DNA of 64,000 bases, taken from the NCBI RefSeq assembly GCF_001194135.2, contig NC_068983.1, positions 61,301,060-61,365,059 on the forward strand. Reading direction: 5' to 3'. Positions 1 to 64,000 of this stretch are shown piece after piece. Below the pieces are notes generated by a model that was given only the letters and a program-made list of their open reading frames with translations, was not told the origin of the DNA and searched no databases. This stretch comes from Octopus bimaculoides. Lineage: Eukaryota. The first letter of the stretch is position 1. Each line of letters opens with the position of its first letter. The translations under genes were made by a program, and so were the position numbers.

Positions 1-595
1 AATATTATTGATTGTTCTTGCCTTCTAAAATTTGTCATACTTTGAAGATAGTGGGATTTAAAGCAAATTTGGCTATGATTATTAGCAGATCAAGTGACCA
101 TATAGAGGCATGCCAATTGGCTTCATTAAAATAATATAAGGTGTTCCACACCAGAACAGCTCTGATGGGTAAGTGGAAGCGAATTTCTTAACCTTGTAGT
201 TTTGGGCTCATTCCATTGCACAGTATTTTTGCAAATCTATTATAGCCCTGGGCTAACCAAAGACTTGTGAGTAAATTTGGTGGATAAAAACTGAAATAAT
301 CTCGTGTGTGTGTGTGTGCACGCACACGTATGTTTGCTTACATGTGTGCCTCTTTGAAATTTGCAAGTTACAAGCAATATTGTTGTTGTCATTACTCCTG
401 ACAAAAACAATGAGCTGCTAGTTTAGTGACTTCAAAAAATGCATGAAATAAGAGATCCTAACTTGAAAAAAAAAAAAAAAAAAAAAAAAAGATAAGGGTC
501 AGTAGCAGAAAGGTCGTTTGCTAAAAACAAACACTATAATAATATATTTGTCTTACCCATGCTAGCATGGAAAAACACGTAAAAACGAATGAATG

Positions 596-632
<37 letters not shown>

Positions 633-3600
633 TATATAAATTTTACCATCAATATATTACAGGTTGTGGCATGTAAGTGGTCAGAATGTTACCATCAATT
701 TTCACATTGAATTTTGCCATGAGACTACAGCAAAGTCTTTTCAAACATGTTGGCAAGAAACATATAGCCACTTTTGCACTGGAGGTACATATACACTAGG
801 GTCACTTAGTGATAGTAAAATGAAATTTTAGTGGAATATAGGATGAAGATCTACATAAATAGATGAAAGGAAGAGCTATTTTCCATGGATTGGTGTTAAA
901 GGTTAAACTGTGAAAATAAAATGAAAACCCTTAAGTTTGAAAGATTTGTTAAAAGCAATGGGTGGTAAAAATAATAATAATGACTGAGGAAACCAATTTG
1001 CTTGTTATTTATGGTAATAATATTATTTAGTAATAAAGAGTAAATTTTGCTAGTAACTTTGAGGGGTTATGTGTATGTCTGTGTATGTGTGATTGTGTGG
1101 GTGGGGTTGGAGGGGGAGTAGAAGGGCTGGGGATCCCTATAAAGTGTTGGGGCAAGAGGTGGAATGGGATATAGAGGAGCTATGGTTGATGCCTGTAGCT
1201 TGTGCGTGTATTGCACTCCAGTGCAAAGCGGACACGACTACATTGCTAAAATAAGTTTACACTCATGAGAGCATTATTAAAAAATTTCACCTTCTGAGAT
1301 ATGGAAAGAGCTTGGGTCATATGAGCTCTTTATAAACAGACCACTGTTTCTGCCATGTACAGCTTACATCTACTGCTATTGAGATACAGCCCAGCTCTTT
1401 CCAGCAATATCCAGTAAGTGTTTAATGACATTGCATACTTTTTTAATTGCCATATACAACTGGCTAAAAATTGTGGTACTGCATCTTTCCTAGATCTTAA
1501 AAGAAAATCTTTGGTTATTCAGCCTGACCTTGAAAGAGCTCTCTGTCACCCCAACGTGTCATTTCACAGTGTTGGTTGATACTACCTCTGCTTTGTAAAC
1601 CATAGCTTCTGTATTGCACTTGTATTGCACTGAGCAGTCAGTGGGTTCACCTTGTTATCCATTGATTAAATTTTCTTCATACAAAAAGAAGAAAATGATA
1701 TACACACAAGTTACAAACTTCAACCATGGCTACCTCCATATCCCACACCACCTATGATCCCAACATTTTATAGAGTTCTTTACCCTTCCAGTTTTTTGTT
1801 TTCTTCACTCTCACTCATTTCTTACTCTCCCTCCAGCCCAAGCCACACACACAGTTACATTGTTGTTAATACACACACCCCACCAGAGACACCACCTAAA
1901 ATCTCTTTTAATATGAATACAGCATTATCCTTTATTGTCATTAATAACAATACATTTTGTTCCCTTTAACATTATTGCCATTATCATTATATTTATCACC
2001 CAATGCATTCAACACATCTTTCAAACCTATGGGTTTTCTTTTTTTCACTTTGTATGAAGCCATCTAAAATACATTGTAGGATTATAAATCAACTCCAGTA
2101 CTTGATAATACTTTCAATTTATCAACTCCATGGGAATGAAAAGCTAAGTTGCTCTTAGTGTGACTAAACTCAGAACAAAGAGCCATAATCAAATTCTGAA
2201 GGGCATCTGATCCATTGCTCTAATCATTCTACTAGTTCACTGTCTCAGTTGTCTATTATCAGTATAACACTGCATAGAACTAATATTTATATTCATATAA
2301 TGTTGAATTTGTCTAGTTTTGGTTTTTTACATAAATGTTCAGTTGCATATTATTGATATTACTCTGTCGGAGCAGCACTGATAATCAATAATTAATATTA
2401 GATTCAATATATTAATTATCAACATTTGAAATCTAATAATCAATTAAATATCTGAAGATTAAACTACATTCAAATGCATATTATGCTTAAATGGTAGTAA
2501 TTGTGGGTTTCTGCTTAAGTTTGATGTCAAACATTTATTTTGGTTGAATCAGCTAGGAACACAAAAATTTACATTTTAGAAGAAACATTAAGTGAAATTT
2601 TTCAATTATAAGTATTCTAATTAGAATGAAATAAATTATTCATTTCAAATATTGAATTATTTTGTAGTAAAATTTAACTTTTTAAATGTTTCCTAAAGTT
2701 TAAGATGAAATTACAATTATTATAAGATATAAAACAATGTTAAAATTTTGATTATATGAACAAATTTAATTAATATATTAGCAATGAACTGAATTAAATT
2801 AAAAAAGAGTAAATCCTCATCCATTCAAATGTATATTCAAATATATCTGGTGTAATCTTCAACTTGATAATCAATGATATTAAAACTTCAGTCCCTTTGA
2901 ATTTATGACCTGTCTACTATCCCAATGTAAATTTACTTGGCTCAGTCCTCCACTCTACAACATTAAATTGTCTTATCTTGATGATCTCATAATAAATCCT
3001 TTACCTTATATTTCTTTGGAACTTTCTATCTGTTCATGTTATCTGCAAGCACTAACCTGTACCAATTCAAACTAAAAATTAATCAATTAAAAAATTTAAG
3101 TGTGAAGGAACTAGTGCTGGTACATAGTATACAGTTAATGAAATTTGAATTTTGTAAACACTAACAATACTTTTACCATCTATCCAGCTGCCTTTCTCTT
3201 ATTGAGGACTACTTTTCCATTTTAATTCCTCAAATGCCCACTGTCACTCCAACAACCACAGAAAGGGGAACCTAACTGTTGCCTGCTCTATTCAATACTA
3301 CCAGAAAATCAGTATCAATAAATTTCTTGGAGACAATATAATTATCTGTCTTAAATTTTAGAACAACAGACCTTGTAATAAAGACAGGGTTATTGATCAA
3401 CTAATTCTCTCTTCAGGAAACAATTCTGAGCATATTTCAGAAAAATTAATCATTGACTATCATTTTTATTCATAATATTTTTTAAACTCTAATTTAACTG
3501 TTGCATTTAAATGAATTATCTCATTGAATTATTTAATCTGCAGGCATTAAATTTCATATAACATATTTTATTTTGGTCACACACATATATATATATATGT

Positions 3601-5204
3601 ATAAAACGATTGGTTGCATGCATTTCGTATGTAGCTTTGACATGTGTATGTCACATGCATCTATCTCTATATAAATACTGCAGTGCTACATGAACTTCCA
3701 TTGGCTAGAGTTGGAAAACAACCCTTGTATATGCAATGAAACAATAGCAGGTTTCTTTGCTGGTTGTCACATTCCAAAGAAACTACTGACTTCTGGAAGA
3801 ATCATTCTGATTTGAAATCTCAATACATTACTGCTATGTCTAATAAACAGCAAGGTGTTATAAAGTAAAAAAATTTCTCATTTCTGCAATACTGTATAGT
3901 TCTATTCATCTATCAGTGATTCATTCATCATTACTTTGGCAAGAATGGTAAAGGTTATGCTTTACTGAAGTATCAGAATTAACTAAAACATGCCTAGACT
4001 GGTCCCCAATGCTCTATTTCTAGTTAGCTTTTTAATACTTCATGATATCCCTAACTTAACTTATAGAACTTGTTTGTCACTCTATATTTAATAATGAACA
4101 TTGATGCTATATTTGAATAACAAATAGTTCATGACAATTTATCATTACCCACTTACATTATTTGAATCTTATACTCCGGTTTATCTTCTTCAAACTTATG
4201 AAATTTAGCCATCAAACTTTCTATTGTCTTTCTATACACATACACACACACTCATGCATATATATGACTAGTATATGCAGTGCAATTTTTAATACATTCA
4301 TTATATAATGAAAATGTACTCAAACCTTCTTATGATACAGGTTTCATTATTTTACGTGAGTTAAAGAGTGAAATTTCTTGCACACAATGAAAAGACAGAT
4401 ATACAAATAACATGGTCATGTTGCCATGGGCGATATATTATTATTCATCAATATTCAAAACTTTATAGCTAAGTCAATATCTACCCCACCACCAAAAAAA
4501 AAAAAAAAAAAACCCCAATTTTCTTTGATATTTTCTGAGTTTTGAATATTTCTAGTAGCTCTTCAAGATGATTTCAACTGAAAAATAAATGTCCCCATAT
4601 TCAAGTTCTTAAAATAGCCATACCTATGTCTATTAGTACAAAAGAAGAGAGACGTTTGACAACTATCTACCTCAACATATATTTCTTGAAATATATCGTC
4701 AAAATTAATCCTATTTCTAGCAGCAAAATATTCTAAATTCTCTTGCTTGACTTTCCTGATTCATCAACAGTACTTTAATGTTCCATTTTCTTATCAGTTT
4801 TCTCTCAACCTATCTATGTTCATGTTATTCAGCTATACATAGTCAATAACTAATATATTAAACAATGATATTATTATAGAAGAGAATTATAACATTTTTG
4901 TGACAACTCAATAAATTTGAACATCTACTACATATCATCTGGGCTGAGATATAGCTGTTTGGTGAAGAAGTTCCCTTCACAAGTGTCTTCTATCATAGCC
5001 TTGAATTAACCAATACCTTGTGAGTAGAATTTGATAGATGGATATGGCGCAGAAGGTCTTTTTATTTATTTGTGTATGTGTGTGGCTTTGCATGTGTACA
5101 TCTTTCACTGATGTATATCAGGGAAGGATATAAAATATGGACAAAGTAATCAAATAACTGATGCTTTTCAAATGAAATTTCTTGTGATATTTGTTCTGCA
5201 TAGA

Positions 5205-5410
5205 AAGGTAGCAAGCTAGCAGAAATGTTATTACACTGGGTGAAATGCTTAGCAGTAATTCATCCATCTTTATGTTCTGAGTTCAAATTCTGCCGAGGTT
5301 GACTGCCTTTCGGGGTCGATAAATTAAGTATCAGTTGCATACTCAGGTCAATCTAATCGACTGGGACCCCTCCCCAAAATTTCAGGCCTTGTGCCTAGAG
5401 TAGAAAAGAA
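5205..5410 (+). mobile_element. tRNA-derived SINE (second family)
   Basis: B-box-like GAGTTCAAATTC followed by CCTTTCGGGGTCGATAAATTAAGTA. Degenerate copies near 2040-2200 and 34000-34180 on the minus strand. Confidence 0.65.
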
Positions 5411-6164
5411 TACTTGTTCTGCATGGAATTAATATAATCCTCTGTCATTCTTGCCATCAGAAATGTATTGGACCAGAGAGTGATACATTGGGAGTCCATG
5501 AGAAATGATGCTCTTGTTCACCATTGGTGATACAAGTAAAGATTACAATGTTACTAATTACCTTTTTTGACTTTTCTCATTTTTGTTTTTAGACAACACA
5601 TTATGGTAGATATCATGACAGCTTTACAATCTTCTCATAAATGTAACAACTTCACAATTGCACTAGTTTTTTCCACCCACAAATTTGACAACAAAGAATG
5701 TAGATAACTGTAGCAAATCAGAATATTATTAATAGAACATTACAATTTTTATGTAATGTTTTGTATTACTGCATATGTTATAAGATTGTTTTCATATCTT
5801 TGATCTATGATTGTAGTTAAATATGTTTTCTGTTACAATAATAATAATAATATGAGCCACTCAAAATATGTTATATCTTATAAAGATATGTTGGTACAGT
5901 GGAAACTTAAAGGGAAAAGTAGAGTTGCATTTAAGTAGTTCAAAAGAATTCTTCAAGTGCATGAAACGTATCAAGTTTCAATGAAGGTCAAATATCCAAA
6001 GCCTGGATTAATAATTTAATGTTTACTAATGTGAAATAATTGTGAAAGGAATTGTGGGATTAAACAATGTCATTTGATTTATCATAAAAATATAATATTC
6101 AATATAGCTGTCCAGTTACTTATTTTTTTAAAGCTTGACTCCAGTTACTTATAATTTTTTTAAA

Positions 6165-6465
6165 GCTTGGTACTTTTTCGATCAGTCACTTTTTGCTGAA
6201 CAGCTAAGTAACAGGAATGTAAACAAAAGCAACACAAGTTGTCAAGAAGAGGTGGATGACAATTACATATACAAAGACACATAGATATATGCATATGTAT
6301 GATGGGCTTCTTTCAGTTTCTGACTACCAAATTCACTCACAAGGCTTTGATCAGCTTGAGGCTATAGTAGAAGACACTTGCCCAAGGTGCTACACAGTAG
6401 GACTGAACCTGGAACCAAGTGGTTGGGAATCAAGCTTCTTACCAGACAGCCACACCTGTGCCTAT
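6165..6465 (-). mobile_element. tRNA-derived SINE (first family)
   Basis: Minus-strand GGTTCAGTCCTACT B-box and shared GTCTTCTACTATAGC core. Related copies at ~157-330 (+) and ~4940-5090 (+). Confidence 0.75.
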
Positions 6466-7324
6466 AAACTGACAATGTTTAGGTAAGTTATTATTGTACT
6501 GATAGAAGATCTTTTTAAATCACTACAGTTTGAATGCTATATTTGCTAGGTTTATGTATTATTACTTGAACTTATGAATCTTTATTAAATATAAGGCTTG
6601 AATAATTGTCCAATCTGTAAGGCCCTTTAGTTTCTGCGTTTAGTCCCAAACTGAACAAAATGCATACAAGCATGGTAAATATAACAATTTTGTCAAGATC
6701 AAACCATTCTGAATATAGCTGTTTAGGAGTATTGAAGATGAAATCAGAAGTCAAACAAATTATAGATACATTCAAGTTAATAAATGCTTTAAAGCACTGT
6801 TTATACCAGCTTCCCTAAACTATTAATATTGGATGAGCAACAGGTTTAGATATTTATCTGAATTGTTAGAGTAAATAGTTTAATGCTATAATTAACCACT
6901 TACATTGAAGAGTGAATTAATTGCTTTTTCAGTTAAGTTTATTTCGCACAGTAAAATAAAGTTTCATGTTTGACTGAATTCATGACCTATTTGTTACTAG
7001 CCTATTTAACAGCCTCAATTGTTAATTTCTTTTTATTAATTCTTAAAAAAAAAAATTATGTACCTTAGAATTTAATTTCAGTTTATACCATGTATACATA
7101 ATATACTCCAAAGTATAGGATAAAATTTTATTTATTACTCTTCAACATAACTGCAAATTTAACTTAATTCAAATGTTTACTTGATTAAATAGATATTCTT
7201 TCTACCAAAAGATTTCAATGGATGTAGGATTTAATCTTAAACTCCAAATACCCTAACTCAAATTTCTAGAAAACTTATACCTATGTAGTTTTAAAGGTAT
7301 GATGATAATAAAATGGAAGGATTT

Positions 7325-7360
7325 TGCATGCGCTGGCAAAATGTTTGGTAGTAGCATGCA
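7325..7360 (-). promoter_or_regulatory. Two (U)GCAUG Rbfox-type motifs downstream of the 7453-7525 exon
   Basis: Minus-strand TGCATG at 7355-7360 and GCATG near 7326-7330. Confidence 0.4.
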
Positions 7361-7452
7361 ATTAGATATCATTTGGTGCATAATGGAATGTTTGCATCCA
7401 AAGCGGAAGCTAGAAGCAATAAAACAAAAATGAGTTAGTCTTTAATTCTTAC

Positions 7453-7525
7453 CAAACTCCTCTAGTACAAATATGCCTCCTTTCTGTGTGAAACATTTCT
7501 TGACACGACATAGCTCAATAAAGAA
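7453..7525 (-). CDS. MADD: MADD exon (FFIELCRVKKCFTQKGGIFVLEEF+G), 73 nt
   Basis: Matches vertebrate VFIELNHIKKC...GVFVLEEF. Splice sites tttttattttcag and gtaaga. Confidence 0.95.
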
Positions 7526-8169
7526 CTGAAAATAAAAACGAAGCAACTTAAAGCTGTTGATTCACAAAAGTATACCACTTGTGGACAAAGAGGATAAGTG
7601 GCTCACACTGACTAACTGAACTGAACAAAACAATAGCTCTACAAACTACATATAAGCAATATAAATCTAGCAGATGCAAATGAAAGGGAAAAATAGGTGC
7701 CAAGATGAAAATTAGAATTTATTTAATCAACACCTTGATTAATGTGGATATTTAAATGTAATTAAATTGGATTTAAAATTTATACCCACTATAACCAATG
7801 TATTTTGCTGAATATAGGATTTTATCAAATCAGGTCATATAATATTTTTCCTGACAATTTGCAAGGTGCTAGCAAAGCAATCACAACTTCTAACATTGAT
7901 TCAACTCAGGTGTAAAATAAGCATACAAACAACATACCAAATTAAAATAAACTGAAAAGCATAGAGAGGGCAAGCACTAGTTTGAAACAAAAATGATTTT
8001 CAGTAATAGTTGTGTTCATACACATAACAATCCAAATAAATGTCTCTATGAATTAAAAAAAAAATTGGGAGAAAATGTAGACAAGAAGCAAAAGTGTGTG
8101 GAGTAAAAAGAAAGGGTAAGTTGTAGAGTGAAGAGTGATCTACAAATGACAGACACCATAAGCCATTAC

Positions 8170-8178
8170 CTCAAAATC
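8170..8178 (-). CDS. MADD: Candidate 9-nt neural microexon GATTTTGAG (DFE), phase 0-0
   Basis: About 35 nt of almost pure pyrimidines, TGC at -12, gggggcag|GATTTTGAG|gtaatg. In frame between LANSK and FFIEL. Confidence 0.65.
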
Positions 8179-9247
8179 CTGCCCCCAGCAGCCGATACAG
8201 CGGGATGAAGGGAGAGAAAGAGAGAGAAAAAAAAAGATAACATATTAACCAGCATATTAGCAACAACATTAGCTGCAACATTACAGTAACGTAAGCCCAG
8301 CTTGTTAAGGTGCTTATATCTTCCTTCAGATTTTCAAAAACAAAACATCAATTGACGATCAAACAAAAGACATAGAGAATTGAAAGCATAATTGAATGCA
8401 AACTAATTTTTGAATTAGTAATAGGGTAAGGAATTTATCTCCGATACTGATTAGGCATAGAATCTAGCTTCTCTGAAAAATCAGGCTAAATGATCAAGAT
8501 ATAATGAAAGAGAGATATTAAGATTCATAATAAATGTAATATTCTTTATCAAGCCAAAACAGCTGTGAAAGAAGTATTTGCACTTAAATGAAAGAACAGT
8601 AGACAGTTTTTTGATTATGTATATTTGTAAAAAGTTGGAGATTATAAAAATAATACTGGGCTTAAAAGAAACTTAAGAAAATCTTAGCTGATGTACAATA
8701 GTAGACACTAGTTAAAAACAAACTATAATGCTTCATTGGAGTTGTCTCTTCTGCTTATGGATTTTAGAGTTTTAAACACCATCCGAGGAAGTTTTTGAAA
8801 ACTATTTGCTAAAATAATCTCAGCTGAAGTTGTTTTTCAACTCATCACTGCACATATGCATGACTCAACTGTATTTACATTTAGAACACAGGATTCTCTT
8901 GAAGTATTTTCCCTCAGCCAAATTACTGATATTTATAATCAATCTCTCTCTCTCTCTCTCTTGCTATATGTGAGTGTGTGTATGTGTGCATGTGTTGTGT
9001 GTACACGTGCATATAAATATCTACACACACACACATATATACACAGGTACGCACACATATAGTGAGAGAGAAAGTTAACAGGATAGATTGAAAGAATCTC
9101 TATATAGAAAATACTTAGCGCTCAAAAGATTTGAACTTACACTTTGAAATCTTTACCAAAGACTAAGTCAGTGGGGTAAATAGAAGCTACAAGAGGAATC
9201 CAGGTGAGCAGATATGGAGACTGGTGTGTGTGTGTGTGTGTATATAT

Positions 9248-10045
9248 ATCATCATCATTGTTTAACATCCGCTTTCCATGCTAGCATGGGTTGGACGATT
9301 TGACTGAAGACTGGCAAGCCAGAAGGCAGCACCATGTTCCAATCTGATCTGGCAGAGTTTCTATAGCTGGATGCCCTTCCTAACGCCAACCACTCTGAGA
9401 GTGTAGTGGGTGCCTTTATGTGCCACCAGCACGAGGGCCAGTCACATGGTACTGGCAACGGCCACGCTCAAAAGGTGTTTTTTANNNNNNNNNNNNNNNN
9501 NNNNNNNNNNNNNNNNNNNNNNNNNNNNNNNNNNNNNNNNNNNNNNNNNNNNNNNNNNNNNNNNNNNNNNNNNNNNNNNNNNNNNNNNNNNNNNNNNNNN
9601 NNNNNNNNNNNNNNNNNNNNNNNNNNNNNNNNNNNNNNNNNNNNNNNNNNNNNNNNNNNNNNNNNNNNNNNNNNNNNNNNNNNNNNNNNNNNNNNNNNNN
9701 NNNNNNNNNNNNNNNNNNNNNNNNNNNNNNNNNNNNNNNNNNNNNNNNNNNNNNNNNNNNNNNNNNNNNCTTGCCTCAACATGTCTTCATAAGCAGAGTT
9801 TAGTGTCCAATGAAGGAGAGATTGGCATGGGTGCCAGTCGTCGGATTCGGTTCAATTTCGATTTCAGATTTCAAATTTACTTGCCTCAACAGGTCTTTGC
9901 AAGCAGAGTTTAGTGTCCAATGAAGTAAAGATACGGATAAGTGAGCAAGCCACACTTCTGGCAGAGGTCCCAGCTTATGCTCTCACTTGGCTTGCTGGGT
10001 CTTCTCATGTACTGCATATTTCCAAAGGTCCCGGTCAGTAGTCAC
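9248..10045 (-). mobile_element. RTE 3' UTR/tail copy, interrupted by an N gap
   Basis: (CAT)n, GGTTGGACGATTTGACTG, GATGCCCTTCCTAACGCCAACCAC. Confidence 0.85.
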
Positions 10046-10659
10046 ACTTGTCCAACCCATGCTAGCATGGAAAGCGGATGTTAAACAATGATGATGATGA
10101 TGACATACATATACACCATATCAGTGTAGGTTGCATTCTAAGATGTGGCAAAGACAACTAACCAAGGAAATGGAGGATTCTCATAGAATAGCCTGATGTT
10201 TGTTTTCAGTGAGTGCATGGTAAACAAATCATGAGTAGTCTAAGAGCGAGGCTGTTGGATCCTCATACATTGAGATTAACAGGAGAATCCATAACATTTA
10301 TACATATATTGATCATCTTTAGTTTTGCAATGTGAGGACACTACTTCAATAGATGACTTCAATAACCAGATCTACAACAACATGCCTGGTCTATATTGTC
10401 CCAAAATTTCACTCAACAGATCTAAGTGGAGTTCTCTATCATGCTTCTAGCTTTAAAATTTAAAATGCTTGGATAAGTGTATTTAATCAAAGCTTTTTAA
10501 TTCACTATACTGCAACATCCCCACTTTGTTACATAGATTTACTGATAAATATTCATTCTATGCATAAATCAAAGGATCTTGAAGACAATGAAAAATGTTA
10601 TTATGGTGATAGATAATACAGCTGATTCCACTTAATTGCATGCTGGAGAAATGTATAGG

Positions 10660-11355
10660 AAGTTTAGCATTAGCTGTGCCTGAGAAGACCCGGCAAGCCA
10701 AGTGAGACCAAAATCCAAGGCCTCTGCCAGGGAAGTAGCCAGCCCACTAATGTGTAACATTCCTTCTTTGGACACTAAACTCCGCTTGCGAAGACCGGTT
10801 GAGGCAAGTGAAATCGAAATCGAACTAAATTTGTAGACTGGCACCCATGCCAACGTCTTCATTGAACACTAAACTCGGCTTGTGAAGACCTGTTGGGGCA
10901 AGCGAAACTGAAATCATGATAGCACCTGTACCAGTAAATCACTAAGAGTGTGATCGTTGCGGGAGCACCAGCTGTCTGGCTTTCATGCCAGTGGCACGTA
11001 AATAGCACCATTTGAGCGTGACCGTTACCAACATCGCCTTCCTGGAACGTGAAAAGACATTCGAGCGAGTTCGTTGCCAGTACCGCTGGACTGGCCCTTG
11101 TGCAGGTGGCACGTAAAATACACCATTTCGAGCGTGGCCATTGCCAGTACCTCTTGACTGGCCTTCGTGCCGGTGGCACATAAAAGCACCCACTACACTG
11201 TAGGAGTGGTTGGCATTAGGAAGGGTATCCAGCTGTAGAAACTCTGCTAAATCAGATTGGAGGCTGGTGTAGCCATCCGGTTAACCAGTCCTCAGTCAAA
11301 TCATCCAACCCATGCTAGCATGGAAAGCGGACGTTAAACGATGAGGATGATGATG
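10660..11355 (+). mobile_element. RTE 3' UTR/tail copy
   Basis: Sub-repeats GGTGGCACGTAAAA; ends CCCATGCTAGCATGGAAAGCGGACGTTAAACGATGA. Confidence 0.85.
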
Positions 11356-11397
11356 ATATATATGTATGTATATATATATGTATATATATATGAATGT

Positions 11398-12373
11398 NNN
11401 NNNNNNNNNNNNNNNNNNNNNNNNNNNNNNNNNNNNNNNNNNNNNNNNNNNNNNNNNNNNNNNNNNNNNNNNNNNNNNNNNNNNNNNNNNNNNNNNNNNN
11501 NNNNNNNNNNNNNNNNNNNNNNNNNNNNNNNNNNNNNNNNNNNNNNNNNNNNNNNNNNNNNNNNNNNNNNNNNNNNNNNNNNNNNNNNNNNNNNNNNNNN
11601 NNNNNNNNNNNNNNNNNNNNNNNNNNNNNNNNNNNNNNNNNNNNNNNNNNNNNNNNNNNNNNNNNNNNNNNNNNNNNNNNNNNNNNNNNNNNNNNNNNNN
11701 NNNNNNNNNNNNNNNNNNNNNNNNNNNNNNNNNNNNNNNNNNNNNNNNNNNNNNNNNNNNNNNNNNNNNNNNNNNNNNNNNNNNNNNNNNNNNNNNNNNN
11801 NNNNNNNNNNNNNNNNNNNNNNNNNNNNNNNNNNNNNNNNNNNNNNNNNNNNNNNNNNNNNNNNNNNNNNNNNNNNNNNNNNNNNNNNNNNNNNNNNNNN
11901 NNNNNNNNNNNNNNNNNNNNNNNNNNNNNNNNNNNNNNNNNNNNNNNNNNNNNNNNNNNNNNNNNNNNNNNNNNNNNNNNNNNNNNNNNNNNNNNNNNNN
12001 NNNNNNNNNNNNNNNNNNNNNNNNNNNNNNNNNNNNNNNNNNNNNNNNNNNNNNNNNNNNNNNNNNNNNNNNNNNNNNNNNNNNNNNNNNNNNNNNNNNN
12101 NNNNNNNNNNNNNNNNNNNNNNNNNNNNNNNNNNNNNNNNNNNNNNNNNNNNNNNNNNNNNNNNNNNNNNNNNNNNNNNNNNNNNNNNNNNNNNNNNNNN
12201 NNNNNNNNNNNNNNNNNNNNNNNNNNNNNNNNNNNNNNNNNNNNNNNNNNNNNNNNNNNNNNNNNNNNNNNNNNNNNNNNNNNNNNNNNNNNNNNNNNNN
12301 NNNNNNNNNNNNNNNNNNNNNNNNNNNNNNNNNNNNNNNNNNNNNNNNNNNNNNNNNNNNNNNNNNNNNNNNN
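11398..12373. other. Assembly gap (others at 9485-9769, 15630-15837, 16480-16597, 59981-59990)
   Basis: Runs of N. Confidence 1.
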
Positions 12374-12712
12374 CAGACCTATCTCTCTGACCTCACACAT
12401 CAGCAAGGTCATGGAACGAATAGTCAGAAGAAAACTAATCGCCTTCCTTGAAGAAAATGACTTGCTGCCTGACACCCAACATGGTTTCCGACCAGGAAGA
12501 AGCTGCCTGACTCAGCTCTTACAACGCTATGACTGGGTGCTGAAACAGCTACTTAACCACTCAAATGTGGAAGTGATATATCTTGACTTTGCAAAGGCCT
12601 TTGATAAAGTCGATCATGGAATGATATGTCACAAACTGCGTGATCTCAGCATAGTTGGAGAATTGGGAGAATGGCTTCATGACTTCCTGAAGGATAGAAG
12701 TCAGGTGGTAGT
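12374..12712 (+). mobile_element. CR1/L2-group LINE reverse transcriptase fragment
   Basis: RPISLTSHISKVMERIV...QHGFRPGRSCLTQLL...IYLDFAKAFDKVDHG, open frame. Confidence 0.9.
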
Positions 12713-13180
12713 AGCCACTCTCTTGCACACTACATCTGATGCTTCTTATGTCCAACATTTCTCTCAAGGCGCTTACACTCTGTCGTGTGTGCACACTGAC
12801 ATAAACACATCCAGCAGATCATGCTAGCTTCATTTCTTTCAAGCCTACACATCTTCAGCACACATGCATCATATATATATGTATACAAAGGGTCCCCCGA
12901 TCCCTTATCTGGTGAGCAATGGGGAAACTGCAGAGTGATGAGTGGTTAATAAGAGCTGTACAGGGATGCCATTAGTAAGGTAAGGGTTGGCAATTAGTAT
13001 AGTGAAGTATTCCAGGTAGAAGCAGGGGTTCACCAAGGATCAGCCCTCAGCCCCCTCTTATTCATCATAGTCCTCCAGGCAATAACAGAGGAATTCAAGA
13101 CAGGTTGCTCCTGGAGCTCTTCTATGCTGATGACCTTGCTCTCATAGCAGAATCACTACCAGAACTAGAGCTGGCCTCCT
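12713..13180. mobile_element. Two RTE fragments: minus strand 12713-12865 and plus-strand RT 12888-13180
   Basis: Minus strand SALREMLDIRSIRC. Plus strand GVHQGSALSPLLFIIVLQAITEEFK and YADDLALIAESL. Confidence 0.85.
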
Positions 13181-13651
13181 AGTCTAGAGTCACTAATAAC
13201 TAGTCTATGCTGGGGGCAGGGAAGTACATTCTTCTCCAGGGAGGGTCTTTGTATTTAAGAGCAACCTTGCAGTTTGATACCCCTGTAGTTATTTCTTGTG
13301 GTACCATCCCACCCATGCTAGCATGGAAGATGGACATGAAACTCTGATGATGATGATGATATCTATATATACATGTATATAAAAAGAAGAGCAGCTTCAT
13401 GCTGCTTGCTTCTTCATCTAAAACAGCACCAAACGGAAAGCCAAAAATACTGTAATATTGGTGCTTCAGTATGTCCCCAGCCTCTAGCTGAAATCAGTAA
13501 AGAATAAAAGAATTAATGAAGTTACAGAAAGAAAATCATCTCAGTGCATCATATCAGCTATTGGGAAAAGCTGAGAAAGTTAAAACTATTGTCTCTAGAA
13601 CGAAGGCAAGAAATTTATGCAGTGATATATGTTTGGAAAATCCCCTTTGTC

Positions 13652-14425
13652 CATGGGTTGGACGATTTGACTGAGGACTGGCAAGCCAGAAGGCTGCACC
13701 AGGTTCCAATCTGATCTGGCAGAGTTTCTACAGCTGGATGCCCTTCCTAATGCCAACCACTCCAAGGGTGTAGTGGGTGCTTTTATGTGCTATAGGCACA
13801 AGAGTCAGTCACAAAGTACTGGCAACGGCCACGCTCAAAAGGTGTTTTTTACGTGCCACAAAAAGCGAATCCGATGACTGGCACCCATGCCAACCTCTCC
13901 TTGATTGGACACTAAACTCTGCTTGCAAAGGCCTGTTGAGGCAAGTGAAATTGTAATTGAACCATACTCGATGACTGGCACCTCACCAGTGGAGTACTAA
14001 CAGCACTGTCGAGCGCGTTCATTACCAGAGCAGCTGTTTGGCTTCTGTGCTAGTGGCCCGTAAATAGCACCATTTGAGTGTAATAGCTTTGTCTTCTAGC
14101 ACTTGTGCTGGTGGCACGTTAAAAAATCGTTCGATCGAGGTTGTTGCCAGTGTCGCTGGACTGGCTCCCGTGCAGGTGGCATGTAAAAAAACACCTTTTT
14201 GAGCGTGGCCGTTGCCAGTACCGTGTGACTGGCCCTCATACCGGTGGCACATAAAAGCATCCACTACACTCTCGGAGTGGTTGGCGTTAGGAAGGGCATC
14301 CAGCTGTAGAAACTCTGCCAGATCAGATTGGAGCCTGGTGCAGCCTTCTGGCTTGCCAGTCCTCAGTCAAATTGTCCAACCCATGCTAGCATGGAAAGCA
14401 GACATTAAACAATGTTGATGATGAT
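13652..14425. mobile_element. Head-to-head RTE 3' UTR copies (minus 13652-13860, plus 13865-14425)
   Basis: The same ~210-nt tail is present in both orientations. Confidence 0.88.
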
Positions 14426-14442
14426 ATATGTTTATATATATA

Positions 14443-15080
14443 TAATATCCGTGAACTGAAACACCGCAAATTAAAGAAGGATTTACAACCAAAATCCCTA
14501 CCAAACATCTCCACATACAACCCCCTTAACAATGAAGCCTTCAACACCATCCTGCAGTATATTCCTCTCGTAAAAAGGGACCACAGAATGAATTCAATCC
14601 TCCAAACACCCACCATCATAAAGAGTAAAGGACAACCCAAATCTATGTACAAGCCCAAGTATACTCGACAACACTGAAGCCATCAGTAAAAAAAATGCGG
14701 AAGACCTAACTGTGGTATATGCGTCAACCTAACTGAGGGATTAGAGTTCTCTTTCAATCAGGGTCAACGTTTTACAGTGGAAAACAACTTCACATGTGCT
14801 TCGGCAAACCTAATACATGTATTAACTTGCTCAGGGTGTCGAGAGCAATACATAGGCCAAACTAAAAAGTCTACATCAAAGGATGGCTCTATATAGATCC
14901 CAGATCAAAATTCAGGAATACAGAAAAATAGCATTCAGCAAACACATCAACATTTGCATCAATAAGAAACAACCCAGCTTCAGAATTTTCCCCCTCTATA
15001 AATTCAGGGATGATGCAACCTGTAGTCAGCGCATTAGCAAAGAGTCATATCAATATAAACCCCTTTTGAATGCGTCAACC
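14443..15080 (+). mobile_element. Penelope-like element fragment (RT C-terminus/linker and GIY-YIG endonuclease), frameshifted
   Basis: Hand translation gives STYNPLNNEAF, IIKSK.QP, KCGRPNCGIC, FTCASANLIHVLTCSGCREQYIGQT and LHQRM...YRKIAFSKH. Confidence 0.8.
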
Positions 15081-15854
15081 ACATATGACACAACTGCAAG
15101 GGCCTTAGAATAATACCCATGCAAATATTAAAAATGATATATCCAGAACAGTCACAACCCATGAATTTATTCAGAATAATTCCAATCACTACTATTACAA
15201 CCACAACAGGTCACTTGACCGTTTAAGAGGATTCCACCAACATCCTACTGTCATAACATTCCCGTAGTCTTCTTATTCTTTCTCTTCTTTTCCTACTCCT
15301 TCCTCTACCTCTTCCTCTTCTTTCTCCTCTTTGCCACCTCCAATCAAAATCAAGAACTCATATCAAATATTTATTTAGGACTGCTACTTCCTACTACCTG
15401 CTACCAAGCCTTCACAAGAATAAAAAAAGAGAAAATGTCCCTTGTATTTGAAAACTATAGAAATATTTAAAAAAAATATTTCATTTAATTTTGCCACAAT
15501 TTAATTGTTTTTCATGCTTTACTCTAAGTTAAAAAAGTCACAAAGACTGAAACCGGTACTAAAACGTTCTTCATGATAAAATTATTTTAGCATTTTCTAC
15601 TTTGTTTTATTTTCCTTATACATATCAACNNNNNNNNNNNNNNNNNNNNNNNNNNNNNNNNNNNNNNNNNNNNNNNNNNNNNNNNNNNNNNNNNNNNNNN
15701 NNNNNNNNNNNNNNNNNNNNNNNNNNNNNNNNNNNNNNNNNNNNNNNNNNNNNNNNNNNNNNNNNNNNNNNNNNNNNNNNNNNNNNNNNNNNNNNNNNNN
15801 NNNNNNNNNNNNNNNNNNNNNNNNNNNNNNNNNNNNNATATATATATATATATA

Positions 15855-16030
15855 AGAGATTGCTCCAGGCACACATTAGGCAAGAAGTCGAAAACTTTTT
15901 GGGCCCATGACACTGCATGGACCCTAAGTAAAGCATGTGTAAAATTTGAATGAAATCAGTAGGGTAGTTCTCAAGTTTTAGTGATGGACACATACAGACA
16001 GAGATACATTCTCAGTTTTATATATATAGA
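15855..16030 (-). mobile_element. Possible 5' end of a non-autonomous Helitron-like element
   Basis: Minus strand starts TCTATATATATAAAACTGAGAATG followed by (TCTG)-like repeats. The 3' CTAG end was not found, and an N gap follows. Confidence 0.4.
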
Positions 16031-16037
16031 TATATAT

Positions 16038-16450
16038 GGGGCTAAATGACAGTAACAATCGTCCTAACCAGGACCACCACATTATGTTGGCAAATAATCT
16101 CTACCCAAGAGTACTGTTACTCAATGTCTCTCTTTCAGAGATTTATAAATAATAATTTTCTATTTATTAGATCAGTGACTGTGTGTCACTTTGAAAAGTA
16201 TATATTTCATACAGGAGTTTAGTGGCGTCATCTCTAGCTGAGCAGTTATTCTGTGCTGATGAAGGGAAATAACCCAGAAACCATTGGTACACAGATATCG
16301 CATTGGGCTGAGTGGGGACGCTAAACCCCCTTGTTTGAAAATATGATGCAAATAGTGTTGTATAGCCAGCTGGAGATGATGTTTCCTGGGGTTAAATAAC
16401 AGTAACAATCATCCTAACCAGGACAACTACATTATGTTGGCAAATAATCT
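16038..16450 (+). mobile_element. Retrozyme-like / Penelope pLTR-like unit of 350 nt containing the hammerhead
   Basis: A ~63-nt direct repeat at 16038-16100 and 16388-16450 (offset 350) brackets the ribozyme. Confidence 0.55.
16250..16295 (+). ncRNA. Minimal type I hammerhead ribozyme
   Basis: TCTGTG-CTGATGA-aGGGaaataaCCCa-GAA-ACCattGGT-A-CACAGA. Stem I 6 bp perfect, stem II 3 bp, stem III 3 bp, core boxes intact, GUA triplet at 16287-16289. Confidence 0.8.
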
Positions 16451-16940
16451 TACTCACTCTCTCTCTCTCTCTCTCTCTCNNNNNNNNNNNNNNNNNNNNN
16501 NNNNNNNNNNNNNNNNNNNNNNNNNNNNNNNNNNNNNNNNNNNNNNNNNNNNNNNNNNNNNNNNNNNNNNNNNNNNNNNNNNNNNNNNNNNNNNNNNATA
16601 CACAGATATCCATATATCACCCAACAAAAATGTTTTCATATTAAATTCTTATGTAATTGTATTCTAAATACTGTGGAAGGTATTTGTAGAAAATTTTACA
16701 AAAGAAATATCCATTTTCTGAAAGTTAGGAGGAAAGAAAATCAACACATATGAATTTTCCAAAACTTCTCTCCCAAGCTCCAGAAAAACATTTTCACAAC
16801 AAATTCCAATGTTATTAAAATCTACACCATCTGAAACATATTTGTAGAAAATTTCATTTAAAAATATCTATTTTTATGGATGTTTTGAGGAAATAAAGTC
16901 AGTGGGGCACAAGTGTGTAAGTATGCTGCCATATATATAC

Positions 16941-17642
16941 TAGGGTGAGTGTTTTTTCAAGATTTTTGATTTTGTGATGAGGGTAGCATGGAAAAGTTGT
17001 GAATGGACATCAAAATAACTGGTGTAAAATCATAGAACTCTGTGGGAATATCACCTGTCTCCACAAATGCATAAAAAAATGGAAGAAGTGGTAGAAAAAC
17101 ACCTCTACTCATTTATTAGTTATAAAGTACAGTTTTCATTGCATCTTTTTCAGGTAGCATTTAAATGATTGTGATGAAATTACTCTAAAATACGGCTTTA
17201 ACATGTTTTTTCCAGTGGTTTCATCTTTTGCTTCCACAAACACCTTAAAATATGCAAAAATATCGTAAATATTCTAATTTATTGAATTCAAAAAATTTTT
17301 CATGTAGATGTATATTACAGTACACCCCCCATCCCTCCTTGTGGAGGTAGAAGATGAAGTCACAGATAAAAACATGTTCAGTCATATTTTAAAGTAATTT
17401 CATCACAATCATTTAGAAGCTACCTGAAGAAGATGCAATGAAAACTGTATTTTATAGATAATAAATAAGGAGAGGCATTTTCCCCCACCCACTTCTTTTT
17501 CATTTTTTGATGCATTAGTGGAAGCAGAAGATATTATCACAGAGTTCTAAGATTTTACACCAGTTACTTTGCTGTCCATTCACAAATTCTCCACACTACC
17601 CCCATCATGAAATTGAAAATCGTGAATAAGTGCTCCACCCTA
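16941..17642. mobile_element. Fold-back MITE with ~270-bp inverted arms (Tc1/mariner-like ends TAGGGTG...CACCCTA)
   Basis: 16941-17210 aligns by eye to the reverse complement of 17369-17642 along its whole length; ~160-nt spacer. Confidence 0.85.
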
Positions 17643-18319
17643 ATGTATACTTATGTATGTACACTATAGAATATATGATATAATGATATCAAATCAATGT
17701 AAAACATGTTGTATTAAAGATAGTGTGCTTGCACTAGTATATAAGGCTTGGAAACCAAATTACTTTACAGTCTGAAGAAGGTTACTAACTGTCAACCTCT
17801 TCCTTATTAAATAAAATCAATAACACTGTACAGAAAGACACCGAGTAGTCCTTTAATTTAACGTCTAATTTTATATATTAAAAGAAACACTAATGTACAT
17901 ATTTATTTCTCTGCACATGCATGCACACACACACATAGGGAGAGAGGTGTGAGAACCAGCACTTGAGAATGCAAGAAAGAAATCTATGGCAAAGGATTAT
18001 AACTATTAATGGAAAGTGAGAAAGTAGTTGTGCTGATGAAAATTGTCTATTTGATGTTTGTATAAGAGAAAGAACTTAACTTCCTTTTACTTTTATAATG
18101 TACAGCATTCTTTTTTATTAATTCAATTACACACAAATAGACAAAGAGAATTTTAATTTTAGAATTATATGGATTAATTTTAGAATTATATGGATTAATT
18201 TCTCCCATAAATTAATTTTCATTATAAACAAGAATTTGTTAAAAAATAGTTTTGTATTAAGTGATGACTGGGTGCTTTTTTTGTGGCTTTTATTACTTAC
18301 ACACATATATATATATACA

Positions 18320-18630
18320 TATATATATATACCGCCTGACTGGCCTTTGTAGGGTTTTCGAGCGAGATCGTTGCCAGTGCCCCTGGACTGGCTCTTGTGC
18401 GGGTGGCACATAAAAGACACCATTAAGAGCGTGGCCGTTTTCGTGCGGGTGACACGTAAAAGCACCCACTACACTCTCTGAGTGGTTGGCGTTAGGAAGG
18501 GCATCCAGCTGTAGAAACTCTGCCAAATTAGATTGGAGCCTGGTGTTGCCATCTGGTTTCACCAGTCCTCAGTCAAATCGTCCAACCCATGCTAGCATGG
18601 AAGGCGGACGTTAAACGATGATGATGATGA
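18320..18630 (+). mobile_element. RTE 3' tail inserted in (TA)n
   Basis: Diagnostic tail ending in (GAT)n. Confidence 0.85.
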
Positions 18631-21600
18631 TGTTGTGATTGGCTCAATTATATATTTTTTTACAATCTACATGGCTCTAGTTGTCATTGAGTGATAAATA
18701 GTTATGTCAAATAATTTAGTTTTAGTTTAATGTAACTGAGAAGTAACAAAAGGAATTGAAAACCCAATAGAGGGTAAGTTGAATATTTACAAAGCTGATA
18801 CAGATCAATAAAAATATCTTGGTCTGGATGAAATATAAGTAAAATATGTGTACAAGGTGGTGTCTTATGGAATAGTGAAAGAAAGTAATGTAACAGCTGT
18901 TGTAGAAACTCAAAGATGTTTCAGTTTGTGTAACTGGAGAATAAGTGAACTGAAAAATGTTAAGAGAATATAACAATAAAATGTCATCCTAATTTATATT
19001 AATAAAAAAATAACCTGGACTAAGTGAATAAATAATTCATCTGTAGTAAAAAAAAGAAAAAAAAAAAGAAAAAAAGAATTTTATTCTATCTTATTACAGA
19101 ATGCTATCAATATTTGAAAATCTCAGAAATTATCACCTATAAAGGTATATTCAGTTTATTGCATAAGAATGTCAATTACTGAGGCTATGCAATTTAGCAG
19201 AGTTGACTATAACAAGATTAAAAACACCAGAAAATAGCAATAAATTTTCTGGTGAAGGAAAGTGCAAAGCATAAGAGGTTGCATATTACTATGTATTAAT
19301 ATGCAATTTGCTTCAATTTCAATTTGTTGAAGGTGTCATGTGATAAAAGAGAATTAAGAAAGTAGAAAGTTAATTTCAAGTTTTGTCTTTGCCAATTCTT
19401 TACATATTCAAAATAAATGAGGAAAACTTTCATTTAGTATGGAAAACACTCACATGTTTGATATTACTATAGTAATAAATGATTAACAACAGAATGATTT
19501 CAATGAAAAGCATTAATATTGGTATTGATGTAAAATTAAAGAAAATATATATAAAAACATGAAATGAGAGCAGGATAACTATTGTTTTTTTATGTGGAAT
19601 AAGATTAAGCTATTTTCATATAGGATATCAAAATAGGCTATTTTTATATAAGATGTATTAGTCTATTTCTATAAATAATCAATGTATGTCAGTAATAGAG
19701 TAGAAAATAGTTTAGGTGAAAGTAGTAGCGTAGAATTAATTAGAGATTAAATGCTACGATTTTTCTCTAAAGTTATTTGTCATGTTTTATAATCAGTTAT
19801 TTCAATACAGACACACAAACGAAAATCAAAATTAAAAAGTTGAGAAGTGTAAAAAACAAAAAGATACAGTAATTAAAATAAACTGTTATATAACTATGCA
19901 TGGGTTGAAAATAGCCACACATTCTGTAATTTCAACATTTTGAGAAAATTCTAAACATGATATACATATTTACAGTTACAATATAGAAGTGCAATGGCTG
20001 AATGAGTATTGATTATGAGACTACTAAGTTGTAGGTTAAAATTTAAAGGTTTTGCTTATTAAAATAGAAACTACACTTAATTTACAAATCAAATTGTTAG
20101 CAGGTTGCAGCATATTCAACACTATTATCACTTGCTACAACAAAGCATCCCATTTCTTCAAAGCCTCTTCATTAAAATTACACATAGCTTTGTTTATAAG
20201 TCTGAAGTAATGGTAATGCACAACTAAAACTGTAAACATTAAAAGTAAAGCAGGTTACTGAGGACAACACACACCATCATGTATAACACACCTAAAACAG
20301 TATTCATATCAAGGACAACACAGTTGTACAGGATTTTGTCTATAATGCATTTGTAGGAAGTGATATTACTAGCCAATTTGAAGTCTATTCAGAATAATCT
20401 AGACTGCACTATTCCTTTCCTGAAGGTTTTCACCTTCAAATTGACATCAATAAATATTGGTTGTTGAGACATTAAAGGATTTAACTGTTGATCTAAAGAT
20501 TAAAGTTCAAGTACCGCAACAGGAATCATACCCTTGTTTTAAGTCAATGCATATCAAACCACTTATCTTAGGTTTACTCAAGTCTCAGTAAGTCTATTTC
20601 TACAGCAACAAATATACATTTCAGTATATTTCCTTAATGAATTTGTTTACTATCATTTTGATAAATTATAGTACAGGTATACATCCCTGGAGAGTTTCAG
20701 TAAGGCAGTAACACCTGTAATAAGCAGAAAAATTTATGAAATTATTTATCATAAACAAATATTGTCTTATTCTCAGTGCATATTTTGTTGAACTTGAGCT
20801 TTTTAATGCTGTATGCATTAAACATGTTGACACCTATGCATCTACTAGTTATTTACCTACTTAATAACATAATAGAAAATAAGTACCACTTCAATTTTAG
20901 TTCAGAGATTAGTATAAGGATCTAGTTGTAAAAAGCCCTTGTTTCAACTAACAACCATACCTAAATCTATTAAATAAAATAATATCATGTATGACTAAAT
21001 TATGTGAAGATTTTGAACATGTAAACAAAGGCATAAACAAATTATATTCTTCCCTCTAATACCAATGTGGTCATCAAAGTAAATTCACTCTAATATTAAA
21101 TGACTTGAACAAGAAAGGAAGAATATTCATAAAACACTATACTGGCCAATATAGATAGCATTTTAAATGTACTTTGTAGGCTGGCATGGGTTGCATAAGT
21201 TGTAATGATCTAAGTCAGCCTTTATTTGGCATAACTGCTCTTCCAGACCAATCACTGGATCATGTTTTTGGCTTGGTTTCTATGGCTGGATACCCATTCT
21301 AACACGGACCACTTTACAGATTGCACTAAGTGTATTTTATCATGATACCAACACTAGAGAGGCTTTTGTCTTTGACAAGATAAAAGTAAAGGGTTCTTTG
21401 ATCCCGTGTTTTCTTTATTTGCACCAAAATTAACTTTACAGAGACTACTGGATGCATTTTATAGTATCAGTGAGATTACCTTTAATTGCTCAATGTAATA
21501 AAGGGGGTAGAAAAGAAATCAACTGCAGAAAATATCAAAACAATATCAAAATATTTATAATGATTCCTTTTAAATGTTATTCATGGCAACATCTTCAAGG

Positions 21601-22769
21601 ATCTAATCAATTTCCAGTGTTTGTCATCTTTTACATAGCAGTTAAATCAATTTTTAATCAACTCCTTATATAAATGGGAATGAAAGAAGTCCACAGGCCA
21701 TAACTAAGTTAAGATCTTATTAGATTTTGATATTCATCAATGAAACATTTGGTTCAAAGATAAAGAATAACATTAATATTTGGACTGCTTATTTCTCTTC
21801 ATATAGTGATATCTCTATCATCATCATTGGTTTAACTTGCTTTCATAGCCTGGCCTGAATTAAGTGATCTGCACACCTTATCTGTTTTACATAAGAATGA
21901 CAACTTTCTATGGTTTGATCAAATTGCATCAATTAAAAACTTCTTTTATTGGCAATAAATTCTTATCCGAGGAAATTTCTAATTAAGTATGCATCACATA
22001 TTTCCTTCAAAAATTCATATTAATATGGACTCTCTTGAAAGAAGGCAATAAAATTGTTGGTTTTTGTTGCCATCTGAATTCATTTATACTTTTGTACAAA
22101 AGATAAGACCGTCAAATAATTACATTTTTCATAGATCTGTTGTGCTAGAAATATTACATTTATTGAGTCAAATTTCATCACACAGCAAACCATTTTATTC
22201 ACATCAGCCCTATTATGCATTAACAGTAATAAAATAGAAAATATTAGTTTGGCGCAAGAAGTCAATTCTATAGTTTTTGATAGGGTCTTCCGAAATGTAT
22301 TAAACTAATTTTTGTTGATACTGACTACCATTGATTTCTTGAATTCTACTGCTTCATTCTGATTACTATCCATTAGCTTTTTGCAATACTTTCTACCACC
22401 TTTGTTATCTACTGTAATAGAAAGTTTACATCCACAAACTATGCTGCTGACAGACTAGCAGGTAGTGAAGAGCAAATAATATATACAGCTACATTCTTGA
22501 ATGAAGAACATAACAGGTGAGAATCTAGGTCTTGTCTGTTAAAAACAACCAGACTAACTACTATTCAGTTAGCTATTCCTTTGCAAGCTTTTATAATGAC
22601 AACTGATAATCGACATTCAAAAGCTGTTAATTTTTTGTTCATTGCTTATCACATTTCAATATGATCTTAACAAATCATCTAGATTGATATTTGTTATTTC
22701 TTCTTGCTAAGAGTTAAATCTTTGGGAAACGCTACACTACCTTCTAAAACAACTTAATAAAATCAAAAT

Positions 22770-23010
22770 ATCATTGCACGCACACAACAATGCATTACTC
22801 TGTATCACAACAACTTGTACACCAACTACACTGTGCACTAGCAACACTAAACTGTATGACAACTGCACTACACAGTAGAAACACTGAAGTGTATTACAAC
22901 TGCACTGTTTACCAAAAATACTTTACTGCACACCACCACCACCACCACACTATGCCAATAACACTACATTGTACATGATTGATGTACACCAACACTACAG
23001 TGTATAGCAA
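22770..23010. repeat. Degenerate minisatellite built from CAACTACACTG-like units
   Basis: Recurring caac/acact/tgta motifs. Confidence 0.5.
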
Positions 23011-24449
23011 CTTATCAAAAAATACTTAGAACAAAGTATACTCTAGATTATAAATGTTGTGACCAATTCTAACAAAACTAGAAACTTGACATTTTTATAA
23101 GATGGTAAAAGTGGCATACAACATAAAAATGGCCTCTATTTTTCATGAAAGTTAAAATATATCTAACCTTTCACTTAATTTCAGCTCATTGTGGTATAGT
23201 ACAGCCATATGCAAGAATCTTTGGCAATAAAATTTAAATGCTCTGTCTACCTTATATTGTAAATAGTTGTAAATATGGCATTTGAAATGTTGCCAAGAAT
23301 AGAAATTAGAAGTCATTGACTATATAAGATTCTAGACATTAAATGGAGTAAGTTTGTTACTTTGAAAGTTTAGGATTACTTAAAGCATCTGTTGGTGTTC
23401 AACAGAATTAAACTATAACAAATGAATTGTCTTAGATCTACCTTCAGGTTTTAGCATTTCAGACTTAACTAATTTAGTGATGTGGTGAACAAGGCTCAAT
23501 CCAAATGAAATTATACGAGACCTTCCAAGCAAAGTTTAGTAGAGATTGAAAAAATGTGGTAACATTAGCTGCAAATTGATCTAAGTAGCTTGTCTAGACT
23601 ACTATATATGTGGGACATTATAAAACTACTAAGGCATGATTGACTTCTTAAAATACATGAAACATATATTTTAAAATATAGTCTCTGTTAAGTTGGTTTC
23701 TGTCTTTTCAGCCATTACTGAGATGTTTTTGAGATCATATGAAATCAATAGCTTTATTTTAAGTTAAATGAAACCATTAAATCCTGTAATACATTTTCTT
23801 CATAATTTCATATAAATACAGTAACAATCGTTTGAAGAACACTTACTTTATAAAACTATTCCTTTTTTGAATAATTTTCCTGTTATTAATAAAAGATCAT
23901 AACAGATGCAAAAATTGTAAAATTAATGGAGATTAAGTTATGTCTCTATCCTCAGAAAAATTCTTCATACAAAAAATAAATCCCTACCCTGACCTTTTTC
24001 TTTATTCTTTTTTTTATGAATCATCTAACTTATCTATTCCTATAGTAACAATATCCTATTTCAGTTTATGTATTTTATAACAGAAACGTTCTACATCTTA
24101 GACAAAAAACAATTCTTTTTTTAGCTATTTAATTTTGTACCTTAACATTCAGATGCTTCTTTGACCACATTTTGGTAATCTTTACAAAATTATGTGATTT
24201 GTTATAGAAAATGCATTATTGTAAATATAATACCTTTTAGAAGTTAAATAAAATATATACTTTCAGAGAGAACTGTATAATTCTTAAAACAGGAATATAA
24301 CTTAATGAGTAAAATATGGAAGTGAAGGAAATGAAATCAGTGCTGTGCAAGATTGCAGTATTTCTATTGATAGTAACCTATTAATGAAGGAATTTATTAG
24401 TGGTTACTATTTACATCAAGAACACCGCATGAATGCATATAACAGTTAC

Positions 24450-24476
24450 CAACTTTAAATCATTAAATGGTATTTG
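24450..24476 (-). CDS. Candidate 27-nt MADD microexon (QIPFNDLKL), phase 0-0
   Basis: Branch-like gctgac, pyrimidine tract, cacttag|CAA...TTG|gtaact. In frame within the phase-0 intron. Confidence 0.4.
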
Positions 24477-24570
24477 CTAAGTGAATGACAGGGAGGTCAG
24501 CACTTGCATCCATAGACAATGACAGAAGCATACAAAGGATGAGGAAAAAAAAACAACAAAGAATACTCAC

Positions 24571-24586
24571 TCTTAATATGTTGGTT
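24571..24586 (-). CDS. Candidate 16-nt microexon (NQHIK + 1 nt)
   Basis: atttatttttctag|AACCAACATATTAAGA|gtgagt. Strong sites but not frame-preserving on its own. Confidence 0.25.
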
Positions 24587-27500
24587 CTAGAAAAATAAAT
24601 AATTGAGCTACTTTAACAGATTTAAAGAAATGTAATTATATGCAATATCTAACTACATATCACCATTGTGAAGTAGAGGGAAACTTGATTCAGCACCTTA
24701 ATGTAGAAGTAACTTCTGTTTAGAATTTTTATATAAATAGGATTTATTTCCTTATGAAAAATAATATAATTGAAAGTTATATATAAAAGTTATGCTCTTG
24801 CCAATGAAATAATTTTTGAAATATATTTAACTTCAAATTAAGTTTTACTTATCTAACGTATATAATAATGGAGAATATTATATGATTTATATAGATATTG
24901 GGTAATAATCTCCATTAATAATAAACTAAATTGAATGATTAAATATATGAGTAATCATCGTACGTTAGTACATATAAAACAGTTATTTAGTGAAGATTTG
25001 CAATTTGGTACTTTTAAAGTTTATATGAGAATTAATTAGGTGTATAATTTAGTATTTGGGAAGAACCAAATACCTTTTGGACAATCTGAAATTTGCAGGA
25101 AGAATTGAAAATATCTTGAAGACAGAAAGGGTAAAATCAATCATAATACTAAAATGTTAATATTTAACAGTTAAACTGACCAACAGAAACCTGGATATTT
25201 AATTTGATAAAGAAATTCAGTATCATGTGGGCAGTACAATACAAAAGCATCTTTGAGACATTAATGATAACTCTACACTTTCAAACACTCAAGATTAAGA
25301 CATAGTAAACAATAAATTTGATCCATATTCAGAAAATAAAGTCATACACAATATAGTCGGGTCATGATGAATGTTGACCCTGTAGTGTTAGAGAGTACAT
25401 GCATACCAGGCCAGAAAATAACAATGATTTCAGTTAGTTTATACCAATTAACTTCCCTACAATAGTCATCTGGGATTTTCTTTTAGATATACAAATTTAA
25501 AGAGTAACATTGTATTAGAAGGTAAATATTTTGTTTGAATGGAGAAGGGTCATTGCTCATCAACTTTAGAGGGTCTTTAATGTGAATTTCTGTTGCTGGC
25601 TATCTGTAGGGAAAGATTTCCATAAAACTGTAGTTCTGGTAAGGAATGATTATAAATTGTTCACTGCAGAGTTTGAAGAGAGCATAAGTTCAGATACGAA
25701 AGTGAAGAAATATGGGTGCATCAGATGGGCTTGAATATAATTGATGTGTACCTTGTAAGTTCACAAAAGCAGAAGCTGTTGTTGTAACAGAAGAATTAAG
25801 ATGGAGAGTTCATATAGAATTGGTAGAAAGCAGAGAGACTGAGTCTATTGATTAAGTGATGTGATCATATAACACCCAAAAGTACACTAACTGTTCACAT
25901 GAAAATATAACTTCAATCCAACAATGTAAAGACAGGTAAGTAAAATACCTTCAGTTAACTATGAACTGTTATAGGAACAGGATAATTCATATTTGCAATA
26001 TAAGAAAATAAAGATATGAAATAGATGGTAAAAGATAGCTAATACTAAAGGTTAATAGTAATTAGATCAAAAGGCAGGCAAGATTGTATGTTATTAAAAC
26101 CTTATGTAAATTTTATATAAAAGCTAACTGCATATAAGAGGAGCTTAATTAGAAGTAGTAAAGGTAGAGAAGTTATGTCATTTTATATTTATTGTCTTAA
26201 TATTTATTTTCCCTTGTTAGAATAAGTGGGCCATGCCTGTGTATACATTAAGTCAATTGCAGTTATTGCTTCTGCATATATTGGTTGATGCTTTTCATGC
26301 TCAGTATTCTTCGAGCTCACTGGTTCATTACTTTTCATGCAAGATAATGTTCACACCTAATGAATCAAACCTGATTTATTCTTTTTCAGCCTCTGAAGAT
26401 CTTTCACCTTCAATACTCTTACATCATCATACTCTTTCCAGGGTTTGAAACAAACTTTCTTTTGTTTAGAGGTAAATAAAATCTCTTTATTTCCAAAAGC
26501 TCATTGAACTTTTTCTTAAAGAGGAGCAACAATTTTGATCATTGTGGCCAGATCTCACGAAGGCAGTTTGCATAGACAACATGGCATAGGACTGACAAAG
26601 TCAATAATATACCATACTACACTCCTTCTAACCTTTGACAACGTGAAGAAATGAATGCAAAAACAAAGTTACATTATGATGAATTAATCAATTTTCTAAT
26701 CATCTCATAAAATTACTCTATATAAAACCAATGAATGGTTAATCATATTAGCTTAGAGAAAAACGCAAAAGACAAAGTGGTTACATTCATACTCATCAAA
26801 TGAGAATTAGCAATGTAAATTCAATGAAAAATAGATTACAGACTTAGTTTAGGAGGACTTAACTTCTATTGCATCTAATCTATTAATAGTGATATACAAG
26901 GTACATACTAGAAAACCTTTTTAGAAAAAAGTGACAAATTATTAGTTTATCCTACAGGACAAAGGGACAGCTGATCGAGTTGGATATCATTAATATCAAA
27001 GATGGAGTTGCTTCTAATATAGAGTTGAATTAGATGACATACTTCAGATGCTGGTGTTGCAGTTCTTTAGTTTTCAACTTCTTAATATTGATTCCATTTG
27101 GGTTTCAATAAAATAGCCAGATTTATACTGGCATATTGCTCACATATCTGGGATGACGCTGTTATCACACATGTGAACATCTTAGCCCACATCCAAGAAA
27201 AAGTCATTCAGATGCTTCTTTCTTTCTTTGCTACCTGGTTTATGGTTATCTCAACAACTGCTTCTGAGAGCTATCAAGCTGCATACCCCTTCCAGTTGCA
27301 CATGATTCACTTGTCTCATTTCTTCTCATTATCATCCCTGAGTTTCAACATTTAGATCCTACACTAAATCATTTTTACAATCATTCCATCTAAAACTGCA
27401 GCCCTTTGGAATTCTCTCCCTTGTTGAATTTTTCTCTAGAGACATTCACTACATAACCAGAAACTCAAAATAAACAGCAACACTATTGATCTCATCACCC

Positions 27501-29916
27501 TAGTGCTGTATCCAAAGGGCATAATCACTGCTCCTTCTTTGACTGATTAATAAAACAATACATAAAATTGTGTGTGTTCCTTAAAAAATTTATTAAATTT
27601 GCAAAAATAAAAGTTTTAAATGAAGTATATGTTGTTATTAAATTTAGACTTGGAAACTATTTTAAGGAAAGATGATGCCAGGGCTCAAGCAAGTAAATTT
27701 GAGAAAGAATAGATACATTCTACGTTCCTTTTAATGTCACAGGCAATCTAAAATTAAAAGTGTGGCAAATAAATGAAGATTGCTAGACTAATAAACCAGC
27801 TTGTAACAAAAAAGGTTAGACTAAAGAAATTTAGTTTTTGTTGTTTCTTACTTTCTCCATATACTCAGTATTAAAAGAATTGGTTGATCATTTGTAGAAA
27901 ATATTTTCTAGTGGGAAAGTGAGAAAACAGAAGAGCTGTTTTAAGATCCATTTTGTGTCTTCATTATTGAAATATATAATTCTTATATACCTTGCTTAGA
28001 ATGAAATATTTTACATGCTCACAAGCTGAATGTATTCATAATAAATATTACTAGTTATCAACAATAAAGAAATATTTAAAGATAGAAACCAGTACATATG
28101 ATTATTAGAACTCTGATATTTGAAAACAGAACACAAGGATAAATGCCTGTGATACCAAAGTAAAGATTGAATAAAATTTATGGCAACAAGTAAGTTTAAC
28201 AATAAACTATTGATTTATTAAGTGCAAATTATAAAAAGACAAATGATTTTTACAAGTAGGGGAAAGTGTTTTAAACATATTTCAATGAAATATAAAAATA
28301 TTTGTATATAGATATGACCAGTGTAACAAGAAACAGGGACTCTCCTAAAAACAGACACTATCTTACAAACAGGATATTGTTGATAACCTATTAGAGAAGA
28401 ATTAATAAAAAATGATTCTTAAAGTAAACCAAGTATTGCTAACAACAAATTTTACTAGTAATTGAAAATAAAATATAATTATGAAATACTATTACCATTA
28501 AAATATAGATGAAAATAAATCCTTCAAGGAATGTATTGCTTTGAATGCAATTTTATTGTATACTAAGTTGTAAAGAGATGTTTCTCAACAAATAACAAAG
28601 CAAAGTTCCTATATTTAAGCAAGCAAAGCAGAAAAGGGACAAACCTTTATAGATTTTCATCTCTACTCATAATAATATCAGAATTTAATCTAAATATCTG
28701 AAGAAAGGAAACAGAGTAACTCTGTTTCATGGGTCCTCCAAATATTGATGGCTGAGATAGTTGATATGATTTCTGATAAATTTATATTAGTGTCAGTTAA
28801 TATTTAAAAGAAATCTATGAAAGGAGTTATTGCAAAGGGTGGTTCCAGAGAAAGGAGTGGATAAAAGTCAGAACGATAGAAGATAGGCTGATAAGATTTC
28901 TTTAAGTGGGGATAATACATAACAAACACATTCAAAGGAAATATCAATGGCAGTATTTCTAGAAGGGTGATAGCAATGAGGAGCCACATTTGTCCAGGAA
29001 AGGAAATGAAGGCATTTTTTGATTGGGTATTAAACTGAAATCAATTTCTCGTTAATATACTTATTTATAAATCTGTTTTATTTATAAGATACTTCCAAAA
29101 CAATGAAAAAATTTACAAGTTCACATAACATGCTTATTTTCACTTGAGTTTTACTGTATATTCATTTTCTCTCAACCTCAATTTATATTACTTTTTCCAA
29201 ATGTTAGCATGTGGATAAATATTTAAAAATTTGCAAGAGAATAAGGCTTTCCTAATAGCTGTAGATTCACTATAAAATAGGACTGCAAGCTTTATTTAAA
29301 TATCTTGTGAAGAAAAAAAAAGAAAAAAGAAAAACGAAAACTAAAACAAGATTTCAATTAATTGTCAAATGACTGACTATATTGAATTTCAATGTTTTTT
29401 CAGTCAACATTTATCATGTCAATATATTAGTTATGTACTTAACACATAAGGCCTTTAATTTAACATCTTTATCAATGAAGAAAAGAATATTCAACTATAG
29501 CACATATGATATCAGATTTGATGCCACTGGCAGAAATTTAGACCTACATTGATTTCCATATAGAATAATCAGGATTTGCATGGTAGCACTACAGTACTTA
29601 TACTTAAAATACCATTACTAATTTTGTTAATGCAAAAATCCCTACAATATGATCATCTAATTCAATTATTTTAAAAATAACTTCAAAATTTGATAAGAAA
29701 TAATGTTGCTTTTTTTATGCTTAACTCATATTATTAAATATAAGAAGAAAAGTAAAGCAGGTAATAAAATTAATTTAACTGTTTTCAGAACATCTATCTA
29801 TCTCATGCTAACATGGAAAAAAATGGATGTGAAATATATTTTGAAAAAAAACAACTGAATATTGTTAAAAAGATATAGAAAATGTGTCTCATGTTATAAA
29901 TACAAATCCCCCTTAC

Positions 29917-30023
29917 CTTGCTGTTAGCTAGAAGAAACCCAATACCATCCATGCACACCTGGAGTAGCCCTCCTTGTCCAGACCTGAGATCTTGTACAGG
30001 AAATTCACCGCCAATGTCAGGCC
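29917..30023 (-). CDS. MADD: MADD exon ([36 protein letters not shown]), 107 nt
   Basis: Matches [23 protein letters not shown]. Splice sites aaatttcag and gtaagg. Confidence 0.96.
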
Positions 30024-30883
30024 CTGAAATTTAATGAAATGATTTTCTAGTTTTAGGATATTAGTCTTTTTTTTTTATTGTTATGTTCAGACTGTACAAA
30101 AAAAAAAAAAAAAAAAAAAAATCTGTTGAATTCCATTTAACTGCAATTTTCATATGACTTTGTTTTAAACCACAGGAGCTTTGTCAGTGTAAATTTTGTG
30201 AACCAATTTTATAAGAATTTGTAGCAGCTATATTTCAGTAGCTGGAAGATAAGGTAATGAGTTCTTGAAGAATCTTTGGTCAAAAATGAAAATTAGTTGA
30301 ATTGATTCTCATATCAAGCTGCTGAAGCTCCTATGGGATATCAACAGGGTCTATTTTCACAGTTAAAATCAAACAGCACAGCCCATGCCAGAATGGAGAA
30401 TGGACATTAGAAGATAACGATGATAACAGTATATAAATCAATCAATCATTATCATCATCATCATTTAACCTCCGTTTTCCAGGCTGGCATGGGTTGGACG
30501 GTTTGACTGAAAACTAGTAAGCTTCACTGGGATTCCAATCTGATTTGGCATGATTTCTACAGCTGGATACCCTTCCTAATGCTAATGTACATATTTATTC
30601 ATAAGCATATAAACATAGTGTTGGGAGAAAATATATATATATATATAATATCTGTCTCATAACAGCCAATTTATTTTACCAAATAAACATTTAAAACTGT
30701 TATGTTATGGAGTATATTTGGCGCATTTATATTGATATCAGCACTAGCTAGGTGACCACGTAAATTGTAAGACTAAGATACATCCACCTTATTCACCACC
30801 TTACTATCACCATGCTGGCTTAACAAAAACCAAGTTGTGCTCCACATAACATTTTTACATGTACATTGCACTTACAGTTTATA

Positions 30884-32019
30884 TTGGCTTTGCAAAAAAG
30901 TAATTTTGTTTTTTGCAAATAGATAGAGTTACAATATTTTTTAATGACTTTTGTCAATGTTATGACTTTTTCCCTTTTAACATTTTAGAAGCAAATTGTG
31001 CGTATTTTTGTTTACAGTTGTTAGTTCAGTGTCAATTTTAACATGGAGTGCAAAAACGAACATTTTCACCATATTTTGCTTTTTTATTTCCATAAAGGCA
31101 AGAAAGCAGCTGAGTTTATGGTGTTAATTGCTTAACAGAATGCACATGTCAGAAATGGTTTAAAAAATTCCGTTCTAGAGATTTTTCACTCAAAGATGAT
31201 CAACGTTTTGGTTGACTTACTGAAATTGATGATAACTGAATAAAAGCCATAATGGAATCTGATTGTCATATAAATAACTGTGCCAGAGATTGCAGAGAGG
31301 TTAACTGTATCACACACAACAACTGAAAATCACTTAATGAAATCGACCTTTTTTTTTTTAAACGAATCATCATTGGTGATGAAAAATGGATTGTCTATAA
31401 TAAGATCAATCGAAAACGATTATGATCCAAGCATAATGAACCAGCACAAACCACATTTAAAGCTGAATTGCATCAAAAAAAGGTCATGCTGTCAATTTGG
31501 TGGGATTACAAAGGTATGTATTTTGAGCTGCTTCCAAGGAACCAAACAATCAATTCAGATGTTTACTATCAACAACTAATGAAACTGGAAGAAGCAATCA
31601 AAGAAAACTGGCCAGAATTGGCAAATCGTAAAGAAACAGTGTTCTAACATGACAATGCTAGACCACACACATCTTTGCTAACTTGTCAAAAATTATTGGA
31701 GCTTGGTTGCAAAGTGATGTTACATCAACCATATAAGCCTGACCCTGCATCATCAGATTACCATTTATTTCAAAGTTTGCAAAATTCTTTCAATGGTGAA
31801 ACTTTCAATAATGATGACTTGAAATTGCACTGGCTTCAGTTTTTGGCTGATTAGAACCAGAAGTTCTATGAGCACAGAATCATGAAGATGTCAGAAAACA
31901 GAAAAAGGTCATCAAACAAAATGGAAAATATCTAATTGATTAAAGTTCATTCTTTGTATGAAAACAAATGACTTTTATTTTACACTAAAAATACTAAAAT
32001 TACTTTCTTGCCAACCCAA
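30884..32019 (+). mobile_element. Mariner (D,D34D) transposon relic with an internal deletion, stops and frameshifts
   Basis: TIRs TTGG(C/G)TT(T/G)GCAA(A/G)AAAGTAATT flanked by TA. Remnants of WFKKFRS, GDEKW, QKKVMLSIWWDYKG, HDNARPH and YxPDLASSDY. Confidence 0.92.
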
Positions 32020-33394
32020 TATTATATTGTGCACAACTCAACTTCTGTTTATAACTGAGAGAATACTCCTATATGGATTTTGTTTAATTACATAACTCTT
32101 CGACAATGACATGTACTTACATATATGTGTGTGATCTTGGATTTATGTACATGTGGGTACACACATGGATACAAAGGTTTCAATGGACTACTATAGTACA
32201 GGCCTCGTACATATATCACGCATGCAAGTAACTGTACATACAATCCAATACAATTGTAACAAACAAAGATATTCTACTCACTTTACCAATACATTTGTGT
32301 ATACTTTGCCAATACATGTGTCTATTTGTAATGCCTATTGGATAACTTGTACCACTTATGACAGACATTTGATATTAGCAGCAGCCAACAGGACATCATC
32401 ATTATTTTATGATCGTTTTCCTATACTAGCCATGGCTTGGATGGTCTGACAGGATCTAATGAGCCACAGGATAGTGTTAAGCTCTAGTGTCAGTTTTGGC
32501 ATGGTTGCTATAGTTGGATGCCCTTCTTACCACCAACCACTTTACAGTGATTACTGAGTGATGTTTTTGTGCCAATCGCACTAGTGAGATTGCCAAGTAA
32601 CTTGTAAGACAAAAAATGAATAGGAAAAAGCCACCTTGATTGATTGGAGGTGTGTATTTGAGGGGAGGGGAGGTGGCTTTAAGCCAGGTGTTAAGAGATT
32701 AAAATATGATAATGGGACAAGTGCAAGTGTTTTACTATAGAGGAGATATATAGTTACCCTGCACTATATAAAGGTGGGCTGCAGCAGTTGGAAAGAAGAT
32801 GAAGATAGTGGCGATGAGATACCAGAGCAAACTTTCAAGCTACAAGAAGGTGAGAGAATATGAATAGTAGATTGAGGGGTTGGGGAGAAGGTGGATGATT
32901 TCATAAGGGTGTCAGAGGAGAGTAACAGAGGGTTAGAGATGGGAGAAAGAAGTGAATATATTGAGTGTCTTCAAGCAATCTTTAGGCGCTGAGTACATGG
33001 CTTGGTGGTCACATGTTATTCAACTGACAAATAGAACCCTGACAGATGCTACAATTCCAGATCAGTAGACCTGGCAACAATAGTGGCTAAGAGGTAGTTC
33101 AACGCTCCTCAAAACTCTGGAACTCCCAAACTAGAGTCCCACTACCAGATGCAAGGGCTTATAACGGTTATATCACAACTAAAATATTTTATTTTTTGCC
33201 AACATTCTGAGGAGTTTAGCTGTTGTCTCATTTGAAACCTGTGCATAAAAGAGCATAAAAATACCAATAGTGTTTGCTACATTTCTCATTAAACACATAC
33301 ACACTTTTTTGTAGCATTATTTTTGAAAATTAGAAAAAAAGATGAGTAAGTAGAATTTATGAAACTGAACATTTTTAACGTGAGTTGAACCTAC

Positions 33395-33467
33395 CTGGAA
33401 CTTTACCATTATTTCGAGCGGCAGCCTTGTCCATAGTTTCTTTTACACAAAAATACAGTTCCCGGCA
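33395..33467 (-). CDS. MADD: MADD exon (CRELYFCVKETMDKAAARNNGKVP+G), 73 nt
   Basis: Matches CRELYYCVKDSMERAAAR. Splice sites aatatcag and gtaggt. Confidence 0.95.
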
Positions 33468-34450
33468 CTGATATTAGAAAACAACTATATAAGTAATTTT
33501 TAAATCACAGCTGAATATTGTGGAATATATTTACATTATATTTATAGGGTAATATAACAATTATACCAAATATTTTGCACAACCAGTGTAGATGCTGAAA
33601 TGTTTTAATTAATTTGACATATCTGAAAATGTGTCTCATTACTGCTAGATGTTTGAAACAAAAAAACATGTAGCAATAAAATGTGATAGAAATAGAGATC
33701 AAGATATATTAAAGTAGTTTTTTCATGAGTTTCAATGTATAATATCTGTATCTCAGCAGAAACATAAAAAAAATCTCAGTAGGTTTTTGAATTTATTGTT
33801 ATTTTTCTCATAATTTCTTTATCGTAGAAGTAAGAAGCCGTAATATTCATAACTCTCCAAAAGCATTTTTTGGTTTAAGTGAACTGCATCTCTTGAAAAT
33901 TGAAACCAGTCAATGTCAATTCTTAAGGAGTTTAACTTTTGTTCTACAACCATATCTATGATATAAATATTGTGATTTCTTCTTATATCTTTTCACTACC
34001 ATATTGGGGATTCTTTACATAGACATGAAGTCACTACTTTGTAGTATAGTTGATGCAGCCAACTCCAAGATATCACTGATCCTTATTTTATTGACTTAAG
34101 AAAGACAAAGTCAACCTTGCAAAATTTAAACTTAGATGAAACTATGAATACTCTGGTGCTCTTATGTATCTATCAATCCACTGCATTGATAATGGTTTCT
34201 AAGGGGCCAGGAAGTTTGAAGAAGTGATGAAGAAGATCTGCCCACTATTTGACTGGTAAACAAGTGTTATAATTCTTTCTGCTCTAATGCCTAAGGAAAA
34301 TAATACAGTATGTCATCTCTTTTATTAATTGGATGAGTTGAATTATAGTTAGAGTTTTTTTTTCCATCAAGTGCTTTTAATCAATCCTTATATTTGTTAC
34401 ATTTGTGGTACATATAAAAATAAAGAAAACTATTTACTGTTAAGTTTTAC

Positions 34451-34615
34451 CTTTTTAGTATAGAACTGATTAAGATGTACGCGTTCACCATATTTTCGCC
34501 AGAGACATAAAACTTTGGTTTTTGGGCAATAAGTCATGTTGACCAGCTTCTCATACCACCATCGATCACAAATTGCTCCTGTAACACTGCGTAGGATAAT
34601 GCAGTCATCGCATAC
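34451..34615 (-). CDS. MADD: MADD exon ([55 protein letters not shown]), 165 nt
   Basis: Contains the highly conserved [22 protein letters not shown]. Splice sites ctattatag and gtaaaa. Confidence 0.97.
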
Positions 34616-35464
34616 CTATAATAGAACATGAGACATTTAACTGAATTAAATAGTTTACAGAGCTAACATTTCAAACAACAAATCAAAGTAAATTTATGGC
34701 AGACTGGATTAAAAAGCTTAATAACACCTGTTAATCACTCCTCCCTCAATCACCTCTGCATATCCCTGCCTTCTTCCTATCATAATCTTATTTCTTCCAC
34801 TCCTATCAGTCCTGTTGTCACTGTTCTTTCTCTCCAGTCATTTTTTCCAGTTACTTGTACAGAGTATGTCTTAATTTATTGAATACTCTCTATACCTACT
34901 TTTATTCTCCTATCCTTACTTATACCTATTTCTGTCATTATTGTTCTCCTTTCCAAATTCACATTAACTGTGAACAAAATCCCTCTACCACCTATGGTTC
35001 ACACTGTTAAGTAGCTGGCTTCTATTTGGTGTTTCAATGAGACTCCACATAATGATTACAGCACAACATACTTGTATTTGCTAGTGAAAGATGTAAATAT
35101 TACATAATTTATGATATTAAAAAAATACAAACTAAATTTCCAGTTTTATTCTGTTTTGAACCTACATTGTGTAAATTATTCAAATGTAAAAAATAGCAAA
35201 AGCAAATCAGAGGACAATTTATGTTTAATACTTGATTGGAATTTGATTATACATAGATTTACATGGCGTTCTAAAGCTTTGGTTGACTGTTATGCTAAGT
35301 CATTTGAGATAGCAATTCTTCAATAAATAGGTACATAAAAATATGTTCACACACATACACATTTTCAATACTATTTTTGTAGCAAATAAAAATCCAATAT
35401 ATCTAATTTTGTATGTAGAGTATGAACAGATTTTAAAAGTCTTACAATGACAATATCTATAATA

Positions 35465-35895
35465 CAGGTCGTCCATCAACTTACAACCTATCTGGCTTAT
35501 GACCAATCGAAGCGCTAGCTCCCAGCAACAATAATAGATAGTCCAGTTGAAATCTAATGGGTTTAATTTCTCAGAAATTAACCCGTCTATGGATGATGTC
35601 AGCTAACAAACACTTCCCCTAGGTTCGGTAATTGATCGCCACTGTGTTGGATGACTATCCTGTTGTGGAGACATCGAGGCAACCTTGAATTCGTTTATAA
35701 GATGACTGCTTGAGACTCTGAAATTTTTGACTAATGCCAGTATAATAGTATAATGCAGAATGCTGTGTGTGAGTTTTACTTGAAAATGTACCTTAAGAAT
35801 ATAAAAATACAAAACAAAGCTATGTAGGCCTATAAGCGGCCAACTTACAACCAGTCAGTCGGAACCAATTGTGGTTGTAAGTCAACGACGACCTG
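35465..35895. mobile_element. Tigger/pogo-type MITE, 431 bp
   Basis: TA-CAGGTCGTCCATCAACTTACAACC ... GGTTGTAAGTCAACGACGACCTG-TA. Confidence 0.85.
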
Positions 35896-36172
35896 TACTA
35901 CTTAAAACCTTACCCAACTTAAAACAGAGAAAGAAGTAGCTCACATAAGGAATTTTAAAAGTTATAAAATACTCTGAAGATTTATGAGAAATCTTTTGTA
36001 TTTTGTGCTATTCAAATTTCAAGATGACATTTTTCTTGTAGTTATTAAATTTATTGTGTTCATTAAAATTTGCTGGAAAAATTGAATGGAAGATAATTGA
36101 CATTATTATATCACTGTATTTCATTGAAACAAAGCCAGATCATTATGTGTTTCTATATCATATATGGCTTAC

Positions 36173-36280
36173 CTCCATAAACAACATATCCCCTGTATTG
36201 TCACTGCCCCAATGTACAGTGAATGACTGTTTCTGCATGAGTCTGCTGCCCATGGGTTTCAGATCAATATCATTGCCATT
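36173..36280 (-). CDS. MADD: MADD exon ([36 protein letters not shown]), 108 nt
   Basis: Matches MADD [26 protein letters not shown]. Splice sites attccag and gtaagc. Confidence 0.95.
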
Positions 36281-36689
36281 CTGGAATTAAAATAGAAAAG
36301 GTAATTTTATAACGGTAAAATGTTTAAATTATATTTGAAATTTACAATAAAATTATGAAGTCATGAATAACTGATACCACATTAAGTGAAAAATTCAAAT
36401 CCTCTACTTTCTGAATAGCTCTTAATCTATACATATCTGGATGACATAACAGCTATTGTTTCAAATTTGAATACTCACAAGTATTAGTTCCCATCATAAC
36501 CAAGATTATCACCTCTCTTTCTAAAATGCATGTTAGTACATTTAAACTTATTCTGATTTTAGAAACCAAGCAAGCTTTTTATTCTTAATCTTACACTCTT
36601 AATCTCTTCTTTCTCCCTTTTGACAACTTATTAATGGTATCTGATGAACTGTTCGAATCTGAAAATAACACTTCAAGGAGATATCCTTT

Positions 36690-37800
36690 TCCCTCCCTTA
36701 TTTATAAATGGTATTTTTCAGTAACAGTGTAAGATTTTGAGAAGCACCTTTCAGATAAAAGATTTTGATCTTGGTTGCAGGAAGCTCTTTAAATGTGTCT
36801 ATAATGAAGACATCCCAGTTAAGCTGCCCATCTTAGCTAGGATGTCCTCATGTGGACTCTGTTCACCTCTCATCTCTTAGAAAATTTCCTGTTAGACTAT
36901 TCCATTACAACTTCTGTTAATGGGTTTATCTTTGGCCTACATTCTATCGACTCTGATGTACCTCAATATTCAGGGTGTCACTTTTTCTGACATATATTGA
37001 CCAATTTGCTGTTACTTTTAATGGCATTCTCCATTGCATATGACTACACTCTATATGCACAGAAATAAATCATGTCTAATCTGCATGACATTTATAAACA
37101 AATTCAAAAGCATACTTCAATGGGGACATGGCAACCTAGTCTTGTTCATGAGCATAAAAACACAAATCCTACAAAAACCAAGTAAACAGTTAGTTTTGTG
37201 CACTATCCTACACAAACATGTAGAAAAAACACAAGAAAAGTCCTCAAATAGGAACAGATGCTTAGCTTCATAATCCATGGTGATCTTTATTTAAAATTAA
37301 GACTATATCACAAACAAGGCTTCTGCAAAACTAAAATCACTTATTACTGATCAGTTGCTGACCCTCTATAAGGTTTAAGACCTACATTAGAGTACCGCTT
37401 ACATATTTGGGATAGTGCTCTTGCTACACATATACAAACATCCTACATCACATTCAAAATACGAGGATTCAGCCACTTGGTAAAGATTCACTCACCAAAA
37501 ACCTACAAACACTGTTTCACAGACACAACATTTCTTTTCTTAACCTTTCTTCTGCTTTTTCATTGGTTTTAGTCTTTTAAAAGAGCTGGATGCATATCAC
37601 CTATACACTGCCTCACCAAATCCACCTGCCTCGCTTCTCTTTATAATAGTTATCTCAAGTTCTCAAGATCAAGTGCCATGTCTCACTCCTCAGATTCTGT
37701 ACCAAACATTGCCCAATGGTTCCTCTCAATCCTTTGCAATTTCTGTATTTTTCTAACAGGTACTGATAATATTCAAACTGAACATTAGTCACTTTGATTT
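36690..37800 (+). mobile_element. Old CR1-like LINE remnant
   Basis: Degenerate DVPQYS..LFLTYIDQ (GVPQGS-like) and LYK..RPTLEYRLHIWDSA. Confidence 0.55.
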
Positions 37801-38738
37801 CACTAGAGTGGGAGAGTTTAAAAGAGTAAAGTTCTTTCTTCTCTGACTAAAAAAAAGAAAAATGGGATAACTAACTAGAGCTGTGAATATATGCAACTGT
37901 ATTCTCCACTCCGACCAATGTAGGAATTCTTTCAAACTACAGCACCATAATTCTTCTCTTTGACATTATCATTACATAATTAAATTCCTTCAATCTTACC
38001 TATTTAAAACACCAGAAAACTAGATTATTTGAGATCTACTGATCTATGCAATACAAATTTACTTTTAATCTAAGAACTATGTTGAAATTATGGTTTCTTA
38101 ATACATGAGCATAGCCTTTAAAAGAAGTGTAATATCCAAACCTCTTGGTCAACTCCTTTAAAAGAGTTTGGGAAAAGAACTAATCACTTGTTCTGAGCCT
38201 TTCTATTAGATCTACTCAAGCAGAGCTGAGCTAGTCTGTTCTTCAACAAAAACAATAGTTCTTAACATTTCGACATGTTTTGAATAGCATTATTTCAAAT
38301 CTTAATCTTAACTCTTGCTCTAAATAGTTTTTGACCTTTCCTCTATCTTAAATATCCATTACTACACTGTACTGATCTCATATATGATTTGATAACTTCT
38401 TTTGATTTCTGGTACCCAAAATCATACTCATCAATCAATAAAACCCACTTTACTGAAAATATTCAATATCTGGACCATTGTTGATTTGTATTCTTTCTCT
38501 ACTTCATTACAGTTAAGAAAATCAATCTTTCTGCTTTTCACTACCTACACTAGTTCTTCAAACCAAGTGGTGAAACAAAGTTAGTTTTGAAGAAGACATT
38601 AAATAACCAACAATAAATACTTTTAAAATGAATGTTACTTTATGCAAAGTTATTACTGTGAGAATATTCAGTTGACATCTTTTATTAGGGTTTATTATAG
38701 GTTAAAATGTGGAGAATTCCCAAATTTTGAAAACTTAC

Positions 38739-38955
38739 CAATTTATTAATTTCATCTAAAAGGTTATTGACATCTTGACTGTATTGGAGGCCAATGTGAG
38801 ATTTACCAAGCAATCGTCTAATTTTTTTCTTGATTTCTGCTTTCTTTACATCCATCATTACCATAAACCCAATATGATTATACAACATATCAGACAATAA
38901 TTTATCTTCATCATGTTCTAAACGTTTTTTTTCTGAATCTCCAAGTGAATTGTAC
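38739..38955 (-). CDS. MADD: MADD exon ([20 protein letters not shown]...[28 protein letters not shown]), 217 nt
   Basis: Matches MADD RLEDDEDRLL...VRRLMGKSHIGL (so-called death-domain region). Splice sites ttccttcag and gtaagt. Confidence 0.97.
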
Positions 38956-38993
38956 CTGAAGGAAAAAATGGTAACTTTAATATATGCAGTAAG

Positions 38994-39030
<37 letters not shown>

Positions 39031-39114
39031 ATATAAAAAACCCCCTATATAAAAGAATATGAATATAAAGGTATACTAAAATATAAAATAGCATAATAGA
39101 ACTATCTTAATTTT

Positions 39115-39570
39115 GCCTCATTCACCTGATTAACTATACAGGTGACTAGGCTATAGCTGACACTGCCAGATATTTTGAGCATCTCTGCACTGATTCCTGA
39201 TGGGCCGGGGGCTTTCCCTGTCTTCATACTCTTGATCACTTTATCTACCAAGGTACTGTCAATTAGGATAGCTGGTCCCTCTTTTGGGTCGACATGCTGC
39301 AGACTCTCTTCCTCCCATTCATTCTCTTTATTAAGCAACCTTTCATAGTGGCGTCTCCAAATCTCTCTCTTTGCAGCCTCGTTTAGTGCAAGTGAGCCAT
39401 CATCCATGTGGACACATTTCTCTCCTACGACATCACGATTCTCTCTCACACAGTCTTGCAACACAAAATACTTCAAGTCTTTGGTCTTCACGGCGCAGAA
39501 CATTGGCAAATATTTTCTTATCTGCTTCCCCTCTGGCTAAATAAATCTGTCTCCTAGCTTCCCTTCTGCT
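39115..39570 (-). mobile_element. RTE ORF fragment upstream of the RT core
   Basis: WRRHYERLLNKENEW...KTGKAPGPSGISAEMLKISG; homologous to 61770-62000. Confidence 0.9.
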
Positions 39571-40021
39571 GATTGATATTAATGATGCAGTAGAATCAGG
39601 AATGAAAAGTGGCAGAAGCTCAAGAAATTGTTGTCTTTACAAACAACAAAAATGTTTCCTAACAACAGTCAGATGACAAACATTTGTCATGAATGTGAAG
39701 TATCATGGTAGTGAGGCATGAGAATAAAGTACTGACTATCAATGAAACTGAAGGGAATAAGTGAACTGAAGTCAGATTCAAACATAACTGAGTGGTTGAA
39801 TCAGTAATGCTTTGCAATCTTCAGAAGTATTAACCATGACTGTCATATGAGGAAAACTGAGAGAGAAATAATCAAGAACTAGTAACAGTTGAATTAAAAG
39901 GAAAAAATCATCAAAGAAGATAAAGAGAATTTGCTAGAGCCAAATGTCACATAATTGATCTAGCCTAGAAGACAAATAAATAAAATGTGAATGGCAAGAG
40001 GAAGCAAAAGTAGCTACATAC

Positions 40022-40142
40022 CTTTCCATCATTTCACCTGGTCCTTGATCCATCCCAATAATATCTCTTTCCTGGGCAACAGCATCTAAAAACATATCCT
40101 CCCAAAATTGCATTGAATCCCATAAACGACTGCGTTCTTTAC
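40022..40142 (-). CDS. MADD: MADD exon ([39 protein letters not shown]), 121 nt
   Basis: Near-identical to the MADD/AEX-3 motif WDQMQFWEDAFLDAV...GMDQGP. Splice sites tcttgtag and gtatgt. Confidence 0.97.
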
Positions 40143-40807
40143 CTACAAGATATCAGAATAGAAAAGTGATAGACTTGTATTCCATAAATTCATCATTGTA
40201 ATTAAGCATATATGTGCCAAGGGATGACAAACTTGTTCTTGACAACTACAATGCAAGGATTGGAATTAATCATAGCCTGATGGATTAAGAAAAGTGAATT
40301 TGAACAGTTTCCAATTGCTCTAATTTTGGCAAAGCAGGACTTGATTATTCCCATACTTACACTTGATACCCATTGAGAAAGGAACCTAAATGTACATGAG
40401 ATCTAAAAATTGGTATTTGACAGACTTTGTATTTGTGTGCTCTCATGATATGCAATATGCATACAAAGTGTATGCACTGAATGTTGCAGAATGCTCAACA
40501 GTCTATTATATGGTTAGAGCAAAGTTTGAATTTGTTAAACATAAGTGTTTTGGAGATGGCAGGAGTCTGAATTCCATTGATGTACCCCATCTCAAAGTAG
40601 AAGTTGTGTATGAACTGAAGGTAAAATTGGCCGGGTTTTGAAGATAAGACTTCTGAGGTTTATAGCAAATATACTAGGTTATAAGGAGTAAAGAAACCAG
40701 GACTGGTTTGATAATAGCATTAATTTGAAGCAAAACTCAAAGCCCCCCCCCCACAAAGCACATTGTTTATTAAGCTCTTACAAATTAATCTTACAAGATA
40801 ATCTTAC

Positions 40808-40964
40808 CAATTAAACCTTCAAAAAGATATGTTTTCCCTGTCTCTGGACTAGGTAGTGGGGATGTATTAATCATCTTTCCATCATGATAACGAAATCCAG
40901 CACTTAAATTACTTTTGGTACTCCAGATACTTGATGATCGACTACGTCTGTGGTAGTTCACCAT
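40808..40964 (-). CDS. MADD: MADD exon ([30 protein letters not shown]...TYLFEGLI+G), 157 nt
   Basis: Acceptor ctattgtag, donor ATTG|gtaaga. YLFEGLIG matches the MADD YLYEGLLG motif; phases match both neighbours. Confidence 0.92.
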
Positions 40965-41334
40965 CTACAATAGCAGTACAAGCAATATCATCACACAATC
41001 AACAATAGAAACAAATGGAGAAAAGTAATACAATACATCCACCTAATTCACGAGAGCATATATAGTCAGTAGATACAAAACCAAAGGAGATGATGTATAT
41101 TCTAAATGATCTATCTTAAAAAAGTTACTTACTGTATCATTCATTTAACATCTTGATTTTCTATAGCAGTGTCATTCGTTTATTCTAAGAATTTGAAGAA
41201 ATACTGAATATACAATAAAGCTAATCTATAGTATTTAAATGCTTCTTCATTGGGGAAATTCTTTCCAATTAGAAAAGTTTTGCTTAGTAAAAATGAAACC
41301 GACATCTGTTGTGCAATTGAGTAATTTAACCATA

Positions 41335-42005
41335 GGCATAAGAGGCAACAGATGTGGTGTGCAAGAGAGATGAATGTGCTGGTATGGCCATGTGATGCGT
41401 ATGGATGAGGACAGCTGTGTAAGCAAGTGCCAATCCCTAACTGTGGAGGGAACTTGTGGTAGAGGTAGACCCAGGAAGACATGGGATGAGGTGGTGAAGC
41501 ATAATCTCCAAACTTTGGGTCTCACAGAGAAAATGACTAGTGACCAAGACCTTTGGTGATATGCTGTGCTTGAGAAGACCCATCAAGCCAAGTGAAATCG
41601 CAGTCATGGCTGATGCTGGTGTCACATAACTGGTACCTGTGCAGGTGGAATGTAAAAATCACCTTTCAAGCAATGAGCCTCGGTGGTTGAGCTCCTTTTG
41701 AATGTTGGGCCTCACAGAGGGAATGACCAAGACCTTTGACATTATGTTGTGCTTGAGAAGAAGAACCATCAAGCCAAGTAAAACTGCAGTTGTGGCAGAT
41801 ACCGGCGTCATGCAATAGTCACCTGTGCCAGCGGCACATAGAAGCACCCATTACACTCTCAGAGTGGTTGGCATTAGGAAGGACATCCAGCCATAGAAAC
41901 CACGCCAAAATAGACAGGAGTCTGGTGCAGCCTTCCAGCTTGCCAGCCCTGGTCAAACCGTTCAATCCATGCCAGCATAGACAACGGACGTTAAATGATG
42001 ATGAT
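41335..42005 (+). mobile_element. RTE 3' portion (end of ORF, UTR and tail)
   Basis: WYGHVMRMDEDSCV...GRGRPRKTWDEVV; ends in (GAT)n. Confidence 0.88.
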
Positions 42006-43253
42006 AATAACCAGGTCTCACCTCTGCTCAAAAGCAAAAGGCTGTTTAGTCAGAAATTATGATGAACGGATTTATATTTTTAATTCCTGTATCAGAAAGA
42101 AGCCTGACATTCCTATAATTATTATAATACTTTTGTTTTCTATCATTCACAAATCACATCATTTTCTTTCTCCTACTGTCTTACATCCAGTACAATAGTT
42201 CACATAGTTACTTTATTTTGGTGGGTGGGGAGTGATATAGAAGCTATCATTTAATATTCAGTGTAAATCCACTTAAAGTTAAGTATTCTGTATTGTATTT
42301 TTTTAAACTTATAGTTTATAGATACTCTGAAAAAATTAACTTTACCTACATTCTCTACTATAAATATCATCCATGTGCTGTACCAATGAGAGATAAAGAT
42401 ATTGAAACATTACATAATATTTAATATTGAAACATATTATTTAATATAAATATGTAATATTTAACTTTAAACCTTCGCTCTAAGTTTCATACAAATAAAA
42501 GGAAAAATATCTTCAGCTGGAATTAGACTTTCCTATGCTTTATATTGAACATCTCTAAAGAAACAGTGAATTAACATACAAAGTATATGGGAGATCAAAC
42601 TAAAAAAACAGTTATAATTGATTTTAACGAGCTGATACATAAATAAACTATACTAAAAGAATAAATATGGTGTCTGTGATGGACCTATTACAATAAAATC
42701 TGTGCAGAATTAGAATTTAGGAAATTTTACATGAGAAAATAAAACTTTTTTGGCAAGAAACTTTACCCTGTCTACATTTTTCCTACTGTTATCAACTAGC
42801 AGAAATTTAAGTTGAATGTTAACTATATCAACTACATTAGTAGTCTCGGAAGGCCTAGAAGCTATGAAGACTGGAACTCTTCATTGTTTAAAATATATAG
42901 CAAACAATGAATATAGTAGTTTTTGTAGCATAAACTCATTTTTACTTATGATAATGTAGAAGTGGAATCTCTTATTAGACAATAAAAATAGGCAGTCCTA
43001 AACTATAAATGGTTGTTATATGCTATATTATCAGAAGTTCAACAATTTAACCTCAATCTTTGAGCTTGAAATGGTGAATAATATCAGAAACCTAAACTAT
43101 GACTAAACATTAGGCAAAGGAAAGACCTTTTTCAACTTCAAAATAAATACTTATCCACAGTAAATGGCATCAATTTTAAATTATTTGTTGTAAACAAGAT
43201 ATTTTTGTTATATTTTTCTAAGAAATTAAAAAACAACAAAAATCCCAACTTAC

Positions 43254-43711
43254 CCCAGAAAGTTCCATCTCACTATCTGACACAGTATTCCTGACCAAAT
43301 GATGGCTAACCTTTGGTTTCTGGCGCCGTTCCTCCTCAGGTTGATTATCAGAGCTACTGCTTACTAATGTGCTGCCATCAGAGACTTCTGAATCAATGCT
43401 GTTAACCTTATTTTTCTTCCGAGCTTTAAGTAACTCTTTATTGCGTACAAGATCATGAAGAATATCACTTTCAGTATCTGCAGACTGTTTATCTGGTTCA
43501 GCACCAGTCACAACAATGTCACAAGATTTGACATTCTCAGAAGCAGAGTCAGTTGTATTTGTTTGATCAGCACTGTGACTTTTATCACTTTCTGATTGTT
43601 CTTCAGCTTCTCCAGCATCAGTATCTCGATAGGCATCTTCACTTGTAGTTTCACCAACTGATGCAATTTCAATGTTTTCAAATTCTTCTCCATTGATAAT
43701 GACGGGAGAAC
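43254..43711 (-). CDS. MADD: MADD exon, acidic Ser-rich linker (GSPVIINGEEF...VRNTVSDSEMELSG), 458 nt
   Basis: Open frame in the ORF track, acceptor ttcaatag, donor GGG|gtaagt. The end resembles the vertebrate MADD motif RGTLSDSEIE as I recall it. Confidence 0.85.
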
Positions 43712-46700
43712 CTATTGAATTCAATAAAAACTATTTATATTCAAAAGCAGAGATGTTATTATAAAGCATGGCAATTAAATTCAGAGAAGACTGTCACTAT
43801 TGCAAAAAACACTGGTTGCAAATGTGGTTGCTCTTTAAATGAAATAAGATTCTTAAAAGTTACATAATAAATGTTAGTGATAACAAAAACAAAAAAAGTA
43901 ATTCTACATACTTCCACTATTCATTAAAAATTGAGAAAACATGGTTGATACTTTCTACTCAAACATATGTTACATTTACTTTCCTCACAAATATAACATC
44001 CATTCTAAATGAGAAGGGCTGAAGTGCTAATTTAAAATTTAAATTGTTGGTACTTATTTTTAATTATCTAAAAGAACACCTTTATTAACCAAGATGCATT
44101 GAACAAAATACAATATCTCACCAACTTCACTGAATCTTCAAATAAAACTATTTTAGCATCATTCAAAGAAATTCACTGTTGCTTAGGAAATACTGAATTT
44201 TAGATGTCTTTGCTCAAGGAATGGTATAAGAGTTAAAATATAAAATTTTAGCAAGAAAATATAATAACAATGCAAACTAGTTGAACAAATCAAATAATTC
44301 CTATTTTAATTTTCTTCTACATTTTAACTTCTATGGAAAGAATATACAAAAGTTTTTGCTGATTATAAACAGATGCCCTGATTGCAGACATTCCTTATTT
44401 TGCAAAAATTTCCGTGAATACATTACAGGAATGTGATAAAAAAAATTTGGTAATTAAATTGATGCAATTAATAAACAAAAGAATAACTACAATCCAAGCA
44501 TGTTTTTTTTTATTTAGTGAAGAACTCTTCTAAAATATGATAATAAGCAGACGATCTTAATAAGAAGTATCAAATTTTTTATTTTACATGTAAAAGCAAC
44601 ATGAAAACAGAGAAGGTGTTTCTATAAACTAAACAAAAGAAATTATTTTCATAAAGATATTAACATTTAAATTTTGTAAGTCTTGAGATTTGACAAGTTA
44701 TCTTTAGAAATTTCATTGAATATTTGGAAAGCAAGCAAGCCTAACTTTGCCATACAAACCTCCATTTAAGAAAGAGAAAAGAGTTAAAGAAACAAGAGTT
44801 ACTAAATAATAAAAATTTGGTAGAAATAAAAAAAATATCTTGAAATTAAGACATTTTATTTGTTAAGATTTTAATGTAATGCATAATATTTAATTTTCTG
44901 ACTAGGCAAAAATTTGGTGCTAACTACAAGGAGAACGCTTTAACAAGGTTACTTAGCTGAATCAGCAAAAATGACTTGTCGCAGTTGAGTTGAAAAATAC
45001 TCTTAACATTTTAGACACTTACACATGCATAATTCAACACACATACATGTAAAGATTAGCAGTCCAATCACTCAGCTGGTTGGCAAAAATCATAGAGCAG
45101 TTAACCAAAAACTTTTAATTTTGACACTACCTTCCAAATTAAAGTATTCAATCAACTTTGCATTTTACTACTTCAAGGTTAGTAAAGTTAAATATTGACA
45201 ATATATGATTGTTATATATCTATATACCCTTATCTACAAAATCTTATCTTATATTTTGTGAAAAGACATCAATAGCTAAAATTAATGTTCTAGCAAACCA
45301 AAGAAAAAACCATAAAAACCTCAGTAAGTATTTAGGATTGAATTCTCTTTTCCTTTTCATGACGGATAAAATGTTTTGCAAGAGGCAATGTAAAAATATA
45401 AATAGACTGATATTTCTAAAATACTTTCATAAGCATCAGTACTGATAATGTGAATTAAAACAGAAAAATTATAGGCTGAAATGAATTTGAAACATAAAAT
45501 AATCAAGTGAAATGGTGGAAATTTCTAACTGAGACAGAGGACAAAATACTAATTCTTTACATACAGAATGAGCTAAAGCTGGGAAATTTTAAAAAGAGGA
45601 AATTTGGCAGAAATATATATTGGCTTCAGGTGAATTAAACAAGAAATGAAAGCAACAATGCTAAATCCCAGACTGGCCAAAAATAAATGTAAAAAATAAT
45701 AAAAATGTTCTTTCATTATAGAGAAAAGAAATGCAAAGAACATTGTTTCTAATTGACAACAACATAACAGTAACAGCTATATGAACTATGCCATTTTTAA
45801 GAAGTTCCTGAATCACAAACGTCTCGCAAATAAAAGAAGAGTAAACTACCTACACTAAGTCACATAGATTTATGTTCAAAGGAAAAAAGGATAGAAACAA
45901 ATAAAAAAACAACAGAAAACACCATAATAATAAGCTATAAAGTGCTTATGAAATATTGAATGGATTGAAACTAAAATAAAAGCACAAGAAAATAATCTAA
46001 AAATTGGTTTTAGTTAATAAATAGATAAAAACATTAGAAAACAATTTTAAATCAGTTAAAAACATTATTATCAATCTAATTCATATTGTAATTAAAAATT
46101 TATAACAAAGAAATTTAAAAATAGAAATGAACAAATAAAATATTTAGCTGGATAACTATTAAAACTTTGTCATAGAAAATTGGATTGGATTGATGGAATT
46201 GTTTGTGACACATTAGTAGTAATAATGTCTTAATTCATTTCAGTCTTCCCTTTAACTCTTTAACTGTATGAAGGGGTTTGTAAATTAAAAACAAATTTAT
46301 TTTGCTAGAACATGAAGATGAGTAAGAGGTGCCAACTACATCAACCAATTGAATGAGCTGGATATGTTATGTGGATTTTTAACAATCAATAAATGATAAT
46401 GGAGTTAGTTATCAAAATATCAATCAATGCTATAGGGATAATTAAAAAAATGTAAAGATGAGTGATGATGTAAAATCAGAAAATGAAAGTTCATGGTGCT
46501 CAGGAGAGTTGCAAGCTAAGAAAAAGGAAAGTGACAGAATGGGCCAAAGAAAAAATGCTTTCTAGAACTAGCTAAGATTACTATAAATATAATTTGATTC
46601 ACTTGATAAATAAATTTAAGATCGAAATAACTAAGAAACAAAAAGAAATTTTAAATAATGTAAGACATATGTGATAGATAATAAAAGAAAAATATAAATC

Positions 46701-47943
46701 ACATCATGTAAAACAGTAAAATATCAGAACTTTAGAAAATTACAGTTTGTCATTGTTTCTACTTTTATAAACACTTTTCTGAATAAAAATTAAACTTAAC
46801 AAAATAGAGATAATCTTTAGTTTAATAATTTAAATCAATTGTTTGTTAAGTAAAATGAACAGTAATATTGATAAATTGAAGTTACATTAAAAAATATATT
46901 TAGTAGAATCAAATTTTAATGATTAATACATGATTAGAATTGACAAATTTGATTGTTAATTGATTAATGTGTATGTGTATATCAACAAATTTCACAATAT
47001 AGCTATATCAAATATAACTCACCAAAGCAATAGAAGGCAAAATGTTTGCACATTAAAACTGATACTAATACAGTGTGCATAAAATACATTACAGAAATTT
47101 AACAACACAGATATAAAACAACAATAATTCAGTCTTTGGAACACACAACCAAGTGATGAAGCAAATGACCATGCAAAAACTATGCAAGTAAAAAGTGAGA
47201 GAGTTTTAACAAGCCATTGCTAAACATTGCTTATTTTGTTTTCATAATATTAATCCCAAGAGCAGATTACAATACATTTTACACTAAACTAACGTTAAAA
47301 TATTTTTCTCAAGTTATATTTAAAACAATTATATTTTACTTTGGTCCGGCAGAGAATATTTATAGAATAATCTCTAGTGTTATATGTCTTTGTTCAATGA
47401 AACAAATAGAGTGAAAAAGTGAAGTTGTGAAGTATGAGAAACAATGACTGAATACTAGAAAAGAAAAGCATTCATTTCACACACATTCTTACTATCAGTT
47501 AATCTCTTCATATAAACTAAGGGTAATCAAGTAAATAACGTTTAAATGTAATAAAATATTGGAATTGAATTAACAATACTCTTTTGCATTAGTAAGAAAG
47601 GCATCAGATGAAGAATCTCTCTATCTTTTTTAAATAAGAGAATGGCGTAGATAAGTAGAAGGCTAGTTGGTATGTTAAAACAAGACCTTCTCCCTAAAAA
47701 ATTTATTTATGGAAAAAGGGTAGTAAAACCAGAATGATAACATTAGATAAGTTATTAATTAACATTTTGCATTGAGTTTTAAATTATTTTCTTTCTGTAA
47801 AACAATGTTTCCAGTACAGTTTCTGTCCATTCCTATACATCATGGAAGAAAATTACTTTTTATTTCTTCTGCCTAGAAAAATAATTCTCCACTTGTAACT
47901 TCTACATTTATTACTGTTGGATACTGGTTATCTTTGATCCTAC

Positions 47944-47992
47944 CATTTGGTTTGTTATTATGTAGCCTCAGATCAGCTCTAACCAAGGAGAC
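47944..47992 (-). CDS. MADD: Probable MADD exon (VSLVRADLRLHNNKPN+G), 49 nt, phase 0-1
   Basis: Acceptor ttttttgtcatag, donor AATG|gtagga. Open frame; phase matches the exon starting at 43711. Confidence 0.55.
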
Positions 47993-48580
47993 CTATGACA
48001 AAAAAATATTTCACCTGTGACCATTCCGTTTTAATTTCATTTTTGTCAGTATATCTAAGACTACACTACCCAATGTGTTTTTTAAAACAATGGCAGTGTG
48101 ATTTGAGGGAGATTTAGATACTATTTCTAGCATGTCAGACACAATTAAGCAACATGAATGAGGTATAAACAAATCATAGTAGACCATGTTCAACTAAGAA
48201 TCCATCAATCATAGATGAGATGCATATGTATATATGCAATACTACGACTACAACTACAACACACATAGAATGTAATGGTTGATAATTTTAGATAATCTGT
48301 TAATATTCTTTAAGTCATTCCAAAATGCCCTAATAACAATACAATCTAGAAGCATATTCTTTAAGTCTATATTATTGTCTCCTACAATTCTCATTCAAAT
48401 AGCTAGCATTAATTATATTTTATGATGAATTAACTCAGGTTTAGGAATATTTATAGTGGCTGGACTTACAAAAAAGGGAAAAATCTCTAATTTAGGTACA
48501 AAGTTAAGTATTGGTAAATTATGCTCATAAATTACTCCATCAAAATGTTTTGCTATCAATAATAACCACAGAAACAATAC

Positions 48581-48628
48581 CAATATTGATAAGGATGAAG
48601 CAAATGACAAACGATGATCAACAAAATG
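48581..48628 (-). CDS. MADD: Candidate MADD cassette exon (HFVDHRLSFASSLSIL), 48 nt, phase 0-0
   Basis: Strong acceptor ctgcttttatcgttattctgcttatag, donor TTG|gtattg. Frame-preserving between the 49643 and 47992 exons. Confidence 0.4.
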
Positions 48629-49614
48629 CTATAAGCAGAATAACGATAAAAGCAGAACAGACTACAATGTTCATGCCAGAAAGGCCATTTAAAACAGCTT
48701 TTAGTAAAAGGAACAGAGTAATTCAAATTATTTATTAGAGATATGGCAAATAAAAAATGTATTTAAAAAAAGTATATTAAAGGGGAAAATAACATATATT
48801 GAAGCATGAGGAATAGCTACTGTGGCAAAAAGTATATATTGGTTAGGAGACTTAATGAAAATATTAAGGTATCAGCATACAAAAGTAATATCAATGTCTT
48901 TGTGCCTAACAATTTGGTCTAGTTATGTTTTCTGAAACTTATGTTGTAATGTTTGAGGAGATAATGAGAAGTTAAGCTTCAAGAAAAAGTATTCAAGTAT
49001 AGATATATTTAGGCATTTCTCAAGTACTGCTAGATACAGCTTGAGCACTCACAGGTTATAATTCATTACAACTAACAATTATTTAATTTAATTGATGTTA
49101 TACTTAAATGAGTGTATAAGGTATAAAATCCCAAAATATCAGGCAATACTAAAGAAATTTGCTTCTTTCACATAATAAAATGCTATTGTGTATATACATG
49201 TTTAGGGGAAAATAGAATAATTTGGAAAACCAAGAACTAAATAGATGACAAAAATATGTTGAGTGTATTTTCATTTCCAAAAGATTTGTACAGAAGCCAA
49301 AAAAAGCAGAACATAGCAAGAGAAAAGACAATTAAGTGGAAAGAGAATATATGAAGGATTAGATGGATGGGCATATAATAATGGTGAGTTAACATAACTA
49401 ATTACTGCAGTGCTATTTCAGAAACAATAGCTCTTTAAAAGGATATATTCGTAGAAGCATACATACATATACACTTCCATCTTTTCATGTAATACATACA
49501 TACATACACACACATATGCAAATAAATCTGCATATAGCGATTTATGTAAAGAGAAGCAAATGAAATAGGAGGCAAGCATTAACTGCAGTAAATTATGGCC
49601 AACAGTAGCAGTAG

Positions 49615-49627
49615 CATGCAGCATGCA
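49615..49627 (-). promoter_or_regulatory. Tandem UGCAUG (Rbfox-type) motifs
   Basis: Minus-strand TGCATGcTGCATG, 14-26 nt past the donor at 49642. Confidence 0.5.
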
Positions 49628-49642
49628 CATGGCATACATTAC

Positions 49643-49713
49643 ATTTGGCAGAGAAGAGAATTCTGAGGCAGTACATGACTGAACAAATGCCAACACAGGT
49701 GGTGCCAGCAAGG
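49643..49713 (-). CDS. MADD: Candidate MADD exon (LLAPPVLAFVQSCTASEFSSLPN), 71 nt, phase 1-0
   Basis: Acceptor tgtgtgttatttag, donor AAT|gtaatg, two TGCATG motifs just downstream. Joins 57587 to 47992 in frame. Confidence 0.5.
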
Positions 49714-51029
49714 CTAAATAACACACACAAACACAAAACAGACAATTGGCAAAAATAGAGATGGAACAAAACTGAACATAATGTCCCTTCCCTAATCACA
49801 AATTGTTTTGTCTCTGCTCTACTTTCAACTGTCGGCCAACAAAAAATAAGGTAAACAGCAGCTAAAGCTATTGTCAAGAAAAACTTTAAATGAGTAGTAG
49901 AGAAAAGAAATCCCTAAAGTCTTATGAAATTCAGATAGAAAGCATAACAAATTCTACCTAGACATAATGATTTATCAAATCTATAAGAATGATGTTTTTG
50001 CTCACAATGTGTTCAATTTCCATGATTATTTTCCAGCAATCATACTGCCTTCCATTCATTAAGATTTTAAGTTTGAGTTTATTGAAAGAAGAGTGTAAAT
50101 GTGAACCAAAGTGGGAACAGAATAATCAGGGAGGGAAATTATGAAAATTTTTGTATGAAAGATTTGATAAATACTTCTCTATCTTTCATCTAGCAAGTAA
50201 ACACCATAGTTTCATCATGAATTAAGAATTAGATGATTGAATAATATCACTTCTTATGATACAATCTATGTAATTAATTGAAAGAGTATTAACATGTGAA
50301 AATACTCTTTTATATGTTCACAATAAACTATCTTCTCAAAACTACATTTAGATATTGTTTTTACTATTAATGAACTAAATGAAATATTAGATGTTCAAAA
50401 TCCTTGTCCAACTATACAAGATATACATAGAATAATTTCACATTTAAGAAACAACACAATTAAAGAATCACATATTCTCATCAACTAAAATTGATGAAAT
50501 ATTTCAATTTGATTTCTTGTGTATTTTATAGAGAAAATTCAAACAGACATCTGTTTAACCAGTGTTATAGTTTAACCAATGAAGTACATTGTACTAATGT
50601 GGAAAATTCCTAGCATAAAAATTTTATGAAGATCATATGTATGTATGATGATATTTGTCAAAGACACATGATAATTATTTAAAGGAAACTGATTGTCTGA
50701 CTTAGTCTAAGAGTCTAATGAATCTTATTTTTTTAAAGCTTAAAAAAAAAGTGATTACCAAAGGAAGCATTGAATTCAGCAGTGTAAGATCCAGAAATTA
50801 GTATTGCAAATAAACTAATCTAAATCTATCCAATTATAAAGGAATATAATACAATGAGCAAACACTAAAATTGTTAAGTTAAAAGGAACAATTGAGAAAG
50901 TATAATTTATATTAATAAACCTAAGAAGGTTTGTTAAAAAGAAAATATAGTAGTGCAAATATACATTATATAAATATATATATATGCACAAACATATGAG
51001 CATGTATGTGAGAAGATGGGTATTTGTAC

Positions 51030-51060
<31 letters not shown>

Positions 51061-51699
51061 CAAAACAAGAGATTGTTTTAATTTAATTTGTGGTAAAAAA
51101 AAAAAATATGTATGCTTCACTATATCTGATTGTCATACATAAGGAGAAGAGGATAATATATCTGAATCTACAGGTAGGATGAAACCAACTATATTGTCAA
51201 ATATACACGTCAAGGATTTGAGAGAAAATATTCTTCCCAATCAACTGAGGTGTACACAAGGCGTTGTGTCAATTATGAAAACCTTTTACTGATATTTTGT
51301 AGAAATAGATCCACTTTATTTCACATATGACAAGTGTACGTGCGCACACACACATTCCTACATCATCATTATTAACTTTCATACTTTATGCTGGCATGTG
51401 TTGGATGGTTTCATAAGATCCAACAATTCAGAGGATTGTGTTGTTCTCTTTTGTATTGGTTTCTATGGTTGGATGCTCTTCTTAATTCCAATTATTTTAC
51501 AGAGTGTACTGGATACTTTTTTTTATGGCACTAGCACTAGGGAGGTCATCAAGTAACTTGCAAAATAAGAACCTTATCAGAAATGGGGTGAAGATTTGAA
51601 GTAGTTGGCTTTGTGCCAGGTGTTGAGGGCTAAATTATGATAGGGAGATAAGAATAGACATCTTGTCATATTCCTCTTCTTCAAACTGATCCATATTTA

Positions 51700-52260
51700 A
51701 TGAATGGCACTTCTCTATACAGCTGTTTTAATCTATAGCAATCACACTTCCATACAAGTGCAGACTTCTTTTTTGTACAAAACATTTCATTCCTCTACTG
51801 TGTAGTTTTTCTCTTAACACATTTGCACTATGACAATCATGCACACTTACATCCAATGGAGCATGCTTGCTTCATTTCTTTCCAGTCTTCTCAAGTCCTC
51901 AGCGTTCAAGGCTCATGTCTCACTACCATACAACATCACAGTTCTAACATAGTGCAGTACATTTTGTCCTACACTGTAAGGAAAAAACTTTTTTTCGCCA
52001 GCAGTCACACAAGCTTCCTGAACTTTTTCAAGCTTGCTCTTATCCTGGCTGCGATACTTTTGGTGCAATCACCTCCCTTGCTAATTATGACTCCTACATA
52101 ACAAAAGCTACAGACTACCACTAGTGAGCCATCTGGACATTTAAGAGAATCTTTTTCTTGTGTGTTCATAGTATATACTGCTCTAGTGCATCTGTCACAT
52201 ATGTAACTTACTTTCTCTATTTGCCTGACTGTGATTCCACTTCTTGTGTCCATAGCTTAC
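51700..52260 (-). mobile_element. RTE ORF C-terminal fragment
   Basis: CDRCTRAV...SFCYVGVIISKGGDC...AARIRAS; homologous to 62870-63400. Confidence 0.8.
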
Positions 52261-52618
52261 ATTAGGTACAACATATAGAGTTTATACCTATTTTTTTCCT
52301 GCATATCAAGTAAGACTATAGCCTGAAGATAACAGGGTCCTGTCTTGAGATTCTAATTCTGATAAAGGTTATATTTGTTAAAACGTTAAAAGTTTATGGA
52401 AGTTTTGATGCTTGTACATGTGTATGTGTGAATAATCCAACTCATGCCAGAATGGAATATAGATGATAAATGATGATGATGATTATATATATAAATTCAT
52501 ATACACACACATATATACATACTTATACACACATATACATATATATACACACACTATATACATATATGTATACTTATATACATATAAAATATGTGTGTGT
52601 ATGTGCGTGCGTGCGTGC

Positions 52619-52665
<47 letters not shown>

Positions 52666-52852
52666 AAATATAAAAACTTAATGGCCTACAATCTGTTTCA
52701 TGAACAGCCAAGGATGAGATTTGGAGTAGTGTAACAACTTTTTATATAAACATATCAATCTGCTCCATCCAAAATATCAAATAAAGTCTACACTATGTAA
52801 AATACATTTTTATATAATTAACAACTTTTACATTATATATATATATATACCA

Positions 52853-55550
52853 AATCAAAATTCAAAGAGCAACCCAAAGCATCTCATACAACTCATGAGC
52901 CTAGTTCTGGGTGTATGAGCACTGCTTGTCAACCAGAGGAAGATTAGGGCCAGAGGCAAACTACTATGTCCAGGAACATTGCTTAACTTGCTCAATGTAC
53001 AAGAAGAATAGATGAATCTGAAAGTTGCGAGAGCATTGAATAAAAACCATGGCTGAATTTGCCACCAATAACAGTTCTTAGATGGACCAGTTGGACAAGG
53101 GCTGGACAACATTCTGAAGAGTGATGCTTCCAGGAAGCTAAGAACCATGGTGCAAGTGGTATACCAGGCATACCAAGATACATCTTTAGAATGAAGGAAG
53201 GAAAAGCAAACAAGCAGAATGGTTTTGGTGGAGGCAATACCAGATTACAGAACTGAATGAAGAACTAAGTCAGCTGAAGAAAAGGTGGAAAGAAGTAGAT
53301 GACAAAAGAAAAGTGGTTTTAAACCAGCTTAGCTTGGAGCTATGAAGAAACCTGTTCCAGGGTACAGAGCAGTCACTCTGGAAATGAAGAGAGAGAGACA
53401 GGGGAGTGAGAGAGAGAGAGAGCAATGAAAGGCTTTTTTTGGAAACCTCTTCCAGCTCACTGCTGACCTCCACACCAAACCGAAAAGCAAGATGTTAATA
53501 CGTTCCAGAGCAGAGATGCAGCAGTATATGATGACCTCAGAAAAGATATTCTGTTGGGAGATTGTCCCTTTCTACTGCACAACCCTATCAATATGGCAGA
53601 CTTTACTTTCAATGAAGTGAGGTTGGCAGTGGCAAAAGTTCAGGCAGGTTCTGTTCCAGGGCCATGCAGCACCACTTAGAGAATTTACAAAAGCTGCTGC
53701 TGAAGGAGCAGGAACCCTGGCTCTGGACATATGATAAGAACTGAAGATGAAGTTCACTGTGGGAAATTTCACCACTAAACGGTAGAAACAGGAAAAGCAT
53801 GTCATAGTAGGGTGTACAATTTCTATGGTCTTATTCATGGTCGCCATGAACATACTGTTAGAGGTGGGAAGGAAACAATCAAGATGGTCCAAAAACACAA
53901 GGTATCCAATTTGCATGGCCATGGTCGACATGATGGTCATGATACTATCAACAGAAGAGTCACAGCAAATATTGAGTTTGCTGGAAAACATGGCAACATG
54001 ATCATACATGAAGTTTAATCCAGGAGAATTTTGGAGTCTGTTGTATTCTCAAAGGACAGTTGACAAATGACATCTTCAGCATTCAGGGGTTTGAGATTCC
54101 AATAATCCAAGAAAAAGCAGTTTAATACCTTGGAGAAAATTACACCGAAGACACGAGGAGCTAGTTAGACAACTGGTTGAAAGCAGTTGATAAAAGCAAA
54201 CTACTTAGATGGTTCCAATATGGCATCATACTCAGCTGCAGTGACCAATTTTGCTTCATGACATTGCCATGACTGAGATAGAGGAAATGAAGAGGCTGTG
54301 AAATAAATTCATGTGAATTAGCGCTCTCCCTACTTTTAGCCCAGTCAGTCTGTCCCTCTAAGCTCTTCTTTCCAAGTTCATCAGTGGTAGAGGAATTCAA
54401 AGTCACGAAGGCAAGAATAATCAGCTCATTGCTCATATATGAGGATGAAAGAGTCAAACATGTTAAGAAGACAGCAAAAAGTGGAAGCCTGTGGAAGTTG
54501 TGAAGGAAGCAAGAACATGCTGGAAACACCAAGTGATGGTTGGAGTAGTCTGTCAGAGATGGTTATGACCTGACAACTAGAGTTGCATGAGATGAAAAAA
54601 CACCATTGCCAGGTGCAAAAGAAAGTTCATAGTGCAAAGGATCTGTGACTCAACAAAGAGAATCGCTGGATGAAAAGAATAGGGCTTTACATCATGGAGA
54701 ATGAATACATCAAGACCAAGTAATTGAGCAACCACTTTCCTGGAAGGAACTCTGGAGCAGTGACCAGAGAAGACTATCCTTCCTTCTTTGTATCATCAAT
54801 GCCATCAACCTCAAATATGCTAAAAATATGAATCAAAGAAGAAAATTCATCCTACAAGTAATGTTGAGCAATTCTTGCACCCATTTTGGCTGGATACTGA
54901 TACAAGAGGAAGCATGACAAAGTTCTTACATAAATAGCCAAGTGGACAGAACTGCAAAGGTTTAAGGTTAACAAACACTAGCCACCACCACCCAAGGGTA
55001 TCAGATTCTTGAAGAAAGGTGACAAGATTCCTAAGGTGAAAGCAGCAGTAGGGTATCTGCTTTCTATTTTGCCTCAGATTGAGAGGTCCAAATGAACATG
55101 AATTGCAGACTTGTCTTCCTAGAGGAGATAGTAACAATATCACTACAATCAGACATGCTCCTGCTCTCGAGGAACAATCATTGTAGTCAAACTTATAGTG
55201 ATCTGAGAGAACATAGTTGATATTTTTCACCAGCTAAAAATCAAATACCAGGACTTGGTTGATGAGGCCCTTGTCAAGAGGAGGCATGTGGCTATATTCC
55301 CTACTGAAATCAGCTGCCATGGCTTTCCAGGCAGATCAGTGTACTACTTCCTACAAAACATTAGTTTGAAACCTAAACAACTGCAGAAAGCCAAAACCAA
55401 CTCAAGGTAGCTATAGTTGACAAGAGACTGTAAGTGGAATCCTTCCACAGGTGAAAACTAGTTTAAGCCTTGCTGCCCTACACAAGCAAAGTGTAGGCTA
55501 AGGATTGAAATGCTTGTGCACCCCCCGATGCTTGTTGATGACATAGAAGA
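52853..55550 (+). mobile_element. Degraded HERO-like (R2-superfamily, RLE-type) non-LTR retrotransposon, 5' truncated
   Basis: Across frameshifts: GCTISMVLFMVAMN (RT), MKFNP, and a C-terminal DMLLL...KYQDL...FPTEISCHGF resembling the restriction-like endonuclease. Starts right after (TA)n. Confidence 0.7.
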
Positions 55551-55769
55551 GTTTCCATCCTTGTAATGAATTTAGAAGAGCTTGCAAAAACCTCTGAGTA
55601 GCTCTTGCATTTTATGCATGGGGAAAAGCATCTCTGATGTTTATTTCACTTCATATATGTACTCTTTACTTGTTTAATTGTTAGTCATTACATTGCAGTT
55701 ATATTGGGTAACTACCTTATAGGGTTAGTCACACAAATTTATCCCTGTGCTTATTTTGAAATCTGATAC

Positions 55770-56620
55770 ATATTCTAATGCTCTCTTTTGCTGAACTACA
55801 AGCTTATGGAGATGTAAACAAACCTACACAGATTATCATGTGGTGAAGGGACAAACACAAACCAAAAGACACACACACATGTATATAGATACATAGGATG
55901 GCTTCCACATGGTTTCAATTGGTTGACATTTCTCACAAAGTATCTGATGATGTAGGGCAAAAGAAAACACCTGACAAAGGTTCATTAGAGTGGAACTGAA
56001 CCTGGAAATATGTGGTTGCAAAATAAACTTCTTAACCACACAATCATGCTTGAGTTTCTCTCTCACTCACTCTATCTTTATATATATATATATATATATA
56101 TATATGTAAATGTATGTATACACACACATGTACAAATAAGTACAGGAGTGGCTACATAGTGAGAAGTTTTCTGCCTAACCATATGGTGCTGGGTGCAGTC
56201 CCATTTCCTGGCACCTTGGGTGTCTTCTACTATAGCTCTGGGTCAACCAAAATCGTGCGAGGGAATTCGGTAGACAGAAACTGAAAGGAACTCATTGTAT
56301 ATATATATGTGTGTGTGTTTGTGTCCCTTGTCTTGGCATCACATGATGCATATAAATGTATCTCCTTGTTTTGGCATCACATGATAGTTGTGAAATGACT
56401 GTCATACAAGTATCATTCATTTCAAATATCCTGCAAGAGCATGCCTGGCCTTGGGGAAATATTTCCTTGCTTGGAAACAGATGAGGGTTGGCGAAAGGAA
56501 GGGTGTCTGATCATAGAAAATCTACTTCAATTTCCTCCATCTAACCCATGAAAACATGGAAAAGTGGACATTAAAATCATGACAACAAACACACATACAC
56601 ACAGAGAGTCATCATCATCA
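55770..56620. mobile_element. Two divergently oriented tRNA-derived SINE copies around (TA)n (minus 55770-56060, plus 56140-56620)
   Basis: Same core as the 6165 and 60240 copies. Confidence 0.7.
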
Positions 56621-57586
56621 TTTCTTAATGTCTATCTTTCAAGCTGGCATGGATAGGTAGGTTTAATCTGATTGGCTGGAGGACTGTGTCATTTTCCAAT
56701 GTCTGCTTTAGCATGATTTCAGCAGCTATACACCAGCCATTTTACACTAGCATGTAGCTTACAAAACTATGATCCCTACTGACTGAGTGAGGCTCAAGTG
56801 GAGAAGTGAGCAGCTTTATGAGATGAAAAGCTAGAGTATGAAGGAAGGTGTTGGAACAAAGTTTTGCTGTTGAGGAGATAGATGGTTGCTCAGATCATAC
56901 AACAATGGATAGGGATATATAGCATTCATAGATATAATTTTTGTCATATTTCTGCCATGCTTGCATAGGAGAACAGATTTTCTTCAGCACATGCTGCCAA
57001 TTGTTACTGTGTGTGTGTGTATGTATATATACACACCTATACACATACACACGTGTATATATATACTTATACATACACACAAACATCACATATATACATA
57101 TACAAATACACACACATCCATTCAAACAATATGCATAATATGTACTGTATAGGTCCATGTAGCTATTACAATTTGGGGAATTTAAGGTAATGTATGTATG
57201 TGCATAGCATATTCTATTTTCTATCTTGAAATTAAAAATTAATGATTATAAGCATCAAATAATTACTGACTTATTCTATTTCCATGAATGAAATTAAGAA
57301 GGCAGTTTGTTTTGTCAGCTATTTTTGTGCAACACATTCTTGACATAAAGAGTAAACTTACTTTGAAGAGCAGCAAATAAGCTGATAGCTTATTATGCAA
57401 TTTAAGTTTACAGAAAAAATTAGAATTAAAACAAAGAGAATAAATCTGCTTCTGTAACAGTAAAAGTGGCAGTAACAATAGAGAAGGTAGTTGTCTGTTT
57501 TGTGTATGGGTGTATTAAAAGTTTTCACCAGCACTTGGCCCCAGCTGTATATAAATACAGTATTGTTGGTTTGGGATCATACTTGC

Positions 57587-57700
57587 CTGACTCGGTGCTG
57601 GCGCTAGAAGAGGACTGGTCGGAATACATTTGTGAGGGAGAAACTCGTTCAGGCAGCCACCCTGTGTAGGTATGACCTGCAGCGGAAGGGCGTGACAAAC
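57587..57700 (-). CDS. MADD: Probable MADD linker exon (GLSRPSAAGHTYTGWLPERVSPSQMYSDQSSSSASTES), 114 nt, phase 1-1, GC donor
   Basis: GC-richer open frame. Acceptor atatcag|GT, donor TCAG|gcaagt. Phase fits the downstream exons. No sequence homology recognised, so the call rests on signals and position. Confidence 0.6.
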
Positions 57701-59079
57701 CTGATATGTTAACAGCTTCAGCAGCCAACCAAAAAATCTTGGTATCCAAACATATTGTCAGCTAACATAACCCAAATAGCAAACCCTAATATTTTCTTAT
57801 AGGCAGCTTAATTAATGTAATAAATATGGCAGATTATTCTTTTCCTGTCAAAACAAGATAGAAGTATAATGCATAGGTGCACTTGTGCGTATATACATTA
57901 TTTTCCATTAAAATTTCTGATTTTATTTTATTAATAATGTATCCAAATAGATATTTAATAAATAAAATCATTAATTAAATTCAATTTGAGCTTATAAAAT
58001 GTTTTTCTTCAATCAAAAAATATTACTTGATGGGTGAAATGAAATGGAGAAAATTGTTTGACAGGTAAAGATTAATAAAACTTTTTTCATAATAATATTT
58101 ATATACTTTTTAAAGTTCCTCATTTTGATTGTATTTTTAAATGCTTTTCAGAATAAATAACGAAATGGAAAAAGAAAAAGAGAAATTTCAAAAAACAAGA
58201 AAAACAAGACAAAAGTTATTATTTAGATATTTCACCAGCCTCTATGTATTGTTATAATCTAAAATGTTGACAAATCGATGACTTATATTTTCAAATGAAT
58301 AATCACCTGCTTTGTAAGTTGCGTGTATACATACATACATGTATATATATATACATGCACACACATATAAATGCACACATATACATTCGTATGTATGTGT
58401 AAATATATATATATGTATGTATATACATATGTATGCATGAGTATATAAATATGCATCTATGGTATATAAATACACACACACACACACACATATATATATA
58501 TTTATATGCACACAAATATAAATATATATACTACTATTGTTTCAAAAGCGCTGTTAGAGCACATCACTTATTAATGAATACATACATTCATACACAAACA
58601 CATATACACAAATACACACTCACACACATGAACATAAATACACATACATACAGATATATACACACAGACACACATATATAAATACTTACATATCATACAT
58701 ATACATGCACACACATATGCATATATATATTTTTTCACACACACACACACATATGTATAACATATATGTACATAAATATATATGTATACATATAGATACA
58801 CACACACATATATATACATATATATATCTATATATATACATATATACGTATATATACATATATATATCTATATATACGTATATATATATATCTAAATATA
58901 TACATATATACGTTTATACATATACACATATACATACATATACACAAATATTTTATATTTTATAATACGTATGAATCATTCTGGATATTGCATCGAAATG
59001 TTCATAGGTCATTTTCATTATCATTATTATTATTATTATAAAGTATTTTCAATGGATCAGTTTTGAGATCTATTTAAAG

Positions 59080-59137
<58 letters not shown>

Positions 59138-59300
59138 TATATATATATATATATTATATAAATACACATGTATATATATACATACACATATAGATATATA
59201 TACATATATATATATATACATATATATACACACATATATAAATATACATGTACATATATATATACACACATACATATAAATCTCTCTCTCTCTCTCTCTG

Positions 59301-59370
<70 letters not shown>

Positions 59371-59384
59371 TATAGCGCTGACAC

Positions 59385-59865
59385 AACCGACGACAGTTCC
59401 ACCTGATTGGCACTCATGCCAGTTGAAGATTAAAAGCACATCCGAGCATGATTGTTGCCAGGGGCCATGGATTGGCTCTCGTGCCGGTGACACATGAAAA
59501 GCACCATTTGATTGTGATCATCACCAGCGTTGCCTTACCGGCACATGTGCCGGTGGTATGTCTAATACAACATTCGAGCATGGTCTCTGCAAATGCTGCT
59601 GGACTGGCTCTCATGCAGGTAGCACGTAAGAACACCTTTTGAGCATGGTCATTGCTAGAAACAACTGACAGGCCCTCATGCTGGCTGCACGTAAAATCTC
59701 CCACTACACTCTCAGAATGGTTGGCATTAGGAAGTTCATCCAGCTGTAGAAACTTTGACAGATCAGATTCAGCCTGGTGCAGCCACTAGCTCAGGAGTCC
59801 TCTATCAAACCGTCCAACCTATGCCAGCATTGGAAAGCAGACGTTAAATGATGACGATGATGTAT
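59385..59865 (+). mobile_element. RTE 3' UTR/tail within the microsatellite field
   Basis: Diagnostic sub-repeats and terminal GACGTTAAATGATGA. Confidence 0.85.
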
Positions 59866-59928
59866 ACAGATATATACATACATACACATATATATATATA
59901 TATATAACATACATATATAAATACATAC

Positions 59929-59967
<39 letters not shown>

Positions 59968-60239
59968 CACATACATATATNNNNNNNNNNACATACATAT
60001 ATGCATACATACATACATATATGCATACATATACACATACATACATATATATATACATAATTACACACATACATACACATATATATATACACATACATAT
60101 ACATATATATATATACATACATATACACACACATATACATACACACATACATATATATATATACACATACATATATATATACACACACATATATATATAT
60201 ATACAAATATACACATACATATATATATAAATCCATATA

Positions 60240-60630
60240 TATTCTTTTATTTGCTTCAGCCATTTCACTGTGGCCATGCTGGAGCACGGCCTTTAGTCGA
60301 GCAAATTGAGCTCAGGACTTATTCTTTGTAAGGCTAGTAATTATTCTCTCGGTCTCTCTCTACAGCTAAATGACGGAGATGTAAACACACCAGCATCGGT
60401 TGTGACGCAATGTTGGGGGGACAAACACAGACACAAATACATATGCAGACATATATATATATATATGATGGGGTTCTGTCAGTTTCTGTCTACCAAATAC
60501 ACTCACAAGGCTTTCGTTGGCCCGAGGCTATAGTAGAAGACACTTGCCTAAGGTGTCATGCAGTGGGACTGAACCTGGAACCATGTGGTTGGTAAGCAAG
60601 CTACTTATCACACAACCACTCCTGCACCTA
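60240..60630 (-). mobile_element. tRNA-derived SINE, well-preserved copy
   Basis: Minus strand GGAGTGGTTGTGTGATAAGTAG (A box) ... GGTTCAGTCCCACTGC (B box). Confidence 0.8.
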
Positions 60631-60692
60631 TATATATACATAATTTTCTATATATACATATGTATATGCAGATATATGTATGTACATATATA

Positions 60693-60760
<68 letters not shown>

Positions 60761-61007
60761 CATGTATACACACACACATATATATATATACACACATACA
60801 TATCTATACATATATATATAACTATATACATATACATAAATACATACATGCCTAAATATATATATATATATGCATATATATATATATATAAATATATATA
60901 TGCTTATGCTATGTGTGTATAAGAGTTATACTCTGAGGGAAAGTCACTATGTGGTTTCCCATCATGCTGGTAAAAAAAATTCATATTTAGTTTTTACCTG
61001 ACATGCG

Positions 61008-61089
<82 letters not shown>

Positions 61090-61208
61090 GATATATATAT
61101 ATACATACATTCCCATATATTTATAGATATATACATATAAATAGATATGCACCTATATATATATATATACACATACATGCCTATATATATATTTATACAT
61201 ATACATGC

Positions 61209-61247
<39 letters not shown>

Positions 61248-61584
61248 CGTACATGACTATATATACATTCAAATATATACATACATGTATGTATATAAAT
61301 ACCTGCATTAGCATATATACATATGTATATATACATACATATGTATATATACATACCTGCATATATATATATATATTATATATATATACATATATACATA
61401 CATATGTCTATATACATAGATGCATATATATATATATACATACATACATATATATGTACATATATATACACATACATATATACATATATATACACATACA
61501 TATATACATATATATACACATGCATACATATATACATACATATATATACACATAGATACATATATATCTATATATATATACATA

Positions 61585-61769
61585 CATCATCATCATCATC
61601 GTTTAACGTCCGTTTTCCATGCTAACATGGTTTGGACGGTTTGACTGGGCTCTGGGAAGCCATGAGACTGCACCAGGATCCAGTCTGATCTGACAGTGTT
61701 TCTACTGCTGTATGCCCTTCCTAACGCCAACCACTCCGTGAGTGTAGTGGATGCTTTTTACGTGCCACC
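61585..61769 (-). mobile_element. RTE 3' tail ending in (GAT)n, head-to-head with the LINE body
   Basis: Reverse complement of ...GGCGTTAGGAAGGGCA...GGAAAACGGACGTTAAACGATGATGATG. Confidence 0.9.
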
Positions 61770-63810
61770 ATGAAAAGATAGAAGTGTGGAGAAGCCATTA
61801 CGAAAGACTGCTGAATGTGGAGCATGAATGGGTGGAGGAGAGCCTGCCAAAAGTTGACCCATTAGAGGGACCAGCTATCCGAATAGACAGCTGCCTGGTA
61901 GATAAAGCAATTAAGGGTATGAAACCAGGAAAAGCCCCCATCAAGTATCACTGCTGAGATGCTTTAAATATCTGGTGGTGTGGGTTATGGCCTAGTCACC
62001 GACATTGTAAACCAAGTAGTTCATGATGGAGTCATACTCAATAACTGGCATAGCAGCACCATAGTTAGCTGCTACAAGGATAAATGTGATATTCTAGATA
62101 GAAGTAACTACAGGGGTAAAAAAACTGCTTGATCAGGTGAGGGATGTCATGAAGAGGGTCATAGCCCATCTCATTATGGAGAGAGTCTGCTTAGATGAGA
62201 TGCAGTTCGGTTTTGTGCCAGATAGAAGCACAATATAGAATATAGATTCCTGGTTCAACAACTACAGGAGAAATACCTAGCTAAAGATAAACCCCTATTC
62301 TTAGCTTTTGTGGACTTGGAGAAAGCCTTTGACAAGGTCCCTTGATCCCTTATCTGATGGGCTATGAGGTAACTGGGGATTGACGAATGGTTAATAAGAT
62401 CTGTACAGTCCCTATACAGAGAGGCCGTTAGTAAGGTTAGGATTGGCAATGAGTACAGTGAAGAATTCCGGTTAGAAGTAGGGGTCTACCAAGGATCAGC
62501 CCCCCAATCTCCTTTTATTCATCATAGTCTTCCAGGCAATAACACAGGAATTCAAGAAGGGTTGCCCCTGGGAGCTCCTCTATGCTGATGACCTGGCCCT
62601 CATAGCAAAATCACTACCAGAACTAGAGAAGAAATTTCAGGTGTGGAAGCAAGGTTTAGAATCAAAAGGCCTTAGAGTCAATGTAGCAAAGACCAAAGTT
62701 CTAGTAAGTAGGGAGGCGAACTCATCACACACACACCCTCAGGTAGGTGGCCCTGCTCAATCTGTAGAAGAGGTGTAGGTAGAAACTCCATAAGATGTAT
62801 CCAGTGTAAGCTATGGACACATAAGAGGTACAGCAACATCAAGGGAAGATTACCTGAGAAGATAGCTTTCATGTGCGGCAGATGCACAGGGGCAATAAAC
62901 ACCACAGATGCTCAGAAAACAGATTCCATCACAATCCAGGGGGAGAAACTGGAAGTAGTTAATAGCTTCCACTACCTAGGTGACCAAGTTAGTAGTGGGG
63001 GTGGATGCTCTGAGAGTGTTACCACTAGAATATGAATAGCCTGTGCAAAGTTTAGAAAGCTTCTACCCCTACTGGTGACAAAGGGCCTCTCGCTCAGAGT
63101 GAAAGGCAGAGTGTACGATGCATGGGTGCGAACTGCCATGCTGCACGGCAGTGAAACATGGGCCATGACTGTGGAGGACATGTTTATGTTCGAAAGAAAT
63201 GAAGCTAGCATGATCCGCTGGATGTGTAATGTCAGTGTGCACACACGACAGAGTGTAAGTGCTCTGAGAGAAATGTTGAACATAAGAAGCATAGGATGTG
63301 GTGTGCAATGTGCTGGTGTGGTCATGTACTACGGATGGATTAGGAGAGTTGTGTGAAGAAGTGCCACTCCCAAACAGTTGAAGGAATCCGAGGTAGAGGT
63401 AGAACCAGGAAGACATGGGATGAGGTGGTGAAGCATGACCTTTGAACGTTGGGCCTCACAGAGGCAATGACGAAAGACCGAGACCTCTGGAGATATGGTG
63501 TGGCTGCAAAGACCCAGCAAATAAAGTGAGTTCACGGCTGTATGCTATACCAGTTTCGGATAACCAGCTCAAGCCCATTCAAAAGTATCTTGGATTGTGG
63601 GGCAATCTGCTGTGCTTGAGGACACCTATTGAGTCAAGTACATCAACATCAAAATGAAATCAAATGGAAATTGTAGTAGTGATACCCATGCTGGTGGCAC
63701 GTAAAAAACACCATACGAATGTGGCCAATGCCAGCACCACCTTGACGAGCTTCCGTGCCGGTGGCACATAAAAAGCACCAACCTATCGAGGCCGTTGCCT
63801 CCTCTAGCCT
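61770..63810 (+). mobile_element. RTE-clade LINE body (RT, end of ORF, part of 3' UTR), degraded
   Basis: WRSHYERLLN, LAFVDLEKAFDKVP, GVYQGS, LYADDLAL, MLHGSETW, GRGRTRKTW. Confidence 0.93.
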
Positions 63811-64000
63811 ACATATATATATATACACACACATATAAACATACATATATATATATATACACATAATTATATACATATATATATACATACATATAATATA
63901 TACACATATAATTATATATATATACATATATATATACATATATATATATACACATATATATATATATACACATATATATATATATACACATATATATATA
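63811..64000. repeat. TA/CA microsatellite
   Basis: Directly visible. Confidence 0.95.

What the first reader, a model, noticed from the sequence alone, without database searches (positions are those of the whole stretch)
8170..8178. 9-nt DFE microexon with a typical neural-microexon signature
Seen on the minus strand: a ~35-nt (T/C) tract, then ccgctgtatcggcTGCtgggggcag|GATTTTGAG|gtaatg. It adds Asp-Phe-Glu in frame (LANSK-DFE-FFIEL). Established: SRRM4/eMIC-type neural microexons have a strong pyrimidine tract, a UGC about 10 nt upstream of the AG and frame-preserving lengths. It lies at the far end of a ~21.7-kb intron and would be missed by standard annotation. A role tuning a synaptic Rab3 GEF is inference.
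Basis: partly seen in the sequence, partly recalled or inferred. Interest (0 to 1): 0.7.

Follow-up and report, generated by a model that had tools for sequence, protein, structure and literature searches.

The report
Ancient 9-nt MADD neural microexon
The 9-base segment is a genuine, deeply conserved mini-exon of the synaptic-vesicle gene MADD. It adds Asp-Phe-Glu to a surface loop of the protein, and it matches a neuron-specific microexon already described from fish to insects, so the call is correct but not new.

Summary
On the minus strand, cag|GATTTTGAG|gtaatg (8178-8170) lies in phase between two MADD exons (…LLANSK | FFIEL…). A 31-nt pyrimidine run, a UGC 10 nt before the AG, and two CUAAU branch-point matches lie upstream.

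It is not a chance match. The same exon (GAYTTYGAG, or GATATTGAG) sits 600-960 nt before the orthologous downstream exon in five other invertebrate genomes, including the bivalve Tegillarca granosa. Only the cag-exon-gta island aligns there. Annotated MADD isoforms carry an insert at exactly this junction:
- DFE in a wasp (11 of 14 isoforms)
- DYE in Artemia
- ESE in a sea urchin
- RMEK in a tunicate
- ERK in a mammal

Published zebrafish RT-PCR primers place the known 9-nt, neural, srrm3/4-dependent madd microexon in this same intron. A 2026 preprint names a 9-nt MADD microexon as one of only two bilaterian-ancestral neural exons.

A model of the sea-urchin protein puts the insert in the β3-β4 loop of the C-terminal PH-like domain.

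Inclusion, neural specificity and eMIC dependence in the source species could not be tested. Verdict: real, interpretation supported, already known.

The parts
8170..8178 (-). 9-nt microexon GATTTTGAG, encoding Asp-Phe-Glu, phase 0/0
   Evidence: Sequence read. Identical or synonymous exon at the orthologous place in L001, L002, L003 and L007; GATATTGAG in L004/L005. DFE insert at the same protein junction in Venturia canescens MADD isoforms.
8179..8180 (-). 3' splice site AG (cag|)
   Evidence: CAG is invariant in the 5-species alignment A1.
8188..8190 (-). UGC motif 10 nt upstream of the AG
   Evidence: A UGC lies within -20..-3 in the window and all four other species tested; joint chance is about 2.8e-4. 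L007, scanned later, has one at -19. The role of UGC in SRRM3/4-dependent microexons comes from the literature.
8207..8237 (-). 31-nt uninterrupted, UCUC-rich pyrimidine tract. It ends 29 nt before the exon, leaving a non-pyrimidine spacer that holds the UGC.
   Evidence: 9 UCUC/CUCU words within -80. Only 7 pyrimidine runs of 20 nt or more occur on this strand of the whole window.
8256..8272 (-). Two CUAAU matches to the branch-point consensus, at -94 and -82. They lie inside the 92-nt AG-exclusion zone, just downstream of the previous AG.
   Evidence: A CURAY match upstream of the pyrimidine tract is also found in L002, L003, L004 and L007. Branch-point use is inferred, not shown.
8164..8169 (-). 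5' splice site GAG|GTAATG
   Evidence: GTA is invariant in A1. The site is only moderately strong, lacking G at +5.
29917..30023 (-). Upstream MADD exon (G)PDIGGEFPVQDLRSGQGGLLQVCMDGIGFLLANSK, the start of the C-terminal PH-like domain. Donor is AAG|gtaagg.
   Evidence: It is 75-86% identical to PF25328-bearing ORFs P0002-P0023.
7453..7525 (-). Downstream MADD exon FFIELCRVKKCFTQKGGIFVLEEF(G). Acceptor is ttttcag|; donor is G|gtaaga.
33407..43712 (-). Further upstream MADD exons (boundaries ±2 nt): ~43712-43245, ~40928-40803, ~40140-40021, ~38957-38739, 36280-36173, 34615-34451, 33467-33407. They cover the Death_MADD and penultimate PH-like regions.
   Evidence: tblastn with ORFs of related loci and with full-length MADD proteins.

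Best explanation
Window 8178-8170 (minus strand) is a genuine, alternatively included 9-nt cassette microexon of the MADD (DENN / Rab3 GDP-GTP exchange protein) gene. It is the orthologue of the known 9-nt neural MADD microexon.

Shown here:
- It lies in the intron that splits the C-terminal PH-like domain.
- It is in phase.
- It is conserved as an island (CAG|GAY-[T/A]TY-GAG|GTA) in otherwise unalignable introns of other invertebrate genomes.
- A 3-aa insert (4-aa in a tunicate) at this exact junction is present in some MADD isoforms and absent from others across Bilateria.

Inferred from published work on the orthologous exon and on the cis code:
- In non-neural cells the tiny exon is skipped. 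Its 3' splice site is poor: the pyrimidine tract ends about 29 nt from the AG, and the branch point is about 80-95 nt away.
- In neurons the eMIC-domain isoform of the Srrm234 family protein binds the UGC between the pyrimidine tract and the AG. It stabilises early U2AF/SF1 recognition, and the exon is included.

Inferred from a model of the sea-urchin orthologue:
- Inclusion lengthens the β3-β4 hairpin loop of the PH-like domain by an acidic-aromatic-acidic tripeptide. This probably changes a binding surface rather than the fold, and so tunes MADD's partner interactions on synaptic-vesicle precursors.
For: 1. Anatomy and phase.

2. Host gene is MADD. PF25328 PH_MADD appears on all hits. Death_MADD and PH_MADD genes lie next to the match in other genomes. 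Named MADD orthologues were recovered. The Pfam architecture is uDENN-DENN-Death_MADD-PH_MADD.

3. Genomic conservation. The microexon lies 607-955 nt upstream of the orthologous downstream exon in every relative:
- L001 (Tegillarca granosa): GATTTTGAG at 22396
- L002: GACTTTGAG at 13351
- L003: GATTTTGAG at 17157
- L004/L005: GATATTGAG at 11386/11387
- L007: GACTTTGAG at 10440
. Chance expectation is 3e-4 to 2.5e-3 per intron. Only the cag-exon-gta columns are invariant in A1.

4. Protein isoforms with the insert at this junction:
- Venturia canescens: ...ANSK-DFE-FFVRL in 11 of 14 isoforms; absent in X6, X7 and X14
- a 906-aa JGI protein, P0229: DFE, while its cluster mates P0134, P0231 and P0232 skip it
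- Artemia KAK2716366.1: DYE, while XP isoforms X1-X4 skip it
- S. purpuratus XP_011681591: ESE
- Clavelina: RMEK, present or absent by isoform
- Nannospalax MADD X6: HNQ-ERK-VFIEL, against the Ursus form without it
.

5. Literature.
- The zebrafish madd microexon DreEX0044304 is 9 nt and is listed among neural, srrm3/4-regulated microexons.
- Its RT-PCR primers translate to GGLLQVT and ..ELNHIKKC, and give products of 100 or 91 nt.
- My count of the 91-nt skipped product leaves no other exon between the two primers, so the 9 nt lie in this same intron.
- Mantica et al. 2026 infer a 9-nt MADD microexon to be one of two bilaterian-ancestral neural exons. Their species set includes Octopus bimaculoides.

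6. Cis code.
- The window and all orthologous loci share the same layout. A CURAY match lies at -48..-94 (Tegillarca is the exception, with a CUAAC at -21). The pyrimidine tract ends at -17..-29. A UGC lies at -5..-19. The AG-exclusion zone is 50-92 nt.
- This is the published signature of eMIC-dependent exons.

7. Structure.
- The AF2 model is of S. purpuratus MADD, built with a 38-sequence alignment. It shows strands 852-856 and 864-868 with ESE at 862-864. Block pLDDT is 86 and 79.
- The best PDB fold matches are tandem-PH proteins.
Against: - There is no RNA evidence from the source species. No spliced sequence containing ...ANSKDFEFFIEL... was found in the protein collection or in the JGI metagenome scan, whose three hits are unrelated.
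- The one spliced relative recovered by the first search (P0001) lacks an insert.
- The annotated Capitella, Elysia and Bradybaena proteins also lack it.
- Neural specificity and eMIC dependence rest entirely on other species.
- The 5' splice site is not strong.
- In Tegillarca the best branch-point match (CUAAC at -21) lies after the pyrimidine tract, so the architecture is not uniform.
- The structural placement comes from a predicted model of a different species' protein with a different tripeptide.
- The window's organism was not identified.
Confidence: 0.9

Rival explanations
1. A real MADD microexon, but in this lineage it is constitutive, broadly alternative, or controlled by factors other than the eMIC domain (for example Nova, Rbfox or PTBP de-repression). 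It would then not be a neural switch.
For: Tissue specificity was not testable here. Venturia includes DFE in most annotated isoforms, 11 of 14. The published work notes that UGC is not strictly required for SRRM4 response. It also notes that eMIC programmes have been almost completely rewired between phyla. The long UCUC tract could equally be a PTB-type silencer (introduction).
Against: The orthologous exon is reported as neural-specific in vertebrates, insects and outgroups, and as srrm3/4-dependent in zebrafish. The eMIC-type cis architecture is conserved in every locus examined. Skipped isoforms exist in every species with several isoforms.
Confidence: 0.12
2. A conserved intronic element that is spliced but not meant to code. 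It could be a recursive-splicing or 'decoy' exon that helps remove a very long intron and is then itself removed.
For: It lies at the far end of a ~21.7-kb intron, 644 nt from the next exon. It has juxtaposed 3' and 5' splice sites only 9 nt apart.
Against: It is equally conserved where the intron is only 1.9 kb (L004/L005) or 2.6-4 kb (L007, L002). Variation is codon-like: GAT/GAC is synonymous, TTT→ATT is conservative, and there are no frameshifts. The tripeptide appears in annotated proteins of several phyla.
Confidence: 0.03
3. A chance AG...GT pair downstream of a pyrimidine-rich low-complexity stretch, that is, a pseudo-exon.
For: The intron holds 50 stop-free 9-nt AG..GT candidates and 432 candidates of 3-27 nt. 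The genome is AT-rich and repeat-rich.
Against: The same 13-nt pattern occurs at the same relative place in five other assemblies, against 3e-4 to 2.5e-3 expected per intron. It occurs once in the window against 0.01 expected.
Confidence: 0.01

Closest known systems
Vertebrate MADD 9-nt neural microexon (zebrafish VastDB DreEX0044304 and its human orthologue; PMC12626424)
   Same: - Same gene and same intron. The published RT-PCR primers sit in the GGLLQV... and ...ELNHIKKC exons that flank the window's candidate.
- Same length (9 nt) and phase.
- A mammalian isoform (Nannospalax MADD X6) carries the 3-aa insert at the identical junction.
   Different: - The encoded tripeptide differs: E-R-K in the mammal, D-F-E here.
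- Neural specificity and srrm3/4 dependence are measured in fish but untested in the window's species.
'Bilaterian-ancestral' 9-nt MADD microexon orthogroup of Mantica et al. 2026 (bioRxiv 10.64898/2026.09.05.749416)
   Same: - A 9-nt MADD microexon inferred to be ancestral to Bilateria and neural-specific in vertebrates, insects and outgroups. The species set includes Octopus bimaculoides and Strigamia.
- My own data reproduce the distribution: a wasp, a brine shrimp, a bivalve plus four unnamed invertebrate assemblies, a sea urchin, a tunicate and a mammal.
   Different: - I could not see their Extended Data Fig. 7b or their datasets. Whether the window's own exon is one of their entries is unknown.
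- Their text does not give the sequences.
eMIC (Srrm234 / SRRM3 / SRRM4)-dependent neural microexons in general
   Same: - Length of 27 nt or less and frame-preserving.
- UGC between the pyrimidine tract and the AG, a long UCUC-rich pyrimidine tract, a long AG-exclusion zone and a CUAAY branch point.
- The host gene acts in vesicle traffic and GTPase regulation, as the zebrafish microexon paper classifies madd.
   Different: Dependence on the eMIC domain is not shown for this exon in any protostome in the material I could read.
APBB1/2/3 6-nt microexon
   Same: It is the only other exon inferred to be a bilaterian-ancestral neural microexon. It is also a tiny in-frame insert, in a signalling adaptor protein.
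   Different: Different gene, length and protein context. Not examined here.

Membership tests
MADD 9-nt neural microexon orthogroup (DreEX0044304 and orthologues) | Host gene is the MADD / Rab3-GEP orthologue | tested here: met
   PF25328, PF23629 and PF26658 on flanking exons and relatives. Named MADD orthologues share 60-94% identity with the window's exons.
MADD 9-nt neural microexon orthogroup (DreEX0044304 and orthologues) | Located in the same intron, that is, flanked by the orthologous exons (...GGLLQV...[NS][KQ] | [FV]FIEL..KKC...) | tested here: met
   for the window. Inserts at the same junction appear in the isoform alignment.
MADD 9-nt neural microexon orthogroup (DreEX0044304 and orthologues) | Length 9 nt, phase 0, no stop codon | tested here: met
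   The tunicate Clavelina departs from this with 12 nt / RMEK.
MADD 9-nt neural microexon orthogroup (DreEX0044304 and orthologues) | Actually included in mRNA of this species, as an alternative cassette | not testable with these tools
   No transcript data for the source species. The feature is met in other species through annotated and assembled isoforms with and without the insert.
MADD 9-nt neural microexon orthogroup (DreEX0044304 and orthologues) | Neural-specific inclusion | not testable with these tools
   Literature on orthologues only.
eMIC / SRRM3/4-dependent microexons | Microexon size (3-27 nt) | tested here: met
   9 nt.
eMIC / SRRM3/4-dependent microexons | UGC motif close to the 3' splice site, between the branch point / pyrimidine tract and the AG | tested here: met
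   UGC at -12 from the exon. It is present at -5..-19 in all orthologous loci, with joint chance 2.8e-4 for the five loci tested.
eMIC / SRRM3/4-dependent microexons | Long UCUC-rich pyrimidine tract, long AG-exclusion zone, and a strong upstream branch point (CUAAY) | tested here: met
   31-nt pyrimidine run, 9 UCUC/CUCU words, AG-exclusion zone of 92 nt (99th percentile), CUAAU at -94 and -82.
eMIC / SRRM3/4-dependent microexons | Inclusion depends on the eMIC-domain protein | not testable with these tools
   Needs knock-down or ectopic expression. Reported for the zebrafish orthologue, which the authors selected for 'strong srrm3/4 regulation'.

The most novel reading that the evidence does not exclude
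The exact tripeptide, not just the exon, may be under long-term selection in protostomes. D-F-E is identical in this genome, a bivalve, three further unnamed invertebrate assemblies and a hymenopteran insect. Only D-Y-E and D-I-E (and perhaps E-L-E) variants occur. Deuterostomes carry E-S-E, RMEK and E-R-K instead.

On this reading D-[FYI]-E is a short acidic-aromatic binding motif displayed on the β3-β4 loop of MADD's C-terminal PH-like domain. It would switch a neuron-specific partner, such as the coupling of Rab3 vesicle precursors to kinesin-3. Its conserved UGC / pyrimidine-tract / branch-point layout would preserve the ancestral eMIC-responsive element, making it a tractable model for the original microexon code in molluscs.
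Probability: 0.3. Interest if true: 0.5.

Novelty: already known. Interest (0 to 1): 0.3.

Why it matters
Neural microexon programmes are reported to have been almost completely rewired between flies and mammals (PMC8797185). Exons that survive from the bilaterian ancestor are therefore very rare: two by the latest count, and this is one of them.

Finding it from raw sequence, at the end of a ~22-kb gapped intron where gene models in related genomes miss it, shows that the splice-signal signature is readable by eye. It also gives a correct annotation for this locus.

The cross-phylum series collected here gives a concrete handle for two experiments:
- The series runs DFE / DYE / DIE in protostomes and ESE / RMEK / ERK in deuterostomes.
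- All of these sit in one loop of a PH-like domain with no solved structure.
- One experiment is what this loop binds. The other is whether a mollusc Srrm234-eMIC protein reads the same UGC code.

It does not open a new category.

Tried and rejected
- Spliced transcripts. The first protein search used the spliced query including DFE. It returned 23 hits, and only one (P0001) is spliced; that one lacks the insert. So there is no RNA-level support from that collection.
I used the single exon 34615-34445 instead.
- The JGI metagenome scan for DNA encoding K-DFE-FFIEL gave three hits, none related to MADD.
- The C. elegans microexon preprint that mentions 'madd' 18 times concerns madd-4 (punctin), which is not MADD/aex-3. 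The 'Rab3-GEF microexon' text search gave one irrelevant paper.
- The text search for the vertebrate neuron-specific IG20/KIAA0358 'exon 34' found nothing usable. My recollection that another alternative exon lies in this same vertebrate intron is unverified and is not used.
- The single-sequence AlphaFold model of Capitella MADD was useless: pLDDT 41, and below 50 in the PH region. It was replaced by an alignment-based model.
- Species identification failed. The closest relatives are unnamed Logan/ENA ORFs, for example P0204 at 95% identity over the 43.7-43.2-kb exon. Scaffold N-gaps, (AT)n/(ATAC)n arrays and very long introns fit a draft cephalopod-like genome, but that is an impression, not a result.
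- The last MADD exon(s) downstream of 7453 were not found in 1-7452. They probably lie outside the window.
- The preprint's supplements are not held.

Full report
**Observation.** Read on the minus strand, window 8300-8120 is ...gctaatgttgttgctaatatgctggttaatatgttatctttttttttctctctctttctctcccttcatcccgctgtatcggctgctgggggcag|GATTTTGAG|gtaatggc.... The nine bases occupy 8178-8170, as stated.
- The pyrimidine tract is a 31-nt uninterrupted run (8237-8207).
- A UGC lies at 8190-8188, 10 nt before the AG.
- Two CUAAU words lie at -94 and -82.
- There is no AG for 92 nt upstream of the acceptor. That is the 99th percentile of AG-AG gaps in this intron.

**Flanking exons.** Six-frame search places ...GFLLANSK at 29931-29917 and FFIEL... 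at 7525-7511. The splice sites are AAG|gtaagg and ttttcag|TTC. Both junctions are in phase 0, so the 9 nt add Asp-Phe-Glu in frame. The upstream intron is 21,738 nt but contains four N-gaps totalling 1,587 nt. The downstream intron is 644 nt.

**Host gene.** The flanking exons match ORFs carrying Pfam PF25328, the MADD C-terminal PH-like domain. tblastn with related loci and with full-length MADD proteins maps a minus-strand series of MADD exons from ~43.7 kb down to 7.45 kb. These cover the Death_MADD region, the penultimate PH-like region and the final PH-like domain. Full-length relatives have the architecture uDENN-DENN-Death_MADD-PH_MADD and are named MADD in many animals. The last exon or exons are not in the window.

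**Is it more than chance?** Inside the window the case is only suggestive.
- The interval between the two exons holds 50 stop-free AG-N9-GT candidates, and 432 of 3-27 nt.
- This is the only 9-nt candidate with a pyrimidine run of that size.

The decisive evidence is comparative. I fetched the DNA around the orthologous upstream exon in other assemblies and located the downstream exon in each. The same microexon is present every time, 607-955 nt before the downstream exon:

| Locus | Source | Position | Sequence |
|---|---|---|---|
| L001 | Tegillarca granosa | 22396 | tgcAG\|GATTTTGAG\|gtaaat |
| L002 | ENA assembly | 13351 | GACTTTGAG |
| L003 | ENA assembly | 17157 | GATTTTGAG |
| L004/L005 | ENA assembly | 11386/11387 | GATATTGAG (D-I-E) |
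| L007 | ENA assembly | 10440 | GACTTTGAG |

.

- The chance expectation for AG-GAY-WTY-GAR-GT is 3e-4 to 2.5e-3 per intron.
- In the window the pattern occurs once against 0.01 expected.
- In a five-species alignment only C-A-G, the exon and G-T-A are invariant, while the flanks do not align. That is the pattern expected for a selected exon in neutral intron.
- The exon is present whether the intron is 1.9 kb or ~22 kb. This argues against a device specific to long introns.
- A JGI contig (L008) has a probable divergent version, GAGCTTGAG (E-L-E), but that call is uncertain.

**Is it expressed and alternative?** I have no transcript from the source species. I searched 1.84 billion representative proteins with the conserved exon 34615-34445 and then expanded clusters. 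This gave isoform sets in which the junction is directly visible:

| Species | With insert | Without insert |
|---|---|---|
| Venturia canescens (wasp) | ...LLFANSK-DFE-FFVRL... in 11 of 14 isoforms | X6, X7, X14 |
| Unnamed arthropod-like, JGI (P0229, 906 aa) | DFE | cluster mates P0134, P0231, P0232 |
| Artemia franciscana | KAK2716366.1, DYE | XP isoforms X1-X4 |
| Strongylocentrotus purpuratus | ...PQSK-ESE-AFIEL... | none among the isoforms read that span the junction |
| Clavelina lepadiformis (tunicate) | 12-nt version, RMEK | some isoforms |
| Nannospalax galili (mammal) | MADD X6, ...FMHNQ-ERK-VFIEL... | Ursus americanus sequence |

So an optional 3-aa insert (4-aa in the tunicate) at this exact junction exists across Bilateria. 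The window's D-F-E is identical to the insect peptide.

**What the literature says.**
- A 2025 eLife study (PMC12626424) deleted a 9-nt zebrafish madd microexon, VastDB DreEX0044304. [quoted passage not shown]
- Its RT-PCR primers are GGTGGTCTCCTCCAAGTCAC (GGLLQVT) and TGCACTTTTTAATGTGATTCAGC (reverse complement ...ELNHIKKC), with products of 100 and 91 nt.
- Counting codons, 91 nt is exactly the distance between those primers with no other exon between them. The fish microexon therefore lies in the same intron as the window's candidate.
- A September 2026 preprint (Mantica et al., 10.64898/2026.09.05.749416) compared 20 species, including Octopus bimaculoides. It states that only two neural exons are confidently bilaterian-ancestral: a 6-nt exon in APBB1/2/3 and a 9-nt exon in MADD.
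- The exon is therefore already known. I could not check whether this very locus is among their entries, because the supplements are not held.

**How it most likely works.**
- Published descriptions of eMIC (Srrm234/SRRM3/SRRM4)-dependent exons list several features. [quoted passage not shown] A UGC between branch point and AG occurs in most SRRM3/4 targets (10.1101/2024.09.17.613571).
- The window has all of these, and the layout recurs in the orthologous loci. A CURAY match lies at -48..-94, except in Tegillarca, where a CUAAC sits at -21. The pyrimidine tract ends 17-29 nt before the exon. A UGC lies at -5..-19. The AG-exclusion zone is 50-92 nt. A UGC within -20..-3 in all five species first tested has a joint chance of about 2.8e-4.
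- My inference is as follows. The distant branch point and the spacer make the 3' site weak, so the exon is skipped by default. A neuronal eMIC protein bound at the UGC then rescues early recognition. This regulator step is inferred from orthologues and not shown here.

**Effect on the protein.**
- No solved structure covers this domain.
- A single-sequence model failed.
- An alignment-based AlphaFold model of the sea-urchin isoform, which contains ESE, is confident over the C-terminal module, with block pLDDT of 79-92.
- It places the insert (862-864) at the end of the loop between strands 852-856 and 864-868.
- The best PDB fold matches are tandem-PH proteins: centaurin-α1, FARP1/2, BBS5, SPT16 and Rtt106.
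- The microexon therefore lengthens the β3-β4 hairpin loop of a PH-like domain by an acidic-aromatic-acidic tripeptide. That is a surface change rather than a fold change.
- Which partner is affected is unknown. A role in tuning Rab3-vesicle functions remains an inference.

**Rivals.**
- Chance pseudo-exon is excluded by the conservation.
- A non-coding recursive or decoy exon is unlikely. Variation is codon-like, the exon persists in short introns, and the peptide appears in annotated proteins.
- The live alternative is that the exon is real but not neural-specific or not eMIC-controlled in this lineage. Only tissue RNA data can settle that.

**Verdict.** The prediction that annotation would miss the exon is borne out in relatives: the Tegillarca model KUTeg_023588 misjoins after ANSK, and the Capitella, Elysia and Bradybaena models lack the insert. 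The exon belongs to a described orthogroup, so novelty is low.
- the sequence series across phyla, with D-[FYI]-E in protostomes and E-S-E / RMEK / E-R-K in deuterostomes;
- the conserved 3' splice-site layout in bivalve-like and other invertebrate genomes;
- the placement of the insert in the β3-β4 loop.

Noticed in passing
window 9485-9769, 11398-12373, 15630-15837, 16480-16597, 59981-59990: Runs of N (scaffold gaps). Four of them lie inside the long intron, so its 21.7-kb length is an estimate and the window comes from a draft scaffold.
   Followed up: yes
window 12374-12827 (+): An ORF emerging from an N-gap encodes a reverse-transcriptase-like fragment (...RPISLTSHISKVMERIVRRKLIAFLEENDLLPDTQHGFRPGRSCLTQLL...YLDFAKAFDKVDH...). 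This looks like a non-LTR retrotransposon remnant inside the MADD intron.
   Followed up: no
window 39102-39509 (-): A 135-aa ORF (...NEWEEESLQHVDPKEGPAILID...KTGKAPGPSGISAEMLK...) lies in the intron between MADD exons ~40021 and ~38957. It resembles the N-terminal part of a retroelement polyprotein. It was not scanned against any library.
   Followed up: no
window 58379-61584 and 63810-64000: Dense (AT)n / (ATAC)n-type microsatellite arrays give long 'IYIYIY' pseudo-ORFs on both strands.
   Followed up: no
window 11060-11185; also 9406-9480 (+) and 18127-18465 (-): A 67-bp unit is present in 1.9 tandem copies (TTCGAGCGAGGCCATTGCCAGTACCGCTGGACTGG...). Similar '...MCHQHEGQSHGTGNG...' pseudo-ORFs occur at two other places. 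This suggests a dispersed short repeat (SINE-like) family in the intron.
   Followed up: no
L001 (Tegillarca granosa) 5786-6607 and 7585-8879: The intron holds a 49-bp minisatellite of about 17 plus about 27 copies. Its unit is a copy of the 3' end of the MADD exon ...VHWGSDNSGDMLFME together with its 5' splice site (GAG|GTATGT). That amounts to dozens of tandem decoy donor sites just downstream of the real one. The window has a single copy, at 36217-36173.
   Followed up: partly
L001 10001-14885 (Tegillarca annotation, P0002 / KUTeg_023588): The deposited gene model is a 59-aa fragment. After ...LLANSK it continues into YFGHLGFERVLSFT, so it misses both the microexon (22396) and the true next exon (23236). 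The upstream part of MADD is called as a separate gene.
   Followed up: yes
P0244-P0247 (Clavelina lepadiformis MADD isoforms): At the same junction the tunicate has a 4-aa insert (RMEK), presumably 12 nt, that is present or absent by isoform. The microexon has therefore changed length in that lineage.
   Followed up: partly
L008 10323-10331 (JGI metagenome contig 3300056788): A possible divergent orthologue, gcAG|GAGCTTGAG|gtataa (E-L-E), has two UGCs upstream. It lies near the 5' end of a 1.3-kb intron rather than near its 3' end. The assignment is uncertain.
   Followed up: partly
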